DNA from: a phage
DNA length: 64,000 nt
Sequence record: PZ476263.1
Strand: one strand, 5' to 3'
In this document: positions 1 through 64,000 of the stretch, piece after piece
How positions within the stretch are numbered: the first letter of the stretch is position 1
Layout: each line of letters begins with the position of its first letter
Translations under genes and position numbers: made by a program
The notes under the pieces: generated by a model
What the model was told of the DNA's origin: nothing
The model's database searches: none
The model's input: only the letters and a program-made list of their open reading frames with translations

Positions 1-8160: not shown

Positions 8161-8291
8161 AACTCCCCCATTATATCTAAAACTACAGGAATCATAAACA
8201 ACACCAAAATGGTCCCCCATGTAAGGTATGCGTACCAATCAGGCCAAAGTAAGTAATCGCAATTTTCCCATTCCCTGTTTGGATTTTTCAT
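8157..8291 (-). CDS. Possible small membrane protein (44 aa)
   Basis: Not in the track. MKNPNREWENCDYLLWPDWYAYLTWGTILVLFMIPVVLDIMGEL, with a hydrophobic C-terminal half. Confidence 0.4.
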   Translation of the reverse strand: MKNPNREWENCDYLLWPDWYAYLTWGTILVLFMIPVVLDIMGEL

Positions 8292-8292
8292 A

Positions 8293-8412
8293 TCAGAGAA
8301 CCAGAAGAACAAACAGTGTAGCAACGATCATCACGGCAATTTCTTTCTTAGAGAAAGATGTGGAAGGTAAAGCCTTGGTATCGCTGTAATTTTTCCAGAT
8401 ATTGTTTTGCAT
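8293..8412 (-). CDS. Possible small membrane protein (39 aa)
   Basis: Not in the track. MQNNIWKNYSDTKALPSTSFSKKEIAVMIVATLFVLLVL. Its start overlaps the upstream stop. Confidence 0.4.
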   Translation of the reverse strand: MQNNIWKNYSDTKALPSTSFSKKEIAVMIVATLFVLLVL

Positions 8413-8600
8413 CAGTAGATCCCCATAATAAATTCATCACCTTTGAAAATACCGTTAGTCATGGTATTCCCCCATGTGCCGAAGAAAGACTCGCCAGATG
8501 CCTCGTTCTCAAGGTCTACCCATAGACTCTCTTCGTCTTCAATGAGATCACTATACAGATGGGCGTTCACGAAGTCAAGTGCAGAACTAATAGTTTTCAT
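8412..8600 (-). CDS. Hypothetical acidic protein (62 aa)
   Basis: Intact co-oriented ORF. Confidence 0.55.
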   Translation of the reverse strand: MKTISSALDFVNAHLYSDLIEDEESLWVDLENEASGESFFGTWGNTMTNGIFKGDEFIMGIY

Positions 8601-8603
8601 AAT

Positions 8604-8936
8604 TTATTCTTCTTCTCCTGGGAAATGGTCGATGATTTCATTAATTTTTTCTTCTAGGGCAACGGTATGCATTTCTAACATCGCTTCCGCCACAAGTCTT
8701 TTGAATTCGCTATTGCTATCTTCAAGTCGCGCTTGAAAAGTCTCCACACAGACTACATGGAACCTTAAGAGATCATTGTATTTGATGATTGTCGGAATGT
8801 AATCTCGAAGACAATCTGCCAGACTAGAATACTTTTCAGCCATGTAATTAATGACCATGTACAATCTGTCGATTTCTTTTTTCAAGGTGGGATTTTTTAC
8901 GTACTCTTCCTTTAAGTCTTTGATATCTTTTTTCAT
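8604..8936 (-). CDS. Hypothetical protein (110 aa)
   Basis: Intact co-oriented ORF. Confidence 0.6.
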   Translation of the reverse strand: MKKDIKDLKEEYVKNPTLKKEIDRLYMVINYMAEKYSSLADCLRDYIPTIIKYNDLLRFHVVCVETFQARLEDSNSEFKRLVAEAMLEMHTVALEEKINEIIDHFPGEEE

Positions 8937-8947
8937 TTTGTTCTCCC

Positions 8948-9160
8948 CTATTCTTTGTATACTACAACAGATTTTTCTTTTGTGTACCAGCCCTTAACAA
9001 TCTCAATTGCTTGTTTTGCTTCAGTGTAGCTTTCAAAATCTTTGTGTTCATGAGGTCCAAGGCGAACAGTCATGAAAGGAGTAAACCAGTGGGGCTTATA
9101 CTTAACTTGATAATACGTTGAATTATCTAACCTTTTAAATTTTATAATCTTAAATTTCAT
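8948..9160 (-). CDS. Hypothetical protein (70 aa)
   Basis: Intact ORF with a 4-nt overlap on the upstream gene. Confidence 0.55.
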   Translation of the reverse strand: MKFKIIKFKRLDNSTYYQVKYKPHWFTPFMTVRLGPHEHKDFESYTEAKQAIEIVKGWYTKEKSVVVYKE

Positions 9161-9624
9161 TTGTCCTCCCAGTTACCCGTCTTATACCCCGTCATAAATT
9201 GTTCAATATCGTATGCTGATTTAATGTTCCGATTAACGAAGTCCATCCACTCAGGAAATAAGGCCGTCATCATCATGTGTATTTCATCGTCAATTATCTC
9301 AGTCCCTTCTTCTTCGAGATAATCTCTTACAACAATAGGCATAAGGATGTGTACTCTTTTGCCTTTAAATTCAACGACTTTTGTACATAACATACTGTCT
9401 CCGTTTTCAGAAGGTATCCAAGTAAAACCGGATTCATTCATAGACACTCGAAATTTATCGTAGATACTCGATCTAGAATGCAACTCCAAGCAAAATCTAC
9501 GTTCACTGGATAGGTGGTGTTTGTTATCTTCATGGAGGATGGTGGCTTTTCTTCCTTTGTTTTTACCACGAAGGATCCTTACTGTTTCTCCTGCGGCAAA
9601 CATATCAATTCCTTTCTGAATCAT
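9157..9624 (-). CDS. DFFEDP-family paralog A, with an N-terminal KOW-like motif
   Basis: C-terminal RDYLEEEGTEIIDDEIHMMMTALFPEW. N-terminal GETVRILRGKNKGRKATI. ATG at 9624 preferred over the TTG at 9630. Confidence 0.55.
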   Translation of the reverse strand: MIQKGIDMFAAGETVRILRGKNKGRKATILHEDNKHHLSSERRFCLELHSRSSIYDKFRVSMNESGFTWIPSENGDSMLCTKVVEFKGKRVHILMPIVVRDYLEEEGTEIIDDEIHMMMTALFPEWMDFVNRNIKSAYDIEQFMTGYKTGNWEDK

Positions 9625-10145
9625 CCACAAAACCTCTCTCTTAATTTATCTCTGATATTATTAAGTCCTTCATTAAGCTTGGGCAATTCTGTCACAATAC
9701 CAGGGAAGAGTACATCAAAGAAATTCACTTCTTCCAATGTCGGACGACTCATGTCTTCAAAGAAGTCTTCTACCCTAATAAAATCTGTCCAAACTTTTGC
9801 TCTTCGTACTGCCAAGTGAACAGGTGTTCCATCAGAGAAGATCATCCAAGATATGCGAACATCATCAGTCTTAGGCTTAGGCAGTGTCGATATACAGAAC
9901 CGAGGCTTGTCTCTTAGGTTTGTCGAGGTCTGGCCCCAAAAACTCCCACGACCATACTGAAATTTGAACTTTACCTTCCCCACTTTCTGGGTGGTCTTCA
10001 TATCCCTGCGGAAGTCATGACCTTCTGTATATACAAGGTTCCGAATGTATTGATGTCGGCTACGGATGTGGCTCCATTGGGACCACTCCATAGATAGACG
10101 ATTCATTATACCCCTGAAATTTCTGAAATCAATCTCCGTTATCAT
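9621..10145 (-). CDS. DFFEDP-family paralog B (174 aa)
   Basis: VEDFFEDMSRPTLEEVNFFDVLFPGIV. Confidence 0.6.
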   Translation of the reverse strand: MITEIDFRNFRGIMNRLSMEWSQWSHIRSRHQYIRNLVYTEGHDFRRDMKTTQKVGKVKFKFQYGRGSFWGQTSTNLRDKPRFCISTLPKPKTDDVRISWMIFSDGTPVHLAVRRAKVWTDFIRVEDFFEDMSRPTLEEVNFFDVLFPGIVTELPKLNEGLNNIRDKLRERFCG

Positions 10146-10389
10146 CTTCTTCTTTATCCTCAGCTACTGTAGTCTTTGGTGGCTCTGCCCCAACAATTTC
10201 AAATTTGGCAACACCCAGTACAACAACATGCCCCAGTGAGGATACTCCTGTCCAAGCTGTGCCGTTCTTTTTAGTGCGGTCACCAGTGATATCACAGAAA
10301 TCATTCTTCATCTCTGTAGCTTCGTATACTTTACCCTTTTGAAATACGTCTGTAAAGTCTTTAATTACATTTACACATTTGATTTCCAC
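10129..10389 (-). CDS. Hypothetical protein (86 aa)
   Basis: Intact ORF with an acidic tail. Confidence 0.55.
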   Translation of the reverse strand: MEIKCVNVIKDFTDVFQKGKVYEATEMKNDFCDITGDRTKKNGTAWTGVSSLGHVVVLGVAKFEIVGAEPPKTTVAEDKEEDDNGD

Positions 10390-10398
10390 AATCTCTCC

Positions 10399-10683
10399 TC
10401 ACCCTATTGAAAAGTTAACTACCAGTTCTCGCCTTTGTATATGAGATTTCTCGATAGCAATGTTTTTATAAAAATCTAAAACTTCGTGTAATCTTATAGC
10501 TCTCATCTTCAACTCATCGCTGAATAAGCCTCTATCCTTAGTTAACCAAGCAATTTCGTTAGCCTCTTCTTCAAGAGACGAGTCCTCAAAAATACCTTTT
10601 ATACTCAGGCGATCAATTGTTGAACAAATTGCTTCAAATTCGTACCAGTTCATATCTTCAATTTCCAATTTAGCAATCCTCAT
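10399..10683 (-). CDS. Hypothetical protein (94 aa)
   Basis: Intact co-oriented ORF. Confidence 0.55.
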   Translation of the reverse strand: MRIAKLEIEDMNWYEFEAICSTIDRLSIKGIFEDSSLEEEANEIAWLTKDRGLFSDELKMRAIRLHEVLDFYKNIAIEKSHIQRRELVVNFSIG

Positions 10684-10804
10684 CTTTATTTGAACGTTTT
10701 AATCGAATTTAAGGCCCCTAGAAGCCACGTAGGATTAAATTTAAAGAGAGGATGATAAATCACCTTACCTATCTTTAAACTTCGTCAGAGGCTTTCTGAG
10801 AGCG

Positions 10805-11068
10805 TTATAGACCGAGAGCTTCCATTTCGTACTTTAAACCTTGCAGCGTACCATTAAAAATAACAGGTTTGCCCTCGACAGGTTGATTGATAAAAACCTG
10901 ATTAGTGACTTCATCAATGTAAGTTAATTCTTCTTTTATCAACGGCTCTTCAAAGACTTGCTTGTTGATCCCTGGAAGAACCATAAGGACAGCCATTGTC
11001 GCATCAGATCCAAATCCACATTCAACTGCTTTATCTTCTTCTCGGTTGTAAATCCAAATAGTTACCAT
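10805..11068 (-). CDS. Hypothetical protein (87 aa)
   Basis: Intact co-oriented ORF. Confidence 0.55.
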   Translation of the reverse strand: MVTIWIYNREEDKAVECGFGSDATMAVLMVLPGINKQVFEEPLIKEELTYIDEVTNQVFINQPVEGKPVIFNGTLQGLKYEMEALGL

Positions 11069-11358
11069 TCGATATCTCCTGCGATATTTTTAATTTTCTG
11101 AATTGCAGCCTCGCGATGTTGATTAGATAAAGAAAAATCTCGAATCACCATGTTGCCACTCAATTTTGTTTTACAGACATTAACAAAATTCTGTGCACAA
11201 TTCAAGGCTTCTTTTGCTTCTTCTGGATAAGCGATCTCGAACAATCTCCATTCATGCTCTAATTTTTCTTCGGATGTTTCTAGACATTCAAAGAAGTCTT
11301 CACGCAGTTTCTTTGGGAGGTAGTAAACTGCAAAACCTACGTAACGAAGGCTACTCAT
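11062..11358 (-). CDS. DFFEDP-family paralog C (98 aa)
   Basis: LREDFFECLETSEEKLEHEWRLFEIAYPEEA. The ATG at 11358 overlaps the upstream stop (ATGA). Confidence 0.55.
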   Translation of the reverse strand: MSSLRYVGFAVYYLPKKLREDFFECLETSEEKLEHEWRLFEIAYPEEAKEALNCAQNFVNVCKTKLSGNMVIRDFSLSNQHREAAIQKIKNIAGDIEW

Positions 11359-11510
11359 CGGATATACCTTACAGCAGCAATCCCCAGCAATGCACCAGCA
11401 ATACACGATACAAATAGACTATCCATGACTGTAATGCCTGATAGGCCACATACTGTTGCGATAATAACAGAACCTGCATTAATGAACGCTACACGTTTTA
11501 CGGTTTTCAT
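11355..11510 (-). CDS. Possible small membrane protein (51 aa)
   Basis: Not in the track. MKTVKRVAFINAGSVIIATVCGLSGITVMDSLFVSCIAGALLGIAAVRYIR. ATGA overlaps at both ends. Confidence 0.45.
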   Translation of the reverse strand: MKTVKRVAFINAGSVIIATVCGLSGITVMDSLFVSCIAGALLGIAAVRYIR

Positions 11511-11857
11511 TTTATTTCCTCATTAGTTTTGTAAAATTCTTTTTCTGCTTGCAATTCCATCCATGCAGACTTCCAAGCGCTCTTTATTCTCTTTGCAACT
11601 TCTGGGAATGATACATCCAAAAGCATAAACTCGTCAAGAGAAATTTTCAAAGGGTCTTCAAAGAAGTCTAAAATTTCTTTATCGACAGCGACCGCAAATG
11701 TAATACCTTTGTACCCTAAGTTAGTGGTCTTGTATGAATTATTAAACGCACCGCCGTATTTTGTTTCCAGCATATCAAGAATACTTTGCTTAGATGTTGT
11801 TACTGTACCGTTCAACATAGAAGGCGAAGCCTGTATACTATTGTTATAAAGTGTCAT
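11507..11857 (-). CDS. DFFEDP-family paralog D (116 aa)
   Basis: EILDFFEDPLKISLDEFMLLDVSFPEVA. Confidence 0.6.
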   Translation of the reverse strand: MTLYNNSIQASPSMLNGTVTTSKQSILDMLETKYGGAFNNSYKTTNLGYKGITFAVAVDKEILDFFEDPLKISLDEFMLLDVSFPEVAKRIKSAWKSAWMELQAEKEFYKTNEEIK

Positions 11858-12300
11858 TTTCCATACATCTCCAAAAGTTTATGTTCCGCTTCATCTAAGA
11901 AGTATCCCATCTTCTCTATATGTACGCAAATTTCTGGGTACAGAGTCTTGAACATCTCATACTCGGAATCTTCAATTTCATTTGGATCCAAAAAGATATC
12001 TTCTAGTGCCACACGAACAGTCTTTCGAACCTCAGAGAAGTAATCGATATAGATCAGACGATTTTGCTTTTCCATGCAACTACGCCATTGCAGAGCGCAA
12101 GTGGAGAAAGCTGCATGAATACGTATATCATTACTTGTTTTTGGTCGTAAGAAAGATGCCTTCATTCCCGACTCAGGACTAGGCTCCTCTATCGTTAATG
12201 CTCCGTTTCCATTACCAAAAGCTTTCTTTCTCAGGTTGTGATTCATTGCTTTCTCAATGGACCAATCACGGATCAGACGTTCTAAAGTTTGTTTACTCAA
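11854..12300 (-). CDS. DFFEDP-family paralog E (148 aa)
   Basis: ALEDIFLDPNEIEDSEYEMFKTLYPEIC. Confidence 0.6.
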   Translation of the reverse strand: MSKQTLERLIRDWSIEKAMNHNLRKKAFGNGNGALTIEEPSPESGMKASFLRPKTSNDIRIHAAFSTCALQWRSCMEKQNRLIYIDYFSEVRKTVRVALEDIFLDPNEIEDSEYEMFKTLYPEICVHIEKMGYFLDEAEHKLLEMYGK

Positions 12301-12815
12301 AATGGAATCTCCTCAATAATTTTCATAACAATCGTACCGTTTAATCTAGCCTTCTCCAATGCTCGGAAAGTAGGGAAGAAATCTTTATTCATATCCACAA
12401 GGATAAAATCATCACCGTAAACCATTTCAAAGAAGTCGAGTTCTTGATCTGTTGGGTGAGTTGCATTCTCAAACATTTCATCGATAACCAGTGTTGGCTC
12501 ATTTACCCGAAGAAGCTTTGAGCTAGTTTCTGAAATTTCCAGTATTGTAAGCTGCTCCGAGAAAACTGTCAAGTATTTTAAATCACCTGTTTTCTGATCT
12601 AAGTGAACCTGCATATAGTTCCTGTTTCTGCCCCAAGCCGAGATCTGAGGAAGCAACTCAAAAGATGCACGATTGCCGATCTCTTTACCTTGCTTAACCT
12701 TCTCTTCAATAAATTGGAAGAGTGGTTGGTGCTTAAGCCAATGATTCCAACCTATCCAACGTGCACCGCGACCATAATTATCCAGAATTGCCTTTTGAAT
12801 GTTACGATTACTCAT
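12297..12815 (-). CDS. DFFEDP-family paralog F (172 aa)
   Basis: VIDEMFENATHPTDQELDFFEMVYGDDF. The track start at 12842 lies inside the terminator stem. The ATG at 12815 is preceded by GGGGG. Confidence 0.6.
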   Translation of the reverse strand: MSNRNIQKAILDNYGRGARWIGWNHWLKHQPLFQFIEEKVKQGKEIGNRASFELLPQISAWGRNRNYMQVHLDQKTGDLKYLTVFSEQLTILEISETSSKLLRVNEPTLVIDEMFENATHPTDQELDFFEMVYGDDFILVDMNKDFFPTFRALEKARLNGTIVMKIIEEIPF

Positions 12816-12827
12816 AAAACCCCCAAT

Positions 12828-12858
12828 AAAAAAGCCAGCCACCTTTCAGTGACTGGCT
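12828..12858 (-). terminator. Rho-independent terminator
   Basis: 8-bp stem ccagtcac/gtggctgg (minus sense) followed by CTTTTTT, just after the stop at 12863. Confidence 0.65.
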
Positions 12859-12862
12859 AGAA

Positions 12863-13321
12863 TCAGCTACTAATCACCACGAATAGGGTAATTATAGCGT
12901 ATACAATTGCGATTGCAAGAAAAACTTTACTAATTGGGTCATCGGTTAATCTCTTGATCCTCCCAAAGAATGTTGCTTTGGCTTTGTGCTCCCTCTCCAT
13001 CTTGTGAATCAAGACGATAAGGGAGTTTATATGAAGTTCGTCAGCACCTTGTGCGAAGGGTGTGTACTTGAATGTACCTTCTGAGTTCGCCATAAAGCTG
13101 CTGTGATACTTTTTGCCATCATAACTTTCGATGATAAGACCATCCTTAATCACCCGATAACTGACAGAACGGAATTTATCATAAAAAACATATGACCTAA
13201 AACCTTCAGAGTCGGGAGAACTTTTTCTGACATAGCCGTCGAAAAATTCCAATCTCTTTCCAGAATTAAGTTCCATGTTGTCAGCTAACATAGGGAGTTG
13301 ATTTACGTATGTGTAGAACAT
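12863..13321 (-). CDS. Hypothetical protein with a C-terminal TM helix (152 aa)
   Basis: Ends in the hydrophobic stretch VFLAIAIVYAIITLFVVISS. ATG at 13321 preferred over the GTG at 13339. Confidence 0.55.
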   Translation of the reverse strand: MFYTYVNQLPMLADNMELNSGKRLEFFDGYVRKSSPDSEGFRSYVFYDKFRSVSYRVIKDGLIIESYDGKKYHSSFMANSEGTFKYTPFAQGADELHINSLIVLIHKMEREHKAKATFFGRIKRLTDDPISKVFLAIAIVYAIITLFVVISS

Positions 13322-13352
13322 ATGGATCACCCCTTCCACTAAGCTGGGGTCA

Positions 13353-13423
13353 TTTTATCATATTATGAAAAAATACAACAGAGAAGATCACTATGTTTTA
13401 TCATATTGTGAATTTTTACAACA
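13353..13423. repeat. Two copies of a 28-nt element (ttttatcatattRtgaaWWWWtacaaca), period 43 nt
   Basis: Copies at 13353-13380 and 13396-13423. 23 of 28 positions are identical; the aaaa/tttt swap gives 4 of the 5 mismatches. Confidence 0.8.
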
Positions 13424-13470
13424 TTCGTGTTAAAGTGGTATTAATTAAAATAAATAGATTTTAATACATA

Positions 13471-13503
13471 GAAAATACCTATGAACCAGATCTGATCCAT
13501 AGG
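13471..13503 (-). terminator. Hairpin terminator after the aaRS-like gene
   Basis: cctatg...catagg stem enclosing the palindrome cagatctg, followed on the minus strand by TATTTTC. Confidence 0.5.
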
Positions 13504-13517
13504 CATTACATTTTTAT

Positions 13518-14102
13518 TCATTTTCGAAGAGAAGCTTTCTCTAAAACTAAGGATGTTCGAGGTTCAGCCAATCCTGTGCCATAAACATACCAATCACCGC
13601 TCAAATTTTGCCTTGCACCATAGGAACCGAGTTCAACTCCTCTGTATTTAACATCGTAACCGCCGTTTTCAGATACGATGACCATGTTATCAAAATCTAA
13701 ACCTAAGTGATTCAGGAGTTGAGTCATTTCTCTTGCCATATCTAAGCTCTCCATATTTCCTGACTTCTTATCCTTTGTGGGCTGGTAAAGCTCAAGTTTC
13801 AAAAATACATTTTGATGAATATCGTCAAGCTCGGCCTCGTCACGATAGCAAGGTGTCAGTGCCTGTAATTTTCCAGCAGGTAGGATTCCATCTTTTTCAA
13901 GCTGTAAAAAAGATTGCTCGGCGGAAGCAACAGCGCTTTTGCCGTTTGGCTGTTTAATTCTACCATCTTTAACGTCATCAGGGCAAGTTTTGGACATCAC
14001 ATCTTCATCAACATAACCTGGGACAGTTGTTTTTTCAAACCCTCTCTGCTCCCAAAAGTAAGAGGCTTCAAAAATAACCGCTAAACTAATTGGACTGTTC
14101 AT
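13518..14102 (-). CDS. Minimal class II aminoacyl-tRNA-synthetase-like catalytic core (194 aa), no anticodon-binding domain
   Basis: Motif-1-like FWEQRGFEKTTVPGYV. Motif-2-like LTPCYRDEAELDDIHQNVFLKLELY. Motif-3-like YGTGLAEPRTSLVLE. Confidence 0.4.
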   Translation of the reverse strand: MNSPISLAVIFEASYFWEQRGFEKTTVPGYVDEDVMSKTCPDDVKDGRIKQPNGKSAVASAEQSFLQLEKDGILPAGKLQALTPCYRDEAELDDIHQNVFLKLELYQPTKDKKSGNMESLDMAREMTQLLNHLGLDFDNMVIVSENGGYDVKYRGVELGSYGARQNLSGDWYVYGTGLAEPRTSLVLEKASLRK

Positions 14103-14111
14103 GTTATCTCC

Positions 14112-14618
14112 TTAGCGTTTACCGTTTTCAAATGCACGTTTGGTTATAGATGACATTTTGATCAGATCGTCTAATGTCACACCCTCATGGCTACTTTTTA
14201 GATAGCCTTCAATTGCACCGATCAAATCAGAAAGCTCTACCAGCTCCATGATCTTGCATCCTTGACTTTTGGCATCCAGTAATTCTTGAACCTCTTCAAG
14301 AATTTTTTCTGCTGTACCATATTGATGCTTTTCAATTTTAGCAAGATGATAACCGACAGATTTAGGATTTCGAGTGCTCGCTTCGAAGTTTCCACCAGCA
14401 ACATACCAATTCTTGTTGATAGTTACTATAAAAACTCCAATATCTTTTACATTGATACAGCTATAATCTTCACATGCCGACTTTGTTGTTTCAAATGGAT
14501 AATTGTCATCAACGCCTTTTTCTGCGACGAGATTCAACTTCAATCCGTGCATATCGAGCACACCGTTACGTCGTGCAACTTCCAGCAGATCTCGGTATTT
14601 GATTTGTTTATTTTTCAT
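14112..14618 (-). CDS. Protein with a C-terminal MazG/HisE-like all-alpha NTP pyrophosphohydrolase region (168 aa)
   Basis: GTAEKILEEVQELLDA...ELVELSDLIGAIEGYL...TKRAFENGKR fits the EExxE/D helical pattern. Confidence 0.4.
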   Translation of the reverse strand: MKNKQIKYRDLLEVARRNGVLDMHGLKLNLVAEKGVDDNYPFETTKSACEDYSCINVKDIGVFIVTINKNWYVAGGNFEASTRNPKSVGYHLAKIEKHQYGTAEKILEEVQELLDAKSQGCKIMELVELSDLIGAIEGYLKSSHEGVTLDDLIKMSSITKRAFENGKR

Positions 14619-14644
14619 TTTATCCTCTTTTTTTTTTGTTTAGA

Positions 14645-15130
14645 CTATGAAGCAGGCATACACCCCAACATTCTCCAACAATAATACCTTGTATTTTTAT
14701 CATGGTCAATATGATTTACGGGTCCTATCCTATTGCAACCGCAACATTTTTTCTCCTCTCTTAGATAATCTATGCTACAAGAGTGTGGGTGGTCGAAAGC
14801 ATCTCTCATCTCGAAACATAATTCAAGAAGCCACTTGAACCTCTTGGGGTAAGCAACTGAAAGCAATTCAAGTTCTTGAAAAGTAGGATTAACTGGGTCT
14901 TCAAAAAAGTCAAGCATGTCTTCATAAAGTATAACATTCTTAACTTTACCATTCTCAATTTCATAGGAGAAATCTTCTGTTAACCTTACCGTAACCTCTT
15001 TTACAAATAATTTATCTTCCTCATTTCTTCCCAGGTGGTCTTCGATCCATTTTATAACGAAGAATCTGCTTCTTTGAACATCCATGTTCAAAATTTCAAG
15101 CATATCTTCAATGCTTAAAGGTCTTTCCAT
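14645..15130 (-). CDS. DFFEDP-family paralog G with a Cys/His-rich tail (161 aa)
   Basis: EDMLDFFEDPVNPTFQELELLSVAYPKRF. C-terminus HPHSCSIDYLREEKKCCGCNRIGPVNHIDHD. Confidence 0.6.
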   Translation of the reverse strand: MERPLSIEDMLEILNMDVQRSRFFVIKWIEDHLGRNEEDKLFVKEVTVRLTEDFSYEIENGKVKNVILYEDMLDFFEDPVNPTFQELELLSVAYPKRFKWLLELCFEMRDAFDHPHSCSIDYLREEKKCCGCNRIGPVNHIDHDKNTRYYCWRMLGCMPAS

Positions 15131-16242
15131 ACCTGATCCTGTGCCTTTATAATCAAAGCCTCCGCAATTTTCAAATCACTTCGTTTAGGCAACTTTGTAG
15201 TCTTGTACAATTCACCACGGATCTCATTATCTTTCTTTTCTGCCCATTCAACAATCTCTTCGTAAGTTTTTGCACCGTTACGAATAGATAGTAGCTCTTC
15301 TGCATCTGGTCGCTTAACAATCACGTTACCAGTTCGAAGAATTTCTTCACCCATACGAAGAAGTCGTACAAGATGCATTGCATGTTTTGTGTCAAAACCG
15401 TACTTAACTTCAAGCTCGTGACGTTTTGCATTCCGGTTCTCTACCCATGTCCAATAATTACGATGTTTCTCTTTAGCTAAGTTGTGTTCTTGACGAAGAT
15501 ACTTAACGATAAACAGCGGACAGGTTGTTTTAACATCATCTCCGATTTTGTCGTATTCGAGAGCACGGATTGAACCATCCGGATTAAACATTGATGCACT
15601 TTCGAAATATGTCGACACAACACCATAAATATCTCCACCATAAGGGACCAACGTACAAAAATCATTCATGTTTCGTAATTTACGCGTGAAGACTTCATGG
15701 CTCATAACAGGATCGGATTGTAAATAACTTTGTACCAGTCGCATATAATCAAACTGGGTGGGCATTTCTTTCGGTTGCGGGTTGTTAATATGCTTATTGT
15801 GACCCTTGATCCGTTTTAACTGAGCCATAGCATAACCGCTGAAACGAAAAGCAACATTACTGTTCAACAGTTTGTGGAGATTCTCTTTAATGCCAAACCA
15901 AGCCTCATGCTCGTACAAAGTGGATTCTTTGTCTGTGAATCCTAATTCAATGATGTTTGGATTCATTTCTTTAAAAAGCGTCATGAATGTACCAAGTTCA
16001 TAAACCTTACCATCCTCTTCACCCTCAATGTTTAATTCGGTGACTGTTTTGAAAGGTGTACGAACAATATTTTCTTTTGCCACGAAGATCCCACGGATGT
16101 CTACATCACTTCCTTCCATGTTAGTCCCATAAGCATGTGATCCCGATAATGTCAGAAGAAGAACCTTCGCCACGTCTGGATGTTTTTCCAGTTTCTCTAC
16201 GATGCTTTTTACCTTTCCAGCACTCACAACAGAATTTGCCAT
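15115..16242 (-). CDS. Pol-beta-superfamily nucleotidyltransferase, RlaP-like (375 aa)
   Basis: LLLTLSGSHAYGTNMEGSDVDIRGIF is the GS-x10-DxD nucleotidyltransferase signature. RBS GGAGG. Confidence 0.6.
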   Translation of the reverse strand: MANSVVSAGKVKSIVEKLEKHPDVAKVLLLTLSGSHAYGTNMEGSDVDIRGIFVAKENIVRTPFKTVTELNIEGEEDGKVYELGTFMTLFKEMNPNIIELGFTDKESTLYEHEAWFGIKENLHKLLNSNVAFRFSGYAMAQLKRIKGHNKHINNPQPKEMPTQFDYMRLVQSYLQSDPVMSHEVFTRKLRNMNDFCTLVPYGGDIYGVVSTYFESASMFNPDGSIRALEYDKIGDDVKTTCPLFIVKYLRQEHNLAKEKHRNYWTWVENRNAKRHELEVKYGFDTKHAMHLVRLLRMGEEILRTGNVIVKRPDAEELLSIRNGAKTYEEIVEWAEKKDNEIRGELYKTTKLPKRSDLKIAEALIIKAQDQVWKDL

Positions 16243-16332
16243 TTATCCTCCAATCATTCTTATCACAGAGGCCAACCCAGTTGGCCTGTTTTATTTTTAT
16301 AAAGTATACGCAACTAGTGCAATCTTTTTTAC

Positions 16333-16722
16333 TTATAGGCATTGTACACCATAAAGAATCAACATAGCCACCATTGCGAGTACGTAAGTTAAGCTCAGAT
16401 AAATTTGATAACCTTTGATTGTTACTTCTTTTTCAAAAGATCGGTAGTTGCTATAAATAACACCCACCCAATGAACGGCTAAAATTGCATATCCCAGATC
16501 CGAACGTGCCCAATCTGCAAGTGAGTAACTACAATACATTGCCAGACCAGATAGAAACAGTCCAAAAATAATATTCATGGGACTTCGCTCTTTTACTTTC
16601 ACGACTTGATTTTCTAACTCTTTTGATTTTACTTTGTAATAACAACTCACTAAAACTTGGACAATTGCCCCGAGAATAAAGAAAGCAAGCAGAGCTACAT
16701 ATTGTGAAGTTGGTGCAGTCAT
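16333..16722 (-). CDS. Integral membrane protein (129 aa, about 4 TM)
   Basis: Several hydrophobic spans. Confidence 0.6.
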   Translation of the reverse strand: MTAPTSQYVALLAFFILGAIVQVLVSCYYKVKSKELENQVVKVKERSPMNIIFGLFLSGLAMYCSYSLADWARSDLGYAILAVHWVGVIYSNYRSFEKEVTIKGYQIYLSLTYVLAMVAMLILYGVQCL

Positions 16723-17108
16723 TAAATATCCCCTTCTAAAATATCGTTGATAAGATCTAAAATTTCAAGTTCTGAATTACCGTTGGACAAAATCATATTG
16801 AGTCTTTGCACAACTCCGTCTCTAAACATCACATGATTAATTTCCCCTTTACCTCTTAAACTACTCACCATCTGTTTGTATCGGATGTGTTCAGTATATT
16901 CTTCTTTAGACATCGTTGTCAATGCATTTCTGCTGTTTCTTAAAAATACTTTTCCAGTATCCCAATCAAACCCTTGCCGGACGTAATCAACCGTAACAGC
17001 TGAGTTAGCTCCTATGGTTACTGTCCCGCTCTCAACAGGGATAACCACTTCAAAGTCTTCATTCACCGTACCTAACAGATCTCTCAATTCTCTTACTTTC
17101 ATAGTCAC
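16722..17108 (-). CDS. Hypothetical protein (128 aa)
   Basis: Intact ORF abutting its neighbours. Confidence 0.6.
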   Translation of the reverse strand: MTMKVRELRDLLGTVNEDFEVVIPVESGTVTIGANSAVTVDYVRQGFDWDTGKVFLRNSRNALTTMSKEEYTEHIRYKQMVSSLRGKGEINHVMFRDGVVQRLNMILSNGNSELEILDLINDILEGDI

Positions 17109-17542
17109 CCCTTCAATTTCATCTTTTTAAATTCATATACAAACCTTTTTTCTTGTGGTGTAAGTTCTTCATTTCCGATAACCTCACCCTCCTTGTTTAC
17201 ATAGGTGTTCCAAAGCTTCTCTGGCAAAACAAAAGCGATTGCGGTAAGAGCGCCGTTCAATGCATGTTGTTCCTCATGAAAATATGTAAAGGGGATTTCA
17301 TCGGCAATAGGTAAAATAAATTCATCAGTAAAATCATACATTGCCTTCTGATACCCACCATTCAATAAAATCATAGTTTCATCTTTAGTTACCCACTGCT
17401 TCATTAATTTAACTCGGCAGTCGTCAGGATCAACATTTGTTGAATAATTGTGTACCAGCCGACATGCTGCATGGGCTGCTTGGATACCTGCCTGAATACC
17501 AGAAATGTATTGGTTAACAATCACGTACATACGGCTCTTCAT
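17105..17542 (-). CDS. Possible PTH2-like (peptidyl-tRNA hydrolase 2 fold) protein (145 aa)
   Basis: MYVIVNQ..SGIQAGIQAAHAA...LMKQWVTKDETMILLNG resembles the PTH2 pattern V.V.R.DL.MGKGK.AAQ..HAA...W......KVVL. Confidence 0.35.
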   Translation of the reverse strand: MKSRMYVIVNQYISGIQAGIQAAHAACRLVHNYSTNVDPDDCRVKLMKQWVTKDETMILLNGGYQKAMYDFTDEFILPIADEIPFTYFHEEQHALNGALTAIAFVLPEKLWNTYVNKEGEVIGNEELTPQEKRFVYEFKKMKLKG

Positions 17543-17553
17543 TTCACCTCCTC

Positions 17554-17898
17554 TTACTTAACACCAAAAAGTCGTTTAGAAAAACTGCCAGACTTAAACA
17601 AATAGTTGAACAAAACTATCAAAGAGTAAATAGTCCATACAAAAACATAAGTGAAAACTAAAAATCCCCAAGTGAAAGGCCAAAATAATGCATAACCTAC
17701 AGATTTAAACAGTAGAACATTATAATCGCTTTCCGTCAACTGGTCCTCTTTTAATTCTTTAAAGGCAACGATCGGTTCACCTGGTGGCATGATCAATTGG
17801 AAACCTTTTAGGCGTGCACGTACTAGAGCGATATAAAACACATTCAAAAATAATGCAATGGCAAAATAAGCCGTAACATACGTGGTGATATCATTCAT
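17554..17898 (-). CDS. Membrane protein, paralog of 17909..18235
   Basis: Shared FWPF(T/G)W(G/A)FL motif and TM layout. Confidence 0.6.
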   Translation of the reverse strand: MNDITTYVTAYFAIALFLNVFYIALVRARLKGFQLIMPPGEPIVAFKELKEDQLTESDYNVLLFKSVGYALFWPFTWGFLVFTYVFVWTIYSLIVLFNYLFKSGSFSKRLFGVK

Positions 17899-17908
17899 AT
17901 TCTTTCCC

Positions 17909-18235
17909 TCAATTATCTTTCATGTTAAATATTTTTCTTGCTAATTTTTCATTACCGATAGTAATTTGCCATAACCGGATTAGAAGAGTTAGCGCACAAA
18001 CTATCAGGTAGAACAAAATCAAGAAGGCCCACCCGAAAGGCCAAAATACTGCCATCACTAGCCACCCAATCATCAAGGCATTCCAATTAATCCTCCCCCT
18101 ATTTAAAGGGTCCAATAGATTACCACCATTCTTTGCAGGTAAAGGTATATAAAACCCACATTGCCGTAATTTTATTAAAATGAACCACACACCTGCACTT
18201 ATAATAACCCCTAAAAAATAAACTAATATGCTCAT
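17909..18235 (-). CDS. Membrane protein, paralog of 17554..17898
   Basis: AVFWPFGWAFLILFYLIV. Confidence 0.6.
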   Translation of the reverse strand: MSILVYFLGVIISAGVWFILIKLRQCGFYIPLPAKNGGNLLDPLNRGRINWNALMIGWLVMAVFWPFGWAFLILFYLIVCALTLLIRLWQITIGNEKLARKIFNMKDN

Positions 18236-19506
18236 ATTTCTTTCTCCTCCTCTTCTTTCAGTTTTAATTTTATCTCGGCAAGTGCCTTCTTAACATAACC
18301 TACTTTGAGGTCCCTTACTTTTGAACGAATAACTTCTGGTCGTCCTTTGAATTTTTCAGCGATATCTTTACTCTCTTCAGAGATAGCTACACTGTTTTGA
18401 GTAATCCCTGCCAGTGCTGAATATAATACTTCAACAGAGTCGTACTTGTCAAACATTTTTTCTTCCCCACGTCCTCGTGCATCACAAAGACAAGCCTCTG
18501 CAAACTTCCCAAAAAATTCTTGGTCTTTTTCTCCACGTAGCCGATAGATAAGGTCATACACGGAGGTTGCTTTCATATCTTTGATTCTATGCATACGTGT
18601 ATGTTCTTCGGTCACAATCATGGCAAGCTTTTTCCAACTATTTGGAACACCCATACGATCACAAAGTTCTTCAACAATCGGAACTCCGTATTGTTCATGA
18701 CCATGAAGCTTTTTATCTCTCCAATAAATACTCTTCCCTAGGTCATGACAAAGAACAGCCCACTTAACATCCGGCGGTGACATGATCTTTTGAGCGTAGT
18801 CCAAACACAAAAAGGTATGGATCAGTGCGTCACCTTCTGGATGGTGTTTCTTCGGCTGCTCAACATAATGAAGATTGAACAGCTCAGGAAATTCACCAAG
18901 TCCTGTCAAGAAGCGGAACATAAGGCTAGGCTTATTCTTCTCAGAGTTATCCATGAGACATTTATTAATCTCTGCCCACTTGCGTTCTTTTGGTAGGTAC
19001 TTAACTTGAGCATATCCATTAAAACATGCAGTTAAAGTATCAGGGTGGATACTGAAATCATCACCATATCGAGCATATAACCTTGCAAGTCGATAAATAC
19101 GCAAAGGGTCTTCTTGGAATGCAGTTTTGGAAACACACCGCAAAGATTTTTGCTTTAGGTGCTCAATACCTCCAAATGGATCAATATACTCACCTGTTTC
19201 GAGGTCTTTTGCAATAGCGTTGATAGTTAGGTCGCGTCTTTCCAAATCTTGTTCGATAGTCACATCTGGAGAAAACACAACTTCGAAATCATGATAGCCA
19301 GGTCCTGTTGATTTTTCAGTACGGGCCAGTGCATATTCTTCTTTTGTTAACGGATCAAGGTATACAGGAAACGCCGCCCCCACTTTTGTAAATCCCTTTG
19401 CGATCATTTCTTCATGGGTTGAGCCGACGACAACATAATCTCGGTCTTTACTTTCAACACCCAGAATCTCGTCACGTACTGCACCACCAACTAAATAGAT
19501 TTTCAT
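18232..19506 (-). CDS. cca: CCA-adding tRNA nucleotidyltransferase with a C-terminal HD domain (424 aa)
   Basis: N-terminus MKIYLVGGAVRDEILGVESKDRDYVVVG matches bacterial Cca. HD motif HHPEGDALIHT. Confidence 0.9.
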   Translation of the reverse strand: MKIYLVGGAVRDEILGVESKDRDYVVVGSTHEEMIAKGFTKVGAAFPVYLDPLTKEEYALARTEKSTGPGYHDFEVVFSPDVTIEQDLERRDLTINAIAKDLETGEYIDPFGGIEHLKQKSLRCVSKTAFQEDPLRIYRLARLYARYGDDFSIHPDTLTACFNGYAQVKYLPKERKWAEINKCLMDNSEKNKPSLMFRFLTGLGEFPELFNLHYVEQPKKHHPEGDALIHTFLCLDYAQKIMSPPDVKWAVLCHDLGKSIYWRDKKLHGHEQYGVPIVEELCDRMGVPNSWKKLAMIVTEEHTRMHRIKDMKATSVYDLIYRLRGEKDQEFFGKFAEACLCDARGRGEEKMFDKYDSVEVLYSALAGITQNSVAISEESKDIAEKFKGRPEVIRSKVRDLKVGYVKKALAEIKLKLKEEEEKEI

Positions 19507-19835
19507 ACTTTTTCCCCTCTTAAATTTACAGACCAGTCATCTACTTGATTTTTCCAGTCATCGTTTAATCTTCTAACCACTTTTTCACCACGTATGTACA
19601 TTAACAGATCCACAGGGTGCTTGTCAATAAAAGACACTTCATATTTTGGGTCATAACTCATGGAGAGCATTCGGATGATCCGGCTATGTTCTAAAGCCCC
19701 ATCTTCCTTTTCTACACTGATAACCTCATACCCTTCCCATGATTCTTTTATGTATATGATTCTACAAGCTACATCGTAGCCTCTTAACTCACCACGAGAA
19801 CTGAACACAGGTTTATATATTAAATGATATTTCAT
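19503..19835 (-). CDS. Hypothetical protein (110 aa)
   Basis: First ORF after the promoter at 19860-19887. RBS GAGGAG. Confidence 0.6.
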   Translation of the reverse strand: MKYHLIYKPVFSSRGELRGYDVACRIIYIKESWEGYEVISVEKEDGALEHSRIIRMLSMSYDPKYEVSFIDKHPVDLLMYIRGEKVVRRLNDDWKNQVDDWSVNLRGEKV

Positions 19836-19859
19836 GTTGTCTCCTCATTTGATGAAATC

Positions 19860-19887
19860 ATTATACACCATCATAAAAATAAAGCAA
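19860..19887 (-). promoter_or_regulatory. Sigma70-type promoter TTGCTT-N16-TATAAT
   Basis: -35 at 19882-19887 and -10 at 19860-19865 on the minus strand. Confidence 0.55.
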
Positions 19888-19888
19888 C

Positions 19889-19912
19889 AAAAAAGGCCAC
19901 CCGAAGGTGACC
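19889..19912 (-). terminator. Rho-independent terminator GGUCACC-UUCG-GGUGGCC-U6
   Basis: 7-bp stem, UUCG tetraloop and T6. The same 18-mer occurs at 61171 on the plus strand. Confidence 0.8.
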
Positions 19913-19919
19913 TTTAAAT

Positions 19920-20429
19920 TTAAGGATTTACCCAATAGAAGGGCTTATCCAATCCTAGTTTTCCCTGCTTATCCCAAACGAAATAGGCATAAGCTGCACC
20001 ATCTGTTTTACCGTTATCGGTAAACGATGGACGCTTTGAAAGAGTGATCAAGTGATCCACCGGATACTTTTTCCAAAACTCAACTCGCTTTGTACTCTCA
20101 AGAAAACCTAAACGAAGTAACATGATAATCACATCAGCATCTTCATGTGCTTTCTCTACAAACTCCTGAGCCAAACAGTAAGGAGGGTTCGTAATAATGC
20201 AATCTACACGATTGTATTTTGTAGAAAGGTAATCAACACCTTCACGAATCTCTCCCCACGCAGAACCGATAGGTAATTCATTGTAGAATCTTCCAGATGC
20301 TCGGCAAGGTTCCAGATATGTCCAGTCATTTCTAATCGGTACGATATCTAAAAGGCAATCAACTGCCCACTCCGGAGTTTCATAAAGATCATATGCATTT
20401 CGTTCTGCTTTCGGCTTCAACGCTGCCAT
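19920..20429 (-). CDS. DNA N6-adenine methyltransferase, small gamma-type (169 aa)
   Basis: Motif I-like LEPCRASGRF lies upstream of motif IV IITNPPY. Confidence 0.7.
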   Translation of the reverse strand: MAALKPKAERNAYDLYETPEWAVDCLLDIVPIRNDWTYLEPCRASGRFYNELPIGSAWGEIREGVDYLSTKYNRVDCIITNPPYCLAQEFVEKAHEDADVIIMLLRLGFLESTKRVEFWKKYPVDHLITLSKRPSFTDNGKTDGAAYAYFVWDKQGKLGLDKPFYWVNP

Positions 20430-21280
20430 TACTGATTAACCCCCTTTTTGATTTCAGTGATAAGAGTATCGATAGCTTCTTCCCAATTCAACTCATTCAG
20501 CTGAAGACCAAAACACTCCCCGATCTCATCGATCTCTTCTAAAGTGTACTCATTGAAGTCTTTAGGGTTAATGTCGAAAATGTTGAAGGCTTTTGTATAT
20601 CCGCAGTCCAGTTCAATTGTAAACGAACCTTCGAGAGATCCTTCTTTTTCTTCAGTAACTTCAGGACTCGGTTCGACTGCCGTTTCAACTTGTGACTCCT
20701 CCTGTTCCTCGACTTCAATCTGTTTTTTAATGATCTTGTCTTCTTGTTCAAGACGTGCTTGCATTTCTTCATGATCGAAATAGATTTCACCAGACCGTTC
20801 AAACAGCTCGGCAATTTCTTCAGGTGTCATGATGTTTTCATACATCGGCAGATATTTCTTTTTAAACAGTTTACGATAAAAATCTGTACGTGTCACCAAA
20901 TGGGCCATATCACCACCAAAACCCAACTGAACGTTGTGGAACATGTAATAAGAACCTGGACGACAGATTCGAACATGCCCTGCTAAGAAAATACCCGTTG
21001 CAGCACTTGCAACTTCACCGATCCCGTGGGTAACCACTGTTGCTTTACTTTCAGAGATGGCTGCGATGTACATGTCTTCTACATTACACAAACCGCCGCA
21101 GGATGTTACATAAAGATTAATAATGTCACCTTCCGGCGCTGTACGGATCAGGTCTACAACTTCGACATGTTGATTTGGTGAATCACCCAACTCAGTTACA
21201 TACACACGCCATTCAGTAGAGGTATGTGGAGTTGCCCAAATGTTACTCTTTTGCGGTAAAGTCATTTCCATCTCAGACAT
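20429..21280 (-). CDS. ClpP/S14-like serine protease with an acidic C-terminal extension (283 aa)
   Basis: INLYVTSCGGLCNVEDMYIAAI...GEVASAATGIFLAG...YMFHNV aligns with the ClpP Ser and His regions. Confidence 0.6.
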   Translation of the reverse strand: MSEMEMTLPQKSNIWATPHTSTEWRVYVTELGDSPNQHVEVVDLIRTAPEGDIINLYVTSCGGLCNVEDMYIAAISESKATVVTHGIGEVASAATGIFLAGHVRICRPGSYYMFHNVQLGFGGDMAHLVTRTDFYRKLFKKKYLPMYENIMTPEEIAELFERSGEIYFDHEEMQARLEQEDKIIKKQIEVEEQEESQVETAVEPSPEVTEEKEGSLEGSFTIELDCGYTKAFNIFDINPKDFNEYTLEEIDEIGECFGLQLNELNWEEAIDTLITEIKKGVNQ

Positions 21281-21281
21281 A

Positions 21282-21767
21282 TTAAATACCTCGCTCGTTA
21301 AGTAAATTACGGATGTTCGGTGCGTTTTGTATTACCCATTCTACTACAACAGAATGATCAGAGTCAACAATTACTTCGTGGTGACGCTTAAACATATCAA
21401 GAATCTTTTCTGCTTCTTTAACGTAACGTACTGCACGATCAACAAGAATCAGTTCATCCTTATCTTCTTGAGATACAGGGCATAACTCAGAAGGCACTGT
21501 TATTTCAGAAAGATGATTTACCAGCTCATCCCGATTACTGAACATAATGTCGACTTCTTGACTGATCGGGTAGGATCCGAATGTTAAGATTTTATCCAGC
21601 CAACTTTTATTTTCCTGCTTAAGAAGACGAGCGTCTTTAATTTTGTAACGCAGAGAAATAAACACCTGATTTGCGAGTCGCTCTAGTCGTTCAATTTCTA
21701 GAATACCGCAATTTTTTAACATCATCAATTTACGATGCTCGACTGTACCAAACATACCTTTATCCAC
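21282..21767 (-). CDS. Hypothetical protein (161 aa)
   Basis: Intact co-oriented ORF. Confidence 0.6.
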   Translation of the reverse strand: MDKGMFGTVEHRKLMMLKNCGILEIERLERLANQVFISLRYKIKDARLLKQENKSWLDKILTFGSYPISQEVDIMFSNRDELVNHLSEITVPSELCPVSQEDKDELILVDRAVRYVKEAEKILDMFKRHHEVIVDSDHSVVVEWVIQNAPNIRNLLNERGI

Positions 21768-21776
21768 TAAAACCCC

Positions 21777-22127
21777 CTAGATCGCAACTAAATATTTAAA
21801 TGTACCATTCTCTCGACTTAATTCAAAAATAACATAGAACCAAACATCATGCCCTGATTCGTTTTCGACTAATACGCGATCACCTTGTTTTAATTCTATT
21901 CCTGAAATGTACTCTTGAGATTCTGTAAAATAACGCCAACGAGACATTTCTTTAAACGAACAGATTAGTTCGCATTTCCCATCTACTGACCAAAGATCTT
22001 GGTTTACCCAATTACCAACCACAAACTCATTAGACTTCTTATACTTACCCAAGGAGTACACTGAATTTAATCGTTTAGCCTTTTCTGATTCCACGTTTAT
22101 TCTCCATGTTTTGTAAGAATGTTTCAA
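21777..22127 (-). CDS. Hypothetical protein (116 aa)
   Basis: Intact ORF overlapping the 3' end of the upstream gene. Confidence 0.55.
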   Translation of the reverse strand: MKHSYKTWRINVESEKAKRLNSVYSLGKYKKSNEFVVGNWVNQDLWSVDGKCELICSFKEMSRWRYFTESQEYISGIELKQGDRVLVENESGHDVWFYVIFELSRENGTFKYLVAI

Positions 22128-22698
22128 GGACGGACAAGTTCTCTTCTTTCCACAGATTCAGAGTACGTATCCCATGCTTTTTAGCCATATTCACTGCGGA
22201 GGCTGTTCCGCCTAAAGCGTTACCGCTTCTTGTTTCTTTAGCGTAGTATATAACAAACTTACTCGATGTCAAGTAAGCATTTGACAAATCTGCACCAAAT
22301 ACTTGGTGAATATTACGCTCATGCAATTTTCTAGCTCCTTGACTCAACCTCTCCCAGCCACCATGTACTTCTTTAACCCATTCCCATCGCATCTCTTTCA
22401 TTTCAGGATTTAATTTGTCCAAGGTATCTAAATCGATATTGTAAATATCGAGAAGTCCTTCACCACCTTTAAAATTTTTCCAAGGTACATAAATTTCAGC
22501 TATTGTTTTTGGTGATTGGGTCATATTGCAATCCTTATGGTATCTTTGAGCACCCCTTTGAAATGCTGCATCTGCACCATTTGCTCCACCGGATCTCAAT
22601 ACTAAGCCAATCCTTGCTAAACGATAACCTGTATCCTCCATTATGTCAATTACATTTGGAGGTGTTTCTCTTGACCCTATTCCTGTATAAGCTGCCAT
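22075..22698 (-). CDS. SLOG/DprA-like Rossmann-fold protein (207 aa)
   Basis: GIGSRETP...LRSGGANGADAAFQRGA...GGTASAVNMAKKHGIRTLNL. Confidence 0.45.
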   Translation of the reverse strand: MAAYTGIGSRETPPNVIDIMEDTGYRLARIGLVLRSGGANGADAAFQRGAQRYHKDCNMTQSPKTIAEIYVPWKNFKGGEGLLDIYNIDLDTLDKLNPEMKEMRWEWVKEVHGGWERLSQGARKLHERNIHQVFGADLSNAYLTSSKFVIYYAKETRSGNALGGTASAVNMAKKHGIRTLNLWKEENLSVLETFLQNMENKRGIRKG

Positions 22699-23169
22699 TT
22701 AATCAACCTCCCAACCATATGAAGTTTTTCTCCATAACCTCTGATTATCAGATCCACGGAATTTCTTCTCAGTGGGATTATCTTTTTCAAACTTACCGTC
22801 TATTATTACATCTGTCAAAATTTTAATTTCTTCAGGTATGTTTTCAAAAGTGTATCCCGTCCATAAATAAATATCTTTCGAACCTCCAAACTTCTTCCTT
22901 ACCGAATTTAAAATATCAATAACAAATTCGATATTTTCTGAGTCGAGAGGCTCACCACCCAAAACTGAAAGACCTTTAATGAATGGTCGGGATAAGTCTG
23001 CAAGTAATTTTTCCTGGTCCTCTTCTGTATATAACTTACCGGAAGTATAGGACCAGAATTTTTTATTAAAACATCCCTTGCATTTGTGGCTACACCCACT
23101 AACCCATAAAGACGTTCTAACCCCATCCCCATTTATGAGGTCTGTGTTTTCGTAGCCACAAATATTCAC
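22699..23169 (-). CDS. nrdG: Anaerobic ribonucleotide reductase activating protein (radical SAM)
   Basis: SGCSHKCKGCFNKKFW cluster. 4-nt overlap with nrdD. Confidence 0.85.
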   Translation of the reverse strand: MNICGYENTDLINGDGVRTSLWVSGCSHKCKGCFNKKFWSYTSGKLYTEEDQEKLLADLSRPFIKGLSVLGGEPLDSENIEFVIDILNSVRKKFGGSKDIYLWTGYTFENIPEEIKILTDVIIDGKFEKDNPTEKKFRGSDNQRLWRKTSYGWEVD

Positions 23170-25253
23170 CGATGCTTCTCCCTTTGTAAGACTTCTTGCA
23201 TTTTACCTTTATTATAAGGTCTTGAGTTAGGTGCTGACAAATATCCAGATACCCGTCGAATCACCGATATCGTCCCTTCTTCATTGTTTCCACAACACGG
23301 ACATTCAAATCCTTTAGCTGTAGCATTGAACTCCCCAGAGAAATTACATTTAAAACACTGGTCTACTGGTTGGTTAATCCCGAAGTAAGGAATAGTATCA
23401 TAGCCGTAATCGATCAAAGTTTCAAGAGCTTCCATATTATTTTTCAAATTTGGAGTCTCCACGTAGCCAATATTGCCACCGCTACTGATTGTCGCAAAAC
23501 CTTTCTCATAATTCCACTTGCTGAAAGGATCAGACAGTTCCCAAACAGGTAAATGAAAAGAGTTCGTCAGGTAATCCCTGTTCATTTCTTCAGGGAACTT
23601 CTCTTTCAGTTTTGTAGCGAAACGATAGCATAAGCTTTCAGCAGGCGTACCGTACAGACTAAAAGATAAACGAGAACGCTCTTTAAACTCATCACATTTT
23701 AACTTCATATGATTAAGTACCATAATCGCCAACGTTTTATCAAGATCTCCGGTTACAATCTTTATAGCTTCTGCAAGACCGACGTAACCTATACTAATTG
23801 AGGCATACCCATCATAAAACAACTTACCGATCTTTTCTTCAGGCTCTAATCGGGAAAGTGCACCCTCTACAAAAAGTGTTGGGTTCTGCCCTGCTTTTAC
23901 ATCCTTTAAGCGATCAACCCGAACCATTTGAGCTTCATATGCCTTTTCCATATGCTTATCTAACGATTCATAAAAATCACAGCCGATAGTTTTAGATTCT
24001 GCTGCAATTAAAGGTAGGTTTATTGAAACAACCCCCAAATTAAAACGTCCGTCGTATTTTTCTCCGTTATCTGTCGTAAATTTTGACAGGAAGCTCCTAC
24101 ATCCCATGCTTGTTACCTTACCTTCTGTAGAACCCGTAACTTCTTTATTTAAAGGAACCGAAATAAAATCAGGATAGATTCTTTCAACACAACAATCCAT
24201 CGCCAACTTCTTAAGATCGTAGTTCGGATCTTCAGGTTTCATGTTCACACCATCTTGAAGGAAGAAAACTACCTTCGGAAAAACAGGTGTTACACGATCC
24301 TTTCCCAAGCCCCCAACATGAACCTTAAAATAGTTCTTAGTTATCATCCTACCAAAAACAGAAGTGTCTAAACCCAGACTAATAGTTATAAAAGGAGATT
24401 GACCGTTAACACTCATCAACGTATTTACTTGATACAACAATGTTTGCATCGCATCGTAAACGTCACGATCCGTCATTTCCATTGCTTTATCTTTATCTAC
24501 CACTCCGATATCTTCGAGTAGTTTTACGTTCTTCTTATAACTCATTTCTGCGTATTGCTTAAGCCCTTCATCGATATGGGCACAAGTTTGTCCACCATAC
24601 TGACTAGAGGCAACAGCTTGGATTATCTGGGTAAGTACAGTTGTTGCAACACCGATAGATTTAGGCTTTTCAATCTTTGCATTACCAATCTTAAATCCAT
24701 TTTCCAACATGTCGCGATAATTAACAAGGCAACAGTTTGTCAGTGGACTGATCAGGTAATCCAAATCATGAATGTGACCGTAACCATCATTGTGCCAAGC
24801 TGCAAGGTCTTTCGGTAAGATCTGACTTGTTGCTACATGCTTACTTAGGATACCTGCTAAAAGATCACGATGACTATTTACCAAGTTCGCTGGCTTGTTT
24901 GCATTTTCTCTCGTAAACTCTTCTGCGGATTGATCAAGAAATCCAGAGATATCTGAATAAAGTTTACCTTTACCTTCTCGATAGCTATCACGATCATGTC
25001 GATATTCAATATATTTTCGTGCAGCATCACGAGTCACCTTTGAACTCATCATGATATTCTCTACAGCTGTATGAATACTTTCTACAGAGATTGTATCATT
25101 ACCTTCTAATGACTTAACCACTTTTGCTGTAACGTTATTTGAAATCTTTTCATTTTTGATTTCACCTGCTGAAAAAAGAGCGGCCTCCACTGCCGCTTTA
25201 ATTTTCAAACTATCAAATGCTTCCTTGCAACCATCCCTTTTTATAACATTCAC
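23166..25253 (-). CDS. nrdD: Anaerobic (class III) ribonucleoside-triphosphate reductase
   Basis: N-terminal ATP-cone MNVIKRDGCKEAFD. Zn-ribbon CFKCNF...CPCCG. Glycyl-radical motif RRVSGYLS. Confidence 0.9.
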   Translation of the reverse strand: MNVIKRDGCKEAFDSLKIKAAVEAALFSAGEIKNEKISNNVTAKVVKSLEGNDTISVESIHTAVENIMMSSKVTRDAARKYIEYRHDRDSYREGKGKLYSDISGFLDQSAEEFTRENANKPANLVNSHRDLLAGILSKHVATSQILPKDLAAWHNDGYGHIHDLDYLISPLTNCCLVNYRDMLENGFKIGNAKIEKPKSIGVATTVLTQIIQAVASSQYGGQTCAHIDEGLKQYAEMSYKKNVKLLEDIGVVDKDKAMEMTDRDVYDAMQTLLYQVNTLMSVNGQSPFITISLGLDTSVFGRMITKNYFKVHVGGLGKDRVTPVFPKVVFFLQDGVNMKPEDPNYDLKKLAMDCCVERIYPDFISVPLNKEVTGSTEGKVTSMGCRSFLSKFTTDNGEKYDGRFNLGVVSINLPLIAAESKTIGCDFYESLDKHMEKAYEAQMVRVDRLKDVKAGQNPTLFVEGALSRLEPEEKIGKLFYDGYASISIGYVGLAEAIKIVTGDLDKTLAIMVLNHMKLKCDEFKERSRLSFSLYGTPAESLCYRFATKLKEKFPEEMNRDYLTNSFHLPVWELSDPFSKWNYEKGFATISSGGNIGYVETPNLKNNMEALETLIDYGYDTIPYFGINQPVDQCFKCNFSGEFNATAKGFECPCCGNNEEGTISVIRRVSGYLSAPNSRPYNKGKMQEVLQREKHR

Positions 25254-25255
25254 TA

Positions 25256-25999
25256 TTAACGACCTCCAAGATCTCGTTCACGAGCTTTAACAACTGCCTT
25301 ACAGAATCCACCACGAACAATCTCATCACTTGTGGTTTCAACGAAATCTGCAAAATCAAACAGATTGTGTCGGTCGATAAATTCAATCGCCCATTCCAAC
25401 CCTGTCTCCCGATTACGCATATCATTCTGAGAAATATCGCCCAAACAAACCAGTTTTGAACCTTCTGCAAGTCGAGTCATGATCGTGTATGCTGTATCTT
25501 CATCGGTGTTTTGGAATTCATCAATGATAACAACCGCATTTTCAAAAGAACGACCACGAATATACTCCAAAGGCACAAACTCAATGTTACCACAACCAAC
25601 CTGAGTCTCAAAGAATCCATGACCATATCGTTGTTGGATAACTTGAATCATAGGCTGAAGATAAGGTTCGAATTTTTCTCGAACTGTACCAGGCAGCAAA
25701 CCTAAGCTATTCCCCATTCCCAATGTAGGGCGAGAAAGAACGATCTTGTCAATCTTGCCCTGCTTTAACCAATCAATAACGGTACTCATAATAATAAACG
25801 TCTTACCTGTACCAGCCGGAGCATTCACGAACACTGCATCCTTAGTATTTACAAGAGATAACAGTTTTTCTTGAAAGCGGTTTTTCGGTCGGACTGGTTT
25901 TTTCAACTCTTCAAAAGCTTTCGGTGCTACTTGACGGCCTTTTACTCGTTTCTCTTCACGGCGTTCCTGACGAGATTTACGGTTTGTATGACGTTGCAT
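25256..25999 (-). CDS. phoH: PhoH-like ATPase
   Basis: Walker A NAPAGTGKTF and Walker B VVIIDEFQN. Confidence 0.85.
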   Translation of the reverse strand: MQRHTNRKSRQERREEKRVKGRQVAPKAFEELKKPVRPKNRFQEKLLSLVNTKDAVFVNAPAGTGKTFIIMSTVIDWLKQGKIDKIVLSRPTLGMGNSLGLLPGTVREKFEPYLQPMIQVIQQRYGHGFFETQVGCGNIEFVPLEYIRGRSFENAVVIIDEFQNTDEDTAYTIMTRLAEGSKLVCLGDISQNDMRNRETGLEWAIEFIDRHNLFDFADFVETTSDEIVRGGFCKAVVKARERDLGGR

Positions 26000-26017
26000 A
26001 ATAAGTACCTCTCTAGG

Positions 26018-26404
26018 TTAAGGATAAGTTTTTGAAGGGAGTTGGAAATGTGGACCATCTTTAAAAGATTTCCAGTCACCACCCCATTCGATCTGTATAT
26101 TCAACTCCTTTGCTGCATTCTTCATTGCTTCTGCCACTGGGTAGTAATATTTCCAATCCCAAGTAACAGAGCCGTTAACCAAAGGCCACAGGTCAACTGC
26201 GTGTCCGGTAAGATGACGACTGTTCATCGTTTTACTCTTCCCTTCCGCTACATATTTACGCTGTGTTTCTATTGTACGTAATCCTTCCCCCACTGTAAAG
26301 TCAATTTCGCTTTTTTCTATCGCCAATTTGACAACTTTAACGAGGTCAGGATGAACGCCCTTAAGGCGTTCAAGACTGCGTGTACCTAATTTAAATCCCA
26401 TCAA
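26018..26404 (-). CDS. Endolysin, M15-family (VanY / L-alanyl-D-glutamate peptidase-like)
   Basis: SRHLTGHAVDL...GGDW...DGPHFQL zinc-peptidase motifs, resembling the T5-type endolysin. Confidence 0.75.
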   Translation of the reverse strand: MMGFKLGTRSLERLKGVHPDLVKVVKLAIEKSEIDFTVGEGLRTIETQRKYVAEGKSKTMNSRHLTGHAVDLWPLVNGSVTWDWKYYYPVAEAMKNAAKELNIQIEWGGDWKSFKDGPHFQLPSKTYP

Positions 26405-26409
26405 ATCTC

Positions 26410-26820
26410 CTAGTGAGTTACTTTAGTTTTTACAAATCCAAGGTTCAAATTATCTTGGATCTCTTGAAGCCCAACTGCCATTTTCAGTTGAACTTCATTG
26501 ATCGCTGCCATATAGTCCAGTTCATCAGAGAATCGTTGAAGATGCTCTGTGGATAAAGAATCCATATTTTCAGCGATACAATTCTGCATTTCTTTTTCAT
26601 ATTCTTCTGAAGTCAAAGTTTCAACCACACGACTTTGGAATTTGATCTTTTCCATATCTTCTTCAGTCTTATCTTCAATGCCCTTCAGGAAGTCGAGGGT
26701 CATCACCGCAATCTCAATATTCGGAGCAGTAGCTTGTTCTGTTACTGCACGGGCGATCTTGTGGAGAAGTTTTTCACGTACAGTCAGTTCGGATTCGATT
26801 TTTGCATTTACATCAGTCAT
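26410..26820 (-). CDS. Hypothetical acidic protein (136 aa)
   Basis: Intact co-oriented ORF. Confidence 0.6.
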   Translation of the reverse strand: MTDVNAKIESELTVREKLLHKIARAVTEQATAPNIEIAVMTLDFLKGIEDKTEEDMEKIKFQSRVVETLTSEEYEKEMQNCIAENMDSLSTEHLQRFSDELDYMAAINEVQLKMAVGLQEIQDNLNLGFVKTKVTH

Positions 26821-27110
26821 TATAAGTCTCCCAGGTCATCTTCAGTGAAATCAACGTTTACATTACTTGGCAAATTCAAAGCTACCAACTCAGTATAGCC
26901 ACCCACATACTTATTGTCAATAATAATTTGAGGTACAGTACGAGGCGGAAACTTAGTATGTTCCGTAACTTCAACAACCATACGTTCCAAGTTCTTAGGG
27001 TTTGCCGCAACATCAATATATTCAAAATCGTAAGCCTTGTTATGTAACAGTTCTTTAGCACGATCACAATATGGGCAGTTAGGCTTTCCAAAAACTACAA
27101 TACTCATCAC
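26820..27110 (-). CDS. Glutaredoxin-like redoxin
   Basis: FGKPNCPYCDRAKELL active site. Sits beside nrdB and nrdA. Confidence 0.8.
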   Translation of the reverse strand: MMSIVVFGKPNCPYCDRAKELLHNKAYDFEYIDVAANPKNLERMVVEVTEHTKFPPRTVPQIIIDNKYVGGYTELVALNLPSNVNVDFTEDDLGDL

Positions 27111-27137
27111 TCAATCTCCTTTAATACACTGATGTTA

Positions 27138-27344
27138 TTATTTCACTTGCTTAAATGTCGCAAGAACTTCTGAATCCAGATCGTAATAATCTTTTCGAAC
27201 TTTCAAGTCTTCATTGAGTGCCCAAGGAATGTCTGTACCCTCTTCATGAACATATTCATAACCCGTAGAACTTTTATAAATTTTTCCAGGTACAAAAACG
27301 AAATCTTTGTTTGCAGTTACACACTCTACATTAATATCTAACAT
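27138..27344 (-). CDS. Hypothetical protein (68 aa)
   Basis: RBS AAGGAG. Confidence 0.55.
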   Translation of the reverse strand: MLDINVECVTANKDFVFVPGKIYKSSTGYEYVHEEGTDIPWALNEDLKVRKDYYDLDSEVLATFKQVK

Positions 27345-27362
27345 TATTCAACTCCTTAAGTA

Positions 27363-27380
27363 AAGGGCCTTACGGCCCTT
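27363..27380 (-). terminator. Hairpin agggcc-N4-ggccct after nrdB
   Basis: 6-7 bp GC stem with a weak T-run. Confidence 0.45.
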
Positions 27381-27391
27381 ATTGATTCTAA

Positions 27392-28489
27392 TCACAGTTC
27401 CATATCAAAGTCGTTTGCACTTACGGATGCATCAACCTGTCCTGACAGATATTGACCATTCTCCAGTTCCTGTGGTGTAACCTGAACATTTTTAGTGTTC
27501 AGATGGCTATTCGTCCAAGGGATCGGGTTTTTCAGTGGTTTGTCTGAGAAACTGCTCAATCCAGCTGCTCGCATACGTTCATCTGCCATATAATCAACAT
27601 ATTGCCACAGAATTTCTTTATTCAGACCAACCATAGACCCGTCTTTAAAGAGGTACTCTGCCCAATCACGCTCTTGTTGACGTGCCTGTAAGAATAAATC
27701 TTCTGCTTCTTCTTTGGAATCTTCGGCTACACGCGCCATAAGATCACCTTCCCCGCCATTCTGCATTTCTTTCAGGATATACTGCGTCCCTGACATATGA
27801 AGAGCTTCATCACGGGCGATCAGTTCGATGATGTTTGTATTGCCTGTCATCAAAGAACGCTCACCGAATGCAAAAGAACAGGCGAAGCTAACATAAAAAC
27901 GAATCGCTTCCAATGCGTTAATGCTGTGCATACAAAGATAAAGCGCTCGTGCGTGAGTATATTCGCAAACTGGCAGACCTAATGCATATCGGCAGTTAAT
28001 CTCAAATAACTCATCATACAACTTCGTTACTGCCTCTGCTCGCTGGAGAATCTCCGGCGTTTTCATAATATCATCAAGAATCGCAGAAGGATCACTAAAT
28101 ACATTTCGAATAATGTGTGTATAGGATCGACTATGGATTGTCTCACTGAAACCCCAAGTCTCGATCCATGTTTCCAAAGCTGGATCAGATACAATTGGGA
28201 GTAATACAGCGTTCGGACCACGCCCCTGAACGGAGTCCAACAACGTTTGGTATTTAAGGTTGCTAATAAAAATGTGTTTTTCATGATCAGGAAGTCCCAT
28301 AAAGTCAATACGGTCACGAGAAACATCGATTTCTTCTGGTCGCCAGAAAAACGCCAATTGTTTTTCAGTCAACTTTTCAAATTTACGATGCTTTTGTTTA
28401 TCATAACGAGAAACGTTAACACTCTCACCAAAGAACATAGGTTGTTTCATAAAATCAAACTGGTTTTTATTAAAAGTCGTGTAACTCAC
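27392..28489 (-). CDS. nrdB: Class Ia ribonucleotide reductase beta subunit
   Basis: Di-iron and tyrosyl ferritin-like motifs ([19 protein letters not shown]). 365 aa. Confidence 0.9.
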
Positions 28490-28548
28490 TATTCTCTCCT
28501 CTCTTCTCTTTCATTATGTGAATCATTATACAGATTATTTTAAAAGAA

Positions 28549-28890
28549 TCAATAATTATTTCTCAAAATTTGAATTCTTTTTGAAGCGAAAAACTCTTTA
28601 GCTCCCATAAACTTTTCAGCAGCTGAAGGATTGCTTGTATGAACAAACAGAAGCGTATCGTACAGTATTGGCTTTCCAAATGCAAGTTTTTCTTCCAAGT
28701 ATTCGAAACAACGATAACCTTCTAAAGAGTCTTCTCCGAGATCGTTATCAAAATGCCATTCTTTCACGTATCGATACATCTTATCTTTTCTGTCCATAAA
28801 CTTAAAAAATTCGTCAGAGTTTTTTAGCCAGACTGCATCTTCTTGATCATAATCTTTAGGATCTCTTAAATCATCAAGCCAAATTTTCAT
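28549..28890 (-). CDS. Receiver-like small protein (113 aa), possibly of the cREC (cyclic-phosphate processing receiver) type
   Basis: MKIWLDDLRDP...HFDNDLGEDSLEGY...VHTSNPSAAEKF. ATG at 28890 with a GGAGGA RBS. The family assignment is from memory only. Confidence 0.35.
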   Translation of the reverse strand: MKIWLDDLRDPKDYDQEDAVWLKNSDEFFKFMDRKDKMYRYVKEWHFDNDLGEDSLEGYRCFEYLEEKLAFGKPILYDTLLFVHTSNPSAAEKFMGAKEFFASKRIQILRNNY

Positions 28891-28915
28891 ATGTCCTCCT
28901 GTTTTTGATAAGTAC

Positions 28916-28944
28916 ACTATACCAGTATATTAAAATTACGTCAA
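28916..28944 (-). promoter_or_regulatory. Sigma70-type promoter TTGACG-N17-TATAGT
   Basis: -35 at 28939-28944 and -10 at 28916-28921 on the minus strand. Confidence 0.6.
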
Positions 28945-28945
28945 C

Positions 28946-28968
28946 AAAAAACCGCCCCGAAGGGCGGT
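28946..28968 (-). terminator. Rho-independent terminator accgccc-cgaa-gggcggt
   Basis: The same 18-mer occurs at 35100-35117. Flanked by A5 and T runs. Confidence 0.75.
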
Positions 28969-28974
28969 TTATTT

Positions 28975-29166
28975 TTAATTATATTTTAATAGTATTCTCA
29001 ACATATCCTTGGCGATTGTCTTATTGTCTCGACAACCTGCAAGATTGTTTCTTATTGCAGCTGAGTAAACTTCTCCAGCCGAACCAGGGAACTTTTTACC
29101 AAAAACCTTTGCTGATTTTTCAAATTGCCAACGATGTAAAATAAACCACTTGATAGTTAATAGCAT
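28975..29166 (-). CDS. Hypothetical basic protein (63 aa)
   Basis: RBS AAGGAG. Lies between nrdA and the terminator. Confidence 0.5.
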   Translation of the reverse strand: MLLTIKWFILHRWQFEKSAKVFGKKFPGSAGEVYSAAIRNNLAGCRDNKTIAKDMLRILLKYN

Positions 29167-29211
29167 TCACTCTCCTTAAAAGCTCCCTAAAAAGGGGGCC
29201 TGTTTTACCAA

Positions 29212-31470
29212 TCACAACTTGCAAGCACCTGACTCACAACCTTCGTCTTCTTCATCTTCACCATCACGAGTTTCCTGATAGTAAACAGTCTTGATTCCGA
29301 ATTTATAAGCATACATCAGGTCACGCAGAACAACCTTAATCGGTAATTTACCGTCTGGGAAATCCCAAGGTTTGTAGAACGTGTTCGTAGAGATCGATTG
29401 GTCAATAAATTTCTGAATGATTGCCATCAAATTAAGATAAGCAGTCGGACCATTCATTTCCCATTTATACTCATAAACTACGCCTTCTTCACCCAACCCA
29501 GGAACCAGTGTTGGCAACATACCCGCCGGAGACTTTTTGTAAGTTACCGGACCACGAGGAGGTTCGATACCGTTCGTCGAGTTAGTGATCTGACTTGAAG
29601 TCTCACAAGGCATCATTGTAGACAGTGTGGAGTTACGAAGACCGTGCAATGCAATGTCTAAACGTAAAGCTTCCCAATCCTGTTTCAATTCTGCCGTATG
29701 CAGCTGATCAACTTCCTTCTTGTAACGGTCGATTGGTAAAATGCCTTTCGAATACGTCGTCTGATCAAACCATTCACAAGCCCCACGTTCTTTCGCCAGC
29801 TGGACAGATGCTTTAAGCAGATAATACTGGAAAGCTTCTGCCAATTCATGGACTGCATTCGCTGCTTCTTTAGAACTGTATTTTAAACCACGCTTAGCCA
29901 AGTAGTAGGCCAAGTTAGTCCAACCAACACCTAATGTACGACGAAGCTTAGTTTTCTCTGCTGCCAGTACCGGATAGTTCTGATAGTCAAGAAGGTTATC
30001 AAGAGCACGGACTGTAACCATGATCGGTGCTTCGAGGTCTTCTAACTTCTCAATTTTACCTAAGTTGATTGCAGAAAGTGTACATAGTGCAACTTCGCCA
30101 TCGTCTTTCGGATCCTTAATGTTGTTGATCGGGTGAGTAGGTAACGCGATCTCCATACACAGGTTAGACTGCTTAATTGGTGCAACAGAAGAAATAAACG
30201 GACTGTTCGTATTACAATGGTCTACGTTTTGAATGTAGATTCGACCAGTCTGACTACGCTCCTGAGCCAATCGGCTAAATGCATCAACCGCTTCCAGTTC
30301 TTTACGTGGAACCTTAGGATCCGATTCAAGTTTTTCGTACAGCTCTGCAAATTTATCCTGATCTTCGAAGAAGAATTTATACAGGTCACCATTCGCTACG
30401 TTCGGGTGGAAGAAACTAATTTTTCCACCTTTCTGAAGACGAGTATACAGGAACTTGTTAATCTGTACACCATAATCAACATGTCGAGCACGGGTACTTT
30501 CTGTTCCTCGGTTATTCTTCATAACGATCAGGTTTTCAAAGTCCCAATGCCACATCGGATAGAAGTAGTTAGCCGAAGCTTTACGAAGACCACCTTGAGA
30601 TGCCCAACCTAAAGATTCTTGATACATTCGAACAATCCCGACTGTACCTGCATGTTTCACTTCACCACCACGAATCGGAGCGTCCTGACCACGAATAGCA
30701 CCAAAGTTCAGACCAATCCCCGCACGTTGAGCTGCATACTTACCTTGCGCTTCAACGGCTGCAAAGATTTGGTTAATATCGTCACCAGACTCGATCAGTA
30801 CGCAAGAACTGAACTGACGAGTTGGAGTACGAACACCGCCCATAATCGGAGTTGGCAACGAAACCTTCATCTGAGACACAGAGTTATAAAGATCTGCAAT
30901 TCGCTCCAGTCGTACAGATTTGTTTTCTTTACTCATCAGACCCATAGCAATCAACATAAGCGCCGTCTGAGGAGATTCATAAATTTCACCAGTTACACGA
31001 TCCTTAACCAGATATTTATCTTCATACTGACGCATAGCTGCATAAGTATAATCATAATCACGATCATGATCGATAACAGTATCTAAAAATTCAATCTCTT
31101 CTTTCGTATAATCACGAATAAGATGCTCGTCATATTTACCTTTTGCAACCGTAGTCAACAAATGTTGATACAGAGGCGTTGGTTCAAATCCACCGTATGC
31201 CATTTTACGCAGTTTAAACAAAAGCAGTCGAGCCGCTGGATACTGGTAATTTGGATTTTGAATACTAATTAAGTCCGCAGCAGATTTGATCAAAGTATCG
31301 TGAATCGAATCTGTTTCAACACCATCATACATCTGGATCTGAGCTTTCATCAAAATGTCAGAAGGACTTACATCATTAACACCTTCACAAGACCAAAATA
31401 CTACACGGTTAATTTTTTCAGCGTCAAATTTCTCTACAGTGCCATTACGTTTGCGAACATTGATACTCAA
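29212..31470 (-). CDS. nrdA: Class Ia ribonucleotide reductase alpha subunit
   Basis: ATP-cone N-terminus (RKRNGTVEKFDAEKINRV). C-terminal CESGACKL. 752 aa. Confidence 0.95.
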   Translation of the reverse strand: MSINVRKRNGTVEKFDAEKINRVVFWSCEGVNDVSPSDILMKAQIQMYDGVETDSIHDTLIKSAADLISIQNPNYQYPAARLLLFKLRKMAYGGFEPTPLYQHLLTTVAKGKYDEHLIRDYTKEEIEFLDTVIDHDRDYDYTYAAMRQYEDKYLVKDRVTGEIYESPQTALMLIAMGLMSKENKSVRLERIADLYNSVSQMKVSLPTPIMGGVRTPTRQFSSCVLIESGDDINQIFAAVEAQGKYAAQRAGIGLNFGAIRGQDAPIRGGEVKHAGTVGIVRMYQESLGWASQGGLRKASANYFYPMWHWDFENLIVMKNNRGTESTRARHVDYGVQINKFLYTRLQKGGKISFFHPNVANGDLYKFFFEDQDKFAELYEKLESDPKVPRKELEAVDAFSRLAQERSQTGRIYIQNVDHCNTNSPFISSVAPIKQSNLCMEIALPTHPINNIKDPKDDGEVALCTLSAINLGKIEKLEDLEAPIMVTVRALDNLLDYQNYPVLAAEKTKLRRTLGVGWTNLAYYLAKRGLKYSSKEAANAVHELAEAFQYYLLKASVQLAKERGACEWFDQTTYSKGILPIDRYKKEVDQLHTAELKQDWEALRLDIALHGLRNSTLSTMMPCETSSQITNSTNGIEPPRGPVTYKKSPAGMLPTLVPGLGEEGVVYEYKWEMNGPTAYLNLMAIIQKFIDQSISTNTFYKPWDFPDGKLPIKVVLRDLMYAYKFGIKTVYYQETRDGEDEEDEGCESGACKL

Positions 31471-31482
31471 CTTTATTTCTCC

Positions 31483-31731
31483 TTATTTAGATTCAGCTTT
31501 AGATGCAGTCTTAGTGTTAGCTACTTCATATTTTTCTACGTTTTCAAGAGTAGGCTCACCAAGTCGTACTGTTAGTCCTGTGTACTGGTCATGATAAGTG
31601 TCGTCATAACCAAAAGAGTCGTCTACAAGGTCATTAAATTGTAACCAACCCAGATATTCATGCTTACTTGCGAAACCACGTTGAAACCATTTTGTATTTT
31701 CATCAGGAACGTTAACTTTACCTTTTGCCAT
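31483..31731 (-). CDS. Hypothetical protein (82 aa)
   Basis: Intact co-oriented ORF. Confidence 0.55.
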   Translation of the reverse strand: MAKGKVNVPDENTKWFQRGFASKHEYLGWLQFNDLVDDSFGYDDTYHDQYTGLTVRLGEPTLENVEKYEVANTKTASKAESK

Positions 31732-31743
31732 TTATTATTCCCC

Positions 31744-32220
31744 TTATTTAGTCAGACTTTCGATATTGAATTCAGGAAGATCCATAACAATTGTTTCAGA
31801 GCGATCTTCTTTTCGTGTATACTTACGGGTATTTACTTTTTCTACCACTGGGATATCGAAATCCAAGGAGTTAACAAAAGCTGTTCCGATTGAAGAACTC
31901 ACATCCAGAATATCCATCTTTTCATAAATATCAACTAACGGGAATTCAGATTTGTCACGAAGACGGCCCGAAAACACCGTTGTCTCTCGACACATGTAAG
32001 GTTTATCAATACAACGAACATTTACACGATTAATTCGGTCAATCTGACAAGGCTTATATTCTCCAGTTTCTTCATTAAGAATAGATACTTGGAATCCGAT
32101 TAGGTGAAGAACTTTACGAAGCGTTTTATCATCCTTTGGATCAAACTTCATGATTTTTGCACATTCCAGAATGAAATCCAGAGTTACTGCACCGTATTTA
32201 ACTTCTTTCTTAAAACCCAT
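31744..32220 (-). CDS. Hypothetical protein (158 aa)
   Basis: Intact co-oriented ORF. Confidence 0.6.
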   Translation of the reverse strand: MGFKKEVKYGAVTLDFILECAKIMKFDPKDDKTLRKVLHLIGFQVSILNEETGEYKPCQIDRINRVNVRCIDKPYMCRETTVFSGRLRDKSEFPLVDIYEKMDILDVSSSIGTAFVNSLDFDIPVVEKVNTRKYTRKEDRSETIVMDLPEFNIESLTK

Positions 32221-32307
32221 AATTTTCTCCTCGACAACTCTTTAAAAGAGGGAGCTAATTGCTCCCATTCCTCGTATAATATAAAATTAACTAACCAATG
32301 TCAAACA

Positions 32308-33345
32308 TTATTTTGCAACATTTCCAGGAATTAGTTGTCGATGCTGGACAAAACCTTTCAAGTTACCACTCCAGAAATTACCATCACGATCTACATGGGT
32401 AATTCCTTCTTCCCAACTGGCAGGATCCCAAGCCACATTCACCATTGGAACATTAGGGATAAAATCTTCCTCTGTTTCAGCGATCTCTTTAGCTTGGTGT
32501 TCAAAAGGAGACGCGTGTACCTTTTTACCACCCACAAGTCGAGAATAAATATCTAAAGCTTTATCTTTTGTACTGTCAAGTCGGCGATAACTTACCTGAC
32601 CGCAGCAAGAAGAGGAAATTCGTAAAGCCTCTTCTTCACTAAGCATAACGGGCTTGCCATCCTCATCCTCTACATAATAACCAGAGAATACGAAACAGTC
32701 ATCACCACACAATCCAATATTTTCGTAAGCATGTTCAACATATGGAGTATGCCAAACACCCTTTTCCAATTTTTCTGGATGAGAAGCATCATACGCTTCT
32801 TTCATTTTCTTTGCAAGAACTTCGATTGTTGGATCTGCATCTGCATCTACACGCAACCAGAAGAAATTTTCAAACTCTGTTGCTGTAACTACCGTCTTCA
32901 TCATTTGAAAAGGTTCGATCAGTCGGTTAGCAATTTGCTTATGATATCCTGCCGTTTCAAATCGTTCAGCCCATTCCGATGCAGACTCTGCCGCTTTAAC
33001 CCAAGCTTCTCGGCCTGTACAGAAAAGATTGTGAGCCAGACCATCTTCACCATCAACCCAATCATACCAAACTTTACCGTCGTGTTCCACACCATGATCT
33101 TGCATACCTGGTTTGTTAGCCCCAAATCGAACAGGCATTGCTGTGTTATTACGAACAAGCTCAATCATCTTCTTGATCGGAACTGCACGAGAAGACATTG
33201 CGTTTCGACTAAACAGTCGATGGGTCATCAACTCAGAATGAATAAAACGAGGATACGTCAATTCAAAAGTTGTGATTCGAGAATTTGTTACCGTACCAAT
33301 AGAGTCTGCAATAATTTTAACTTCAATTTGATTCAGCTTGTCCAC
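32308..33345 (-). CDS. thyX: FAD-dependent thymidylate synthase
   Basis: ThyX signature THRLFSRNAMSSRA (RHRxxSxxxxSxR type). Confidence 0.85.
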   Translation of the reverse strand: MDKLNQIEVKIIADSIGTVTNSRITTFELTYPRFIHSELMTHRLFSRNAMSSRAVPIKKMIELVRNNTAMPVRFGANKPGMQDHGVEHDGKVWYDWVDGEDGLAHNLFCTGREAWVKAAESASEWAERFETAGYHKQIANRLIEPFQMMKTVVTATEFENFFWLRVDADADPTIEVLAKKMKEAYDASHPEKLEKGVWHTPYVEHAYENIGLCGDDCFVFSGYYVEDEDGKPVMLSEEEALRISSSCCGQVSYRRLDSTKDKALDIYSRLVGGKKVHASPFEHQAKEIAETEEDFIPNVPMVNVAWDPASWEEGITHVDRDGNFWSGNLKGFVQHRQLIPGNVAK

Positions 33346-33348
33346 TTA

Positions 33349-33576
33349 TTACTCCTTATTCTTTTCTTTAAGTACATTCAAATTATATGGTAGATAGCCT
33401 TCTAATTCTAACCAATCACCTTTTTCATTAATATATTCTAAAGATTCAATCTTGTCACCCTTTTTCTTTAGAACATTTAAAACTTGATCAACATCAAGAG
33501 AGTTATCGGAAAGCTGAAGTTTATCATCAACATACATACCTTCCCAATCATACCCTCGGAATATTACAATTTTCAT
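33349..33576 (-). CDS. Hypothetical protein (75 aa)
   Basis: Intact co-oriented ORF. Confidence 0.55.
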   Translation of the reverse strand: MKIVIFRGYDWEGMYVDDKLQLSDNSLDVDQVLNVLKKKGDKIESLEYINEKGDWLELEGYLPYNLNVLKEKNKE

Positions 33577-33758
33577 TTTAATCTCCGTATCTTATAATCA
33601 ACTGTCACATTATGCATGACTTTAAGGTACATGTCAAACACTTCTTTGCACATATCACTTCTTACCCTGAAGGAAGCAAGAATGCTTCCATTTTCAGATG
33701 ATAAGATCTCTACATACTCTCCGTACTTAACAATCCATCTTCCCTTTCCACACTTCAT
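33573..33758 (-). CDS. Hypothetical protein (61 aa)
   Basis: 4-nt overlaps at both ends. Confidence 0.5.
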   Translation of the reverse strand: MKCGKGRWIVKYGEYVEILSSENGSILASFRVRSDMCKEVFDMYLKVMHNVTVDYKIRRLK

Positions 33759-34372
33759 TGCCCCTTCCCTAAAATAAAGTCACGAATACGAAGCCAACAC
33801 ATGGTTTCCAAGTCATATTGGCAACGAGGCTCTTCTTTCTGTGTAAAAGGAGTATCGTATTTAATCTTAACAACATGATCACCAAATTGATTCAAGAATT
33901 CATTACGGTCATCGATAATGTAAGAACCTGCAACACCCGCCTTATATTTAGTAGCATAAAAACCACAACCGTCTGTTCCGCCATCAAGGTCCAACAACGG
34001 GAAATGACGTTTTAAGAAACGTACCTTACTGGAGAAGTGACCCTTCTTGCAATAAGAGACGAATCGAATCGGATGACCAGCATTATACAGATCCGTAATC
34101 GCTTGTACAGCATTTTCTATAGGCAGCATCTTATCATATAAGAAAGGATCTTCCCAATAATCATACGGCTGAATCATCTTCTTACATCGGTCAGGGAAAT
34201 AAACAGAAAGGTTATAATCAAAGTACCCCTTCTCTTCAAGATCCTTGTTCATCATCTCAGCATTTGGTTCGGTTCCATAAACCTCCGTCATCCACTTCAT
34301 CCAAGGCCAGCCAGACTCTACGATAGTAAGATCAACATCAATGATGATCGCTGGTTTATTCATAATCGGCAT
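33755..34372 (-). CDS. HAD-superfamily phosphatase, probable 5'(3')-deoxyribonucleotidase
   Basis: DxDxT motif IIIDVDLTIV. Adjacent to the dNMP kinase and thyX. Confidence 0.6.
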   Translation of the reverse strand: MPIMNKPAIIIDVDLTIVESGWPWMKWMTEVYGTEPNAEMMNKDLEEKGYFDYNLSVYFPDRCKKMIQPYDYWEDPFLYDKMLPIENAVQAITDLYNAGHPIRFVSYCKKGHFSSKVRFLKRHFPLLDLDGGTDGCGFYATKYKAGVAGSYIIDDRNEFLNQFGDHVVKIKYDTPFTQKEEPRCQYDLETMCWLRIRDFILGKGQ

Positions 34373-34373
34373 A

Positions 34374-35003
34374 TTATTCCCCTTTGCTGGTCAGTTTAAT
34401 AATTTTACGTGCAGTTCCGCTAAGATCACCATTCACATTTTCAACTTCGAAGTAATTAAACTTCAGAGATGGGTCAAAATCTTCAGGAGAAAGATATCGA
34501 CGGGAATCCCCATCAAAATTCAGATACTCACCAGTCTCTTGATTTTTACGCGTTAGTTTGATCAAGTTAAAATTCCCTTTTGCAGCATTAATAACAGGAA
34601 CCGCTTCATCGGGGAAACCACCATCCGAAATAACAAAAGTAACATTGTAATCCGGCAAAGATTGTTCGATATCTACTAATTTTTTAGATAATGCGTCACC
34701 AAAAACAGATTCACCGAAGACTGGTTTTACTACATCTTCCGAAATGTGGATCAACCAGTTTCGTGCGGAAACTTGTTTACCTGCAACAATAAAATACGGC
34801 TGTGGAACTTCTTTATAATCACGATGATAAAGAGCATTCCAAAGTTCACGATTAATACCTGCTGTACGAATTGCGATATCGAACAACATCTCTTTAAATT
34901 CTACATGAATTCCAATTTCCTTCCCATGGAGATTCAAACAGATTTCTTCTGCTAATGCATCTTTACCAGACATTGCAGGACCGTTCAGATTGATAACTTT
35001 CAT
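34374..35003 (-). CDS. Deoxynucleoside monophosphate kinase-like P-loop protein
   Basis: MKVINLNGPAMSGKDALAEE resembles the T4 gp1 / T5 dNMP kinase N-terminus. Confidence 0.6.
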   Translation of the reverse strand: MKVINLNGPAMSGKDALAEEICLNLHGKEIGIHVEFKEMLFDIAIRTAGINRELWNALYHRDYKEVPQPYFIVAGKQVSARNWLIHISEDVVKPVFGESVFGDALSKKLVDIEQSLPDYNVTFVISDGGFPDEAVPVINAAKGNFNLIKLTRKNQETGEYLNFDGDSRRYLSPEDFDPSLKFNYFEVENVNGDLSGTARKIIKLTSKGE

Positions 35004-35037
35004 TTCTTCTCTCCTCTCTGTTGTTTAGATAAGACGT

Positions 35038-35066
35038 ATACTACTCACTTTTAATCTTTAAGTCAA
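35038..35066 (-). promoter_or_regulatory. Sigma70-type promoter TTGACT-N17-TAGTAT
   Basis: -35 at 35061-35066 and -10 at 35038-35043 on the minus strand. Confidence 0.5.
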
Positions 35067-35095
35067 TATACTTTATTAAATATTTTCACTTAAAG

Positions 35096-35117
35096 AAAAA
35101 CCGCCCCGAAGGGCGGT
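35096..35117 (-). terminator. Rho-independent terminator accgccc-cgaa-gggcggt
   Basis: Identical to the hairpin at 28951-28968, with a T5 run on the minus strand. Confidence 0.75.
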
Positions 35118-35127
35118 TAAATCATTT

Positions 35128-36174
35128 TTAGCTTACGATATTTGCAAGCAGTTGTGCACGTTTTTCTTTCGGCAACAAGTTGACACGTCCACGGCGCTGC
35201 TGGCCTGTTTTCTTGTTACGATAACGAACGTATTTACCGAGGTTTGTATAATGGAAGCCATCTTCAACCCATTCAGACATGTCCACCAGATCGTCAGTGT
35301 ACAGATCGAAGTTCGGAAGTCGATTGTCCCAAGCCATAAGGATTTCATAAAGCTCCTGGTTAGAAAGAACATCGTACATGTTGTAGTCTTTCATTTCATC
35401 CCAAGCTTCCATATTACCTTTTAAGCATTCTGCCCAAAGCTTATGACCTGCAAACTTACCATGCTTTGATTTCTTATATTTACTACACAGCTTATCTGTC
35501 AGATATTCCAGTTTGTTGGAAGTAAATGCAAATGTTGCTTTTGCAATTTGTAGAGTGTCGATCATTCGATAATTCGAAGGCTTATCATAACCATTCAAAA
35601 TAAATCGTGCATTGATCTTCTTCATATCAAATTTCTTAATGTTGTGACCAACAACCACATCAGCATCGTCTAGCAGCGACCAAAGATCAGGCATTAATGT
35701 TGCATCGCTCTCTGATTCATAATTTTCACGAATATCACGATAGATGATCTCTTCTGAATCTGCCCATTTCGCAACGAAGGACATGATATACCAATCCGAC
35801 TGCAACTGATTAAGGCCAATGTTGTTATTCCAAAGGCTCCAGCAATGACCCAGTAGAGGCGCTGTCTCGATATCAATAAACAAGATTCGGGCACGATTAT
35901 AAGAGAATTTACGATTATGGTCTTGCAGTTTAAAGTCCACAGTGTTCTTAGCTGTGGCTGCAAACGCTTCTTGATCCGCCATGAATCGATCATATTCAGA
36001 AAGAAGATCTTGAACTGAACTTACACCCTGTTTTTCAACTTCTCGACGCAACATATTTCGAACTGTAGATTCTTGAGATTCTTTACCCAACTGTCGGGCA
36101 ACTTCACGTTGAGACATACCGTGCTTCATCAGATCCAGAACTTGCTCAACAGTAAAAGTTACTTTATTAGACAT
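35128..36174 (-). CDS. HTH plus DnaQ/RNase H-like 3'-5' exonuclease domain protein (348 aa)
   Basis: N-terminal HTH MSQREVARQLG. Exo motifs ILFIDIETAP, GHNIKKFD and YNMYDV. Confidence 0.55.
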   Translation of the reverse strand: MSNKVTFTVEQVLDLMKHGMSQREVARQLGKESQESTVRNMLRREVEKQGVSSVQDLLSEYDRFMADQEAFAATAKNTVDFKLQDHNRKFSYNRARILFIDIETAPLLGHCWSLWNNNIGLNQLQSDWYIMSFVAKWADSEEIIYRDIRENYESESDATLMPDLWSLLDDADVVVGHNIKKFDMKKINARFILNGYDKPSNYRMIDTLQIAKATFAFTSNKLEYLTDKLCSKYKKSKHGKFAGHKLWAECLKGNMEAWDEMKDYNMYDVLSNQELYEILMAWDNRLPNFDLYTDDLVDMSEWVEDGFHYTNLGKYVRYRNKKTGQQRRGRVNLLPKEKRAQLLANIVS

Positions 36175-36184
36175 TTATTACTCC

Positions 36185-36409
36185 TTATTTTGAAAATTCG
36201 ATAATATCTACAACAGCGAAGTCGCGGATTTCTTGTTTGTCTGCATCATATGCACGTAGGAACCACTGAGGACCTTTATGGTAAGGACTTTCCCCGTACC
36301 ACATGGTTGGCGCACCTAAAACTGTGCGATAACCACACTCTCCTTTCCAATTCTTATAAAAGAATCGAATAGCCGGACAATCAATTCCCGACAAAAGTTT
36401 TTCGCTCAT
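36185..36409 (-). CDS. Hypothetical protein (74 aa)
   Basis: Intact co-oriented ORF. Confidence 0.55.
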   Translation of the reverse strand: MSEKLLSGIDCPAIRFFYKNWKGECGYRTVLGAPTMWYGESPYHKGPQWFLRAYDADKQEIRDFAVVDIIEFSK

Positions 36410-36971
36410 ACAAATAACTCTCCTCCAGCTCTTTTATGAATGCCTTCACATAAATCTCAATCATTGTGCTCTTATCGAGATTTTCATCAATAACTACGCC
36501 GTATCTTTCTAAACCGTTTCGAGCTATTGTTTCCTTTTTTATCCGCTTAAGATATTTTTTCAAATCTGCGACAATCTCTCCGTGAAATTTATTCAATGAA
36601 TAATCTCTTTCAAGATAATCAGCCATTCTACGCAAGACTTCACTCATTGTCAAGGATGTTTTATCTTCCATGTGCTTAGACCAAAGCTTTTGCACACCAC
36701 CTTCAAAAAGGTTTATTGTGCTCCCGATAACACCCCTGACTTTACCATCAAAGTGGTCATGGTCAAGACAAGGTTTTTCCATAACCTCCCCCAGTATAGC
36801 ACAAACTCCCTGTTGGTCAAGTAAAATTTCATCACGATATTTGGAAATTTCTTTAGAACCACTTACCCAAATTTCCTTATTCAGTTTTACACGTATCGGT
36901 TTAGTTGCCTTATCCTTTGCTACGAATAATGGCTTCTTGGACCGCCTCTTCCTCGATCTGCGTGCTTGCAT
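36381..36971 (-). CDS. Endonuclease VII-family (T4 gp49-like) nuclease with a basic N-terminus
   Basis: GVCAILGEVMEKPCLDHDHFDGKVRGVIGSTINLFEG. Strong RBS GGAGGG 5 nt before the ATG at 36971. Confidence 0.6.
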   Translation of the reverse strand: MQARRSRKRRSKKPLFVAKDKATKPIRVKLNKEIWVSGSKEISKYRDEILLDQQGVCAILGEVMEKPCLDHDHFDGKVRGVIGSTINLFEGGVQKLWSKHMEDKTSLTMSEVLRRMADYLERDYSLNKFHGEIVADLKKYLKRIKKETIARNGLERYGVVIDENLDKSTMIEIYVKAFIKELEESYLYERKTFVGN

Positions 36972-37545
36972 TAATTCCCTCCAAAGCCAGAGCCATTAAA
37001 AACTCCCCGTGTGTAGGAGCTTCAGGATCATCAAAGTATTGATCCATACCTTTTCGATAAAGACTTACAGGGAAATTTATATTTTCAAACAAACTATGGC
37101 CTGTGTGATCCTTATACTTGCTTGAAACACCCTCTTCAATATCTTCCAAAATGCCTCTTCCAAATTTTGAAGAGTTCAGGGCTATACGGATAAGGAAAGA
37201 ATCCTTACCTTCCTTTTTAACATTGTTCTTTATAATGCCTTCCAATGCGTGCTTATCATTTATTGCTTTTAATCCAAGCCGAGTTACGATCATTTCATCA
37301 AAATATTTTCCTTTGAGATGATTCCAGAATGACCATTGAGAGGTACAGATACTTGAGATAGTAATCTCCTTCCCACCTTGATAATCAAAAACTTTTAAAT
37401 CATACCCACCATAAGCCCTTTCGGCTTCATAACCAATATCTTCAAGAGACTTCTTTAAACGTGGGATGATATGCCCACGCTCAATAGTATTCCAGCAAAT
37501 TATTACTTTATTTACCTTTTTAAGTTTAATATCCGTTTCGCTCAA
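36910..37545 (-). CDS. Hypothetical protein (about 211 aa)
   Basis: Track ORF 36910..37572. The TTG at 37545 is preceded by GGGAGG. The 3' end overlaps the next gene by 62 nt. Confidence 0.5.
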   Translation of the reverse strand: MSETDIKLKKVNKVIICWNTIERGHIIPRLKKSLEDIGYEAERAYGGYDLKVFDYQGGKEITISSICTSQWSFWNHLKGKYFDEMIVTRLGLKAINDKHALEGIIKNNVKKEGKDSFLIRIALNSSKFGRGILEDIEEGVSSKYKDHTGHSLFENINFPVSLYRKGMDQYFDDPEAPTHGEFLMALALEGINASTQIEEEAVQEAIIRSKG

Positions 37546-38104
37546 GATAACACCTCCCGATAAGAAAAGCATCTGCTAAATCTGTCGCACCACCATTCTT
37601 TCCACTTTTGGTATACCCTTTTAGGAAATCTGGTTGAAGACTTTCACAGACCTTCATCATTTCATCTTTGCCCATTTTGATCTTGACCATCTTCGTCCCT
37701 TTATCATTCATGACCTCCTGCTCTTCACCTGGCAACTTATCACGCGCCCAAGATTTAACCGAAGTTGGTGCAACAGTATGTATGTTTTGCATAGTATACC
37801 CAGAACGGAGCAGTGTCAACTGAATACAGAAAAATAATCCTGCGAGATCTCTCGTTGCATTGCCTGCGGATCCGAAACTAAGAGATTCAAGTACAATATG
37901 CTCAACTTCAAATGATACACAAAGTTCAAGGATACGTCCAGAGATATATTCCATCTGCTCAGCTGGATTTTCAAAATACATTTGCCAATCTTTCGCATTG
38001 GACGACCCTGTAGTCTTCATAACTTCCTTAAAGATCGGTTCACCATTATCAAAAATTACACAAGCGCAGGATGCCATACTCTGATCAATCGATAATAGTT
38101 TCAT
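37526..38104 (-). CDS. RuvC-like Holliday junction resolvase (192 aa)
   Basis: MKLLSIDQS, HIVLESLSF and DLADAFLIG acidic motifs. ATG at 38104 with an AAGGAG RBS. Confidence 0.6.
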   Translation of the reverse strand: MKLLSIDQSMASCACVIFDNGEPIFKEVMKTTGSSNAKDWQMYFENPAEQMEYISGRILELCVSFEVEHIVLESLSFGSAGNATRDLAGLFFCIQLTLLRSGYTMQNIHTVAPTSVKSWARDKLPGEEQEVMNDKGTKMVKIKMGKDEMMKVCESLQPDFLKGYTKSGKNGGATDLADAFLIGRCYLERNGY

Positions 38105-38411
38105 CTTCTTCTCCTTTTGTCTCTTCGTCAAGGTAATGGTATTGATCAATCAGAAAAACATAGTTTTTAATTTCACCATCCATATAGACCATGAAGGTAA
38201 CGTATTTCTCGTCGTAGAATGGATCTCCTACAACATAGACCTGACATACCTTATCGATACGATTATCGTACCATTGCACTCGCCAAGGCTCTTCGATCAT
38301 AGTCCAAGGACCTTCTACCTTGTAAATCTGGCGACCAGCGCCAGTTACGATAGAGGAGCGGATCTTATCCGCTTCCATTACATCATCAAAGCTTTTAGAA
38401 AAATCTGACAT
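38085..38411 (-). CDS. Hypothetical protein (108 aa)
   Basis: Intact ORF abutting the exonuclease gene. Confidence 0.55.
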   Translation of the reverse strand: MSDFSKSFDDVMEADKIRSSIVTGAGRQIYKVEGPWTMIEEPWRVQWYDNRIDKVCQVYVVGDPFYDEKYVTFMVYMDGEIKNYVFLIDQYHYLDEETKGEEDETIID

Positions 38412-39520
38412 TAAATCCCCACACGTTTCAGAGTAGATGCTAAAGTTGTCTTATCATTTTCTGTACGCTTCATATACACGCATTGGAAAATAATAGATGC
38501 CCATTGTCCCGCTGAATATTTACGTGGAATACCCATATGATCAACGTATTCAACACCGTCAGGGAACCAAGTTTTATACTGATCAATGATCGCCATCCAC
38601 ATCGATTTTTCATCAACACAAGGAGAAATAACCTGGAAAGCAGAAGTCTCACCAAATCGAATACCCTCAAATGTCTGATAAGGCTTAACGTTATCCGCAG
38701 AATCCCCAAACAACATTTGGTAACCGAAGAATTTTTTACCCCAACCTTTCACTTTTCCTGATTCCATCCAAATATCCCCCATAGAATCATCAATAAGCCA
38801 AAGCTCAGGATGCTTCCAACTACGTTCAGTAGGATCACGCATTGTATTAAAAAGCAGTGACGGAACCTGTACCTGATCCTTATCAAAGGATGCCACAATA
38901 TGACTGAACTTACCAGTCTTTTTGTAATTTAAATATCCCTTGTATCCAAGCATAGAAAGGTAATCATCTGCCTCGATACCATCGATAACGATAGCCCCAT
39001 ACTTTTTCTGCACATATCGTCGAGTTTCTCCAAGCAGCAAAGGACGAAGAGAATCTTCACGGTTACCTTTATAGATCTCCGGTGTAGGCAATGCCAATCG
39101 GAAGTTACCGCTCCCGCCGAGAACACCAAGGCCGTTTGACGATCCAACGTGCTCAAGTAATGCGTTGATCTTTACTTTCAAGAGATGCAGACAGTTCTCT
39201 ACTGGCTCTGGAGTTTGCTTCTCTATAATTTCAAAGTCATCACGGGTCCAAGGTTTAAATTCCTTACCTTTTGCCACGGCTTTCGCTTCCATGTTGATAT
39301 TCTGATCTTTAAGCCAACCACCAACGACATTTTTCTGTCGGCCCCAAAACTCTGTTTTGTTCTTAAATTCCTTTTCTCGTCCCGTACCTTTATGCCGTGC
39401 AATGATCGTTCGTTTTTCTGCACCTGCGGCAGCTACGAAACACGTTTGATCGAGGTCTAAAGCAACAACAACGTTGTCTTCAACAATGCCTGACCAATCT
39501 TCAACTAATGGATAACCCAT
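38411..39520 (-). CDS. 5'-3' exonuclease, T7 gp6-like / FEN-type (369 aa)
   Basis: VALDLDQT, GIEADDYLSMLGY, SFDKDQVQVP and FGDSADNVKPY parallel the T7 gp6 acidic motifs as I recall them. Confidence 0.55.
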   Translation of the reverse strand: MGYPLVEDWSGIVEDNVVVALDLDQTCFVAAAGAEKRTIIARHKGTGREKEFKNKTEFWGRQKNVVGGWLKDQNINMEAKAVAKGKEFKPWTRDDFEIIEKQTPEPVENCLHLLKVKINALLEHVGSSNGLGVLGGSGNFRLALPTPEIYKGNREDSLRPLLLGETRRYVQKKYGAIVIDGIEADDYLSMLGYKGYLNYKKTGKFSHIVASFDKDQVQVPSLLFNTMRDPTERSWKHPELWLIDDSMGDIWMESGKVKGWGKKFFGYQMLFGDSADNVKPYQTFEGIRFGETSAFQVISPCVDEKSMWMAIIDQYKTWFPDGVEYVDHMGIPRKYSAGQWASIIFQCVYMKRTENDKTTLASTLKRVGI

Positions 39521-39700
39521 TTAATCCTCCTTAAGAAATTTTTGCAATACCTTGATAATTTTTTCGCAGCAATCTTTTTCACTAACAATGATCACGTCTG
39601 TTGAATCACCATCATTTTGTAGGATGCTGACATACTTATGACCATTCGGACTTTTTCTTATTTCAATTCGAGTATCACCATAATCTTCATATTCAAACAT
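39521..39700 (-). CDS. Possible small protein (59 aa)
   Basis: Not in the track. MFEYEDYGDTRIEIRK... Its start overlaps the upstream stop (TAATG). Confidence 0.45.
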   Translation of the reverse strand: MFEYEDYGDTRIEIRKSPNGHKYVSILQNDGDSTDVIIVSEKDCCEKIIKVLQKFLKED

Positions 39701-40209
39701 TAAAACGCCTCCCCATAATCTTCATCATCTTGTTTAGCCTCTGGACGCTTAAATTTAAAATCCGTCCCCATGTATTCGGCAAGATAATCAATATTTAAAG
39801 ACCACTCTTTTTGACTACGCTCTCGCCATACATCAAATTCAGACTTCAAATATTCAATTGCTTCTTCACGAGTGATCCCATTAACTTTCATAAACTGACG
39901 GATCGCTCGTTCAAGTTTACCGTTCTTTTCAGCAAGACCTGGATGATGGAATTCATGACAAGGTGGACAAAGACACATCAAACCAACAAGCTTAACTTCA
40001 TCATTCTCGAATATCCAATCCTCATGACATTCTACCGGATGTTTACGTCCATTGCCACCCTGACCACCACAAATTTGACAGTGATGGTTGTGCTCTGCAT
40101 AACATTTTCGACGAACCTTGTCCCAACCTGCTTGCGTAAGATAAGAACGAAGGTTAGTATTCCAAGCTGTCTTTGGAATTACACAAATCTTGTGCTTAAT
40201 ATTTTTCAT
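39700..40209 (-). CDS. Zn-binding HNH-like protein (169 aa)
   Basis: HHCQICGG...VECHEDW...CLCPPCHEFHH. Confidence 0.45.
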   Translation of the reverse strand: MKNIKHKICVIPKTAWNTNLRSYLTQAGWDKVRRKCYAEHNHHCQICGGQGGNGRKHPVECHEDWIFENDEVKLVGLMCLCPPCHEFHHPGLAEKNGKLERAIRQFMKVNGITREEAIEYLKSEFDVWRERSQKEWSLNIDYLAEYMGTDFKFKRPEAKQDDEDYGEAF

Positions 40210-40421
40210 CAGACTTTACCCTCTTGTTTCTTGAATACGATAATGAATAACCCAAAAAGATAGAACAAAGAAACCACTAAAGACGTTACCATCGTGAATC
40301 CAATAGCATCCCGAGCATCATACCCGATACTTAATAAACTGTCAACCAAAACTGAAGGGAAGTAGTAAAGTGATGTTGTTACTATGAAAATGTAAGCTGT
40401 CATGATTGATAAGAATTTCAT
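40209..40421 (-). CDS. Small membrane protein (70 aa, 2 TM)
   Basis: Two hydrophobic spans. Confidence 0.55.
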   Translation of the reverse strand: MKFLSIMTAYIFIVTTSLYYFPSVLVDSLLSIGYDARDAIGFTMVTSLVVSLFYLFGLFIIVFKKQEGKV

Positions 40422-40430
40422 TTTATGTCC

Positions 40431-40772
40431 TCACTTGTTAACTATTGCAAGCATGTTACGCGGCATCTTGATAATGCATGAATCTTCCATATTGAACTGA
40501 TCAAGATAGTCAGATAAAACACAGTAGTGATGCCAATCATAATCACCAAAGAAGATTTCAATCTTTGTGATACGATCAATAACAGGATTATCGCCAACAA
40601 CCTTTTCTAAAAGCAACCCTTCAAAAATATATTCCTTATCTTTGTAAAATGTACAAAGCTTTGATGGGATGTTCATTGCCCAGCGATCACGATTTTCTGA
40701 GTTTTCAAATCTGAACAATCCAACATCTTCAACCATATCAACTGCACGAATTTCAAGAATGATTTCTTTCAT
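40431..40772 (-). CDS. Hypothetical protein (113 aa)
   Basis: Intact co-oriented ORF. Confidence 0.55.
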   Translation of the reverse strand: MKEIILEIRAVDMVEDVGLFRFENSENRDRWAMNIPSKLCTFYKDKEYIFEGLLLEKVVGDNPVIDRITKIEIFFGDYDWHHYCVLSDYLDQFNMEDSCIIKMPRNMLAIVNK

Positions 40773-41245
40773 TAGTAAAGGTCCTCAGAGTAAAGTTCTT
40801 TCCTGTCCTTAACGACTTCAGGATCGACTTGATTAGCATATGTTGCAATAATCATTGCTTCTTCACGAGTCCAATAATTTGAGTATTGGTCGATAAATCC
40901 TTGGTCGTCACCACAAACATGGCGCGACACAAGTTTACCACTAACTTGATCAATAACTTCAGCCATATCTTTAGAATAATGACGAGCACCAGGAATAACT
41001 AGTGCACCACCATCTTTTAATTTAAAACGATTAGCTGCACAAACAATTATTCGTTGAAACTTCCGATCTTCGTACCAATGAGCGATCTGCCAACAGATTT
41101 CAGGAACATTGTTCAACACATCCTCTTCAGTATATTTAGTAAAATCACCATAAGAATTCAATTTTGCAGCCAAACTTTCTGGAGTCTCGCGTTGCAATGC
41201 TTTATCCAGCAAGGCCAAACGTTCTTCAAATGTTAACTTGGTCAT
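40772..41245 (-). CDS. Hypothetical protein (157 aa)
   Basis: Intact co-oriented ORF. Confidence 0.6.
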
Positions 41246-41443
41246 TTAGTTTCTCCAATAGATATTTTTGAATTTTTGCATTTTCCAAAGAACTTCAAAA
41301 TACGGCATTGCATAATAAGATATACCATCTTTTGTATACTCTCCGCAGGTACTAAAGCCTTCGGGATATTTTTTAAAGATGTTACCCTTTCTGATCTCTT
41401 CTTCAAGCCACTCAGGATCCGCCCTCAAAAGTTTAAAGTACAT
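41246..41443 (-). CDS. Hypothetical protein (65 aa)
   Basis: Intact co-oriented ORF. Confidence 0.5.
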   Translation of the reverse strand: MYFKLLRADPEWLEEEIRKGNIFKKYPEGFSTCGEYTKDGISYYAMPYFEVLWKMQKFKNIYWRN

Positions 41444-41454
41444 AGTTCGTCTCC

Positions 41455-41658
41455 TTATCGTTTAATATACTTGGAAGGACATGATCCTGCAAGTGATTTT
41501 CTGACTTCTGCGGAATTTCTTCCATCCGAATAAACACATACCTTTTTATTACCGTCACGATACTCATCTTCTAGGCTCAAGGTTTGAGATCCCTTGCAAT
41601 TGCCAACAAAAAACAATGTCATTGTTGAAACCACTAAAGCAGCTGCTATGTTTTTCAT
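41455..41658 (-). CDS. Small secreted or lipoprotein-like protein (67 aa)
   Basis: Signal-like N-terminus MKNIAAALVVSTMTLFFVGNC. RBS GAGGAGAGGG. Confidence 0.5.
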   Translation of the reverse strand: MKNIAAALVVSTMTLFFVGNCKGSQTLSLEDEYRDGNKKVCVYSDGRNSAEVRKSLAGSCPSKYIKR

Positions 41659-41688
41659 TTACCCTCTCCTCTTTGATTTGATGGATAC

Positions 41689-41717
41689 ATCATATTATAA
41701 AACAAACCTCGTGTCAA
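41689..41717 (-). promoter_or_regulatory. Sigma70-type promoter TTGACA-N17-TATGAT
   Basis: -35 at 41712-41717 and -10 at 41689-41694 on the minus strand. Confidence 0.55.
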
Positions 41718-41728
41718 CACATAAAAAC

Positions 41729-41751
41729 AAAAAACCACCCCAAAGGGTGGT
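41729..41751 (-). terminator. Rho-independent terminator accaccc-caaa-gggtggt
   Basis: 7-bp stem followed by a T-run on the minus strand. Confidence 0.7.
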
Positions 41752-41763
41752 CTATTTTAAAAA

Positions 41764-42006
41764 TCATTCAGTGTAATTTACGTTCTCTTCGTTATCCTGA
41801 ATGTTATCTTTTCGTGGGTTTGGTGTCAGATCCAAATGTGCCAACTTAGTGCCTTCAGGTAAATCATTTAAGCTGTATTCCACATTAACCAGTTGACCCG
41901 TCAGTTCATCCATTTTGTTAGAGATGTAAGCTGCAATTGAACGGCCTTCAAGAGTCGCCAGGTATTTCAGTTTCTGATAAGTAGTGTCGTTGAAATCAAT
42001 ATGCAT
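41764..42006 (-). CDS. Ribbon-helix-helix (CopG/Arc-like) DNA-binding protein (80 aa)
   Basis: MHIDFNDTTYQKLKYLATLEGRSIAAYISNKM. ATG at 42006 with an AAGGGGA RBS. Confidence 0.5.
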   Translation of the reverse strand: MHIDFNDTTYQKLKYLATLEGRSIAAYISNKMDELTGQLVNVEYSLNDLPEGTKLAHLDLTPNPRKDNIQDNEENVNYTE

Positions 42007-42064
42007 TTTTATCCCCTTTATTATTTTCATTATGCCCCTATCTAAAGGGGCTTGTTAACAATTC

Positions 42065-42295
42065 TTAAGCTAAACGAACATCTTCTGGCGTTGTGTAGAA
42101 ACCATCAACAACTTCCGAGGTTTGAGTTGTAAAGTCAACGATCACATCTTCTTGACCATATTCATTTTCCAAACCAACCACGATACCTTTGTCACCGATG
42201 TTAACACCTGCCAAAAAATATTCATTGTAAATATTTTCTACGTCAGTAGGATCGAAAATTACTTCATCACCCAGTTTCAATTCGCTAAATTGCAT
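42065..42295 (-). CDS. Hypothetical acidic protein (76 aa)
   Basis: Intact co-oriented ORF. Confidence 0.55.
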   Translation of the reverse strand: MQFSELKLGDEVIFDPTDVENIYNEYFLAGVNIGDKGIVVGLENEYGQEDVIVDFTTQTSEVVDGFYTTPEDVRLA

Positions 42296-42639
42296 TATTC
42301 GTTGTCCTCTTCAACATCATCTTCTTCAAGATTTGCAGGATTGCTACGTCCCATCAGCAGATCAAGTTCATTGAGTTGTTCAATCTTATCTTCCAGTTCA
42401 GCACGTTTCTTCTCGGCTGCATCCTGCTTGTCGTATTCACCATTAATCAGAGTACGCAGATACTTAGGATCAATGTTCAAGTCTTCTTTAGTGATTGCAA
42501 GAATATCTTTCAGGTCTTGAGCTGCATCTTTTTGACGACGAATTGCTTCGACACCTTCTTGAATGATATTAGCCAGGCGTTTACGAGCTTCTACGTCAGA
42601 CGGCAGGGTTTTCAGCAGTTCGATTTTAGATTTAGCCAT
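42295..42639 (-). CDS. Coiled-coil protein, possibly GapR/DUF2312-like DNA binding (114 aa)
   Basis: RRQKDAAQDLKDILAITKEDLNIDPKYLRTLI pattern. ATG at 42639 follows AAGGAG. Confidence 0.3.
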   Translation of the reverse strand: MAKSKIELLKTLPSDVEARKRLANIIQEGVEAIRRQKDAAQDLKDILAITKEDLNIDPKYLRTLINGEYDKQDAAEKKRAELEDKIEQLNELDLLMGRSNPANLEEDDVEEDNE

Positions 42640-42702
42640 TTTTAATTTCTCCTTCATTGATTAATATAAGTTAATTATACAGATTATTTAAAACAAGTCA
42701 AC

Positions 42703-43062
42703 TTAATTTTTAAAAGTTTTTTCGATCAGGGCGATAGCTTCTTTCCAGTTAGTTTCATCAACACGAAGACTCATATAATGCTGTTCCGTGTTGTCAACCA
42801 CTTCTTCAGTAACTTCTTCAAAGAATTTAAATTCTTCAGGAAGGATCTCAAAATAATCACCGCCTCCTGAATATGCCCTTTTTATGCTGCCGTTTGGAAA
42901 AACAACTGAACAAACACTACCGTAATCATCTACTAATTCCAAAACTTCGAATTGACCACCATTGTATGCAATCTTTTGAATAAGATCCTCGTTGTGAACT
43001 GAAGCATTTTTAAAATCACGAATAGTGTCGACCTTAAGTTTATATTTCTTTCCGATTTTCAT
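42703..43062 (-). CDS. Hypothetical protein (119 aa)
   Basis: Intact co-oriented ORF. Confidence 0.6.
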   Translation of the reverse strand: MKIGKKYKLKVDTIRDFKNASVHNEDLIQKIAYNGGQFEVLELVDDYGSVCSVVFPNGSIKRAYSGGGDYFEILPEEFKFFEEVTEEVVDNTEQHYMSLRVDETNWKEAIALIEKTFKN

Positions 43063-43130
43063 CTTCGTTTCCTCTCTTGGTTAAGTGAGGCCATTATGCC
43101 TCACTATTGATACCTTGTCAAATCTTTATT

Positions 43131-43463
43131 TTAAAATTCTTTAAACAAGATCTGCAAGATTGGAACTTCCAATCCTAGCTCGTCAAAGTTAATATCTGAC
43201 ATAAATACCGGAATTGTTCGAGTAATGAAAGAATCCCCGCCTGTATGGACTTTGAGTACCAACATCCCTTTGTACCCCGCCTTAAATTCTTGAACAAATG
43301 GACTTAAAGCACTTACGTAGATAACATGTTTCCCATCTGCAAATTTCTTGTAACGAGTACCTTTTGCCAGACCAGAGATCGGAATACCATCAAAAGTGAT
43401 TGTCGTCATTGTTGGATCGTATGCAATAATCGGACTTGGTTTACTTTGTGATTCTGTGCTCAT
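43131..43463 (-). CDS. Hypothetical protein (110 aa)
   Basis: Intact co-oriented ORF. Confidence 0.6.
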   Translation of the reverse strand: MSTESQSKPSPIIAYDPTMTTITFDGIPISGLAKGTRYKKFADGKHVIYVSALSPFVQEFKAGYKGMLVLKVHTGGDSFITRTIPVFMSDINFDELGLEVPILQILFKEF

Positions 43464-43476
43464 ATATTATCTCCTC

Positions 43477-43653
43477 TTATCGAACAAACATCTTGCCTTG
43501 GTCACAATAACCATTCTTGATCCCACGCGGCGCACTCAATTCTTTAAGTGCAACACCACCACACTTACAAACTGTACTTTCACGTTCAGATATTTTACGA
43601 TTCTGATCGAACTCTTCACCACACTTAGTGCATTTATAATTATACAGCGGCAT
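43477..43653 (-). CDS. FmdB-type zinc-ribbon protein (58 aa)
   Basis: Not in the track. MPLYNYKCTKCGEEFDQ...VCKCGG. Confidence 0.55.
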   Translation of the reverse strand: MPLYNYKCTKCGEEFDQNRKISERESTVCKCGGVALKELSAPRGIKNGYCDQGKMFVR

Positions 43654-43656
43654 TAC

Positions 43657-44457
43657 TTAAAAACCTCCCAGCTTTGCTTCAAAATATGTCAGCGGCTTCA
43701 TGATCTTGCCATTGCAATCTTTCCAGACTACACGATTAACACCGTTGACTTTCACAACATTACCTTTAACACCAGTATATCGACCCTTGTTACGTTTTTC
43801 AATAAGATCAGATTCCAGTTGAATCATCTCTTCAAGAGCTACATCATTCTCACTGAAATAGAAGTGCTGCTTGTAAAATTCCTTGTTGAATTCTTCAACT
43901 GTAGGAATCTTAGAATCATTAGAGTCAAGGACTTCTTCAAGTGCATCAATATAATCGAAATTAAATTTACGCATGATCTCAATTGTGTTTCGAACAACGC
44001 CGTTCGCCAGTTGTTGTCCAACATAATAAGTAAGAATGCTTAAGTTGTCAAAGATGTCTGAATTTTTCTCTGTGACGTAAGGAAAAATATCATATGGTCC
44101 ATCTTTATAAGTTTCATGCAAGCTTCGAGTTTGAAAATCTGCATAAACAGAAACAACGAAAAGATCACACAGTGCATCAATGACTTCTTTACGATTATTT
44201 TTACTAATGCCGAGTTCGTAAAGCTCATTATATTCTTCTTCTACAAGCTCCCACTGAAAGAGAAGCTCGGATGTGGATAGGGCGTGTTTACCACGCGCTG
44301 CAAAATTCCAATCAATAACACGCTGTGCACATTGAGAAACTTTTTCATTTTCGTCAATCTTTAACAGACTGCTAACAAATTCTTTCTCTTTAGTGTTCAT
44401 TTCTAGGAAATCAAACATCATACTCTCCTCTTTCTTAAGTGCAGGGCCATTATACAT
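43657..44457 (-). CDS. Hypothetical protein, possible all-alpha NTP pyrophosphohydrolase (MazG / dimeric dUTPase-like) (266 aa)
   Basis: WELVEEEYNELYE...EVIDALCDLFVV helical acidic pattern. Confidence 0.3.
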   Translation of the reverse strand: MYNGPALKKEESMMFDFLEMNTKEKEFVSSLLKIDENEKVSQCAQRVIDWNFAARGKHALSTSELLFQWELVEEEYNELYELGISKNNRKEVIDALCDLFVVSVYADFQTRSLHETYKDGPYDIFPYVTEKNSDIFDNLSILTYYVGQQLANGVVRNTIEIMRKFNFDYIDALEEVLDSNDSKIPTVEEFNKEFYKQHFYFSENDVALEEMIQLESDLIEKRNKGRYTGVKGNVVKVNGVNRVVWKDCNGKIMKPLTYFEAKLGGF

Positions 44458-44472
44458 GACCCTTTCAATAAA

Positions 44473-44952
44473 TCAATAGTTATTGTAAATATCTTTCGCT
44501 TCTTCTCGTCGAGAATCCATAAGGATCTTTTCTTTAGCCAAAGAATCTTTTTTCAACTTGGCTTTCTTGTCAGATACCTTTTTCTTGATTGCATAGTACA
44601 ATACATCTCTTTCAACGTGGTTCATCCATTCGAGATCACCATTTACAAACAAAGTATCTCTCAAAACACCAGGCCACCTCTCAAAATATGTAACCCTGCT
44701 AGGATTCATAGAATCCACCAAAGTAAATTCCACTTCCCATGTATCAGGTGCATCATCATCTGAGTCTGGATTATCCGTGTAATAACCTGTGTGGATCGTG
44801 AACCAGCCAAGGTCATTGCGAATAGATCCGATTATCTTATCAGCAGGTGCTTTAACCATAATGTACTCGTAAACTTTGCAAATCACAATGTAAATCAGTA
44901 CAAATCCGATAGTAATGAAGATCCCTACAAAATCTGACAAAAACTCAATCAT
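44473..44952 (-). CDS. Membrane-anchored protein (159 aa)
   Basis: N-terminal TM FVGIFITIGFVLIYIVI. Confidence 0.55.
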   Translation of the reverse strand: MIEFLSDFVGIFITIGFVLIYIVICKVYEYIMVKAPADKIIGSIRNDLGWFTIHTGYYTDNPDSDDDAPDTWEVEFTLVDSMNPSRVTYFERWPGVLRDTLFVNGDLEWMNHVERDVLYYAIKKKVSDKKAKLKKDSLAKEKILMDSRREEAKDIYNNY

Positions 44953-46322
44953 TTCTTAGTCCTCTTAACCAGCGCTCGTAATGTCTCAAGAAGAGAATCG
45001 GCATGTTCAATAACTTCACCAAGGGTATTCGCTTTAGTCTTATCATGACGGATCTCAACGAACTTATAATTTAGTCGTGGTAAAAACAGAGACTTAAGAT
45101 CCTTATTCTCAGCATCTGTAATATCATTTGCCTTGATCGTGATAATCTGACCAATAAAATATTCCGGTGCTTTCTTACGTAAAGCGTCTGTCAGTCCTGA
45201 ACCTACACCAACTTCCAAAAGACCATCTCGTGTACGGCAAACAAGAGAACCGACAAGCGAAGGATCTTTTTTGTGAGGTAAGGTAGCAACAACCTCAAGA
45301 TCCACGTCGAATTCGTTCTTCAGCTTAATACCTTTCTTAGTCTTATTGTCACCCCAAGGCATGTTTGCCTCTTTCAAGACCGTACCTTCCTTCTTCTGTT
45401 GACGCATCTCGATGAAGTGGTCAATAGCCTCTTCAAGACTATCGATCTGACGACCACGGATCATCTTTAAATGAGAAGACTCATCCACATAGTTGACAAT
45501 ATTTTCAACCTGCTTACGGCGGTCTTTATATTTTTTCTTAGACTTACGTGCAATATACTCGTCCATAGAAACAACATCCCAAACAACCAAGCGTACCAAA
45601 TTAGGATCAATATTTTCAGGATCCTGGTTCAGATAGCCGTTACCGATCTCTCGTGGCTGAACTCCGTGTGGATAAGACAGATCAATAACTAAACCTTCCC
45701 CGTGCATAACAAAAGGACCATCAGAATTGGCTTTTTCTTTCAGGTTTTGCTCAAGTGAAGGAATACACCGGAAATTAAGCTCTTTCCCTGATCGTGAACG
45801 ATAAATGATCTGTTCAGGCCAAACCATAATGTCTGCATAAAGTCCGTCCATCTTCTCGTCGGAGAAAGCGCCCTCATAATCAAACTTGATCAACAGATCC
45901 TCTTTAAAAAGCGTATAACTTTGGTAAGGTGGCTCTGTGATCAGACCTTTCCACACCTTGTTTGTAAGAGTGGTCTGTACACCACAGTCGAGATCACGAT
46001 TTATAACTTTTAACAGAGTTTCCGGCTCAGAGCAAAGCTGAACAGTGTTGATCATTTCTTCACGGGCTGCATAGCCTGTAATTTTTCGACCGCAAACAAA
46101 TTTAACCAGATATCGGATCGAGTCAACAAGACTGTTATTGCCTTGGTGGAATGTTGATTCCATGACTTTCAAGCCACGGACATAAAAATTCAACTCTTTG
46201 GAATAGGTGACTTGGAATACATATTCCAGATCTTTATTATCTCGATTTGCGACCAAGATTGCTTCTTTCTCTTTTGTGGATCGGGTTGCTGCCAGTTGAT
46301 TGATAATATCTGTTACTTTCAT
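44949..46322 (-). CDS. lig: ATP-dependent DNA ligase (457 aa)
   Basis: Motif I EKMDG. Also HGEGLV, VVWDV and EGTVLK. ATG at 46322 with an AAGGAG RBS; the track start at 46430 is an upstream extension. Confidence 0.85.
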   Translation of the reverse strand: MKVTDIINQLAATRSTKEKEAILVANRDNKDLEYVFQVTYSKELNFYVRGLKVMESTFHQGNNSLVDSIRYLVKFVCGRKITGYAAREEMINTVQLCSEPETLLKVINRDLDCGVQTTLTNKVWKGLITEPPYQSYTLFKEDLLIKFDYEGAFSDEKMDGLYADIMVWPEQIIYRSRSGKELNFRCIPSLEQNLKEKANSDGPFVMHGEGLVIDLSYPHGVQPREIGNGYLNQDPENIDPNLVRLVVWDVVSMDEYIARKSKKKYKDRRKQVENIVNYVDESSHLKMIRGRQIDSLEEAIDHFIEMRQQKKEGTVLKEANMPWGDNKTKKGIKLKNEFDVDLEVVATLPHKKDPSLVGSLVCRTRDGLLEVGVGSGLTDALRKKAPEYFIGQIITIKANDITDAENKDLKSLFLPRLNYKFVEIRHDKTKANTLGEVIEHADSLLETLRALVKRTKK

Positions 46323-46332
46323 TTTGTCTCCT

Positions 46333-46656
46333 TTATTTTTTAATAACTCGAAGTCTTTTCGCCAACACCCAAGTCCCGCCTTGACTTTCAGGACGATTGA
46401 ACATTTCGATACCTTCCACTTCAACTTCATACCATTTGCGTATTTCTCCCGACTTGAGATTCATACTCAAATGTGGTGCATGAGGTTTCAATGTGCAATG
46501 CCAACCTGGTCTTATTGCAAACCCCCGTGTCGGGTGGTTCTCCGCCTCCATCCAAACATCTGGCTCAATCACCAATTTACGATTGATAAATAATGGTCCT
46601 ATTGTACCATCCTTTCTTACTCGAAACAACTTATATGCTTTGATCTTTTTAATCAT
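46333..46656 (-). CDS. Hypothetical protein (107 aa)
   Basis: Intact co-oriented ORF. Confidence 0.6.
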   Translation of the reverse strand: MIKKIKAYKLFRVRKDGTIGPLFINRKLVIEPDVWMEAENHPTRGFAIRPGWHCTLKPHAPHLSMNLKSGEIRKWYEVEVEGIEMFNRPESQGGTWVLAKRLRVIKK

Positions 46657-46881
46657 TTAGTTTTTCCTTTTGAGTTTTCCACACAAAGGGCCTTCTTTAT
46701 AATCAGGATTCTCTTCGAAGAATTCCTCATTCTTTAATAGCATAGCGATCATACTTTTACGCAATGTTGAAGATGCCTTCATACCACGATACCAAGCGTC
46801 AAACCAACTCTTTTTAAGTGGGCTTTTATACATCTTAGTAAAGTATTGAGGATGACTTTCATGACTGATCTTGATTCTCAT
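46657..46881 (-). CDS. Hypothetical protein (74 aa)
   Basis: Intact co-oriented ORF. Confidence 0.55.
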   Translation of the reverse strand: MRIKISHESHPQYFTKMYKSPLKKSWFDAWYRGMKASSTLRKSMIAMLLKNEEFFEENPDYKEGPLCGKLKRKN

Positions 46882-47189
46882 TATACATCACCTGTTGACC
46901 AAAGCAAGTAAAATTTTTCAGGGATAAAATAAAAATCTTCCACAGTACCATCCTCTCTGTTTATGTCTTCATGATAACGACACTTAACCGAATAAACACC
47001 AGGTTTCATTGCCTTAAGATCGTGCTTAGTCATACTCTCAAGAAAGTTATTTTCAAGCAAGGAAGGTGCGATATTTGGTTGTTTAATGATGCACGACTCT
47101 CCGCCGATACCTATTGCAACAATAAACTCGGCATTGTAAGGTGAATCATATACAGGTTTATCACTTTTATTTTTAAGGCAATTGATCAT
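46881..47189 (-). CDS. Hypothetical protein (102 aa)
   Basis: Track ORF extends to 47330. The ATG at 47189 avoids overlap with the upstream gene. Confidence 0.5.
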   Translation of the reverse strand: MINCLKNKSDKPVYDSPYNAEFIVAIGIGGESCIIKQPNIAPSLLENNFLESMTKHDLKAMKPGVYSVKCRYHEDINREDGTVEDFYFIPEKFYLLWSTGDV

Positions 47190-47208
47190 TCCTGCATTAA
47201 GCCATGTT

Positions 47209-47577
47209 TCAGACAGACTTTTTCTTTTTGACGACACGTTTCTTCTCCTTAACCTGTTCAACAGGTTTTCTCTTAGGCTTAGGTTTTGGTTTGTACGGTT
47301 CCTCAGGCTTCTGGTAAAGCCCAAGAACAACTCTTTCTATTGCACTCATAGGAACGGTAGTCATCTTACGTCTCTCTGCGTCAGGGAGCTGTAATTCCCA
47401 CACACCCAACCAATAAGTTAAATCATCTATACGTTCCTGAACCCAAGGGTCTGGTTTCGGAATAGTTAAGAGTCTAACCAACTCTTCTTCGCATGTCAAT
47501 AGACATTCTTTAAGTTTTTCAATAGGTGTATTGAAAACAAAAGCAGTCTTATCAAAAGGCTTCTTCTCTTCTACCAT
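47209..47577 (-). CDS. Hypothetical protein with a Lys/Pro-rich tail (122 aa)
   Basis: The ATG at 47577 overlaps the upstream stop (TAATG). Confidence 0.55.
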   Translation of the reverse strand: MVEEKKPFDKTAFVFNTPIEKLKECLLTCEEELVRLLTIPKPDPWVQERIDDLTYWLGVWELQLPDAERRKMTTVPMSAIERVVLGLYQKPEEPYKPKPKPKRKPVEQVKEKKRVVKKKKSV

Positions 47578-47807
47578 TACTCCCCCTTTTCTTCTTCCCA
47601 ACCATATTTTCTCATACGCTCTTTGTATTGAGGCCACTTCTTCTCAATCACAGCCTGTGTAATCTCCGCATCCATAGAGACATGAACGTATTCACTATAA
47701 AGCTCGTCAATGTGCTCTACAAGGTCATCGCGTCCCTCTGAACGCAAGAATGCACGGACAGTTGCAATCTTTCGCCCAAGGAGGCACTCTTTGCACTCAC
47801 AAGTCAT
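47577..47807 (-). CDS. Hypothetical protein (76 aa)
   Basis: Intact co-oriented ORF. Confidence 0.55.
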   Translation of the reverse strand: MTCECKECLLGRKIATVRAFLRSEGRDDLVEHIDELYSEYVHVSMDAEITQAVIEKKWPQYKERMRKYGWEEEKGE

Positions 47808-48106
47808 TCCCCCTCCTTATTTAAAATTAACATATGTTTAAATTTATTTTTTCTTGCATAGATCAAGAGACTCATATCCACACAAGCGATCCTGTCCTTA
47901 TCCCCTGCACAAACCAGAATGAAGTTATCACCGTCTTGTTCCACATTCACAACTTCGAGGTCTGTGTCATGCTTCTCAAGGAGCTTTTCAAGCCAATCAA
48001 ACTGATAGTTTAAATCCACAAGCCATTTATAGTACCGAGGCTTGCTCTGTGCCTTATAGATCTCCTCCATCTTCTCAATAACGTTATCACACATAGTCAA
48101 AGACAT
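47804..48106 (-). CDS. Hypothetical protein (100 aa)
   Basis: Intact co-oriented ORF. Confidence 0.55.
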   Translation of the reverse strand: MSLTMCDNVIEKMEEIYKAQSKPRYYKWLVDLNYQFDWLEKLLEKHDTDLEVVNVEQDGDNFILVCAGDKDRIACVDMSLLIYARKNKFKHMLILNKEGE

Positions 48107-48122
48107 TTCTTATCTCCCTTTG

Positions 48123-48281
48123 TTATTTATTGTTCTTACGGTCTTTACCAATATCTTGATTGAGGTATCTCACAAGAGAGCAACCCAACCAAATAACGGA
48201 TACCACAAATCCAATCACACATACAGTGTGAAACTCTACAGAGTTCATCCCAAAAGCCACAATGTCGTTAGTACACTCCAT
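48123..48281 (-). CDS. Possible small membrane protein (52 aa)
   Basis: Not in the track. MECTNDIVAFGMNSVEFHTVCVIGFVVSVIWLGCSLVRYLNQDIGKDRKNNK. Confidence 0.4.
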   Translation of the reverse strand: MECTNDIVAFGMNSVEFHTVCVIGFVVSVIWLGCSLVRYLNQDIGKDRKNNK

Positions 48282-48562
48282 CAGATCATCTCCAAAGTTA
48301 TTAATACATTATCCAAATCATCAGCCACAAGCTGAAGCTCAGGTTTCATAGTATCTTCCACACGATGATAAATCAAACCTTTTTCCACATATTGATTCAT
48401 CACTCCGTGATAGTTCCCCAAAATGGTGTACCAGTCACATTCGTAAACAGTCACTACACATACCTTGAGGCCAGCTTTCGCAGAGTGCCAAGCTTCACGC
48501 ATAGCTTGAAGATGACTTAATTCATTTTCTGATAACTTTTTAGATTTATTATTCAATAACAT
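48281..48562 (-). CDS. First leftward gene, hypothetical (93 aa)
   Basis: Track start TTG at 48589 sits only about 9 nt from the -10 element; ATG at 48562 preferred. Confidence 0.5.
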   Translation of the reverse strand: MLLNNKSKKLSENELSHLQAMREAWHSAKAGLKVCVVTVYECDWYTILGNYHGVMNQYVEKGLIYHRVEDTMKPELQLVADDLDNVLITLEMI

Positions 48563-48597
48563 TATAAGTAATTCTCTCTTTCGTTTCAATGATGTGC

Positions 48598-48626
48598 ACT
48601 ATATCTATGTAAAAATCTCATGTCAA
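48598..48626 (-). promoter_or_regulatory. Leftward sigma70 promoter TTGACA-N17-TATAGT
   Basis: -35 at 48621-48626 and -10 at 48598-48603 on the minus strand. Confidence 0.65.
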
Positions 48627-48679
48627 TACTTTTAATTAATAAATTTTAAGATAAAATATAAAAGATCTCTAAAGATCTG

Positions 48680-48708
48680 TTGACTTGATCTATAGATCTA
48701 TGTTAAAT
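48680..48708 (+). promoter_or_regulatory. Rightward promoter TTGACT-N17-TTAAAT with a 12-bp perfect palindrome in the spacer
   Basis: -35 at 48680-48685 and -10 at 48703-48708. Palindrome gatctatagatc at 48687-48698. Confidence 0.45.
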
Positions 48709-48774
48709 ATGTTAAATGTTTATAAAGATCTTGTTTTTTTTTAATGTTTTTATTATTTATTGTTTTAATAATAA

Positions 48775-48824
48775 TTATGAATGAAATGAATAATTATTAT
48801 ATAATTTATGAATGAAATGAATAA
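48775..48824. repeat. Two exact 19-nt direct repeats ttatgaatgaaatgaataa, period 31 nt
   Basis: Copies at 48775-48793 and 48806-48824, flanking ttattatataat. Confidence 0.9.
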
Positions 48825-48908
48825 ATTATAATGTAAAGGGGTTTGGTGAGCGGCGGCGAGCCAGGGAATTCTAATATAGTATTGTATGCCTAAACGGGCA
48901 TAAAGGGT

Positions 48909-48936
48909 TTGACTTGTTAAGAAGCTCGTGTATGAT
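48909..48936 (+). promoter_or_regulatory. Rightward promoter TTGACT-N16-TATGAT
   Basis: -35 at 48909-48914 and -10 at 48931-48936, about 30 nt upstream of the AGGAGG RBS of 48967. Confidence 0.55.
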
Positions 48937-48966
48937 GGGTAACGAAGACCAGAAGGAGGTGAAGTT

Positions 48967-49353
48967 ATGTTTGATGTAAACACCTCTGTTGGGAAGAAAT
49001 CATTTGAAGATGATACATTCACCATGTTGCCTCTCCGGTGGGTTGTTGAACTCTCTGGGGAGGATTTGAAAAGGATGATACTTTTGAGGTGGAGGTTTTC
49101 ATTCTTTGCAGAGTTTGCTTCCCGACAGGGTGAACCTGTGGCTATGTGTTTTTATGAATCTCAGGTTGCGTTGTGTGAGTTGTTCCAGATGTCCAGTACA
49201 AGTCAAGCTAAGGTAAGCGCATTCCTTAAGAAGATGGAAGCTGGGGGTTACATAAGTATACAAAGAGAGAAGGTTATCATTAACGGAAAGTCGAAACCTC
49301 GGCACTATATCGTTATCAATGACCCAATCCTTAAAGAAAAGTATAACTACTGA
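48967..49353 (+). CDS. Putative winged-helix DNA-binding regulator, first rightward gene (128 aa)
   Basis: ESQVALCELFQMSSTSQAKVSAFLKKMEAGGYISIQRE is wHTH-like. RBS AGGAGGTG. Confidence 0.45.
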   Translation: MFDVNTSVGKKSFEDDTFTMLPLRWVVELSGEDLKRMILLRWRFSFFAEFASRQGEPVAMCFYESQVALCELFQMSSTSQAKVSAFLKKMEAGGYISIQREKVIINGKSKPRHYIVINDPILKEKYNY

Positions 49354-49363
49354 GGAGAAAACT

Positions 49364-49585
49364 ATGATGTTCGAAAACAATATCGATAAACCAAATTTAA
49401 AGCCTCTAGAAAGCTCTCTAGCTAAAAGAACTGAAGAGGTCGGGTGTTTGCTTACCTTTATGGCTTTTAACGCTCAGAACGTTTCTAAGGAAGTTTATAA
49501 AATTGTTGATGAATCACTGCTCCCAAAGGCAAAGGTTAATCACATGATTGAGCTAAACGAGATGCTTGATTCGTTTGTTCGTTAA
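49364..49585 (+). CDS. Hypothetical protein (73 aa)
   Basis: ATG at 49364 preceded by GAGGAG. Confidence 0.55.
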   Translation: MMFENNIDKPNLKPLESSLAKRTEEVGCLLTFMAFNAQNVSKEVYKIVDESLLPKAKVNHMIELNEMLDSFVR

Positions 49586-49614
49586 TTGACTATCGTCCAT
49601 TATCCCAGTAAAAT
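49586..49614 (+). promoter_or_regulatory. Sigma70-type promoter TTGACT-N17-TAAAAT
   Basis: -35 at 49586-49591 and -10 at 49609-49614. Confidence 0.55.
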
Positions 49615-49641
49615 GAAGATATACTCTTACTTAACTGATTA

Positions 49642-49893
49642 ATGGATATGAAAAAATTTAAACTTTACTTAGACTACTGTTCTTCGGACTATACGACTGA
49701 AGAATACGCAAGCCTGACCGACAGCTACGATGAGGCATTTGAAGAAGGTAATGATGTAGCTTTCGATACAACAGGTTTTTCACTTGAGTGTTGGAAAAAG
49801 GTTGACTTTGGTAGAGGAAACAGCATATACTTCTTCTACCCCAACGAGAACGACTACTCAACTCGTTACAAAATGACTTTTATGGAGGATTAA
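49642..49893 (+). CDS. Hypothetical acidic protein (83 aa)
   Basis: Intact ORF. Confidence 0.55.
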   Translation: MDMKKFKLYLDYCSSDYTTEEYASLTDSYDEAFEEGNDVAFDTTGFSLECWKKVDFGRGNSIYFFYPNENDYSTRYKMTFMED

Positions 49894-50109
49894 ATGAAAT
49901 TCAGTATCATTATTGATTTTGAAGTAGATGAAACCAATGAGCAGCTTTTAGAAGCACTTAACGACGAGATTCAACGTACTGGTCAAACTATCCAGGAAAA
50001 ATTTGCAACGTTCCCTCAGGCATTTTATGAAACTCTTGTTGACGATATGCAAGGTCAAGATGAAGAGTTCCCTGGTTTGGAAATTAAAGTTCGTATGATG
50101 GAGGAATAA
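49894..50109 (+). CDS. Small acidic protein, paralog of 50109..50327
   Basis: Shared D-x-TN-QL...TG-T...F...PG...V layout. Confidence 0.55.
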   Translation: MKFSIIIDFEVDETNEQLLEALNDEIQRTGQTIQEKFATFPQAFYETLVDDMQGQDEEFPGLEIKVRMMEE

Positions 50110-50327
50110 TGACAACTCAATCTTTAAAGTACACTTTGACACTGGACATCGACTACACAAACCCTCAGCTTGCTGAAATGGTTAAAGAGAAGATGGAAAA
50201 AACAGGTATGACTGTTGAACAGATCAAGACGAATGTTGAAAAGGAAATTTTTACAGGTTTTAACGAGCTGATCGAAAGTGACCTTAAAAACATGCCAGGT
50301 TTTTCTTTCAATGTCGAACGAGGATGA
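50109..50327 (+). CDS. Small acidic protein, paralog of 49894..50109
   Basis: Its start overlaps the upstream stop (TAATG). Confidence 0.55.
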   Translation: MTTQSLKYTLTLDIDYTNPQLAEMVKEKMEKTGMTVEQIKTNVEKEIFTGFNELIESDLKNMPGFSFNVERG

Positions 50328-50333
50328 TTAGAG

Positions 50334-50408
50334 ATGGAAGGCCAGATCTTTTACGAATATGAAGGTTGTGACGAATACGACGGCTTCATTACATGGGGGG
50401 CGGGTTAA
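50334..50408 (+). CDS. Possible micro-ORF (24 aa)
   Basis: MEGQIFYEYEGCDEYDGFITWGAG. Its stop overlaps the next ATG (TAATG). Confidence 0.3.
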   Translation: MEGQIFYEYEGCDEYDGFITWGAG

Positions 50409-50440
50409 TGGGAGAAGAAAATTGGGACGTTTAGAAAAAA

Positions 50441-50653
50441 TTGAAGATTGGTTTTACGGCGGGATCTCTGGATGCTTTGAAGATGAACACCCAGACTTCT
50501 AATTATTTTCCTCTGGAAGATAATCCTCGTAATCATGAGTGTAAAGATTACGATTGCCTATGTTATTGCTGCGGTCATCGATTTGCAGGGCCAAAGAGAA
50601 GCATAATGTGTAATCTTTGTCTTAACAAGAAGAAACCTGTTGACAATAGCTGA
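50441..50653 (+). CDS. Cys-rich zinc-ribbon-like protein (up to 70 aa; start uncertain)
   Basis: HECKDYDCLCYCCGHRF...MCNLCLNKKK. An in-frame TAG at 50432-50434 separates it from a coupled ATG at 50408. Confidence 0.4.
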   Translation: MKIGFTAGSLDALKMNTQTSNYFPLEDNPRNHECKDYDCLCYCCGHRFAGPKRSIMCNLCLNKKKPVDNS

Positions 50654-50668
50654 TTAAATATGTAAGAT
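50640..50668 (+). promoter_or_regulatory. Sigma70-type promoter TTGACA-N17-TAAGAT driving the tRNA island
   Basis: -35 at 50640-50645 and -10 at 50663-50668. Confidence 0.55.
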
Positions 50669-50964
50669 TATTTTGTTGCCTGAGAGATTAGTCATCTTGA
50701 AGGCTGGGTGGGCAAATATAAGTTGGAACCATTATACCACCGACGCGATTTACGCTTTTGGTTGACTGTGACTAAATGGGATGCCCAGTCCATCCTTCTT
50801 TAAAACGGGGAGCCGTCGAAGATTGTCTGATTAGTGATTTACGGATCACTATAGTTTTACTACCACGACAATCTTTTACGGTGTACCCCTTGTCATGATG
50901 ACGAGGTTTAAGGTTATCCTGTCGTTAAATATCCAAAACCTGTTACCACCCACAAGAGAATTTA

Positions 50965-51047
50965 GCGCGGGTGTATCTCAACGGTCTTCTAAACCGTCGT
51001 TAATCGAGTAATTGGAGTATGAAGGTTCGAGTCCTTCCTCCCGCGCT
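50965..51047 (+). tRNA. Atypical tRNA-like element, possibly tRNA-Arg(TCT) or a pseudo-tRNA
   Basis: Canonical features: acceptor pairing gcgcggg/cccgcgc, T-arm gaagg-ttcgagt-ccttc, anticodon arm acggt-cttctaa-accgt. Atypical features: only 9 nt where the D-arm should be, a 23-nt variable region, 2 extra nt between the T-stem and acceptor, and no encoded CCA. Confidence 0.35.
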
Positions 51048-51064
51048 AAGTTCTTTTAAATGCA

Positions 51065-51140
51065 GGCCCTTTAGCTCAGTGGTTAGAGCAGGCGACTCAT
51101 AATCGCTTGGTCGCTGGTTCAAGTCCGGCAAGGGCCACCA
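51065..51140 (+). tRNA. tRNA-Met(CAT), elongator type (could be Ile2 if C34 is modified)
   Basis: Full cloverleaf folded by hand, G1-C72, anticodon loop ctCATaa, CCA encoded. Confidence 0.85.
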
Positions 51141-51157
51141 CTCAATAGTTTATTTAC

Positions 51158-51249
51158 AAGATCATTCAGTAATTAAGCGAATGCCGGAAGCAGAACCGGA
51201 TCAACAAATGCGTACGGGTGTCATCGCCACCTAGCAACTGAATGATCTT
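51158..51249 (+). ncRNA. Long hairpin: 13-bp perfect inverted repeat enclosing 66 nt
   Basis: aagatcattcagt (51158-51170) pairs with actgaatgatctt (51237-51249). Inner stem ccgg-N8-ccgg. Followed by TTTT. Confidence 0.5.
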
Positions 51250-51276
51250 TTAAATTCTCTTAACCTCATAAAATCC

Positions 51277-51305
51277 TTGACATAATAAGAAATTCCTGAT
51301 AACAT
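51277..51305 (+). promoter_or_regulatory. Promoter TTGACA-N17-TAACAT with a TGn extended -10
   Basis: -35 at 51277-51282 and -10 at 51300-51305. Confidence 0.55.
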
Positions 51306-51332
51306 CTCTATATCGACTTAATTGAGGTGCTT

Positions 51333-51707
51333 ATGCCTAAAGCTGAAATCGTTACTAGAAAACGGGGTCGGCCTACTACAGAGGAAAGTATCGCTATCAA
51401 CACCGAGAAGGCGATTCTTCATGCTCGTTCAGAGTTTGCAAGACTTACTCCTCAGGCGATTAAGACTCTGGAAGGTCTACTCACTTCCGGTACAGAGAAA
51501 GTTAAAGAAACTACTGCGAAGTATATTCTTGAACAGGCTGAAAAAGCTAACAATCTGTACACGATGGAAGATAATGAGGAAGATTTAGCGGGAGGTTCAA
51601 CTTCTGCGGATTCTGATACTCATAAAGGCCCTTCTGATGTATTTAAGGATGCAATTCCTCTTACTACTCAAATCAGAGAGTATAAAATTGCAGAAGGTGA
51701 AAACTAA
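51333..51707 (+). CDS. Hypothetical DNA-binding-like protein; weak small-terminase candidate (124 aa)
   Basis: RKRGRPTTEES N-terminus and an acidic tail. ATG at 51333 follows GAGGTG. Confidence 0.3.
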   Translation: MPKAEIVTRKRGRPTTEESIAINTEKAILHARSEFARLTPQAIKTLEGLLTSGTEKVKETTAKYILEQAEKANNLYTMEDNEEDLAGGSTSADSDTHKGPSDVFKDAIPLTTQIREYKIAEGEN

Positions 51708-51727
51708 AGGCTCTTAGGGGCCTTTTA
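51707..51727 (+). terminator. Rho-independent terminator
   Basis: Stem aaggctc/gggcctt with a 4-nt loop, followed by TTAT. Overlaps the stop codon. Confidence 0.55.
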
Positions 51728-51946
51728 TTAATAGTTCTTTTTAATGTAGTTGCTTGGTGTAATTTTTCGGCAGATGGCTGCAACCATCCTATCGATAACT
51801 CATAGTTAGTGCTGCAAACACTGGCTACCTTAAAGAGAATTTAACTCGTCGAATAAGGAAGATGCTGATCTCAAAGTGAGGTCACTTACCGCAAGGGGTG
51901 TGCATAGACTCCCGCTTCCGAATAGACTATGTGGCGAGATGTATTT

Positions 51947-52028
51947 GGGGACGTGGCAGAGCGGTCGAATGCGCCTGACTGTAAATCAGGTATCCCACAC
52001 GGTGGTTCGAATCCATCCGGCCCCACCA
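51947..52028 (+). tRNA. tRNA-Tyr(GTA)
   Basis: Anticodon arm cctga-ctGTAaa-tcagg, 10-nt variable region, T-arm ggtgg-ttcgaat-ccatc, one A-G mismatch in the acceptor stem, CCA encoded. Confidence 0.8.
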
Positions 52029-52282
52029 AATTAAGAAGCAGGGTCGCTACCTGCAAGTCGTCGGACTGAGATTCCCTGAATAAGACCCGACTTTAAGGCG
52101 TACAAATGTTCGGTTTAAAGTCCCTTATCTCACAGTCGAAACGGCGCATCCTATTCAGCCGTGATGTGATGTAATCACTGACCTCTTTGAAGGATCATGG
52201 CATCCTATACAAAAAAAAAACCTGAATAATTTAGGTTTTAATGCCTGGGGGTTCGTAGCCCTATTACTAAGAGGACTTAACT

Positions 52283-52492
52283 ATGTTTACTATTAAAATT
52301 ATTGATATCGATGGAAATGAGACGGGTGTTTCAACAAGGCACTACAGATGGTACTCAAAAATGAATATTTTTGATGTGGAGGGTGGAGAATCTGTTTCTG
52401 TACCACCAAAAAGTCGTGCTTATGTAATGAATGACAAAGGAATAACCATCGGTAGATACACAAATACAGCGGATCAACGCGTTCTTAATTAA
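52283..52492 (+). CDS. Hypothetical protein (69 aa) embedded in the tRNA island
   Basis: RBS AAGAGGA. Its stop lies 1 nt before tRNA-Gly. Confidence 0.55.
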   Translation: MFTIKIIDIDGNETGVSTRHYRWYSKMNIFDVEGGESVSVPPKSRAYVMNDKGITIGRYTNTADQRVLN

Positions 52493-52493
52493 A

Positions 52494-52568
<75 letters not shown>

Positions 52569-52667
52569 AACACATATCCATCTGACGCGTTTATGGGGTT
52601 GACCTGATCAATCTTCTCCTAATTTCGTGTGAAGACATCATGATTGTTGGGATGGATAAACTTATTT

Positions 52668-52742
52668 TGGGGATTAGCCAAGCGGTAAGGCATCGGATTT
52701 TGATTCCGACATTCACTGGTTCGAGTCCAGTATCCCCAGCCA
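52668..52742 (+). tRNA. tRNA-Gln(TTG)
   Basis: Acceptor tggggat/atcccca, anticodon arm tcgga-ttTTGat-tccga, T-arm actgg-ttcgagt-ccagt, CCA encoded. Confidence 0.85.
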
Positions 52743-52747
52743 ATTAA

Positions 52748-52824
52748 CGGTGTGTAGCGCAGCTTGGTAGCGCATCTGGTTTGGGGCCAGAGGGCCGTTG
52801 GTTCGAATCCAACTACACCGACCA
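52748..52824 (+). tRNA. tRNA-Pro(TGG)
   Basis: Acceptor cggtgtg/tacaccg, D-arm gcgc-agcttggta-gcgc, anticodon arm tctgg-ttTGGgg-ccaga, T-arm gttgg-ttcgaat-ccaac, CCA encoded. Confidence 0.9.
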
Positions 52825-52871
52825 ATTTACCCTCATATAACAATAATAAATATTCTCCTCTCCTTCGCCTC

Positions 52872-52899
52872 GGCTCTCCTTTTTTGGAGGGCCTTTTTT
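52872..52899 (+). terminator. Rho-independent terminator closing the tRNA island
   Basis: 8-bp stem ggctctcc/ggagggcc followed by T6. Confidence 0.7.
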
Positions 52900-52939
52900 A
52901 TTTGGTCTTTCGGTGATAAAATACTCAAAGGAGGTAATC

Positions 52940-53302
52940 ATGCCAGATTTTAAAAAATATTTATTCATTGCTATATTCATAGTGTTCTTAATTTCATCTG
53001 CTAAGCTTTATCTTAATCATGTTGAATCAGTAGGTTACGAAAAAGGTTTCAATGTTGCTAACTCTGCTTGGGTAAAAAAGGCAGGGGAGTACAAAAAGAA
53101 AATTGACGATACATATGAAGAAAACAAGCGTCTTAACGAGGAGCTTTCCCGATCCAATCAGGAAAAGATAAAGGATGAAAAGGCAAAAGAAGAAAAAATT
53201 ACCGATATGCAGATCGAATACTACAAGTCTGAAAAAGGTAAGGATGTCTTTGACAATAATGAAATAATTGACATATACAACGAATCCTTGGGGGTAAAAT
53301 GA
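52940..53302 (+). CDS. i-spanin (Rz-like) candidate (120 aa)
   Basis: N-terminal TM YLFIAIFIVFLISSA followed by a charged coiled-coil. RBS GGAGGT. A TGaTAAAAT extended -10 lies at 52914-52922. Confidence 0.55.
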   Translation: MPDFKKYLFIAIFIVFLISSAKLYLNHVESVGYEKGFNVANSAWVKKAGEYKKKIDDTYEENKRLNEELSRSNQEKIKDEKAKEEKITDMQIEYYKSEKGKDVFDNNEIIDIYNESLGVK

Positions 53303-53598
53303 GAAAAATATTTATAGCTTTCTTCTTTTGCTTTTTACTTTCCGGTTGTCAATCAGCAGAAATCTGTGGCCCTACGGAAGAAGTAACTATTGAGAAGATT
53401 CTTCCTAAACCTGATCTTGAACTCCTTGTCAAAGAAAAGGAAAAGAAGCTCATCCAGAAGGGATCTACTAATGCAGACGTTGGAAAGGTCATGAGTGATA
53501 ACAATCTTCGTTCCAATCGTATAGAGCGCCGTTGGGAAGGCTTAAGGACTTACGTTTGCAACAGTTTCAAAAATATCCCTAAAGAATACTGCGATTAA
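53299..53598 (+). CDS. o-spanin (Rz1-like outer-membrane lipoprotein) candidate (99 aa)
   Basis: Lipobox FLLSGC after a signal sequence. ATGA overlap with the i-spanin gene. Confidence 0.6.
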   Translation: MRKIFIAFFFCFLLSGCQSAEICGPTEEVTIEKILPKPDLELLVKEKEKKLIQKGSTNADVGKVMSDNNLRSNRIERRWEGLRTYVCNSFKNIPKEYCD

Positions 53599-53607
53599 CA
53601 TTGACAG

Positions 53608-53638
53608 GCCCTTGCTTTTATGCAAGGGCTTTATTTTT
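53608..53638 (+). terminator. Rho-independent terminator
   Basis: 8-bp stem gcccttgc/gcaagggc followed by TTTATTTTT. Confidence 0.75.
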
Positions 53639-53649
53639 AGTGCTTTTTG

Positions 53650-53658
53650 TGGTAATAT
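53650..53658 (+). promoter_or_regulatory. Extended -10 element TGgTAATAT upstream of terL
   Basis: Same TGnTAAWAT architecture as at 52914-52922. No clear -35. Confidence 0.35.
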
Positions 53659-53695
53659 ACCTTTTATCGACAGAAGTCAATAGTTAAGGAGAATT

Positions 53696-54050
53696 ATGTC
53701 TGCTACATTCGCACCTGCGAGTCGCAAGCAACAAATGGTTCTCGAATCTACAGCACAGATTATGGTAATAGGTGGTGCAGCAGGATCAGGTAAATCATAC
53801 CTTTTACAGTTGATGCCTTTGCTTATTGTAAACGACCCTAAAACAGCCTGCATCATGTTTCGTCGTACTGTACCGCAGATTCGTGGACAAGGTGGCTTGT
53901 TTGACAAAGCTAAAGATATTTATAACCAGCTGCCTCCGGTAGTTAAGCCGAAGTTTAAAGAGAACGAGATGACTGCTACATTCCCTAACGGAGCAACCGT
54001 TAAGTGGCAGTCTATGCAACACGTAAGTGATAAATACGACATCCAGGGGT
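53696..54050 (+). CDS. terL: Terminase large subunit, exon 1 (Walker A)
   Basis: GGAAGSGKS. The ORF stops at TAA 54050-54052, right after KYDIQG. The exon ends on the U at 54050. Confidence 0.8.
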
Positions 54051-54960
54051 AAAAATTTCCTGCCCATCGTATCTTAATCGGTGAAACTCTGTTATAATAA
54101 GTACAGACAATACCGAGATCCATTACCTGAAATGACAGTAGGGAGATATGATGAAAAAATTTGAAATTGTTCCAAGCAAACCTGAATTTTCCGTAAGTGA
54201 AGACGGGCTGATTATGTTTACCTCTACAGGTACTATTCTTAAGCCGTATGTTGATAAGGATGGTTACCACAGGGTTAGAAATTTCTCTGCTGGAGGTAAA
54301 TCTCATTACATCGCCGTTCATCGCGCCGTTGCTGAGGTTTTTGTTAAAAACCCTAACCCAAAAGTGTTTAAGATTGTTAATCACTTGGATAATGTTAAGA
54401 GCAACAATCATAAAACCAATTTGGAATGGACAACCGAATCATTAAACCGAGTTCATGCAGTTCATGCCAACGGTACAGCATCTGTTAGAAACAATGTTAA
54501 ATTTACAGAAGGTCAAGTCAGAAAGGTGTGTGAACTTTTGAGCTTGGGCTATCGGATAGTTGATATTGTGAAACTTACAGGCGTTGATAGATTCAATGTG
54601 ATGGCAATTAGAAGCGGAAAATCTTGGGTTCAGATCTCTTGTGAGTTTGAAACTTTAAAAGTAGAAAGAAAAGATACACTGTCTGAAAAGACGATTCTTT
54701 GGATTAAAGACCAAATTAATCGCCAAAGGTCAGATGATGAAATACTTTTAATGTCGGTAAGACTTACAAAAGAAGAGCTTGAAAGAGCAAAGAAGATTAT
54801 TTCATTGATGGATTGTAACGACTAATGCTGATGAGTGTAAGCATGTAGGGCCAAGCGGTCCGAAACGATACGCCAAGGATGGAAGATATAGTCTGAACTA
54901 TATGGTGACATATAGCTGCTTAAGCAGGGTTAAGATTAGCGATCTTAATCGAACACAATG
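54051..54960 (+). mobile_element. Group I intron (td-like, IA2-type core) carrying an HNH homing endonuclease gene
   Basis: The 3' part gaagatatagtctgaactatatggtgacatatagctg...ggttaagattagcgatcttaatcgaacacaatg closely parallels the T4 td intron 3' end as I recall it. It starts after a U and ends in G. Confidence 0.7.
54148..54825 (+). CDS. Intron-encoded HNH homing endonuclease (225 aa)
   Basis: GYHRV...HRAVAEVFVKNPNPKVFKIVNHLDNVKSNNHKTNLEWTT (I-HmuI / HNH_3-like). RBS AGGGAG. Confidence 0.8.
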   Translation: MMKKFEIVPSKPEFSVSEDGLIMFTSTGTILKPYVDKDGYHRVRNFSAGGKSHYIAVHRAVAEVFVKNPNPKVFKIVNHLDNVKSNNHKTNLEWTTESLNRVHAVHANGTASVRNNVKFTEGQVRKVCELLSLGYRIVDIVKLTGVDRFNVMAIRSGKSWVQISCEFETLKVERKDTLSEKTILWIKDQINRQRSDDEILLMSVRLTKEELERAKKIISLMDCND

Positions 54961-55020
54961 TGGAATTTACATTTATAGGTGTGGACGAAGGCACTCAGTT
55001 TGAGTGGGAGCAGTTAATCT
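54961..55020 (+). CDS. terL: Terminase large subunit, 60-nt exon 2 (Walker B)
   Basis: Joining gives ...KYDIQG-L-EFTFIGVDEGTQFEWEQLI, in frame. Ends on the U at 55020. Confidence 0.65.
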
Positions 55021-55341
55021 AGCTGCCTCGTACAGTAATGTACGATGAGAAATTCTTGTGAATTGCTGGAAAATCCTTAGAGCTTGTAAAACTACAACAT
55101 GACCTGCAAAGGTGAGTGTGAATGTTAAAAATTTACAAGATTGGACGATCAGCCTCCAAGCCTCTTTACGAGAGGAAGGTTCAACGACTAGCCGAAAGGC
55201 GTAGATCATAAGCAAATGATGATCGAAGTGCAAGACCCCTACCTTATTGGTAGGGTGAAGATATAGTCTGATCTGCATGGTAACATGCAGCAGTGCTTGA
55301 GTGCACGGCAACGAACTTGCGATCCGTTGCGAACATAACAG
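55021..55341 (+). mobile_element. ORF-less group I intron (td-like core)
   Basis: gaagatatagtctgatctgcatggtaacatgcagc...gcgaacataacag mirrors the 3' core of intron 1. Internal ggttcaacgactagccgaaaggc. The alternative 3' end at 55329 is also in frame. Confidence 0.6.
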
Positions 55342-56420
55342 TAGAATACATGATGTCTCGTCTTCGTTCCAGTTCTTCTTACCCTTCACGAATGGTAATT
55401 AGTTGTAACCCTGATCCTGATCATTATCTTCGTAAGATGGTTGATTGGTATCTCGATAAGGATGGTTATCCTGATCCTACAAAGGATGGAGTCATTCGAT
55501 ATTTCGTTCGAGTTGATGACCAATACATGTGGGGCGAATCAGTAGAAGAGCTTAAGAAGCGGTACGGTAAGAAATGTAAGCCTGTTTCTTTTACATTTAT
55601 ATCTTCTACTATTTACGATAACCCACCAATGCTTATTAACAACCCAGACTATCTAGCACAGCTGGAAGGTCTTAATGAGGTTGACAGAGCAAGACTGTTA
55701 CACGGCAACTGGGATGCACGTCCTCAGGGTGCTAACTATTTTAAACGTTCTTTTCTTAAAGAGGTTGATGTTCTTCCTTTAGGTGTAGATAAGGTTAGAT
55801 CATACGATAAAGCAGGAACTGAACGTTCTACAGGTAATAAAACACCTGACTTTACAGCCGGAATCGGTGTGGCGAGAGATCAGGACGGAATTTATTATCT
55901 TTTTGGCGATTATTGTGAAGAGTTTGTTGATGAAGGTGATTGGTCTACTGGCAACCTTGGTAGGTTCTGTAAGAAAGCTGGTGAACGAGATACGATCATT
56001 ATGAAACAAGCAATTCATGACGGTGATGATGTTAGAATAATATTCCCTGTTGACCCTGGTCAAGCGGGTATTGCTGAATTCACTACATCTTCCCGAGAAT
56101 TATTAAATCAAGGATTCATTGTTGAGAAAGACCCAACTCCTGGTAACAAGAAGAAGCTTGTACGCTTCTCTCCGTTTGCTAACCTTGCTCAGAACGGATT
56201 TGTTAGGATTGTTAAAAAGTCTTTCCCTTTGGATACCTATGAAGCATTAATGAAAGAGCTTGAATCTTTCAATGGTGAAAGGTCAACAGGGACACGTAAA
56301 GATGACTGGGTGGATGCTATCTCAACCGGAATAAATTTCCTTGAGAAAACAGAAATAGTCAGGGCTGTTACAATACCACGACCTTCTGCCCCAACACTTT
56401 ATTCGAAGTATCGACGATAA
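55342..56420 (+). CDS. terL: Terminase large subunit, exon 3 (nuclease domain)
   Basis: ...L-EYMMSRLRSSSSYPSRMVISCNPDPDH.... Spliced total is 1494 nt, giving 497 aa. Confidence 0.7.
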
Positions 56421-56429
56421 CCGAGGGGA

Positions 56430-57962
56430 ATGATTTTGAAAAATAAGAAAAGTCGTAAAACTAATGTTCGCAAAGCAACTAGCGAAGAATTAAATGTTTC
56501 TCGTCTTCGTATGAGTGAACAAGGTACTTTTGCACTGGCTAAGGTTCAGATCGAAACTGAACGAATGAAAGCCGAAGAAATTAAATGGCCTCAGCTTATC
56601 GGTACTGTTGAAGCTATGAAGCAAGATGCTACGGTAGCGACTGGCCTTGATATGCTGTATACTTTCGTAGAAAAAGCATTTAAGGATTTTAAAGTTATTC
56701 CTGGTAAATCAAAAGAATCACAGGATGCTGCCGACTTTATCACTTATTGTTTGAAGAATATGGAAGGACAAACTCTTCGCCAGTTTGCTCGTGATGCTGC
56801 AACATTTAATGAATACGGAATCTCCGTAGTAGAAAAAGTTTATACGCAGATCCTTACTGGTGAATATGCTGGCAAGTTTAAAATTAAAAATCTTGCTTTC
56901 CGACCACAAGCGTCTTTAAGTCGTAAAAATCCTCTCGTATATAGCGATGACGGTTCTAGAGTAATTGGCGTTAAACAGACCCTTACTTCTTTCAAGAATT
57001 ACACAAATAGCGTATTGGGCAATAGTTCTGGATTTATTGGTTCTCGCAACGGTGATGATGTTATCATTCCTGCAAACAAGGTTATGATCATGACCACTGG
57101 CGGATCTTCGTCTCAGGCACTAGGCGTTTCACCTCTGGTTGCTTGCTATCGACCTTGGCGTGAAAAGGTTCTGATTGAAAACTTAGAAGTTGTTGGTGCT
57201 ACAAAAGATATGGGCGGTGTTATCGAATTAAAGATACCTTCTTCCATACTTAACAAAGCTGCAATTGACCCATCAAGCTACGAAGCTGAAATGGTTCAGG
57301 GTCTAATGGCTGACGCAGCCAACGCCCACTCTGGTGAGCAATCTTTCTTTATGCTGCCTTCTGACACTAAAGATAACGCTCCTTTATACTCAATGTCTCT
57401 GAAAGGCATTGACGGTATGGGTAAACAGTACAGCACTCGTGACCTTATCAGTGATCGTAAGAAATCAATCCTTGATCGTTTGGGAGCAGGATTCCTTAAC
57501 GTGGGTAATGATGATGCTGGTTCTTATAATCTGTCTGAGTCTAAGCAAACAATCCACACTCAATTTGTACAACGTGTAAATGAAATTATTGCTGAAGCAT
57601 TAAATGAGAATTTACTCCCTCAGCTTCTGGCATTAAATGGTATTCGCCTTGAACAAAAAGAAATGCCTTTCATTAAATTCGGTCAGATTGTTGACACAGA
57701 TATGGAAGGATTCTCCAAAGCTGTACAGCGTATGGGTGCTGTAGGTTATCTGCCTAAGACTCCAGAAGTAATCAATAAGATCCTTGACGTACTTGGAATT
57801 GATTATCAGTTGGCAGAAGATATTTCTCAAGAAGACCTTATGTTGCTTCTTGGAGATAATACCAGTCGTTCAGGTGATGGCTTTGCGCCAGGTTCGACAG
57901 GAAACGGGACTGGAAAGATTAGTGCTTCAAGAGACAATTCAATTTCTAACTTAGAAAATTGA
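56430..57962 (+). CDS. Portal protein (510 aa)
   Basis: Size and position directly after terL and before the protease and scaffold genes. Confidence 0.7.
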   Translation: MILKNKKSRKTNVRKATSEELNVSRLRMSEQGTFALAKVQIETERMKAEEIKWPQLIGTVEAMKQDATVATGLDMLYTFVEKAFKDFKVIPGKSKESQDAADFITYCLKNMEGQTLRQFARDAATFNEYGISVVEKVYTQILTGEYAGKFKIKNLAFRPQASLSRKNPLVYSDDGSRVIGVKQTLTSFKNYTNSVLGNSSGFIGSRNGDDVIIPANKVMIMTTGGSSSQALGVSPLVACYRPWREKVLIENLEVVGATKDMGGVIELKIPSSILNKAAIDPSSYEAEMVQGLMADAANAHSGEQSFFMLPSDTKDNAPLYSMSLKGIDGMGKQYSTRDLISDRKKSILDRLGAGFLNVGNDDAGSYNLSESKQTIHTQFVQRVNEIIAEALNENLLPQLLALNGIRLEQKEMPFIKFGQIVDTDMEGFSKAVQRMGAVGYLPKTPEVINKILDVLGIDYQLAEDISQEDLMLLLGDNTSRSGDGFAPGSTGNGTGKISASRDNSISNLEN

Positions 57963-58028
57963 TCTTTGCTTTAAATCAATCTCTTGCAAAACGTATCGTT
58001 CAGTGTTAAAATAAATATCACGGGAGCA

Positions 58029-58601
58029 ATGATGGAAAACATTACTATCTCCGACCTTCCTTCACATACCTATCTGTCTCGAATTCAAAAGAGTCGGGCT
58101 GTGAAAAAGGCCAATGAGCTACTTGAAAAGGGCTTCAATAAGGAAGCCTCTATATCAGGAGCCATTGGCTCCGTTCTTATTCAAAAATCCAATCAGCAAG
58201 AAGAAATGATTTCTTATGAAATTATTTACGAACCTGATACTCCTGACCTGCATGGTCAGTGGATGAGTAAAGAAACATTAGTTAAGGCGCAACAGGATTT
58301 CAAAAAGGCTCAAGAAATAGGGGCCGTAACTGAAAACCTTTATCACTTGGTTGATACCGAAGCATTCAAGATCGTAGATCATTGGATTCAGCCAGAATTT
58401 GATGTAACTGTCGCTGCGACAGGTGAAGTCATTAAAGCAGGATCTTGGGTAGCAAAAGTTCAATATACACCTGAAGCATGGGAATTGAAAAAGGCTGGCA
58501 TCGTCGGCGGATTATCTCTTCAATGTGGCGGGATGTTGAATGAAGAAACAAATGAGCTATCCGATCTTGATTTCAGTATCGCATTGGAAGAGGAAGAATA
58601 A
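58029..58601 (+). CDS. XkdF-like (Peptidase_S78_2-type) prohead protease candidate (190 aa)
   Basis: IIYEPDTPDLHGQWMSKETLVKAQQDF motif. ATG at 58029 after GGGAG. Confidence 0.5.
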   Translation: MMENITISDLPSHTYLSRIQKSRAVKKANELLEKGFNKEASISGAIGSVLIQKSNQQEEMISYEIIYEPDTPDLHGQWMSKETLVKAQQDFKKAQEIGAVTENLYHLVDTEAFKIVDHWIQPEFDVTVAATGEVIKAGSWVAKVQYTPEAWELKKAGIVGGLSLQCGGMLNEETNELSDLDFSIALEEEE

Positions 58602-59686
58602 TGATTAAGACGTTGATAGAGAAAGGACGCAAGATTAAATCTCGCGGAATTGCTCTAACTCACAAAGACCAAGGTTACAGTGCTAATAATCGTCCTGTAA
58701 GCCTTCTCACCAAATCTGATATTGACCCGAATAAATTGACGGTTGATATTATCAAAACTTTAGAGCAAGTTCAGGTAACCCTGAGCATGGAAGAATTTCT
58801 TCGTAGATTCTTCGGTCTGTGGTCAGACGATGCTGAATTACTCGCAAAGATTCTGGGTTTTAAAACTGAATTTGAAGAGTATGTAGAAAATACAGACGAT
58901 CCTGATACATACGAAGAAGCTTATATTAAGCGTCATCAAGAATATATTGAAGAAAAGCTTACCACACTTTCAATTATCAACAAAGCAAAAGAAGGTGCTG
59001 ACCTTTCACTGTTGGAACGCTACGAACTAATTAAGACTCGTAAGCAATTCGAAGAAGGTTGTGCTGAACTGAATCTTGATTTTGGTGATACATCAACCTT
59101 ACGCAAGCCAGAAATTGATAAGGTAGAGAAATCTGCTGAATCTAAACCTGCAAGCTCCGCTGGAGCTACCACAACCATTAAGGAGACTCCTGTGGAAAAA
59201 GAAGTAGACGTGACTAAGTCTAAGCAATTCATTGACCTTATGAAAGCCAATGAAGCGCTGATGGCACAAGTACAGGGTATGCAAGAGACTTTCCTTGCTG
59301 CTCAAGATATCGTTAAAGCTCAAGCTGTTGCTAAACGTGAAATTGCAATCAACAAAGCTGCAAGCTTTGCATTTGTTGCTGAAGAACAGCGTGAAGCAGT
59401 TGCTGATCTGATTGAAGACCCAGCTAAAGCTACTGTTGTTGCTGTACTGGAAAAAGCCGCCGCCTCCCTGAAAGAAAAAGATGAAGCACTGGCAGCTAAA
59501 GACGCAGAAATCGAAGAGATCAAAAAATCCTTCGCTAATGGTGAAGAAACTGGTGCTGATGGTCAACTGACTGAAGTTGCTAAAGGTGCTGAAGATGCTC
59601 AAGCTCGCTTGAATCGTATTATCGCAGACCGCGCTGCTGAAATTGCTAAAGCTGCAAGTGGCACTTCTGAATTTATTAACGTCTAA
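58601..59686 (+). CDS. Scaffolding protein (361 aa)
   Basis: Ala/Glu/Lys-rich coiled-coil C-terminal half. Lies between the protease and capsid genes. Confidence 0.6.
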   Translation: MIKTLIEKGRKIKSRGIALTHKDQGYSANNRPVSLLTKSDIDPNKLTVDIIKTLEQVQVTLSMEEFLRRFFGLWSDDAELLAKILGFKTEFEEYVENTDDPDTYEEAYIKRHQEYIEEKLTTLSIINKAKEGADLSLLERYELIKTRKQFEEGCAELNLDFGDTSTLRKPEIDKVEKSAESKPASSAGATTTIKETPVEKEVDVTKSKQFIDLMKANEALMAQVQGMQETFLAAQDIVKAQAVAKREIAINKAASFAFVAEEQREAVADLIEDPAKATVVAVLEKAAASLKEKDEALAAKDAEIEEIKKSFANGEETGADGQLTEVAKGAEDAQARLNRIIADRAAEIAKAASGTSEFINV

Positions 59687-59706
59687 TTATCGAGGAAACA
59701 AATAGA

Positions 59707-60132
59707 ATGGCTAAAGCACACGTTGTAACTCTTGAAGGGAACTATTCCGATATCGTACTGGGCCGTGTTGTTGCATTTGGTGACACGGGTTGGAACTTTG
59801 AAGAAGTAGATATGGCATACACCGCTGACCTAGTGGCTGGCCTGCTGGTAGCTGCCGATGGTACTCCGGCTGCGGCTGCTGCTGATGTATACGGTGTTCT
59901 GGTTGACCGTAAAGTCCTGCCTGGTGTTACTAAGCATGATGGTGCAACCCCTATGGCTGGTGAAACCCTGCCTATGACTATCGCTGTTCGTGGTCTGACC
60001 CTGAACGCAACTAAACTGGTTTACGCTGATGGTAGCCCAATTGACGACGCTGGTAAGCTGGCTCTGTCTAAAGCTGGTAACCAAGTAACTGATCGTGTAG
60101 TAGCTACCGAATTCCTCGGCGCTATCCTGTAA
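59707..60132 (+). CDS. Head decoration protein candidate (141 aa)
   Basis: Small Ala/Gly/Val-rich protein immediately upstream of the major capsid gene, with the same strong codon bias. Confidence 0.5.
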   Translation: MAKAHVVTLEGNYSDIVLGRVVAFGDTGWNFEEVDMAYTADLVAGLLVAADGTPAAAAADVYGVLVDRKVLPGVTKHDGATPMAGETLPMTIAVRGLTLNATKLVYADGSPIDDAGKLALSKAGNQVTDRVVATEFLGAIL

Positions 60133-60155
60133 TTATTTCGAAGGAGACATTTTAA

Positions 60156-61151
60156 ATGCAAAACGGTGATTTTCAAATTCTGGATTATACTGGCCTGATT
60201 CAAACCCTGCCGCGTGTTGATACCCTGCTGCAAAGCATGAATCTGTTCACTGAGAACTTTGGTCGTACTACTATCGCTAAAATCGAACGTCGTGATGACG
60301 GTGCTGGTCAGATCAATGCTGTTCAGCGTGGTAGCGTTCGTCAGCACCTGGGTAATGATCGTAAAAAGATCGCAAACCTGAACATCCCGTTCTTCCCTCT
60401 GGACCGTTCTATTGACCGTGCTGATATCCAGAACTTCCGTGAATTCGGTACGGATAATGCTCCGGCAACCGTAGAAGCTGAAGTTGCTCGTCACCTGGCT
60501 CGTATTCGTCGTAGCCATGCGGCACTGAAATCCAAAGCAATGTATGCTGCACTGAAGGGTACTTCTTGGTCCCCGAACGATCCGGTTTGTGATTACGACT
60601 ACTACGATGTTTGGGGTGTTACCCAGCAGACCGCCGATATCGACTTCACCGCTCTGGCGGTTGACCCGATTGAAGTTATCGAAGCTGAAGCTCGTGCTCA
60701 CATCATCGATTACGCTGGCGACAGTGGTGACAACTACGAAATCGTAGTTATGGCATCCCGTCAGTGGTTCTCTGCACTGATCGCTCACCCGCAGGTAACT
60801 GGTGCTTACTCTCAGTATCCGTCTACTCAGGAAGTTCTGCGTCGTCGTCTGGGTGGCAATGCTAACAACCGTATCTTCGAACACAAGAACGTGCTGTTCA
60901 TCGAAGATATTTCCGGTAACATCCCAGCTGGTGAAGCTTATATCTTCCCTCGTGGCATCGACCGTATGTTTGAAATCTACTACGCGCCGAGCGACACTCT
61001 GGAAGGTGCTAACCAAGTTGCACAGGAACTGTATGTATTCTTCAAAGAATCTCAGTACCTGCGTGAAGCTAAGATCGAATCTGAAACTTCCTTCCTGACA
61101 GTTAACAACCGCCCTGAGCTGGTAGTTAAGTCAACTGGTAAGTTTGAATAA
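60156..61151 (+). CDS. Major capsid protein, lambda gpE-like family by size and layout (331 aa)
   Basis: Position, strong RBS GAAGGAGA, extreme CTG/CGT/GGT codon bias, and a terminator immediately downstream. Confidence 0.7.
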   Translation: MQNGDFQILDYTGLIQTLPRVDTLLQSMNLFTENFGRTTIAKIERRDDGAGQINAVQRGSVRQHLGNDRKKIANLNIPFFPLDRSIDRADIQNFREFGTDNAPATVEAEVARHLARIRRSHAALKSKAMYAALKGTSWSPNDPVCDYDYYDVWGVTQQTADIDFTALAVDPIEVIEAEARAHIIDYAGDSGDNYEIVVMASRQWFSALIAHPQVTGAYSQYPSTQEVLRRRLGGNANNRIFEHKNVLFIEDISGNIPAGEAYIFPRGIDRMFEIYYAPSDTLEGANQVAQELYVFFKESQYLREAKIESETSFLTVNNRPELVVKSTGKFE

Positions 61152-61170
61152 TTTTAATAACTATCTTAAA

Positions 61171-61194
61171 GGTCACCTTCGGGTGGCCTTTTTT
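61171..61194 (+). terminator. Rho-independent terminator GGUCACC-UUCG-GGUGGCC-U6
   Basis: The same 18-mer occurs at 19895-19912 on the other strand. Confidence 0.85.
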
Positions 61195-61275
61195 ATTATG
61201 CCTGTACATTTTGGATAAAATAGTGTACTATTATAAGATAGGCCCTTAATATAATCAATGACGAAGGAGTTATTA

Positions 61276-61887
61276 ATGTCTAAATCAACTCACTTAGAAA
61301 TCTTTCGAAGTGAATATCACATGCTCAAATTCTTTGGGGAATATCTTGAAAAGTTAGATGTTAATACATCTGCTCGATTGGGAGCTTTCCTTTATAGTTA
61401 TGACGGAAACTTAGTTCTGGCCCGTGGCCTTTATGATTTTCTTTCTCAAATGGAAAAAATGACTGCCTTGGGTATTGATGTTAAATCATCTACTCAGAAA
61501 GGTACTAGCTTCTTGGTATTTTTTAAAGAAAAACCAAAAGCCCCTGAAAAATTCCGTCAAGATGTTAAAAAGATTGAAGCTTTGAAAGAAGCAATTGTAG
61601 TAGCTACTCCAGCTAAAACTATGGAGGAGACTATCCTTGTTTCTACGAAAGTAGAAGAAGAGGGTAAATCTGAAGAGACTGTGGAAGTAGAAGAAAAAGT
61701 TGTTAAGTCTTCTCGTAGTCAAGAAGAAAAAGCAGAGATCTTAGCAAAAGCGGAAGAACTTCGTGATGACAGTAAGAAAGCTGCTGCAAAAGCTGCACTC
61801 GAAGCTTTCGGTATGGAACACGGTGTTTCTCTGAGCAAAGGTAAAACCTTTGATGCGATGTTGGAAGATTTAGCTGCTGCACTTTAA
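61276..61887 (+). CDS. Hypothetical structural-module protein (203 aa)
   Basis: ATG at 61276 follows AAGGAG. Lys/Glu/Ala-rich C-terminal half. Confidence 0.55.
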   Translation: MSKSTHLEIFRSEYHMLKFFGEYLEKLDVNTSARLGAFLYSYDGNLVLARGLYDFLSQMEKMTALGIDVKSSTQKGTSFLVFFKEKPKAPEKFRQDVKKIEALKEAIVVATPAKTMEETILVSTKVEEEGKSEETVEVEEKVVKSSRSQEEKAEILAKAEELRDDSKKAAAKAALEAFGMEHGVSLSKGKTFDAMLEDLAAAL

Positions 61888-61940
61888 TCCCGCCTCAAGC
61901 CCCTACTCTGGGGCTTAAATTCCTAGGAGAAATTTAATAA

Positions 61941-64000
61941 ATGTCTGAATACAATGATAAGGTCGTAGAGGCTTTTGTTACTGCCCCAGATCCTGTCGTT
62001 ACTACCAGTGGTGGTGGAGTTATTTTTAACGGTATTGAAACTCGTGATACCGTTTCTACCACTTTGGTTGGTGATGGTACTGTAACTGCGCCTCTTCAAG
62101 CACAAATTCGTGTTTCTCGTCGAGCAGGTAACGCCCTTCAGGTAGTTCAAACTGAAAGTGAACAAGGTCTGTTTGCATCGGCAGGCGAAGCTAAAGTTTC
62201 CGTATCTGCTGTCAACGTTGCAAAATATGTTACAGCTGAAGAAGCTGCAAGTCAAGGTGATGCTGCACTGGAAGGTGTTTTAGTAGAACCTGTTCACTTA
62301 ACCACCACAGCAGCAACATCTGGATTACAGATCAGTGCAGATCCTCTGACTGGTAAAAAATCTCGAATCGGTCTTGTTGTTTCACCTGCTGCCACTAACG
62401 CACTGTCTTTAGAAGAAGATGGTTTGTCTGTTAAAGTGTCTCCAGCTATTGATAACAACATTCAAGTTCGTGAAGGTGCTCTGTATGTTCCTCCGAGCAA
62501 TGCAGAAGTATCTCCTGATTCCGACAACAAGCTTGAATTACGTTCCAATGGTCTTTATGTTGCCACTGTAAAAGGTGACAAAGGCGACCAGGGTGAACAA
62601 GGCCCAGCGGGTCCTCAAGGTGAAGTAGGTCCAGAAGGTCCGCAAGGTCCGGCTGGAGAGAAGGGTGACCAAGGTGAACAAGGACCTCAAGGTGACAAAG
62701 GGGATCAGGGCGTAGCTGGTCCAGCAGGTCCACAAGGTGCTCGTGGTCCAGAAGGTCCTCGTGGTGAAACTGGCTTGGGCATTAATGTTCTGAGTTCTTT
62801 AGACTCGGAAGATCAGTTGCCTTCTGTTGTTGATTTACAGAATGGTGATACCTATGTAATCGGACAAAACTTCTTTACTGTCATCACTGAAGGTGGTGTA
62901 AAACAGTGGAGAAATATTGGTAACTTCGCAGGCCCAGAAGGTCAATCTGCATTTGAAGTTGCTGAGACTGCTGGATTTGTTGGTACTGTAGATGATTGGT
63001 TAGCAAGTCTTCGCGGTGCTGATGGTATCGGTCTTCAGCTTCTTGGCGCTCTGCGTCGTGTGGAAGACTTACCGGAAGAAGGCAACCGACAAGGCGATGC
63101 TTATATCATTCAGGAACAAATGTATGTTTGGACTGGTGATGTAGATCGTTGGCAGATTGTAGGTCAGATTGGCCCAGAAGGTCGTTCTGCTTATCAGGTT
63201 TGGTTGGCGAATGGCAATACTGGATCACAAGTTGACTTCCTTAACTCACTCAAGGGTGAAAAGGGAGATACGGGTGAGCAAGGTCCTCAGGGGGAAAGGG
63301 GCGAAGACGGTAAAAACGCAAACGCAATCAACATCCTTGGTAGTGTAGCTGATGAAGCTTCTCTTCCAGAAGGCGCTGATGCAGGTGATGCCTACCTTAT
63401 TGGGACTAACGTCTTTGTATCAGACGGCGCTGGTAACTGGGAAAATTTGGGATCTTTCCAAGGCCCACAAGGTGATCAGGGTGTTAAAGGTGACAAAGGC
63501 GATAAGGGAGACAAGGGCGATAAAGGTGATAAAGGTGATGACAACTACACCATTGCTGTTGCTAACGGTTTCGTCGGATCTGTAACTGAATACCTTGCGT
63601 CCATTAAGGGTGAGAAAGGTGATGTAGGTGCAACTGGTCCCCGTGGTCTTACTGGTCCACAGGGTGAACAGGGTCCCGTCGGTGCTGGTCTGAATATTCT
63701 CGGATCTTTCGAGGATGAGTCTGAACTGCCAACTTCTGGAATTACCGAAGGTGATGCCTACCTGATCCAAGGATTCCTTTATATCTTTACTGGAGGTTCT
63801 TTTAAGAACGTTGGTGAAGTTAAGGGTCCTAAAGGAGATCAGGGCGATGTAGGACCTGCGGGTCCACAGGGTGAGCAGGGTATTGCGGGACCACAAGGCC
63901 AGCAAGGTTTAGTTGGACCTGCGGGTCCTCAAGGCGAGACTGGTCCACAAGGCCCAGAAGGTCCAGAAGGTCCTCAAGGTCCTCAAGGAGCGCAGGGTGA
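61941..64000 (+). CDS. Collagen-like modular tail fibre protein, 5' partial (open to the window end)
   Basis: ATG at 61941 after TAGGAGA, with no stop through 64000. Contains five Gly-X-Y tracts alternating with repeated globular modules. Confidence 0.8.
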   Translation, partial: MSEYNDKVVEAFVTAPDPVVTTSGGGVIFNGIETRDTVSTTLVGDGTVTAPLQAQIRVSRRAGNALQVVQTESEQGLFASAGEAKVSVSAVNVAKYVTAEEAASQGDAALEGVLVEPVHLTTTAATSGLQISADPLTGKKSRIGLVVSPAATNALSLEEDGLSVKVSPAIDNNIQVREGALYVPPSNAEVSPDSDNKLELRSNGLYVATVKGDKGDQGEQGPAGPQGEVGPEGPQGPAGEKGDQGEQGPQGDKGDQGVAGPAGPQGARGPEGPRGETGLGINVLSSLDSEDQLPSVVDLQNGDTYVIGQNFFTVITEGGVKQWRNIGNFAGPEGQSAFEVAETAGFVGTVDDWLASLRGADGIGLQLLGALRRVEDLPEEGNRQGDAYIIQEQMYVWTGDVDRWQIVGQIGPEGRSAYQVWLANGNTGSQVDFLNSLKGEKGDTGEQGPQGERGEDGKNANAINILGSVADEASLPEGADAGDAYLIGTNVFVSDGAGNWENLGSFQGPQGDQGVKGDKGDKGDKGDKGDKGDDNYTIAVANGFVGSVTEYLASIKGEKGDVGATGPRGLTGPQGEQGPVGAGLNILGSFEDESELPTSGITEGDAYLIQGFLYIFTGGSFKNVGEVKGPKGDQGDVGPAGPQGEQGIAGPQGQQGLVGPAGPQGETGPQGPEGPEGPQGPQGAQG
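62574..62780 (+). repeat. Gly-X-Y collagen-like tract 1 (23 triplets)
   Basis: GDKGDQGEQGPAGPQGEVGPEGPQGPAGEKGDQGEQGPQGDKGDQGVAGPAGPQGARGPEGPRGETGLG. Confidence 0.95.
63255..63317 (+). repeat. Gly-X-Y tract 2 (7 triplets)
   Basis: GEKGDTGEQGPQGERGEDGKN. Confidence 0.9.
63462..63542 (+). repeat. Gly-X-Y tract 3 (9 triplets, including GDK x5)
   Basis: GPQGDQGVKGDKGDKGDKGDKGDKGDD. Confidence 0.9.
63609..63689 (+). repeat. Gly-X-Y tract 4 (9 triplets)
   Basis: GEKGDVGATGPRGLTGPQGEQGPVGAG. Confidence 0.9.
63825..64000 (+). repeat. Gly-X-Y tract 5 (runs off the window)
   Basis: GPKGDQGDVGPAGPQGEQGIAGPQGQQGLVGPAGPQGETGPQGPEGPEGPQGPQGAQG... Confidence 0.9.

Follow-up and report, generated by a model that had tools for sequence, protein, structure and literature searches.

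Phage-encoded RlaP nucleotidyltransferases, CCA-adding enzymes, PTH2 proteins, and cREC (cyclic-phosphate-processing receiver) domain proteins have been proposed to form an RNA-repair and ribosome-rescue toolkit (PMC7824862, section 3.4.9). As described in that section, cREC proteins are tied to RNA ligases, and RlaP usually accompanies an RNA ligase, for which it is proposed to replace missing nucleotides ahead of the joining step (PMC7824862). RlaP adds one or two NMPs onto damaged RNA 3′ ends, with damaged RNA being preferred (PMC12776372). Damage to tRNAs and its reversal have also been described; an overexpressed CCA-adding enzyme counters MenT3 (PMC11541572), acetylation of aminoacyl-tRNA by TacT is reversed by Pth (PMC9241777), and tRNA tails are cut by Cas12a3 (PMC12851939). 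The idea that tRNA maintenance may serve phages as a counter-defence is not new (Burroughs and Aravind 2016; Iyer et al. 2021). An earlier note on the DNA studied here had arrived at the same general idea, which fits the RNA-repair section of the published survey (PMC7824862) as well as the gene neighborhoods of Cca, the PTH2-like protein, and RlaP reported below.

We analyzed a stretch of 64,000 nucleotides of phage DNA (PZ476263.1; hereafter, the window); the phage genome is approximately 140–150 kb and does not represent a jumbo phage. A minus-strand block (19835..13518; 6.3 kb) contains 11 closely packed genes bounded by two terminator-like hairpins. All open reading frames named in the earlier note are present on the minus strand where it had placed them. 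The features considered here are as follows:

19920..20429, DNA methyltransferase gene, separated from the block by the hairpin at 19892..19915
19892..19915, minus strand, terminator-like hairpin (10-bp stem, then T-run), upstream of gene 1
19503..19835, minus strand, 110-aa protein, gene 1 of the block; its end shares 4 nt with the start of Cca
18232..19506, minus strand, CCA-adding enzyme of class II and E. coli Cca type, HD phosphohydrolase domain at the C-terminus (profiles)
17909..18235, minus strand, small membrane protein, hydrophobic sequence (phrog_17692, 1.3e-36)
17554..17898, minus strand, paralogous small membrane protein (phrog_17692, 5.4e-07)
17105..17542, minus strand, divergent PTH2-fold hydrolase (fold match; phrog_3668, 9e-40)
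16722..17108, minus strand, 128-aa protein (phrog_12566), kept in UPEC06 and CR9
16333..16722, minus strand, membrane protein (phrog_12739 match)
15115..16242, minus strand, RlaP-family Pol-beta nucleotidyltransferase (PF10127; phrog_388, 9e-78)
14645..15130, minus strand, 161-aa protein with Cys-rich C-terminus (phrog_12113 match)
14112..14618, minus strand, protein with MazG/HisE-like all-alpha NTP pyrophosphohydrolase domain (phrog_6408, 2e-37)
13518..14102, minus strand, mini class II aaRS catalytic core, nearest to SerRS (sequence and structure)
13474..13507, minus strand, terminator-like hairpin (15-bp stem), 10 nt past the aaRS-like stop codon
28549..28890, minus strand, cREC domain protein (PF20274, 5.6e-15, above cutoff)
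51065..52824, plus strand, tRNA island with five tRNA genes (Met, Tyr, Gly, Gln, Pro)

Neighboring genes in the block overlap by 1–16 nt or are separated by gaps of no more than 90 nt, an operon-like arrangement that may reflect co-transcription; tight gene packing is a general trait of phage early regions, and promoter-like sites across the block region were no more frequent than expected by chance. Part of the block is clustered beyond chance, being conserved in relatives and partly recurring in unrelated phages. We favor, with moderate confidence, the reading that the block consists of two juxtaposed units, one (unit A: Cca, PTH2-like, and RlaP) that would keep tRNA 3′ ends usable and one (unit B: MazG-like and mini-SerRS) that represents a separate cassette.

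Profile searches bear out the earlier assignment of a full-length CCA-adding enzyme carrying an HD domain; the protein matched the PolyA_pol head (PF01743, 1.9e-19), HD (PF01966, 8.6e-07), the NCBIfam “multifunctional CCA addition/repair protein” (NF008137, 2.8e-112), and phrog_2244 (3e-130), and its translation shows the motifs GGAVRD, DRD, RRD, EDPLR, and HD. It shares its two-domain architecture and motifs with the multifunctional Cca of E. coli, and NF008137 aligns over 386 of its 409 positions; however, the score of 375 bits is below the equivalog cutoff of 451, which marks it as a diverged phage lineage. Cca was present in only 443 of 50,697 phage records. The tRNA island, which the earlier note had correctly located at 51–53 kb and which includes one further weak Rfam match, encodes CCA genomically in all five tRNAs; Cca is therefore not needed for maturation of the window tRNAs, which favors a role in repair. 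The enzyme would restore trimmed or aberrantly extended CCA ends, and its HD domain may clear phosphorylated ends.

For the PTH2-like protein, the earlier claim stands with regard to fold but falls short with regard to profile, as PF01981 gave only 16 bits (E = 0.014), under the Pfam cutoff of 23. The AF2 model (pLDDT 93.6) retrieved Pth2/Bit1 structures as all of its best 10 PDB matches in Foldseek (probability 1.0), including archaeal and eukaryotic Pth2 (1xty, 2zv3, and 1q7s; TM 0.65–0.73 on target), and the GxxAAQxxHA-like helix motif of Pth2 is also found, as GIQAAHA. Compared to Pth2, the protein shows only 11–16% identity, is longer (145 aa with a C-terminal extension versus 116–120 aa), and belongs to a family with invariant motifs of its own (W50, LNGG, and EE...LNGALT). 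In a hand alignment, the position equivalent to Lys18 of archaeal Pth2 was not conserved, so the substrate may differ. An enzyme of this fold would free the 3′-OH by cleaving the ester that links A76 to a peptidyl group or to an N-blocked aminoacyl group.

The RlaP assignment was clear (PF10127, 5.7e-16; 59 bits versus a cutoff of 23), and the translation carries the GS...DxD motif as GS...DVD. RlaP would put one or two nucleotides on damaged RNA 3′-OH ends. No Pfam domain for an RNA ligase, PNK, or RtcB was found among the scanned window ORFs of at least 60 aa, a scan that covered all but three ribonucleotide-reductase genes and two small membrane ORFs, in agreement with the earlier note; nor was an RNA ligase or kinase found in UPEC06, the closest relative. 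The absence of the usual ligase partner from the window and UPEC06 counts against the part given to RlaP in the favored reading. An Rnl2 ligase is encoded elsewhere in the genome in related genera, so a ligase-free window allows no conclusion on the wider phage group. The receiver-like gene at 28549..28890, which the earlier note had suspected of being cREC-type and which PF20274 identifies as such, is located 9 kb away from the block. UPEC06 also encodes an apparent HD-type small alarmone hydrolase.

Unit A is syntenic in Vequintavirinae, with the gene order Cca, PTH2-like, RlaP being shared by UPEC06, CR9, Seu621 (Mydovirus), and KE23 (Seunavirus), a synteny that may reflect common descent alone. 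An ortholog of the 110-aa protein, which had no match in Pfam or NCBIfam, precedes Cca in UPEC06 and CR9, and the phrog_17692 small membrane gene (17909..18235) is a lineage-specific insert separating Cca from the PTH2-like gene. Unrelated phages also have the pair: in Rheinheimera phage Barba8S and Vibrio phage SRILMA the PTH2-like gene overlaps and directly follows Cca; in Vibrio phage 495E54-1 the two are adjacent and followed by RlaP, and Vibrio phage 11895-B1 shows the same pairing. Among 80 IMG/VR loci with the PTH2-like gene, 28 had Cca, RlaP, or Thg1 no more than 6 kb away, which corresponds to 17 of the 55 lineages formed at 60% identity, and 18 had tRNA genes within the same distance; elsewhere the family adjoins Thg1 or tRNA arrays. 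The pairing is not obligatory, as 65 of the 80 loci had neither Cca nor RlaP nearby.

Unit B shows a different linkage. The mini-SerRS, for which SerRS was closest by both sequence and structure, in line with the earlier description of a class II aaRS minimal core, is 194 aa long and is devoid of a tRNA-binding arm and an anticodon-binding domain; it retains the ATP-binding arginines, adenylate-forming residues, and SerRS-like motifs. Its family comprises 1,433 clusters at E ≤ 1e-10. The MazG-like domain spans residues 88–168 (14112..14357) of a protein with a lineage-specific N-terminal domain; the PRA-PH score (PF01503, 1.5e-3) is under the cutoff, and the MazG/HisE-like assignment of the earlier note is upheld by an EExxE...ExxD motif that is at least 90% conserved among 56 homologues. 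Of 58 viral loci, 56 had both genes together on one strand, and in 39 the gap was no more than 60 nt; fusions occur in Ma-LMM01, L135, L148, and L149, and in 9 of the best 150 family representatives. Cca, RlaP, and PTH2 were near the mini-SerRS in only 5, 7, and 2 of the 58 loci, respectively, nearly all of them Certrevirus-like, and no other recurrent neighbor was found in these loci; tRNA arrays were within 6 kb in 13. Family members include one in CcrPW with a fused RNAP alpha-CTD domain (PF03118, 8e-6), one in phi92 adjoining a YqeY domain gene (PF09424, 5e-7), and some with Cys-rich tails. The Cys-rich tail of a Certrevirus-like ortholog of the 161-aa phrog_12113 protein resembles the C-terminal extension of the aaRS-like P0068 (48% over 29 aa; pairwise E = 7e-5), while the window protein itself gave no significant match. 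Unit B would be a cassette of two enzymes, complete in itself and passed from one phage genome to another independently, in which the mini-SerRS core probably makes an aminoacyl-adenylate, possibly with serine, and the MazG-like partner, with its metal-binding motif kept, probably cleaves a nucleoside-polyphosphate bond.

The earlier note had instead suggested that the four enzymes might form one route for both 3′-end and anticodon damage, possibly with the HD domain healing ends first, then CCA being restored, RlaP adding nucleotides, and stalled peptidyl-tRNA being recycled; in its full form, this model also takes in MazG and has the aaRS-like core recharge the tRNA. While the single operon-like block, the RNA- or tRNA-related nature of every domain, and the same gene order in UPEC06 and CR9 are consistent with such a route, it appears improbable; the aaRS-like gene belongs with MazG, in Seu621 and KE23 the three unit A genes occur with no aaRS-like gene nearby, and anticodon breaks need the ligase/kinase that was found neither in the window nor in UPEC06. 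The proposed reaction order found no support. Unit A might also be housekeeping, with a tRNA-bearing large phage boosting late translation and Cca and PTH2 handling normal end turnover and ribosome drop-off without any host attack. E. coli Cca does repair ends in normal turnover (PMC11541572), genome papers describe phage Cca as merely influencing the tRNA pool (PMC7344957), a physiological role of host tRNA nucleotidyltransferase in phage infection is the subject of Morse and Deutscher (1976), as cited in PMC9769974, and tRNA genes are near ~22% of PTH2-like and aaRS-like loci. We regard this as possible but rather unlikely, since Cca and Pth1 already come from the host, RlaP favors damaged RNA (PMC12776372), cREC, RlaP, and Thg1 neighbors mark conflict-related RNA repair in the published toolkit section (PMC7824862), and rV5 has no Cca gene, a patchy accessory distribution typical of counter-defence genes. 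Under the favored two-unit reading, unit A would likely serve to counteract toxins or immune effectors of the host that hit the tRNA 3′ end, with MenT/AbiEii-type nucleotidyltransferase toxins, Cas12a3-like tRNA-tail nucleases, and TacT-type acetyltransferase toxins as candidate attackers.

Unit B could itself act on the tRNA 3′ end. Class II synthetases dock the CCA end; the core might do so while the MazG-like protein removes a pyrophosphate or polyphosphate block (e.g., from CapRel/toxSAS-type pyrophosphorylation), or the core might re-esterify the end. The nucleic acid-binding accessories (the CcrPW fusion and the phi92 neighbor), the Cys-rich tails, the nearby tRNA arrays, the 3′-end enzymes adjoining the window cassette, and the alarmone hydrolase of UPEC06 point in this direction. 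However, this inference has no biochemical precedent, there is no recurring tRNA-repair neighbor, and the conserved adenylate-forming residues argue for true amino-acid activation and not mere docking, making such a role very unlikely. MazG enzymes split PPi off NTPs, and 3′-pyrophosphorylated RNA is not among their known substrates.

As a separate cassette, unit B recalls the aa:CP ligases, truncated SerRS homologues that load carrier proteins (e.g., Bll0957, 3mey); these are, however, ~300 aa long, Bll0957 shows only 8% identity to the mini-SerRS, and the obligate partner of the latter is the MazG-like domain, with no carrier-protein gene nearby. This widespread, uncharacterised pair represents a more interesting lead than unit A. 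Unit A fits the published toolkit (Burroughs and Aravind 2016; Iyer et al. 2021, PMC7824862), here apparently centered on the tRNA 3′ end; RlaP, the CCA-adding enzyme, PTH2, cREC, and phage tRNAs are common to both, as is the proposed purpose of undoing host attacks on tRNA. In contrast to the toolkit as presented in that survey (PMC7824862), in which RlaP tracks RNA ligases, the window and UPEC06 are without RNA ligase or kinase, the phage is not jumbo, and the PTH2-like family is divergent and scores under the Pfam threshold; a gene pair in which PTH2-like directly follows Cca is not described in section 3.4.9. T4 PseT (Pnk)/Rnl1 is likewise a phage counter to tRNA damage, and T4 also has an RlaP (NrdC.11); however, the window is devoid of this kinase/ligase pair, and the chemistry here would be on 3′ ends, not anticodon-loop resealing. 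PcnA, which counters MenT3, and Pth, which counters TacT, represent the same enzyme classes as Cca and the PTH2-like protein and have been shown to undo acceptor-end toxin damage; in both cases enzyme and toxin come from the host itself, and a phage-encoded pair may, by analogy, play such a role.

The window is part of a large Vequintavirinae-related myovirus, with Escherichia phage UPEC06 as its nearest relative and Certreviruses, e.g., CR9, coming second. Megablast of the window DNA returned only short matches (78–83%), with protein identities to relatives of 50–70%; because divergence at the DNA level leaves no long matches, all comparisons were made at the protein level. Minus-strand genes span about 2 to 48 kb of the window and include a block of eleven genes (19835 to 13518) that overlap by 1–16 nt or are separated by gaps of ≤90 nt; its layout and flanking terminator-like hairpins are, as far as the sequence can tell, compatible with a single transcription unit, and a promoter scan of the block region found no more promoter-like sites than expected by chance. 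All ORFs named in an earlier note, prepared from the sequence alone, were found where it had placed them upon translation of the window. The features of the block considered here are as follows.

19915..19892, minus strand, terminator-like hairpin just upstream of the block
18232..19506, minus strand, class II CCA-adding enzyme with HD domain, Cca (PF01743, 1.9e-19; PF01966, 8.6e-07)
17105..17542, minus strand, PTH2-like protein (PF01981, 16 bits vs. cutoff 23, E = 0.014; Pth2 fold in model)
15115..16242, minus strand, RlaP (PF10127, 59.4 bits vs. cutoff 23, E = 5.7e-16)
14112..14618, minus strand, gene with MazG/HisE-like domain at residues 88–168 (PF01503, 19.4 bits vs. cutoff 21.3; phrog_6408, 2e-37)
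13518..14102, minus strand, mini class II aaRS core, mini-SerRS (phrog_4806, 3e-55; no Pfam match)
13507..13474, minus strand, terminator-like hairpin 10 nt downstream of the block

Cca, the PTH2-like protein, and RlaP (unit A) include two members whose proposed families were borne out by profile searches. Both Cca domains scored above their cutoffs, and its translation contains GGAVRD, DRD, ERRD, EDPLR, HHPEGD, and CHDLGK; the motif set for catalysis and CCA specificity comprises GGxVRD, DxD, RRD, and EDxxR, plus the HD dyad. Against NF008137, the NCBIfam model for the multifunctional CCA addition/repair protein, Cca scored 375.5 bits (E = 2.8e-112), below the equivalog cutoff of 451, and by the NCBI rule its sequence is that of a diverged homologue and no equivalog. 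RlaP likewise exceeded its gathering score and presented the active-site motif G[GS]...DxD, read from the translation as LSGSHAYGTNMEGSDVDIRG, along with weak NTP_transf_2 and Polbeta matches. RlaP owes its name to an association with RNA ligases (PMC7824862); addition of 1–2 NMP to an RNA 3′-OH has been demonstrated for Pseudomonas RlaP enzymes only (PMC12776372).

The assignment of the third protein to PTH2 held for the fold but not for PF01981, whose cutoff it misses. An AlphaFold (AF2) model based on 42 homologues had a pLDDT of 93.6, and its ten best Foldseek matches in the PDB were all Pth2/Bit1 (E 2.4e-5 to 7.9e-4, probability 1.0); on this model, the protein has a divergent version of the PTH2 fold and, by the curated rule, falls outside PF01981. 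The sole PDB match of the family profile was Sulfolobus Pth2 (1xty; E = 0.66); extending this alignment by hand placed an invariant Glu90 at the position of Asp86 and a variable residue (Q/H/A) at that of Lys18, Lys18 and Asp86 being what we take to be the catalytic residues of S. solfataricus Pth2.

Within Vequintavirinae, UPEC06, CR9, Seu621 (Mydovirus), and KE23 (Seunavirus) all share the gene order Cca, PTH2-like, RlaP. Among cultured phages outside Vequintavirinae, the PTH2-like gene lies directly behind Cca, overlapping it, in Rheinheimera Barba8S, Vibrio SRILMA, and Vibrio 495E54-1, with RlaP coming after the pair in 495E54-1; it also adjoins Cca in Vibrio 11895-B1, and jumbo phage RsoM2USA is an exception to this adjacency. 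Within 6 kb of the PTH2-like gene, Cca was present in 15 and RlaP in 12 of 80 environmental (IMG/VR) loci; a universal Cca/PTH2-like linkage was thus ruled out, and we describe it as recurrent. Another 12 of the 80 loci (L028, L030–L032, L037, L039, L044, L049, L052, L055, L056, and L091) presented a Thg1-family gene (PF04446, 1e-26) within 6 kb, without Cca or RlaP there. Thg1 is a 3′-5′ polymerase that repairs tRNA 5′ ends; these 12 loci suggest that the PTH2-like gene has alternative tRNA-end repair partners. A tRNA-end nucleotidyltransferase was found near the PTH2-like gene in 28/80 loci (17/55 lineages at 60% identity), and tRNA genes in 18/80. Since Cca is found in <1% of phage records, these figures represent strong enrichment; the pairing is nevertheless not obligatory. 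The recurrent order of Cca followed by PTH2-like suggests that clearing of a blocked A76 and rebuilding of CCA are coupled.

Among the scanned window ORFs (≥60 aa, excluding three ribonucleotide-reductase genes and two small membrane ORFs), none had a domain of an RNA ligase, RtcB, or polynucleotide kinase, in agreement with the earlier note, which had seen neither RNA ligase nor polynucleotide kinase; an ATP-dependent DNA ligase (44949..46430) is the sole ligase in the window. Rnl2 homologues are common in Seunavirus and Mydovirus, with the Pectobacterium Certreviruses absent among the genera listed; Certrevirus papers list DNA ligase only (PMC7344957, PMC9769974). In the related phage SSBI34, Rnl2 (PF09414, 1.7e-9) is located in the replication module next to a putative phosphatase and far from Cca and RlaP; at this locus (L153 19926–21834; SSBI34 107925–109833), the 469-aa Rnl2 has an N-terminal extension of ~120 aa and overlaps the 168-aa "putative phosphatase", which has no Pfam match. 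When SSBI34 Rnl2, the SSBI34 phosphatase, and the Rnl1-like protein of SRILMA were used as tblastn queries, no homologue of any of the three was detected in the window or the whole 143-kb UPEC06 record; the syntenic spot in UPEC06 keeps only a remnant of the Rnl2 N-terminal extension. The genomic association between RlaP and RNA ligase is therefore missing from the window and UPEC06, and in related genera Rnl2 lies far from RlaP. Given this absence, RlaP probably works without a ligase in this lineage, which fits 3′-end work and not anticodon-loop resealing.

A receiver-like gene outside the block, possibly of the cREC type according to the earlier note, did match the cREC family above its gathering score.

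28549..28890, minus strand, cREC (PF20274, 5.6e-15, 56.2 bits vs. cutoff 27)

Its UPEC06 ortholog (L154 4975–5316; UPEC06 28975–29316) comprises a cREC domain of 113 aa and nothing more, yet bears the annotation "RNA ligase 1 and tail attachment protein", probably carried over from cREC-RNA ligase fusions.

The previously noticed tRNA island contains five tRNA genes (Met, Tyr, Gly, Gln, and Pro; 51065–52824), each with a 3′ CCA genomically encoded after the discriminator base (5/5); as these genes encode their own CCA, the phage Cca is not needed for their maturation. A plain role of the block enzymes in translational housekeeping seems to us rather unlikely. A sixth tRNA-like element (50967–51045, plus strand) presented a weak Rfam match (35.8 bits) and was missed by ARAGORN; by eye, a UCU anticodon loop and a long extra region can be made out, with no CCA behind, and the element may be a degenerate or unusual tRNA-Arg. 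The large terminase gene (53696–56420, plus strand) is apparently split into an N-terminal part (53696..54052) and a remainder (55293..56420), with two features between these parts.

54148..54825, plus strand, HNH/NUMOD4-like homing endonuclease ORF
54986..55290, plus strand, full-length group I intron (RF00028, 78.7 bits)

On the minus strand, adjacent paralogues of 380 and 416 aa (3923–5065 and 5075–6325) contain RCC1-like beta-propeller repeats, with sub-cutoff matches to PF25390 (1.8e-23 and 2.6e-09); a short ORF (7124..7429) is related to them. Another minus-strand gene (22075–22698) encodes a 207-aa protein with a GIGSRETP motif at its start and a weak DprA/DNA_processg_A match (PF02481, 3.3e-3); annotations of the orthologs in relatives read DprA-like or "DNA processing protein". 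UPEC06 also encodes a 187-aa protein with an HDVIEDT motif, annotated "GTP pyrophosphokinase" (L155 44229–44792; UPEC06 118229–118792), which looks like an HD-type small alarmone hydrolase and no synthetase; no homologue was found in the window. HD-type small alarmone hydrolases reverse the action of toxSAS on tRNA.

The last two genes of the block, encoding the MazG-like protein and the mini-SerRS (unit B), probably form an independent cassette. The mini-SerRS model (pLDDT 94.1) has a class II catalytic fold that retains the arginines of motifs 2 and 3, invariant in very distant homologues, and retrieved PylRS catalytic domains in Foldseek (1e-10). A 40-sequence profile of this aaRS-like family matched SerRS catalytic domains at 1e-5, pairing SAEQSF with the TAE motif, TPCYRxE with motif 2, and FLKLE with QFDKVE. 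Nearly all of the 194 aa are core: no tRNA-binding arm (the SerRS N-terminal coiled-coil) or anticodon-binding domain is present, and the profile alignment shows a shortened motif 2 loop. The class II aaRS core proposed earlier thus stands by its fold and arginines and falls short of curated thresholds, scoring 21 bits against TIGR00414 (serS; cutoff 301) and matching no Pfam aaRS family. The family is large and discrete, with 1,433 clusters (50% identity) at E ≤ 1e-10 among 1.84 billion representatives, and its members are mostly 175–200 aa. Public records label the protein "histidyl" or "seryl tRNA synthetase", at least one published paper takes it as a genuine serine-tRNA ligase, and another lists MazG genes (g118/g119) and a "SerRS" (g121) in a CbK-like phage, unconnected. 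Our data correct these synthetase annotations: the protein is a truncated core, and a MazG-like partner goes with it.

The MazG/HisE-like assignment of this partner holds for the metal-binding motif (EExxE ... ExxD), although PF01503 narrowly misses its cutoff; across 56 domains, the consensus EE..E..dA ... ELsDlyG shows ≥90% conservation, and the window protein has EEVQELLDA and ELSDLIGA. Outside Vequintavirinae, the aaRS-like gene was found in phi92, Acinetobacter KARL-1, Caulobacter CcrPW, and Microcystis Ma-LMM01, with Cca, RlaP, and PTH2 absent nearby and a MazG-like domain close in all: directly upstream in phi92 and CcrPW, two genes upstream in KARL-1, and fused to the C-terminus of the aaRS-like protein in Ma-LMM01. 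A same-strand MazG-like domain accompanied the aaRS-like gene in 56 of 58 IMG/VR loci (gap ≤60 nt in 39 and ≤600 nt in 53), and no other neighbour cluster occurred in more than 5/58. In-frame fusions of mini-SerRS and MazG-like were found in L135, L148, and L149, plus 9 of the best 150 family representatives. Those in L148 (126–965) and L149 (2097–3023) are on IMG/VR GVMAG contigs, labelled as metagenome-assembled genomes of giant viruses; the cassette may extend beyond phages, or the contigs may be misbinned. Further attachments include an RNAP alpha-CTD fused to the N-terminus of the CcrPW protein, a YqeY gene adjoining the phi92 pair (a counterpart is absent from the window), and Cys-rich tails in some family members; these accessory domains hint at a nucleic-acid substrate for unit B. 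A Cys-rich C-terminal tail (…CGGxPRCCP) is also present in a Certrevirus-like ortholog (L094 4930–5490) of the window's 161-aa protein (14645..15130), matching residues 210–235 of a 235-aa aaRS-like protein (P0068; 48% over 29 aa, pairwise E = 7e-5); the window protein, whose tail has diverged, had no significant BLAST match to aaRS-like tails.

To judge from the conserved adenylate-forming residues and MazG metal motif, both unit B proteins are probably active enzymes; the fusions, in turn, speak for joint action. No functional description of the cassette was found in the literature. Its chemistry may be new, e.g., acting on the 3′-terminal tRNA ribose to undo toxin-made blocks; alternatively, it may make or destroy an aminoacyl-nucleotide signal. 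One speculative proposal, which we judge unlikely, is that large phages, and possibly giant viruses, have in the MazG-like domain and the 190-aa SerRS-like core a two-component enzyme system that has so far gone unrecognised; if true, no natural class II synthetase-like enzyme with a dedicated partner would be smaller. The cassette is a tractable unknown in hundreds of cultured phages and the part most worth follow-up.

The earlier note had raised the possibility that the enzymes of the block act together in one route of tRNA 3′-end and anticodon-damage repair or replacement. The aaRS-like gene does sit behind RlaP in the window, UPEC06, and CR9, the only Vequintavirinae compared in which the MazG-like and aaRS-like genes do so; across the 58 IMG/VR loci, it is tied to MazG and rarely near Cca (5), RlaP (7), or PTH2-like (2), and the single pathway now appears highly improbable. 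We lean slightly towards a composite, in which unit A maintains tRNA 3′ ends and unit B is independent of it. Cca/HD, PTH2-like, and RlaP would then form a 3′-end maintenance set, the steps of which we infer for this phage from activities described elsewhere: a CCA-adding enzyme counteracts the 3′-extending toxin MenT3 (PMC11541572), acetylation of aminoacyl-tRNA by TacT is reversed by Pth (PMC9241777), and RlaP adds 1–2 nucleotides onto damaged RNA ends (PMC12776372). Among the targets of bacterial immunity, tRNA is now recognised as a major one, with several recently described effectors hitting the acceptor end; tRNA tails are cut, for example, in Cas12a3 immunity (PMC12851939). A ligase-free block of only 3′-end enzymes would be a natural counter-measure to such effectors, and the block provides a concrete gene set testable on hosts with acceptor-end systems.

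T4-type Pnk/Rnl repair uses an RNA ligase and a polynucleotide kinase/phosphatase, neither of which was found among the scanned ORFs of the window. The concept and most components are the same as in the phage RNA-repair/ribosome-rescue toolkit (Burroughs and Aravind 2016; Iyer et al. 2021, PMC7824862), and the finding is therefore not new in kind; the window differs from this toolkit in having no ligase or kinase, in its 3′-end focus, in a sub-threshold PTH2-fold family that pairs with Cca or Thg1, and in the adjoining MazG/mini-SerRS cassette.

Follow-up and report, generated by a model that had tools for sequence, protein, structure and literature searches.

The window analysed here is a stretch of 64,000 nucleotides of phage DNA (record PZ476263.1). 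It contains, at positions 13518..14102 of the minus strand, an open reading frame encoding a protein of 194 amino acids with a class II aminoacyl-tRNA synthetase (aaRS) catalytic core, below called mini-SerRS. An earlier note on this DNA had given these bounds, which are exact, and no strand. The start codon is ATG at 14102-14100, and the surrounding genes are likewise all on the minus strand. The gene is preceded by a strong Shine-Dalgarno box AAGGAG (14108..14113, minus strand), read directly from the sequence, that overlaps the TAA stop codon (14112-14114) of the upstream gene. The two open reading frames are in the same frame and separated by 9 nt. Thus translational coupling of these genes in the window is likely. 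Directly 3' of the mini-SerRS stop codon there is a terminator-like hairpin (13474..13507, minus strand) with a stem of 15 bp and, after it, a tail rich in T; judging by its match to the consensus, it may mark the end of the transcription unit. No structured RNAs from Rfam were found near the two genes.

The upstream gene encodes a protein of 168 amino acids. Its residues 88-168 (14115..14357, minus strand) form a MazG/HisE-like pyrophosphohydrolase domain, the partner of mini-SerRS. The partner has the helical MazG fold and the metal-binding motif EExxE...ExxD, and its invariant residues are Y-H, K, EExxE, ExxD, T, F and R. The best fold matches are MazG and HisE, and the nearest sequence relatives in PDB are HisE proteins. 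The partner is acidic. The N-terminal half of the protein (residues 1-87, 14358..14618, minus strand) is lineage-specific and has no assignable fold (AF2 pLDDT 36-62) and no match in Pfam. It is missing from most members, and in most loci the partner domain is a free-standing protein of about 80 amino acids.

The 194-aa protein consists of a minimal aaRS catalytic core of class II that is most similar to seryl-tRNA synthetase (SerRS). The three class II motifs described in the earlier note are present in order: motif 1, FWEQRGFEKTTVPGYV (residues 16-31, including P28), motif 2, LTPCYRDEAELDDIHQNVFLKLELY (residues 82-106, with R87, E89, F100, K102 and E104), and motif 3, YGTGLAEPRTSLVLE (residues 174-188, with T176 and R182). 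An SAE loop occupies residues 60-62, and E157/S160 are the putative metal/serine site. The arginines of motifs 2 and 3 are in place, and the predicted fold, which is compact and of high confidence, has the antiparallel beta-sheet of class II, in agreement with the core type assigned earlier. The specific likeness to SerRS and the conserved SerRS active-site positions were absent from that note. Residues S60-A61-E62, R87, E89 and F100 align to T237-A238-E239, R268, E270 and F287 of E. coli SerRS, and K102, E104, E157, S160, T176 and R182 to K289, E291, E355, S358, S391 and R397, so that the positions matching the conserved active-site motifs of SerRS are kept. In 61 family sequences with a mean column identity of 33%, P28, S60, E62, R87, F100, E104, E157, S160, T176 and R182 are invariant, E89 is conserved at 90% or more, and A61 and K102 are either invariant or conserved at this level. 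One group of fusion proteins (P0177/P0182) has no motif-2 glutamate. From SerRS crystal structures, including that of T. thermophilus, we take the aligned positions to bind ATP-Mg and serine, with the equivalent of F100 presumably stacking on the adenine and the Glu/Ser pair E157/S160 presumably serving as the Mg site. The conserved residues suggest that mini-SerRS may be catalytically competent in adenylate formation. The same invariance disfavours a regulatory decoy, one of the functions considered earlier.

The score of mini-SerRS against the serS equivalog model TIGR00414 is 21.2 bits compared to the cutoff of 301.65, far from a full-length serS match, and Pfam contains no match above threshold. 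Sub-threshold Pfam matches of several family members are to models of classes IIb and IIc (tRNA-synt_2, 2d), not 2b. Thus the affinity to SerRS is based on structure and profile comparisons rather than on the threshold of a curated family.

Mini-SerRS and its partner are inherited together as one cassette. Of 106 loci, 101 have the partner next to mini-SerRS on the same strand; these are 84 of the 86 viral loci and 17 of the 20 independent loci from MAGs. None of the 59 lineage groups lacks the partner, and every other neighbour occurs in at most seven: the RlaP-like nucleotidyltransferase in 7, the CCA-adding enzyme in 5, NadV in 4. Both families are found in about the same GenBank phages (269 vs 275 records, one copy each), the partner family having been located by tblastn, and their counts match when the records are sorted according to the initial word of the phage names, which stands in for the host genus. 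The mirror-tree correlation is 0.59, with none of 500 permutations above 0.09. Moreover, there are at least 14 direct fusions of the core and the partner, Ma-LMM01 gp131 among them. The fusion proteins belong to at least three groups that are mutually only 29-38% identical. In the fusions the partner part is C-terminal and the linker has 0-3 residues; in P0177 only 8 residues lie between the motif-3 arginine and the invariant GYH of the partner. The reciprocal one-to-one association and the repeated fusions imply that the pair is the physiological enzyme, and the two proteins probably act as one. The core had been described as stand-alone, and it is indeed a single-domain polypeptide, but it is one half of an obligate two-gene module.

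Clustering of about 6,000 neighbouring ORFs revealed no third obligate component. A novel domain with the pattern FGLGFIQLK...HDHRY has no match in Pfam and is absent from the window; of the 86 loci, only 8 contain it, either as a fusion with the partner or between the two genes. Among the appended domains, nothing recognisable as a clue to the acceptor was found beyond one alpha-CTD-like domain and some Zn-ribbon-like tails. The search for an acceptor protein among the neighbours, suggested in the earlier note, was productive in that it yielded a conserved partner, but this partner is neither an acceptor nor a carrier. Among 82 partners, the candidate phosphopantetheine serine in the ELSDL motif is serine in 54, alanine in 22, cysteine in 4 and threonine in 2, that is, it is replaced in 28, although the flanking E and D are retained in all 82; the partner was thus rejected as a carrier protein of the kind served by amino-acid:[carrier-protein] ligases. 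It was also rejected as a split-off helical arm of SerRS, as it has the invariant MazG metal motif and MazG/HisE fold matches, is acidic, and is C-terminal in the fusions.

Bacterial-type SerRS, of class IIa, has 430 amino acids. Mini-SerRS begins at the motif-1 helix, and its alignments start at residues ~175-186 of E. coli SerRS. Missing are the coiled-coil arm that binds tRNA at the N-terminus of SerRS, the first 70 or so residues of the catalytic core, two internal hairpins and the C-terminal tail. The earlier statement that there is no room for anticodon-binding or editing domains is correct, and it extends to the tRNA arm. [quoted passage not shown] The whole protein is acidic as well. 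Arm-deleted E. coli SerRS is said to activate serine normally (work of Borel et al., 1994), its tRNA charging reportedly being reduced by more than four orders of magnitude with loss of specificity. In SerRS, both the helical arm and the motif-2 loop act in tRNA binding, and the tRNA is bound across the dimer (PMC9427863). The pairing with a pyrophosphohydrolase also sets mini-SerRS apart from SerRS. Judging by its sequence, mini-SerRS is best read as something other than a conventional tRNA synthetase. An acceptor other than ordinary tRNA, as the earlier note had proposed, is more likely than plain tRNA charging.

The family is large and mainly viral. It comprises 1,602 representative clusters from phages, with proteins of 170-200 amino acids, a median of 189 and a tight length distribution. 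In cellular genomes, only 20 matches were found in 185,579 species genomes, 19 of them on MAG contigs and one on a 775-bp fragment. The module of the window is 39-50% identical to that of UPEC06, and the neighbouring genes are 30-71% identical. As the former values are within the range of the latter, faster evolution of the module or a cassette swap relative to the flanks is not supported. No similarity to the defence-system proteins of PADLOC was found. The family already exists in PHROGs (phrog_4806) and GenBank under the names 'seryl-' or 'histidyl-tRNA synthetase', and PHROGs and about 270 deposited phage genomes carry this label. It almost certainly misdescribes the activity of the family, and genome papers already take it as evidence for the charging of tRNA-Ser by phages (PMC8953757). 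The literature searched, which covered the synthetase, the phages that encode it and a pairing with MazG, contained neither a functional study of mini-SerRS nor a description of its pairing with a MazG-type partner.

Over its full 80 residues, the partner domain shares 54% identity with the protein QQG33500.1 of Pectobacterium phage PcCB7V, and in both the window and PcCB7V the partner is located two genes after a nucleotidyltransferase (NTase). From its gene position, QQG33500.1 would be the published Atd1. Given the identity and the same gene order, the partner was counted as Atd1-type. Atd1 of PcCB7V is reported to hydrolyse ppGpp but not NTPs, to blunt TIR-triggered abortive infection and to protect from the toxicity of TIR effectors; it alone was enough for ppGpp hydrolysis and protection (Ho et al., bioRxiv 10.1101/2022.06.09.495361). 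These activities are reported for the PcCB7V protein only, in a single study, with a kit for released phosphate or pyrophosphate (10.1101/2022.06.09.495361). The only literature on Atd1 found was this paper and one review. Atd1 was assayed as a lone gene, and the word 'synthetase' is absent from the paper (10.1101/2022.06.09.495361); thus the near-universal coupling to mini-SerRS is not described there. Mini-SerRS adds to Atd1 a second component that was overlooked by Ho et al., and the published single-gene activity may be only a part of the function.

The NTase of the window (15115..16242, minus strand, two genes upstream) is a pol-beta-type protein of 375 amino acids that matches phrog_388 (E 9e-78) and Pfam RlaP (E 6e-16). 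It carries the motif GS-x-AY[GAN]T-x4-SDxD (GSHAYGTNMEGSDVD) and is 64% identical to the PcCB7V NTase QQG33502.1, listed in Table S1 of Ho et al. (10.1101/2022.06.09.495361). The phage NTase family with this motif is reported to produce competitor cyclic dinucleotides against TIR-STING (10.1101/2022.06.09.495361). The NTase accompanies the module in just 7 of the 59 lineage groups and is context rather than an obligate component.

We propose, with about even chances, that mini-SerRS is catalytically active and serves as the subunit that forms seryl-adenylate in a phage module of two proteins, the target of which is the host starvation alarm. That one of the two is a synthetase core is suggestive, because uncharged tRNA triggers (p)ppGpp synthesis. 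Points against the proposal are that Atd1 alone was enough in the study of Ho et al. and that the P0177/P0182 fusions have lost the motif-2 glutamate. The two proteins would form one complex with the partner beside the ATP site, a placement deduced from the linker length only. The core would make enzyme-bound seryl-adenylate. As tRNA-Ser could hardly be recognised in the normal way, the seryl or adenylyl group would be passed to a non-canonical acceptor, one that the pyrophosphohydrolase also handles. The likeliest candidates would be the 3' end of uncharged tRNA or a polyphosphate nucleotide, for instance (p)ppGpp, which would react in the way in which class II synthetases produce Ap4A and ApppGpp. 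As a net result, the pathway that leads from uncharged tRNA via RelA to (p)ppGpp, and that feeds abortive infection, would be silenced. A more specific version, put forward tentatively and with some doubt, is a composite enzyme with adjacent active sites, in which seryl-adenylate is used directly on the alarmone or the tRNA 3' end. One option is that (p)ppGpp would be adenylylated through its diphosphate and then cleaved; the other is that tRNA CCA ends pyrophosphorylated by RelA-SpoT-type toxins such as CapRel would be repaired and re-blocked. If the composite enzyme is real, it would be the first paralog of an aaRS with a dedicated role in alarmone metabolism or counter-defence; among natural class II cores with demonstrated catalytic activity, it would be the smallest.

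Several other explanations were considered. The core could be a non-catalytic sensor or regulatory subunit: on binding of its ligand, which would be serine, ATP or the CCA end of an uncharged tRNA, it would switch or target the pyrophosphohydrolase, in analogy to HisZ for HisG and to the HisRS-like domain of GCN2. However, HisZ and GCN2 have lost the active-site residues that in mini-SerRS are invariant in the 61 sequences, including both arginines and the Glu/Ser pair, and for a lytic phage a ppGpp hydrolase without any control would already do; we consider such a sensor unlikely. Slightly less likely still is that the core works as an acyl ligase similar to AsnA, EpmA/PoxA or amino-acid:carrier-protein ligases, with a small molecule or a protein that has nothing to do with alarmones as the acceptor. 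The role of the MazG-like enzyme would then be to provide or remove a nucleotide, as is the case with MazZ and PurZ in the Z-genome phages. No acceptor gene is conserved together with the pair, given the rarity of all neighbours other than the partner, and the partner, with its substituted ELSDL serine, is not a carrier protein. Further, no known DNA hypermodification could be common to such diverse host phages, and ppGpp is the only substrate on which a member of the partner family has been reported to act.

It is quite improbable that mini-SerRS is a genuine minimal SerRS that lowers uncharged tRNA by charging tRNA-Ser, or tRNAs non-specifically, possibly as a heterodimer borrowing the arm of the host SerRS or with accessory RNA-binding modules. 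This reading would be consistent with the binding of tRNA across the SerRS dimer (PMC9427863), with the retained motif positions of the serine and ATP sites, and with the conserved proline of the motif-1 dimer interface. A few members have possible nucleic-acid-binding appendages (an RNAP alpha-CTD-like domain in CcrPW, Zn-ribbon-like tails in P0068 and P0114), a YqeY-like gene lies downstream in phi92, and a CCA-adding enzyme is close by in Vequintavirinae. However, the appendages are confined to a small minority, and the acidic protein has no helical arm and only the short, acidic motif-2 loop. The loss of charging reported for the arm-deleted enzyme and the score far below the serS cutoff also argue against charging, and the obligate pyrophosphohydrolase partner would be left unexplained. 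Finally, the length, less than half of that of SerRS, and the SerRS/HisRS labels in databases could indicate a decaying, functionless fragment of a captured host serS. The chances of this are practically nil, as it is already refuted by the conservation data: the 1,602 clusters have lengths close to 189 amino acids, the active site is invariant at low overall identity, the predicted fold is compact and confident, and conservation extends to the partner, to its fusions with the core and to translational coupling.

Among the closest known systems are the amino-acid:[carrier-protein] ligases (Bll0957, PDB 3mey), although there is no adjacent carrier with an invariant phosphopantetheine serine. 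EpmA/PoxA (GenX) and AsnA are likewise free-standing class II cores that adenylate an amino acid for a nucleophile other than tRNA; the class IIb core, the EF-P/EpmB context and the aspartate/ammonia chemistry that characterize them were not seen here. The HisZ-HisG system resembles the phage pair in that a class II aaRS paralog is an obligate partner of a nucleotide-polyphosphate enzyme. The likeness extends to HisE, which provides the nearest PDB relatives of the phage partner, and to the PHROGs label of the core, 'histidyl tRNA synthetase'. On the other hand, HisZ is a HisRS paralog of 275-390 amino acids, whereas the phage core is SerRS-like and has kept the catalytic residues, and no hisG-like gene accompanies it among the neighbours. 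Another parallel is provided by the engineered class II Urzymes of C. W. Carter's group, reportedly minimal HisRS cores of about 120-140 amino acids. These too are drastically reduced class II cores with ATP and amino-acid sites. However, Urzymes are laboratory constructs, whereas mini-SerRS is a natural, widespread and evolutionarily stable core. The family shows how little scaffold a class II active site needs, hitherto mainly a question for Urzymes.

The mini-SerRS gene is a minus-strand ORF of 194 aa that fills positions 13518..14102 (-) within a long series of genes on the same strand. Its ATG start codon is preceded by AAGGAG, and this Shine-Dalgarno box overlaps the stop codon of the ORF encoding the partner, a MazG/HisE-like pyrophosphohydrolase. 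Downstream of the mini-SerRS gene is a terminator-like hairpin. The three class II motifs claimed in the earlier note are indeed present in the claimed order, and the resemblance is not due to chance. In an alignment of 61 homologs (mean column identity 33%; positions are alignment numbering plus one), P28 of motif 1, R87 of motif 2 and R182 of motif 3 are invariant, as are S60-A61-E62-Q63-S64-F65, C85, F100, K102, E104, E157, G159, S160, G162, R164, T176, A179 and P181.

The Pfam scan of mini-SerRS gave no match above threshold, and the sub-threshold matches of some family members are to class IIb and IIc models. Thus "SerRS-like" denotes the affinity with the best support rather than family membership. 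In the profile search of PDB, E < 1 was obtained only for SerRS and PylRS, the best E for SerRS chains being 1e-4. Comparison of the family with E. coli SerRS by hhalign gave a probability of 91.5% (E 8.5e-7). NCBIfam serS is the sole synthetase among the weak matches (E 1e-4, 21 bits against a cutoff of 301.65), and a giant-virus SerRS is the highest-ranking full-length synthetase matched in a viral structure library. The positions aligned with E. coli SerRS are S60/E62 with T237/E239 (TAE loop), R87/E89 with R268/E270 (motif 2), F100/K102/E104 with F287/K289/E291 (after motif 2), E157/S160 with E355/S358 (a Glu/Ser pair), and T176/R182 with S391/R397 (motif 3). From T. thermophilus SerRS structures, we take these SerRS residues to hold the adenylate, the Mg ions, and serine by its amino and hydroxyl groups.

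The N-terminal coiled-coil arm of SerRS is wholly absent. The catalytic domain lacks about 70 residues at its N-terminus, so that the alignment begins near residues 175-186 of E. coli SerRS, and two internal hairpins and the C-terminal tail are missing as well. The motif-2 loop (ELDDIHQNV in the window) is 7 residues shorter than in E. coli SerRS, and its D93 and H96 are conserved in at least 90% of homologs. SerRS binds tRNA-Ser through the arm and the motif-2 loop (PMC9427863). The family is acidic, with a median pI of 4.96, which speaks only weakly against RNA binding, as E. coli SerRS is likewise acidic (pI 5.34). Judged from the sequence, mini-SerRS is a SerRS-type class II core in which all SerRS active-site-motif positions are conserved and the tRNA-recognition elements are gone.

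A word-indexed search yielded 292 homologs of 167-281 aa; the median length in the family is 189 aa. When 1.84 billion representatives were searched exhaustively with a profile, 1,602 clusters matched, of which 1,084 had E<=1e-30; the best 150 of the 1,602 include no full-length synthetase. By tblastn, mini-SerRS is found in 275 deposited phage genomes, including rV5-like and phi92-like coliphages, T4-like Acinetobacter phages, cyanophage Ma-LMM01, and jumbo phages of Caulobacter, Brevundimonas, Vibrio and Stenotrophomonas. The 20 matches in 185,579 species genomes are 19 MAG contigs and one 775-bp fragment. The family is confined to phages. The window comes from a Vequintavirinae-type phage, whose nearest GenBank relatives have about 80% DNA identity, in patches only; mini-SerRS of the closest deposited phages A73, W70 and UPEC06 is 50% identical to that of the window. 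A protein 100% identical to it (P0001) occurs in public assemblies (Logan, 3 contigs).

The earlier note called this core stand-alone, and this did not hold. Eighty diverse IMG/VR loci were taken, and the called ORFs were searched with an iterated profile. In 82 of the 86 compared loci a partner domain of about 80 aa adjoins mini-SerRS on the same strand (upstream in 58, downstream in 23, fused in one, the order being consistent within clades), and a six-frame search added two further loci. The two genes mostly abut or share a few bases. The partner is present in all 59 lineage groups formed at 60% identity, any other neighbour family being present in at most 7 of the 59, and in 17 of the 20 loci of an independent MAG set. 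The pairing also holds in the other direction: among GenBank phages the partner is in 269 records and mini-SerRS in 275, one copy per record, and the tallies nearly coincide when phages are grouped by the first word of their name as a stand-in for host genus. Pairwise distances among mini-SerRS sequences correlate with those among the partners (r 0.59; no value above 0.09 in 500 permutations of the labels). Directly upstream of mini-SerRS, phi92 and an Acinetobacter phage each encode a small "MazG-like fold" protein. In the window the partner domain forms the C-terminal 81 residues of the 168-aa upstream ORF (14112-14618), with 59% identity to the phi92 protein and 47% to the Acinetobacter phage one.

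Natural fusions comprise at least 14 proteins (Ma-LMM01 gp131, four others, and a further nine), all with mini-SerRS followed by the partner and a linker of 0-3 residues. The first five form at least three groups that are mutually only 29-38% identical. In one fusion, P0177, only eight residues lie between the motif-3 arginine and the invariant GYH of the partner, so the partner must sit beside the ATP site. The MazG/HisE-type partner of mini-SerRS, whose metal site is intact, is thus obligate and often fused, and the two are co-inherited as a cassette, here called the module.

In databases the family is already present, but under wrong labels. The phrog_4806 family, "histidyl tRNA synthetase", matches mini-SerRS over the full length (E 3e-55), and the names in deposited phages are "seryl-tRNA synthetase", "histidyl tRNA synthetase" and "hypothetical". 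In Citromicrobium phage RXM two MazG genes adjoin an annotated "SerRS" (g118, g119, g121), and the genome paper reads the gene as evidence of tRNA-Ser charging (PMC8953757). This is probably the same module, with a misleading annotation passing into the literature. The searchable literature on the synthetase, its phages and MazG pairing contains no mention of the pairing and no study characterising mini-SerRS function.

The invariant residues of the partner (Y-H, K, EExxE, ExxD, T, F, R) are, as a sequence pattern, the metal-binding signature of all-alpha NTP pyrophosphohydrolases. The Pfam HisE model PRA-PH matches several partners weakly and one above threshold, and the best PDB sequence matches are HisE proteins and a Sulfolobus MazG. 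The earlier note suggested looking for a partner acceptor protein among the neighbouring genes; there is a conserved partner, but it is of the MazG/HisE type and is not a carrier protein.

Ho et al. (bioRxiv 10.1101/2022.06.09.495361) reported on a family of phage nucleotidyltransferases that share the motif GS-x-AY[GAN]T-x4-SDxD and counter TIR-STING by producing competitor cyclic dinucleotides. Among the genes adjacent to them, the same study found Atd1, a MazG-like protein of Pectobacterium phage PcCB7V. Purified Atd1 accepted ppGpp (apparent Km ~50 uM) and neither rNTPs nor c-di-GMP; it reduced cellular (p)ppGpp and shielded cells from TIR-STING and retron-TIR. PcCB7V has a mini-SerRS homolog (P0021). 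The gene order there is the nucleotidyltransferase QQG33502.1, listed in Table S1 of Ho et al., one ORF, QQG33500.1, two inserted ORFs, and mini-SerRS. QQG33500.1 (86 aa, annotated "phosphoribosyl-ATP pyrophosphatase") is almost certainly Atd1, being the sole MazG-like gene in that flank. The window partner is 54% identical to it over all 80 residues. Ho et al. nowhere mention a synthetase, and the only literature found on Atd1 is that study and one review. Taken with this orthology, the published data point to ppGpp hydrolysis as the activity of the partner family and to a role against abortive infection driven by TIR.

In the window, a 375-aa nucleotidyltransferase (15115-16242, minus strand) has the exact motif GSHAYGTNMEGSDVD, conforming to GS-x-AY[GAN]T-x4-SDxD, and shares 64% identity with the PcCB7V enzyme; Pfam places it in RlaP ("RNA repair pathway") instead. 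This gene and the module seem to be transcribed as one unit, as the strand is the same and the only terminator-like hairpin between them is a weak one of 9 bp (14824-14846). A 424-aa CCA-adding enzyme (18232-19506, minus strand) with a PolyA_pol head and an HD domain is encoded upstream of the module, at a distance of about 4 kb. A 145-aa ORF (17105-17542, minus strand), without matches in Pfam and NCBIfam scans, shares 49% identity with a gene that is called peptidyl-tRNA hydrolase in the PcCB7V annotation. This tRNA 3'-end theme is specific to Vequintavirinae, neither neighbour being conserved outside them.

Several additions to the module occur elsewhere. A domain of about 185 aa, "FGLGFIQLK ... 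HDHRY.F.S.IL.G", without a Pfam match, is found in 8 of the 86 loci (L026, L028, L040, L046, L064, L076, L083, L085; proteins P0169, P0174, P0175, P0178, P0183) and is absent from the window. It is fused to either end of the partner or encoded between the module genes, and may be an accessory third component. Other additions are lineage-specific: an RNA-polymerase alpha-CTD-like domain (PF03118, E 8e-6) N-terminal to mini-SerRS in Caulobacter phage CcrPW gp446 (L004 4752-5606), Cys-rich, zinc-ribbon-like C-terminal tails in P0068 and P0114, and a YqeY-like protein (PF09424, E 5e-7) directly downstream of mini-SerRS in phi92 (gp195, L002 5592-6026).

Elsewhere in the window, a tRNA cluster (50967-52824, plus strand) contains Met, Tyr, Gly, Gln and Pro tRNAs (ARAGORN). 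A weak seventh match at 50967-51045, found by Rfam only and missed by ARAGORN, has an almost absent D-arm, anticodon UCU and a variable region of 20 nt. The window has no tRNA-Ser. A group I intron (RF00028, 78.7 bits, 54986-55290) lies inside 53696-56420 (+), which by eye looks like a split terminase large-subunit gene with a Walker-A-containing N-terminal ORF (53696-54052, plus strand) and a C-terminal ORF (55293-56420, plus strand). The 225-aa ORF between them (54148-54825, plus strand) may be a homing endonuclease.

We give about even chances to the view that mini-SerRS is catalytically active, adenylating as one subunit of an Atd1-type module whose target is the starvation-alarm or abortive-infection axis. 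The two proteins would form a complex that brings their active sites close together, the core would make enzyme-bound seryl-adenylate, and the seryl or adenylyl group would pass to a non-canonical acceptor tied to the substrate of the partner. Two acceptors seem most plausible. One is a polyphosphate nucleotide such as (p)ppGpp: class II synthetases form Ap4A and ApppGpp when ATP or ppGpp attacks the aminoacyl-adenylate, and a core unable to bind tRNA would be well suited to such chemistry. The other is the 3' end of uncharged tRNA, the signal activating RelA (Ho et al.). The chief weakness of this joint action is that Atd1 worked by itself in the assays of Ho et al.

A decayed gene fragment is ruled out by conservation. 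That mini-SerRS is a sensor subunit without catalysis, comparable to HisZ or GCN2, is possible but unlikely, a role that fits poorly with the invariance of its catalytic arginines and of the Glu/Ser pair. An acyl ligase acting on some unrelated small molecule or protein has precedent, yet no acceptor gene is co-conserved with mini-SerRS, and we consider it quite unlikely. A true minimal SerRS would agree with the conserved active-site motifs; however, the arm and loop are missing and the partner would be left unexplained, making it very unlikely.

The strict coupling of mini-SerRS with an Atd1-type pyrophosphohydrolase is absent from the searchable literature. Like HisZ, AsnA, EpmA and the amino-acid:carrier-protein ligases, mini-SerRS is a paralog of class II synthetases. 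All these truncated paralogs are much larger, in agreement with the earlier note, whereas mini-SerRS is restricted to phages, derived from SerRS with conserved active-site residues, and tied to alarmone-type pyrophosphatase chemistry.

Follow-up and report, generated by a model that had tools for sequence, protein, structure and literature searches.

A ClpP-fold peptidase and a putative adenine methyltransferase encoded at the 3′ end of a non-structural operon in an rV5-like phage

The locus described here is the rV5-type version of a conserved gene pair, both members of which already carry annotations in many phages. On balance, we think the pair probably encodes an early, non-capsid peptidase of the ClpP fold without canonical ClpX/ClpA docking, next to a DNA methyltransferase that has no recognition domain, in an arrangement that reflects synteny within a clade. 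The window (the whole 64,000-nucleotide stretch of sequence record PZ476263.1) comes from a divergent rV5-like, Vequintavirinae-type virulent myophage, and the nearest phages in GenBank share about 77% nucleotide identity with it.

Both genes lie on the minus strand and are the last two of a tightly packed leftward operon of non-structural genes, which starts at about 26 kb and runs PhoH, NrdD, NrdG, a DprA-like gene, two small ORFs, the ClpP-like gene, the methyltransferase gene and then a terminator. The original prediction had placed ORFs of 283 and 169 aa here with abutting start and stop codons. Both are present at the positions given below, and the abutment is a 1-nt overlap at 20429, where the ATG of the methyltransferase gene and the TAA of the protease gene share an A (TAATG), which would probably lead to translational coupling. 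The pair is not a self-contained unit but belongs to the longer operon, nor is its arrangement unusual: the same gene order is conserved and already annotated across the Vequintavirinae. The pairs of Cronobacter phage CR9 (gp221/gp220), Escherichia phage UPEC06 and Klebsiella phage Seu621 have the same order, orientation and overlap or near-abutment, and their flanks are alike, with phrog_7224 on the 5′ side and a terminator, a promoter and a tRNA nucleotidyltransferase gene on the 3′ side. The genes searched around the pair (18.2-22.7 kb) were phrog_7224, phrog_5456, the DprA-like gene, phrog_12008 and the tRNA nucleotidyltransferase gene. The features are:

21282..21767, minus strand: 161-aa protein of phrog_7224, directly 5′ of the ClpP-like gene in every rV5-like locus
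20429..21280, minus strand: gene for the 283-aa ClpP-like serine peptidase, orthologous to CR9 gp221, the 'ATP-dependent protease' of the Vequintavirinae
20774..21280, minus strand: ClpP-fold catalytic core, residues 1-169, most of it predicted with a pLDDT of about 90 or above
21005-21007, minus strand: codon of Ser92
20936-20938, minus strand: codon of His115
20630..20773, minus strand: acidic stretch made of a long helix (residues 170-200) and a disordered linker (residues 204-217), different in length and sequence between relatives
20432..20629, minus strand: conserved C-terminal domain, residues 218-283, a beta-hairpin plus helix-extended-helix (HeH) resembling Rho_N/SAP, pLDDT 88-96
19920..20429, minus strand: gamma-class N6-adenine methyltransferase gene (169 aa), assigned from motifs, family profile and fold
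Residues 16-19 of the methyltransferase, minus strand: putative motif X, YETP
20292-20312, minus strand: motif I, EPCRASG, residues 40-46, preceding motif IV
20178-20189, minus strand: motif IV, NPPY, residues 81-84
19892..19915, minus strand: intrinsic terminator with a 10-bp stem, UUCG loop and T-run
19860..19887, minus strand: promoter-like site (TTGCTT, 16-nt spacer, TATAAT) that would serve the next unit, read from the sequence
57984..58601, plus strand: XkdF-type (Peptidase_S78_2) protease, 205 aa, directly after the portal gene

Judged from its sequence, the ClpP-like gene encodes a ClpP-fold serine peptidase predicted to be catalytically intact, with Ser92, His115 and Glu165 as catalytic residues. 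The serine and the histidine are invariant in all 193 family sequences, and 176 of them (91%) have D or E at position 165; Glu165 falls at the position of ClpP Asp171 in a hand alignment, and the assignment of this acidic residue is less secure than that of the Ser/His pair. The Pfam CLP_protease model (PF00574) matches residues 52-131 with 30.8 bits against a cut-off of 20.2 (E = 3.2e-7), and the best PHROG is phrog_5410 (E = 2e-74). The predicted structure has the ClpP alpha/beta fold, ClpP being a clearly better structural match than S49/SppA-type proteases, which were rejected. Bacterial ClpP (MEROPS S14; E. coli ClpP, PDB 1TYF/3MT6) is only about 18-20% identical to the phage peptidase, which differs from it in carrying an extra C-terminal extension. 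Among phage proteins, the nearest in GenBank is 59% identical and those of the Certrevirus type are 41-47% identical.

Homologues of the peptidase are found in 1131 phage records, and the family is present in the well-studied model phages T5 and ICP1. In T5, ICP1, KVP40-like and FelixO1-like phages these genes sit among early replication and nucleotide-metabolism genes: T5.042 adjoins dnk in the T5 early region, and a KVP40-like phage has the gene between frd and a recombinase gene. A Bacillus phage carries it after DHFR. In ICP1, gp211 ends the gp176-gp211 range, which holds the nucleotide-metabolism genes that peak at 12 min (PMC7567579). A gene for a PhoH-like ATPase adjoins the ClpP-like gene in FelixO1-like contigs and lies a few genes away in ICP1 and the Vequintavirinae; published or GenBank annotation places the two side by side in Alteromonas phage V22 and in the Pseudomonas phages phiPsa315 and Kremar. 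T5.042 and BF23 ORF45 ('Clp protease'), ICP1 gp211 and the KVP40-like 'ClpP subunit 2' are 25-30% identical to the peptidase, keep its Ser and His, and share both its early or replication-associated location and the presence of a separate capsid protease, but they have neither the beta-hairpin/HeH domain nor an adjacent methyltransferase gene. A literature search on phage-encoded ClpP, on ClpP-like proteins with PhoH, on T5.042 and on Vequintavirus adenine methyltransferases found nothing, and the rV5 genome and proteome paper mentions neither a protease nor a methylase. We infer that the peptidase would be made before or alongside the DNA-replication functions, that it may assemble into a ClpP-like ring, and that during infection it could cleave intracellular proteins or peptides of host or phage origin.

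It had been proposed that the head block has an XkdF-like protease candidate of its own and that the prohead protease is therefore not obviously encoded by the ClpP-like gene; the data support both points. The head module (55.3-61.2 kb) contains a split TerL, a Mu-type portal, the Peptidase_S78_2/XkdF protein, a 361-aa protein, a decoration protein and a major capsid protein of the lambda-E type. The XkdF-type protein matches Peptidase_S78_2 with 57.4 bits against a cut-off of 24, is 36% identical to gp125, the capsid protease of ICP1 (PMC7567579), and is likely the true prohead protease. Its positional counterpart in Certrevirus CB7 is CB7_5, which lies directly after the portal gene with the same gene order and size, is annotated as a prohead core protein protease and was detected by mass spectrometry in virions (PMC7344957). 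The ClpP-like gene, by comparison, is part of the PhoH-Nrd operon. The conclusion that it does not encode the prohead protease is supported because its homologues lie among early or nucleotide-metabolism genes in phages that each have a capsid protease of their own, and these capsid proteases differ: XkdF-type here and in ICP1, S49 in the FelixO1-like contigs where the ClpP-like gene adjoins PhoH, and the T5/BF23 prohead protease. KVP40-like phages presumably add a fourth type, the T4 gp21-type protease expected from T4 biology. In BF23 the separate prohead protease is ORF164 (PMC10644984).

We weighed two other roles for the peptidase. It appears improbable that the peptidase is capsid-associated, a displaced or additional protease which its tethered C-terminal domain would bring into proheads to process scaffold or internal proteins. 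Secondary matches to head-maturation families (phrog_1684, 1.6e-15; phrog_94, 3e-11; NF045542, 3.5e-6) speak for it, but the head-protease PHROGs match far more weakly than the 'ATP-dependent protease' PHROGs (2e-74 and 3e-36), and NF045542, which models ClpP-related head maturation proteases, gives 27.1 against a cut-off of 120. The succession of core, linker and small domain would resemble the way in which prohead proteases and scaffolds are tethered, and the profile of the C-terminal domain has a non-significant match (E = 0.55) to an HK97 gp6-like/SPP1 gp15-like head-tail connector (8qqn). The gene nevertheless lies in an early operon, on the opposite strand and about 35 kb from the head genes, and in CB7 virions the protease at the XkdF position was detected whereas the ClpP-like protein was not among the 26 proteins found (PMC7344957). 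A capsid-associated role retains some room because the Clp protein of the T5-like phage BF23 was seen in purified virions, albeit at low intensity: its signal was about 25-fold below that of the prohead protease, and the early enzyme DHFR co-purified more strongly (PMC10644984).

In the other role, which is unlikely, the phage protein would stand in for host ClpP or mix with it, host ClpX/ClpA would drive it, and ATP-dependent proteolysis would be redirected during infection. The ClpP fold and catalytic residues are compatible with this role, as are the long helix at residues 125-147, which in the monomer model is placed as the ClpP handle helix, and the label 'ATP-dependent protease subunit' carried by most GenBank records of the family. 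Action with host ClpX/ClpA, an option raised by the original prediction, is disfavoured because the positions equivalent to the docking pocket are polar or charged and vary across the family. We take the IGF/IGL docking pocket of E. coli ClpP to be formed by Y60, Y62, F82, I90, M92, F112 and L114, a list from the ClpP/ADEP literature that was applied through a sequence alignment of distant proteins, the E. coli sequence being verified against PDB 3MT6. The equivalents in the phage peptidase are N55, Y57, E77 (by hand alignment), H85, I87, I105 and R107, so that Y60, F82, I90 and L114 are replaced by N, Glu77, H and R, respectively. Across the family, the columns at ClpP Y60, M92, F112 and L114 hold mostly H/E/N/R, E/T/D, E/I/V and S/N. 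In addition, the first 48 residues of mature ClpP, which include the axial loops and helix A, have no aligned counterpart in the phage peptidase, and the ClpP equivalog models are not reached, with scores far too low (TIGR00493, 11.9 against 308.6; NF001368, 20.4 against 249). The peptidase thus seems not to use the canonical ClpX/ClpA docking pocket.

The C-terminal extension had been described as a strongly acidic tail of the protease. The charge is real, with 30 D/E against 9 K/R and a net charge of −21 over the last 111 residues, but the tail is composite, consisting of a linker and a conserved folded domain: in the predicted structure, residues 170-200 form a helix, residues 204-215 are disordered, and residues 219-282 make up a confidently modelled fold. 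The linker is shorter and more acidic here than in Certrevirus. The peptidases of the Vequintavirinae carry the same C-terminal domain, which is present in 26 of 192 representative clusters. Acidity was rejected as its defining property: the net charge of the domain is near neutral (−5 to +3) in distant members, and the FelixO1-like ClpP-like proteins end in a basic KPRKKK tail in place of the acidic extension. Searches of the peptidase C-terminus against Pfam, NCBIfam and PADLOC gave no family above cut-off, and the phage's own sequence had no match to Rho_N (PF07498), which matches 3 of the 26 family members (best E = 0.0036). When the family profile of the domain was compared with the PDB, the top match was the N-terminus of Rho, over residues 5-50 (E = 0.021). 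In rV5-like phages, the small beta-hairpin/HeH-like domain would be tethered through a flexible acidic linker, most likely as a protein-interaction module for targeting or as an adaptor.

The second gene is supported, at the level of motifs and fold, as a putative orphan N6-adenine methyltransferase, in agreement with the earlier reading of an NPPY enzyme with motif I before motif IV. All 42 homologues share N81, P82 and P83, and the protein has a class I SAM-methyltransferase fold whose nearest relatives are N6-adenine enzymes. Its best PHROG is phrog_799 (E = 5.5e-67), and it is about 80-83% identical to its Vequintavirinae counterparts. The chain ends about 85 residues past NPPY and aligns over its whole length to the catalytic domain only, the C-terminal target-recognition domain being absent; in this, and in a shorter spacing between motifs I and IV, the 169-aa enzyme differs from gamma-class enzymes of the M.TaqI/Eco57I type. 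It resembles the small phage Dam enzymes (PF05869/TIGR01712, about 165 aa), which are also orphan phage enzymes, in size and in the position of (D/N)PPY, but this likeness is confined to the neighborhood of the motif, and we do not regard it as a member of the phage Dam family because it scores 13.9 against 28.1 for PF05869 and 11.6 against 97 for TIGR01712. Eco57I (PF07669) likewise stays below cut-off (14.5 against 25.3), and Pfam, NCBIfam and PADLOC gave nothing above cut-off, the sole PADLOC match being a weak generic 'Type II MTase'. Within the family, 7 of 42 members match phage Dam at E ≤ 0.01. A PDB search with the single sequence returned only a spurious oxidoreductase match, and the family profile was needed to reach M.TaqI. 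No nuclease match, and hence no cognate restriction endonuclease, was found among the neighboring genes searched. This M.TaqI-like SAM-dependent core most likely methylates phage DNA, perhaps at a short or Dam-like site; GATC occurs in the window at its expected frequency, neither avoided nor enriched, and gives no clue to the specificity. Exceptional sensitivity to restriction-modification systems has been reported for the Vequintavirinae (PMC8594841), which argues that the methyltransferase gives no broad protection.

That this small NPPY enzyme methylates RNA (an adenine of rRNA or tRNA) rather than DNA is conceivable but doubtful. The family profile finds ErmC' in the PDB (1.3e-6), 7 and 9 of the 42 family members match Pfam RrnaAD and MTS, a CCA-adding tRNA nucleotidyltransferase is encoded two genes 3′ of the methyltransferase, and both the missing recognition domain and the lack of obvious protection from restriction in the Vequintavirinae would fit an RNA target. 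The best matches by profile and by structure are nevertheless DNA enzymes, M.TaqI among them, and Eco57I is matched by 10 of 42 family members at E ≤ 0.01 (best E = 1.3e-7). The N-terminal ETP also agrees with motif X of M.TaqI, and the ClaI protection that the CB7 authors tied to the orthologous methyltransferase fits Dam-type DNA methylation, though host Dam could also explain it. Methylation of DNA stays our preferred reading. A functional module of the two genes, for instance one in which the C-terminal domain of the peptidase recruits or regulates the recognition-domain-less methyltransferase, or the methyltransferase is a substrate of the peptidase, seems very improbable. The cassette occurs in the genera Certrevirus, Henunavirus and Mydovirus, CR9, UPEC06, pEa_SNUABM_55 and Seu621 being phages that carry it, and in two metagenomic relatives (L016 and L017), the near-abutment is kept across genera (overlaps of 1-4 nt, or a gap of 2 nt at most), and 7 of 8 intact rV5-like loci combine the C-terminal domain with an adjoining methyltransferase gene. 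This co-occurrence is, however, confounded by common ancestry. One locus (L015) has the peptidase with its C-terminal domain followed by another gene, three (L005, L006 and L007) have the methyltransferase without any ClpP-like gene, and the ClpP-like genes of T5, ICP1, KVP40-like and FelixO1-like phages come with neither the domain nor the methyltransferase. An obligate peptidase-methyltransferase module is thus rejected, and the two genes are syntenic neighbors within a clade, not a demonstrated functional unit, because each gene is also found apart in other phages.

So far, the finding is a routine matter of annotation: the cassette is as in relatives, and the likely prohead protease is encoded in the head module. 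The family data argue against both default labels for such genes, 'head maturation protease' and 'ATP-dependent Clp subunit working with host ClpX'. The substrate of the peptidase, once found, could reveal a general strategy of host takeover or counter-defense in phages. It is a speculative and quite unlikely idea that the ClpP-like proteins of early regions form an autonomous phage proteolytic machine, independent of host ClpX/ClpA and perhaps powered or guided by a phage partner, such as the PhoH-like ATPase, with the HeH-like domain recruiting specific targets in the rV5 clade; if true, these targets could be host defense or nucleoid proteins. The methyltransferase, for its part, is a candidate minimal adenine methyltransferase.

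The strong terminator predicted 3′ of the methyltransferase gene holds up, and it closes the leftward operon. It folds with −15.1 kcal/mol (z = −3.8), covariation of its stem is seen between genera, and five Vequintavirinae-type phages retain the UUCG loop. A sigma-70 scan of the region gave 27 promoter-like sites against 23.9 ± 5.4 in shuffled sequence, which is no excess, and the consensus by itself does not allow internal promoters to be called. At the promoter claimed just beyond the terminator, the −35 box is weak (3/6) and the site is under the threshold of the scan, but the −10 box at 19865-19860 is a perfect TATAAT, and the position is kept in relatives, where the −35 boxes are better (TTGACT/TTGACA).

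The ClpP-like peptidase gene and the methyltransferase gene stand where the original prediction placed them, and the highly significant family matches of their 283-aa and 169-aa products identify them as genuine genes, not chance ORFs, and establish their superfamily membership. They belong to a long leftward block of the window.

25256-25999, leftward, PhoH
23166-25253, leftward, NrdD
22699-23169, leftward, NrdG
22075-22698, leftward, DprA-like gene, followed by two small ORFs, the ClpP-like gene and the methyltransferase gene
21282-21767, minus strand, 161-aa phrog_7224 protein of unknown function, directly upstream of the ClpP-like gene
20429..21280, minus strand, ClpP-like gene, 283 aa (phrog_5410, E 2e-74; Pfam CLP_protease above the gathering threshold)
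19920..20429, minus strand, methyltransferase gene, 169 aa (phrog_799, E 5.5e-67)
19915-19892, hairpin terminator after the methyltransferase gene (-15.1 kcal/mol, z -3.8)
19865-19860, TATAAT box after the terminator, with a weak -35 box (TTGCTT)
18232-19506, leftward, CCA-adding tRNA nucleotidyltransferase, beyond the methyltransferase gene

On the minus strand the junction of the pair reads ...CAG TAATG GCA..., and the methyltransferase start does meet the protease stop, as a 1-nt overlap in which the last A of the stop codon is the first of the start codon. About 10 nt upstream is AGGGGG, which resembles a Shine-Dalgarno sequence, and the two genes are probably translationally coupled. The hairpin has the same sequence in the window, CR9 and UPEC06, while Seu621 and pEa55 carry a different, fully complementary stem with the UUCG loop kept; this covariation between phages supports a genuine terminator. 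The predicted promoter beyond it also holds up, with the TATAAT box in place and better -35 boxes in relatives (TTGACT/TTGACA). The pair had been described as closed by the terminator, but the unit closed is the entire PhoH-to-methyltransferase operon, whose end is conserved, and not two genes. We also observed genes for two adjacent, paralogous-looking small membrane proteins (114 and 108 aa; 17554-18235, minus strand) with a common 'FWPF(T/G)W(G/A)FL' motif; they separate the tRNA nucleotidyltransferase gene from a 145-aa ORF.

The gene layout of the window is a hallmark of rV5-like (Vequintavirinae-type) myophages. Megablast matches for 19.5-21.8 kb, at best about 77% identical in nucleotides and over partial coverage only, were to Escherichia phages A7_1, A73, W70 and UPEC06 and to Certrevirus phages CR9, DU_PP_I and POP15. 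In CR9 the pair is annotated as 'ATP-dependent protease' (gp221) and 'DNA methyltransferase' (gp220), with the same 1-nt overlap; its order is also found in UPEC06, Erwinia phage pEa_SNUABM_55 (Henunavirus) and Klebsiella phage Seu621 (Mydovirus). Where the genes on either side are annotated, they agree as well (pEa_SNUABM_55 has hypothetical proteins only). Two metagenomic relatives keep the order phrog_7224, ClpP-like gene, methyltransferase at a peptidase identity of just 32-35%. The pair is a conserved, previously annotated cassette, an ordinary find in a divergent rV5-like phage that is itself new; interest attaches only to what the widespread ClpP-like family may do.

Searching the comparison loci with HMMs for both genes showed that they are distributed independently. 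Three unrelated phage contigs (L005-L007) have the methyltransferase but no ClpP-like gene, and FelixO1-like, T5, ICP1, KVP40-like and Bacillus phage loci have the ClpP-like gene but no methyltransferase. In the rV5-like contig L015, a peptidase with the same C-terminal domain is followed by a different gene. An obligate peptidase-methyltransferase module is excluded by these separate occurrences, and the adjacency is clade-level synteny. The more constant neighbour of the ClpP-like gene is the phrog_7224 protein, encoded directly upstream in the window and in 8/8 other rV5-like loci examined (L001, L002, L010, L011, L013, L015-L017), including those that lack the methyltransferase or have a degraded peptidase. 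At the syntenic site of Seunavirus NINP13076 (L013, 4923-5435) we found only a truncated ClpP-like remnant, aligning to query residues 11-131, and no methyltransferase; at least one Seunavirus thus seems able to do without both genes.

The GEVAS92AA and MFH115N motifs of the ClpP-like protein correspond to the nucleophile and catalytic His of ClpP. In an alignment of the protein with 192 cluster representatives, Ser92, His115 and Gly62-Gly63 are invariant, and position 165, matched by hand to ClpP Asp171 (ERSGE165IYF vs ERDRD171RF), is Asp/Glu in 91%. With its catalytic residues so conserved, the enzyme looks active and under selection. The roughly 110 C-terminal residues had been singled out as strongly acidic. 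The composition is as claimed (30 D/E vs 9 K/R in the last 111), but an AF2 model built from a 38-sequence alignment (mean pLDDT 85) resolves the extension into a long helix at 170-200, disorder at 204-215 and, at 219-282, a domain of 65 residues with two strands and three helices whose fold is predicted with confidence. Relatives differ in the length and sequence of the linker, whereas the domain is conserved and present in 26/192 representative clusters. Acidity is not a family trait: distant members with this domain are near neutral, and in FelixO1-like homologues the tail is basic instead (KPRKKK). Against the PDB, the domain profile had Rho residues 5-50 as its top match (E 0.021), and 3/26 members matched Pfam Rho_N (best E 0.0036); the helical half may thus resemble the Rho_N/SAP helix-extended-helix motif, at marginal significance. 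Separately, a proline-rich basic tail, KPxKKPRKKKV, is conserved in FelixO1-like and related homologues (L003/L004, 8001-8741; alignment A4), where it occupies the position of the rV5-like acidic linker with opposite charge.

Co-operation with host ClpX/ClpA had been suggested for this peptidase. We aligned E. coli ClpP (identical to PDB 3MT6) to the ClpP-like family HMM. The hydrophobic pocket for the IGF/IGL loops, which from the ClpP-ADEP/ClpX literature we take to be Y60, Y62, F82, I90, M92, F112 and L114, corresponds to N55, Y57, E77 (by hand alignment), H85, I87, I105 and R107 in the window protein, and across the family these positions vary and mostly hold polar or charged residues. The axial loops and helix A of mature ClpP (its first ~48 residues) gave no alignment to the family HMM, and canonical ClpP equivalog models scored only 12-25 bits against cut-offs >200. 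These three observations disfavour the suggestion and make canonical docking unlikely, as far as so distant an alignment can indicate.

A role as prohead protease, already doubted in the original prediction, is opposed by several independent lines of evidence. The head genes lie elsewhere and include their own XkdF-like protease, as had been proposed.

53.7-61.2 kb, rightward, head module: split TerL, Mu-type portal, 205-aa Peptidase_S78_2/XkdF protein, 361-aa protein, decoration protein, lambda-E-type major capsid protein
57984-58601, plus strand, XkdF-type head protease (Pfam Peptidase_S78_2), directly after the portal gene

The ClpP-like gene is ~35 kb away on the opposite strand, within a nucleotide-metabolism operon. 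CB7_5 of Certrevirus CB7, which matches the XkdF-type gene in position and size, was found in purified virions (PMC7344957), and the ClpP-like region accounts for none of the 26 CB7 virion proteins (PMC7344957). The XkdF-like protein is also 36% identical to ICP1 gp125, which is encoded in the late capsid operon and predicted to be the capsid protease (PMC7567579). The ClpP-like family occurs in 1131 phage records, and every context checked was among early or replication genes of a phage whose dedicated capsid protease is a different one. In FelixO1-like contigs the ClpP-like gene directly follows PhoH, while the portal has an S49 protease next to it; in T5, T5.042 adjoins dnk, and the related BF23 has a separate prohead protease, ORF164 (PMC10644984). 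ICP1 gp211 lies three genes after PhoH (gp208) and ends the gp176-gp211 range, which contains nucleotide-metabolism genes peaking at 12 min (PMC7567579). The gene is flanked by frd and a recombinase gene in a KVP40-like phage and lies directly 3' of DHFR in a Bacillus phage. The head-maturation model NF045542 scored 27, far below its cut-off of 120. The only contrary result is the low-intensity detection of the Clp protein in purified BF23 virions, its function being 'currently unknown' to the authors (PMC10644984); the early enzyme DHFR co-purified more strongly (PMC10644984), which makes carry-over plausible. A prohead protease role is unlikely.

Two further observations concern the head module. 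The best PHROG of the XkdF-type protease, phrog_1530, is labelled 'DNA methyltransferase', as are several GenBank rV5-like records; the Pfam match, the position after the portal and the homology to ICP1 gp125 indicate a propagated mis-annotation. TerL is split (53696-56420, plus strand) into ORFs 53696-54052 (profile positions 148-262) and 55293-56420 (279-624), with an HNH endonuclease ORF (54148-54825) between them; an HNH-bearing, splicing-competent intron has been shown in CB7 TerL (PMC7344957).

We propose that the peptidase would form ClpP-like rings and work in the infected cell's cytoplasm while replication is under way, independently of canonical ClpX/ClpA docking; its HeH-like C-terminal domain would be a tethered interaction module. 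A PhoH-like ATPase gene adjoins the ClpP-like gene in FelixO1-like contigs and lies within a few genes of it in ICP1, Vequintavirinae and metagenomic rV5-like contigs (L003, L009, L011, L015, L017; 25256-25999 in the window); published or GenBank annotation alone places it beside the gene in Alteromonas V22 and Pseudomonas phages phiPsa315 and Kremar. The T5, KVP40-like and Bacillus phage loci examined showed no such gene. This recurrent proximity could, speculatively, point to a phage-encoded partner.

The methyltransferase matched no Pfam or NCBIfam model above cut-off. Its family profile, however, reached M.TaqI (E 2e-7), with motif X (ETP), motif I (EPxxGxG) and NPPY aligned, and ErmC' (1.3e-6). 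Individual members of the 42-sequence family matched Eco57I (10), MTS (9), RrnaAD (7), EcoRI_methylase (7) and Dam (7) in Pfam; T18, P41, N81-P82-P83, R133-P134-S135-F136, D143 and Y147 are invariant, and the AF2 model is a single Rossmann-type domain (pLDDT 91). The 169-aa protein is therefore the core of a gamma-class N6-adenine methyltransferase, with motif I ahead of motif IV as had been stated, and it lacks a target-recognition domain. It may also be called an orphan, as had been claimed, since the searched neighbouring genes gave no nuclease match. Its targets would be adenines in phage DNA; rRNA m6A enzymes are structurally almost as close. Dam-type DNA methylation was inferred for CB7 by its authors from a ClaI digest, a result that host Dam could also explain; GATC occurs in the window at the expected frequency (343 observed vs 339 expected). 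Exceptional sensitivity to restriction-modification systems has been reported for Vequintavirinae (PMC8594841). Six 6-bp palindromes (CTGCAG, AGGCCT, GGTACC, AGTACT, CTCGAG, GAGCTC) are absent from positions 1-64000, against 5-13 expected, and CCGG and CTAG are under-represented, at an O/E of about 0.63, which looks like restriction-site avoidance.

Follow-up and report, generated by a model that had tools for sequence, protein, structure and literature searches.

A conserved, origin-like control region between the divergent early promoters of an rV5-like phage

The lambda origin, the origins of iteron plasmids, P1 oriR and Escherichia coli oriC are the described systems with which the present locus can be compared. 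The C-terminal domain of lambda O recruits P and DnaB, and Rep dimers repress their own promoter by binding an inverted repeat within it. RepA_N proteins have a second domain at the C-terminus, which is host-specific, and the iterons that they bind lie within the gene encoding them. According to Abeles, Brendler and Austin, the oriented 7-bp GATC repeats of P1 oriR reportedly must be methylated, and the order of its elements is said to be GATC repeats, a G+C-rich stretch, RepA sites and repA. The origin designs of T4 and T7 provide a precedent for initiation from an R-loop. [quoted passage not shown] The unwinding elements of iteron plasmids contain short repeats, and ATP-DnaA boxes have been defined inside the oriC unwinding element (PMC4980987).

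The phage analysed in this study is rV5-like (Vequintavirinae). Phages of this type find wide use as candidates for therapy and biocontrol. No origin mapping for rV5-like phages was found in the literature after the rV5 genome paper. In the Vequintavirus Bas54, a gene-free region of approximately 2 kb does not tolerate transposon insertions (bioRxiv 10.1101/2025.11.20.689424) and is a competing candidate for the origin. That region appears not to be the present locus, and the rV5 divergent junctions examined are short; the equivalent of a long non-coding stretch (LTH01 126.5–128.2 kb) lies just outside the DNA investigated here. A 64-kb stretch of phage DNA (the window) was analysed, and its gap of approximately 400 bp between two oppositely transcribed gene blocks looks most like a conserved, origin-like control region between early promoters. 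The features of the region are listed in Table 1. A candidate of approximately 350 bp with a named protein and an 18-bp site would provide a testable origin candidate for a phage group in which no origin has been mapped.

Table 1. Features of the divergent region and its flanking genes (positions in the window)
Feature	Position	Strand	Remarks
First gene of the leftward arm, 93 aa	48281..48562	-	phrog_12865 match, 1.9e-46
Leftward sigma-70-type promoter, TTGACA-17-TATAGT	48598..48626	-	Scan score 11/12; inferred start ~48591
AAGATCT-type site cluster	48655..48739	.	AGATCT at 48663, 48673, 48694 and 48726; GATC at 48687
First rightward promoter candidate, TTGACT-17-TTAAAT, palindrome GATCTATAGATC in spacer	48680..48708	+	Weak, lineage-specific
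Tandem ATGTTAAAT duplication	48700..48717	+	Copies at 48700 and 48709
Candidate DNA-unwinding element, 9% GC	48735..48835	.	Least stable 100 bp of 64 kb
19-mer TTATGAATGAAATGAATAA, copy 1	48775..48793	+	~99% conserved
19-mer TTATGAATGAAATGAATAA, copy 2, exact	48806..48824	+	31 nt downstream of copy 1; ~99% conserved
GC-rich element GGGGTTTGGTGAGCGGCGGCGAGCCAGGG, GAG..CGAGC motif	48838..48869	.	Sharp boundary of AT-rich tract
37-nt conserved block TCTAATATAGTATTGTATGCCTAAACGGGCATAAAGG	48870..48906	.	Imperfect palindrome TATGCC-N6-GGCATA at 48885-48902
Rightward sigma-70-type promoter, TTGACT-16-TATGAT, for the winged-helix gene	48909..48936	+	Score 10/12; inferred start ~48943
Winged-helix protein, 128 aa, phrog_8453	48967..49353	+	AGGAGG at 48955-48960 upstream

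The elements named in the original prediction, which had been made from the sequence alone, were all located where it had placed them, and its central claim of a divergent control region held, with the outward promoters at 48598-48626 (-) and 48909-48936 (+) kept across genera. The gap itself is more likely 404 bp than the 377 bp first proposed: relatives start the left gene, an annotated 282-nt CDS, at the ATG equivalent to 48562, and upstream of this position sequence conservation falls steeply in the comparison with relatives. The same architecture was found in at least 17 Vequintavirinae loci despite sequence divergence, including the genera Certrevirus, Mydovirus, Seunavirus, Henunavirus and Avunavirus. 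Identity in four relatives was approximately 99% in the repeat block and 98% over 48871-48914, against 82–92% in the flanking genes. A small gene on the minus-strand ORF 48765-49025 was rejected; the ORF is found only in the window's group and consists mostly of translated AT-rich repeats. Its counterpart in UPEC06 carries a CDS annotation.

The right arm runs through tRNA genes to the terminase large subunit, which is found approximately 4.7 kb downstream of the region in relatives, and a pac site, or another terminase or recombination site, might accordingly be sought upstream of this late arm. The DNA of the related phage phiTE shows terminal redundancy and circular permutation (PMC3475682), as is usual when headful packaging starts at a pac site. 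Such sites normally lie in or beside the small-terminase gene, however, and the region bears no resemblance to known terminase-binding repeats; directly downstream of it in most genera are NAD-salvage genes, not packaging genes, and the initiator-type winged-helix gene and the extreme AT-richness would be left unexplained. We therefore regard a packaging site as extremely improbable. Direct repeats common to phiTE had also suggested a link to the pseudo-ToxI repeats (36-nt, ToxI-like) of that phage. This link was rejected because the phiTE escape locus is a different one, approximately 7 kb away and between other genes; the phiTE homologue of the region lies at approximately 99.3–99.5 kb, between phiTE_191 and phiTE_192.

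Both hexamers of the leftward promoter are kept in four close relatives and in CR9, CR8, F1M1E and L026, so that the prediction of this promoter is well supported by its score and by conservation out to Certrevirus. Certrevirus phages carry two GATC within its spacer. Two rightward promoters had been claimed, and only the downstream one stands: its -35, TTGAC(A/T), occurs in nearly all related loci, and L027 has a different spacer sequence but the same two hexamers, still 16 nt apart. The pattern of divergent sigma-70 promoters, namely, 16–18 bp spacing, conserved hexamers and variable spacers, was thus found at 48598-48626 and 48909-48936 and was absent at 48680-48708. The latter candidate has a poor -10 that lacks the key A at position 2, was not listed by the promoter scan, and is not conserved, its TTGACT being absent from the closest relatives. 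The TATAAT-like core noted between the 19-mers also fails as a promoter; no -35 with at least 4/6 matches was found in the promoter scan for the TATAAT cores beside these repeats. KB57-type phages possess a good rightward TTGACA-17-GATAAT back-to-back with the leftward -35.

A property of the region that had been missed in the first reading of the sequence is the thermodynamic instability of the 9%-GC tract at 48735-48835. The tract stands at -96.8 kcal/mol, 5 sd away from the window mean of -129.6 (sd 6.3 kcal/mol). In the 141-kb LTH01 genome, no other 100-bp stretch is as unstable as the homologue of the tract, which leads by a margin of 10 kcal/mol, and the AT-rich tract was the least stable DNA of its locus in all 15 related loci tested (15/15). 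The other two divergent promoter regions of LTH01 (121 and 197 bp) are not exceptionally AT-rich and are not among the ten least stable sites of the genome. As in an origin, the tract adjoins candidate binding sites. It holds a T-rich tract, in which TTATTGTTTT (48757-48766) is conserved, as well as the two 19-mers, which are placed in 31-nt units at 48763-48793 and 48794-48824. Each 19-mer contains two ATGAAT hexamers, 9 bp apart. Exact 19-mer repeats form only two families in the 64 kb, of which this is one; no third copy was found in the window with up to 3 mismatches. The two exact repeats reported earlier are therefore real: they exceed chance and are strongly conserved. The identical A-to-T change is present in both copies in A73, and related 19–20-mers occur in Certrevirus phages, SSBI34, L026, ABPH49 and ChuuTotoro. 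GC skew was rejected as origin evidence. Its sign change at 48.5–49 kb is uninformative because it falls at the gene-orientation switch, and the same conclusion was reached for rV5, where GC and AT skew showed only transcription-direction switches (PMC3606486).

Unstable DNA of this kind would also suit an origin that needs no initiator, of the T4 oriF/oriG or T7 type, in which a transcript from an upstream promoter forms a persistent R-loop in the AT-rich element and primes synthesis while the winged-helix protein regulates transcription only. The KB57-type rightward promoter would transcribe the whole tract, and the weak candidate at 48680-48708 has the same orientation in the window. We consider this design quite unlikely, however: in the group to which the window belongs, the upstream rightward promoter is not conserved, and neither the initiator-type fold of the protein nor the group-specific palindromes, always beside the winged-helix gene, would be explained.

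The cluster of AGATCT and GATC sites upstream of the tract is significant in one respect and not in the other. Four AGATCT in 75 bp, with 28 in total in 64 kb, gave p ~5e-5 under uniform placement, and this part of the original claim stands; the count of five GATC in 75 bp does not exceed expectation (p ~0.2, uniform placement) because GATC is 1.5-fold over-represented phage-wide. The local DNA is only ~14–27% GC. Copies of the AAGATCT type persist in 14 related loci despite indels, and their context is oriented, with A at -1 in 49/58 sites and T at +1 in 30/58 (Fisher p = 3e-4, the lineages not being independent). The extended, oriented motif AAGATC(T) therefore marks these GATC sites as more than bare Dam sites. 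In the whole LTH01 genome, the densest cluster of GATC and AGATCT is the homologous site. Elements resembling oriC 13-mers are located at the cluster edges and point outward, namely, GATCTTTTATATT at 48655 (-) and GATCTTGTTTTTT at 48727 (+), each with at most 1 mismatch. The 13-mer consensus GATCTnTTnTTTT has these two matches with at most 1 mismatch, on opposite strands, and one more with 2 mismatches. The phage encodes an NPPY DNA methyltransferase (19926-20435, minus strand), whose homologue in a relative is annotated as N6-adenine methyltransferase; the original prediction had raised methylation-sensitive control of the region as a possibility.

Two further elements within the cluster are weak. 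The 12-bp palindrome at 48687-48698, which had been proposed as an operator, is absent from A5-4 and A73, and perfect palindromes of this length are no rarer than chance would give (8 in the 64-kb window against ~20 in shuffles); that role is not supported. The tandem duplication is present as described; it is not conserved, sits in a 20–30-nt insertion relative to the relatives and is probably a slippage product.

Between the AT-rich tract and the winged-helix gene, two conserved elements were identified that had not been listed before, the GC-rich element and the 37-nt block. GC content is 47.5% over 48836-48915 against 9.6% immediately upstream. Certrevirus phages, SSBI34, ABPH49 and L026 have related GC-rich elements in the corresponding position, and one also lies beside the rV5 AT-rich tract. 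The palindrome of the 37-nt block is positioned 6 bp upstream of the -35 of the winged-helix gene and is unique in the window. A second copy of the block, 36/37 identical, is located approximately 72 kb away in 6/6 close relatives; it is flipped relative to local genes and is not beside unstable DNA, and its neighbours in LTH01 gave no functional clue. Pattern scans for the palindrome block in viral and metagenome collections returned only chance matches in unrelated coding DNA.

Other genera have group-specific palindromes at the same position. Mydovirus, Seunavirus and Henunavirus carry TATTCC/GGAATA, with two upstream sites and a third in the 5' UTR that directly precedes the ribosome-binding site, and Avunavirus carries two copies of TGTCCCC/GGGGACA. 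The start of the recognition helix also differs between the palindrome groups (TSQA, KSQP and NSRT). Palindrome sequence thus appears to track the winged-helix protein across groups, and the palindrome at 48885-48902 is, as judged from sequence, the best candidate site of this protein. Its location beside the -35 would fit repression and activation equally well. The window group has one palindrome beside the AT-rich tract, compared with two to five initiator sites in classical origins; the counts elsewhere are two plus one (Mydovirus, Seunavirus and Henunavirus), two (Av-05) and four (rV5).

The high conservation of 48833-48906 and its 7-bp hairpin could alternatively reflect a structured RNA, such as a leader, a small RNA or a nut-like antitermination site, in which the hairpin AUGCCUAAACGGGCAU is functional. 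A TATAAT lies just upstream at 48827-48832, and the second copy in relatives retains the hairpin, preceded by a good stem, AAACCCC..GGGGTTT. That TATAAT has no usable -35, however, and the second copy is inverted relative to local genes, and therefore both copies cannot be sense RNA elements. All three Hena1 palindromes share an uncompensated left-arm change (TATACC against GGAATA), which also speaks against base pairing in RNA. A structured RNA was rejected on the absence of an Rfam match up to E = 5 and on folding no better than shuffles (z = -0.5 for RNA, -0.2 for DNA), and we judge it very unlikely.

The product of 48967-49353 had been described as winged-helix-like, and the AlphaFold2 model (pLDDT 92) agrees. 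Among its named matches in a viral structure library, replication initiators predominate. Two longer relatives, P0040 (E 2.7e-7) and P0042 (E 1.6e-6), were recovered when 1.84 billion proteins were searched with a profile. P0040 scores above the threshold of Pfam DUF6945, P0042 reaches 27.6 against the cut-off of 28 and, for HTH_36, 23.6 against 25, and both also match PHROGs 428, 270 and 8102, all annotated 'replication initiation protein'. The 128-aa protein itself passes no curated family threshold and matches neither the RepA_N nor the DnaD model of Pfam; one relative annotates its homologue as a transcriptional regulator. The modelled fold and the remote homology point to a predicted initiator of the DnaD/RepA_N-like type. 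If so, phrog_8453, which now has no assigned function, would gain the annotation 'origin-binding protein'.

An analogous module was found in rV5, a member of the same subfamily that has no homologue of the 128-aa protein. The rV5 protein gp075 is annotated 'replication initiation protein', falls just below the thresholds of DUF6945 (27.2 against 28) and HTH_36 (24.5 against 25) and matches PHROGs 8102 and 428; it is, like the 128-aa protein, a small winged-helix protein of the DUF6945/HTH_36 neighbourhood. Downstream of its gene follow four palindromes of the TGTCCGT-N3-ACGGACA type, an AT-rich tract and then a GC-rich element. The tract is the least stable of its 7-kb locus and carries AAAGATCT and TAGATCC. 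The two modules share palindromes with TGT..CC arms, a least stable AT-rich tract with AAGATCT-type sites and the GC-rich element. They differ in that the four rV5 palindromes lie 3' of the initiator-like gene, away from divergent promoters, and in that the 19-mer repeats are absent from rV5. Direct homology between the two proteins was rejected (BLASTP E 7.6; hhalign probability 6%), and they are linked only through intermediate sequences.

AT-rich DNA with operators would also be expected if the region held nothing but divergent promoters under an autoregulated repressor. The main rival to an origin is accordingly a transcriptional switch, in which the winged-helix protein acts at the palindrome as an autoregulated repressor or activator without a role in replication, the AT-rich tract serves as an UP-element or curved DNA, and the GATC sites make the promoters Dam-sensitive. 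Both outward promoters are real by conservation, the palindrome is close to the -35, the palindromes of Mydovirus, Seunavirus and Henunavirus bracket the promoter in an operator-like manner, and the regulator annotation in one relative and the two GATC of the Certrevirus spacer agree with this view. However, the two other divergent promoter regions of LTH01 are short and not exceptionally AT-rich, and the rV5 module is placed downstream of an initiator-like gene; in structural and remote-sequence comparisons, replication initiators give the best matches, and a 70-nt block at 99% identity exceeds the usual constraint on UP-elements. A switch alone is possible, but we consider it rather unlikely.

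The original prediction had left the choice between a switch and an origin open. Of the two, the origin has gained comparative support from the least stable DNA, the GATC/AGATCT cluster, the initiator-type neighbour and the rV5 module. From the anatomy, conservation and instability of the region, together with the fold and remote homology of the protein, we infer protein binding, DNA unwinding and replication initiation here, and we hold with moderate confidence that an origin consisting of an initiator and an unwinding element is embedded between the divergent early promoters. The winged-helix protein, made early, would bind the palindrome as a dimer, thereby autoregulating its own promoter, and the same binding would nucleate opening of the adjoining AT-rich element. 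Transcription through or beside this element may aid opening, and the phage primase-helicase would load onto the opened DNA. The AAGATCT array may be read by a factor common to these phages, namely, host Dam/SeqA, ATP-DnaA or a conserved phage protein. No exact DnaA box (TTWTNCACA) was found in 48500-49000, only two matches with 1 mismatch, and no exact IHF site was present in the region.

A broader and rather improbable proposal is that Vequintavirinae possess an exchangeable replicon module, in which a single-domain initiator is paired with a lineage-specific palindrome and a host-read AAGATCT/19-mer element, and the distant 37-nt copy sets the timing. A minimal DnaD/RepA_N-like winged-helix initiator would recognise the palindrome, with host Dam/SeqA or ATP-DnaA as the reader of the oriented AAGATCT heptamers and AT-rich 19-mers; a virulent phage would therefore borrow the opening or timing machinery of host oriC. 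Pairing of the distant copy with the one at the origin, through handcuffing or titration, may set the time of initiation. Should host Dam, SeqA or DnaA prove to read the AAGATCT array, this would be an unusual coupling of the origin of a virulent phage to host initiation control.

Comparison with known systems places the locus as follows. With E. coli oriC it shares (A)GATCT motifs at short intervals that lead into T-rich sequence; to the oriC 13-mers GATCTATTTATTT, GATCTGTTCTATT and GATCTCTTATTAG correspond GATCTGTTGACTT and GATCTTGTTTTTT in the window. The likeness is at the motif level only, as homology of the GATC cluster to oriC was rejected (no blastn match in 5,426 E. coli genomes), and the window differs in having two 13-mer sites (at most 1 mismatch) on opposite strands and in lacking flanking DnaA boxes. 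Staphylococcal RepA_N (PDB 4pta) and the N-terminal domains of DnaD form another point of reference, from whose Pfam models the window protein stands apart.

In lambda, initiator-bound palindromes with 6–7-bp arms and an A-rich spacer lie beside an AT-rich unwinding tract (PMC7466680). Here and in the relatives, likewise, one to three such palindromes adjoin the least stable DNA, with a promoter on either side. The lambda origin differs in being located inside the O gene with four iterons, whereas the sites here are upstream of the gene, with one in the window, and the phage protein is a single domain of 128 aa. To our knowledge, the lambda AT-rich tract has no AAGATCT array. Sequence homology to lambda O was not detectable; only the distant P0043 gave a sub-threshold Phage_rep_O match.

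The iteron plasmids (P1 oriR RepA, F, RK2 and pPS10) differ from the locus in their DnaA boxes and in arrays of at least three direct iterons, neither of which is found here; moreover, no homologue of the 128-aa protein was found in 72,556 plasmids, and the present host of the module is a virulent 140-kb phage and not a copy-controlled plasmid. In both, a winged-helix Rep-type gene adjoins its established or candidate binding sites. The order given for P1 oriR recurs here, from the AAGATCT array through the AT tract and the GC-rich element to the palindrome and the gene. The present layout matches that known from lambda ori and from iteron plasmids.

The intergenic region between the two divergent gene arms (48590-48966) stands about an even chance, judged from its sequence and conservation, of being a replication origin of the initiator-plus-unwinding-element type that lies between early promoters. 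The window derives from a myovirus of the subfamily Vequintavirinae, and its nearest database relatives are six E. coli phages, namely, UPEC06, LTH01, A5-4, A7_1, A73 and W70 (approximately 82% identity over 48231-49343). This divergent junction recurs in 74 phage records, including members of Certrevirus, Mydovirus, Seunavirus, Henunavirus and Avunavirus, and homologues of the 128-aa winged-helix gene (48967-49353, plus strand) flank it on the right. A common order was observed in all genera: the leftward promoter, AAGATCT-type sites, a T-rich tract with the conserved TTATTGTTTT, direct repeats, a TAGTATTGT-type stretch with a palindrome, a TTGACA −35 hexamer and the winged-helix gene. The window's group, Certrevirus, SSBI34, ABPH49 and one further related locus (L026) also carry a GC-rich element between the direct repeats and the TAGTATTGT-type stretch.

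Features of the candidate origin region, its flanking arms and related loci
Feature	Position	Description
Leftward arm		93-aa gene, then DNA ligase and nucleotide-metabolism genes
Rightward arm		128-aa gene, small genes, five tRNAs, then terminase and structural genes
Unwinding-element candidate	48735-48835	T-rich tract and both 19-mers; 9% GC
GC-rich element	48838-48869	Abrupt end of AT-rich tract; before 37-nt block
Imperfect palindrome TATGCC-N6-GGCATA	48885-48902	Within 37-nt block, 6 bp upstream of −35; unique in window
Second copy of 37-nt block	LTH01 4530-4610	Same in A5-4, A7_1, A73, UPEC06 and W70
Four palindromes of TGTCCGT-N3-ACGGACA type	rV5 record 64.9-65.3 kb (locus 1431-1808, minus strand)	Directly downstream of gp075

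Two further observations concern the arms. An Rfam tRNA model matched 50967-51045 (plus strand), immediately 5′ of tRNA-Met, with 35.8 bits against a gathering score of 29. ARAGORN made no tRNA call there; the site may hold a sixth tRNA of degenerate or unusual form. In the leftward arm, three consecutive RCC1-like repeat protein genes (3923-7208, minus strand; Pfam WD40_RLD and RCC1 matches) look like a paralogous array.

Every element listed in the original prediction was found in its place, and its observations and interpretation were each upheld in part. The leftward promoter (TTGACA-17-TATAGT) is present as described, scores 11/12 and is conserved to other genera. Two rightward promoters had been proposed. 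The second (TTGACT-16-TATGAT) was retained and is conserved in the classic way: in a relative with 89% protein identity, the two hexamers and their 16-nt spacing persist around a changed spacer sequence, and TTGACA is kept at this position in nearly all related loci. The first is weak and not conserved; its −10 hexamer (TTAAAT) lacks the key A at position 2, the promoter scan did not report it and its −35 is missing from the closest relatives. In the KB57-type phages (KB57, Ro1 and KNP2), the −35 hexamers stand back-to-back (TGTCAAcacTTGACA), thereby giving a rightward TTGACA-17-GATAAT from which predicted transcription would cover the whole AT-rich region. This upstream promoter fits an initiator-independent R-loop origin, a reading that we regard as improbable.

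The candidate unwinding element lies 5 sd from the mean and is less stable than any other 100 bp in the 64 kb. Its homologue is likewise the least stable 100 bp of the complete 141-kb LTH01 genome, by a margin of 10 kcal/mol, and the other two divergent promoter regions of LTH01 fall outside its ten least stable sites. The instability minimum lay inside the same intergenic region in 15/15 related loci tested. The exact 19-nt direct repeats (48775-48793 and 48806-48824) were borne out, and the window contains just one other exact 19-mer repeat family. Identity in four relatives reached 99% over the repeat block (48763-48832) and 98% over 48871-48914, compared with 82-92% in the coding flanks and only 53% in the promoter spacer and 5′ UTR. 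Phage A73 carries an identical A-to-T change in both 19-mer copies, so the copies are kept alike. The 19-mer is common to groups whose winged-helix proteins are only 32-55% identical; this wide spread favours a shared factor, or a structural role within the unwinding element, for the 19-mer and leaves the palindrome as the stronger candidate for the binding site of the protein. The tandem duplication ATGTTAAAT is present as predicted and carries little weight, lying in a lineage-specific insertion. The only other exact repeat of at least 19 nt in the window is the 23-nt AAAAACCGCCCCGAAGGGCGGTT (28947-28969 and 35096-35118), which looks like a reused bidirectional intrinsic terminator because its GC-rich hairpin is flanked by A runs and T runs. 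An 86-aa minus-strand ORF (48765-49025) overlaps both the repeats and the first part of the winged-helix gene, and UPEC06 has a 54-aa counterpart with a CDS annotation (QUL77247.1; locus 6510-6674, minus strand); the ORF is absent from other genera, consists largely of translated AT-rich repeats and is probably a spurious call.

The AGATCT cluster was confirmed, with 4 of the 28 sites in 64 kb falling within 75 bp (p about 5e-5). Five GATC sites in 75 bp are no surprise (p about 0.2 under uniform placement), because GATC is 1.5-fold over-represented phage-wide. Among 58 GATC sites in 14 loci, A precedes in 49 and T follows in only 30 (Fisher p = 3e-4, the lineages not being independent); the motif is therefore AAGATC(T) and not a bare Dam site. 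In the LTH01 genome, GATC (6 in 80 bp) and AGATCT (4 in 80 bp; 63 genome-wide) are both most densely clustered at the homologous site. The AAGATCT array resembles the unwinding element of oriC (sequence verified) at the motif level only; blastn gave no match of the array to oriC, and the region contains no DnaA boxes. Certrevirus phages CR9, CR8 and F1M1E place two GATC sites within the 17-bp spacer of the leftward promoter. Elsewhere in the window, a 170-aa ORF with an NPPY motif (19926-20435, minus strand) matches phrog_799 'DNA methyltransferase' at 4e-67 and has no Pfam match; its LTH01 homologue is annotated as a DNA N-6-adenine methyltransferase. CTAG is strongly avoided in the window (0.23).

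The perfect 12-bp palindrome singled out earlier did not stand as a special element: the window has 8 such palindromes versus about 20 in shuffles, so they are not rare, and A5-4 and A73 lack this one. The imperfect palindrome lies in the second conserved island, the 37-nt block (48870-48906). Its arms are TATGCC in the window's group, TATTCC in Mydovirus, Seunavirus and Henunavirus and TGTCCCC in Avunavirus, and the start of the recognition helix differs in step (TSQA, KSQP and NSRT, respectively). The region has a single palindrome in the window's group, two upstream copies and one in the 5′ UTR in the TATTCC groups and two copies in Avunavirus; Certrevirus palindromes are poorer. A purely transcriptional switch would fit the palindrome position and, in some genera, the operator-like way in which palindromes bracket the promoter; this reading is possible but less likely than an origin. 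All six relatives hold a second copy of the block (36/37 identical) about 72 kb away, outside the range of the window. This copy comes straight after a minus-strand gene's stop codon, with a hairpin (AAACCCC..GGGGTTT) ahead of it, and a minus-strand TTGACA promoter is about 120 bp away. It is inverted with respect to the neighbouring genes and may act in titration or pairing or, on the other strand, as a terminator. This inversion argues against a structured RNA, as do the lack of an Rfam match, folding statistics no better than chance and uncompensated arm changes in Hena1, thereby making that reading very unlikely. A pac site has little support and is the most improbable of all. GC skew was uninformative for the origin question, and Bas54 has another gene-free region that does not tolerate transposons (bioRxiv 10.1101/2025.11.20.689424).

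The AlphaFold2 model of the 128-aa protein, built from 24 homologues, had a pLDDT of 92 and a pTM of 0.84. Its structure matches included ORC2 winged-helix domains (up to 8.2), Crp and LexA-type regulators (about 7.3) and the primosome proteins DnaB (6.7) and DnaD (6.3), and named matches in a viral structure library were mostly replication initiators. This small family comprises 24 clusters in 5.8 billion proteins, none with a functional name, and no plasmid members were found. A profile search of 1.84 billion representatives reached two longer relatives; P0040 is above the Pfam DUF6945 threshold, and P0042 is just under it and sub-threshold for HTH_36. Both match three PHROGs named 'replication initiation protein' (428, 270 and 8102) roughly as well as the window's own family. 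On account of these structure and PHROG matches, the modelled protein is classed as a winged helix of initiator type, a statement about class and not function.

Phage rV5 is without this protein. Its gp075 ('replication initiation protein') falls narrowly under the DUF6945 and HTH_36 thresholds and matches PHROGs 8102 and 428; direct comparison with the window protein gave no significant similarity. The palindromes following gp075, a lambda-ori-like array absent from the record annotation, are succeeded by the least stable AT-rich tract of the 7-kb locus, with AAAGATCT and TAGATCC, and then by a GC-rich element (hairpin). This module does not lie at a divergent promoter junction, and the parts list is therefore not merely a by-product of back-to-back promoters. 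Replicon-module exchange occurs in lambdoid phages, and such exchange looks to have taken place between these phages.

The region presents a concrete, testable candidate for the origin still unmapped in this subfamily. In the proposed mechanism, the winged-helix protein would be made early and bind the palindrome, thereby autoregulating the promoter of its own gene, and the bound protein would aid opening of the adjacent AT-rich element. The order of parts is the same as in P1 oriR, where GATC heptamers, a G+C-rich stretch, initiator sites and the rep gene follow one another. The mechanism also fits established features of lambda ori and iteron plasmids, in which winged-helix DNA-binding initiators act beside an unwinding element that is AT-rich and bears 13-mer-like repeats, lambda unwinding needs no more than two binding sites and transcription activates the origin (PMC7466680, PMC4980987). 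The region is best filed as a candidate initiator-type origin and control region.
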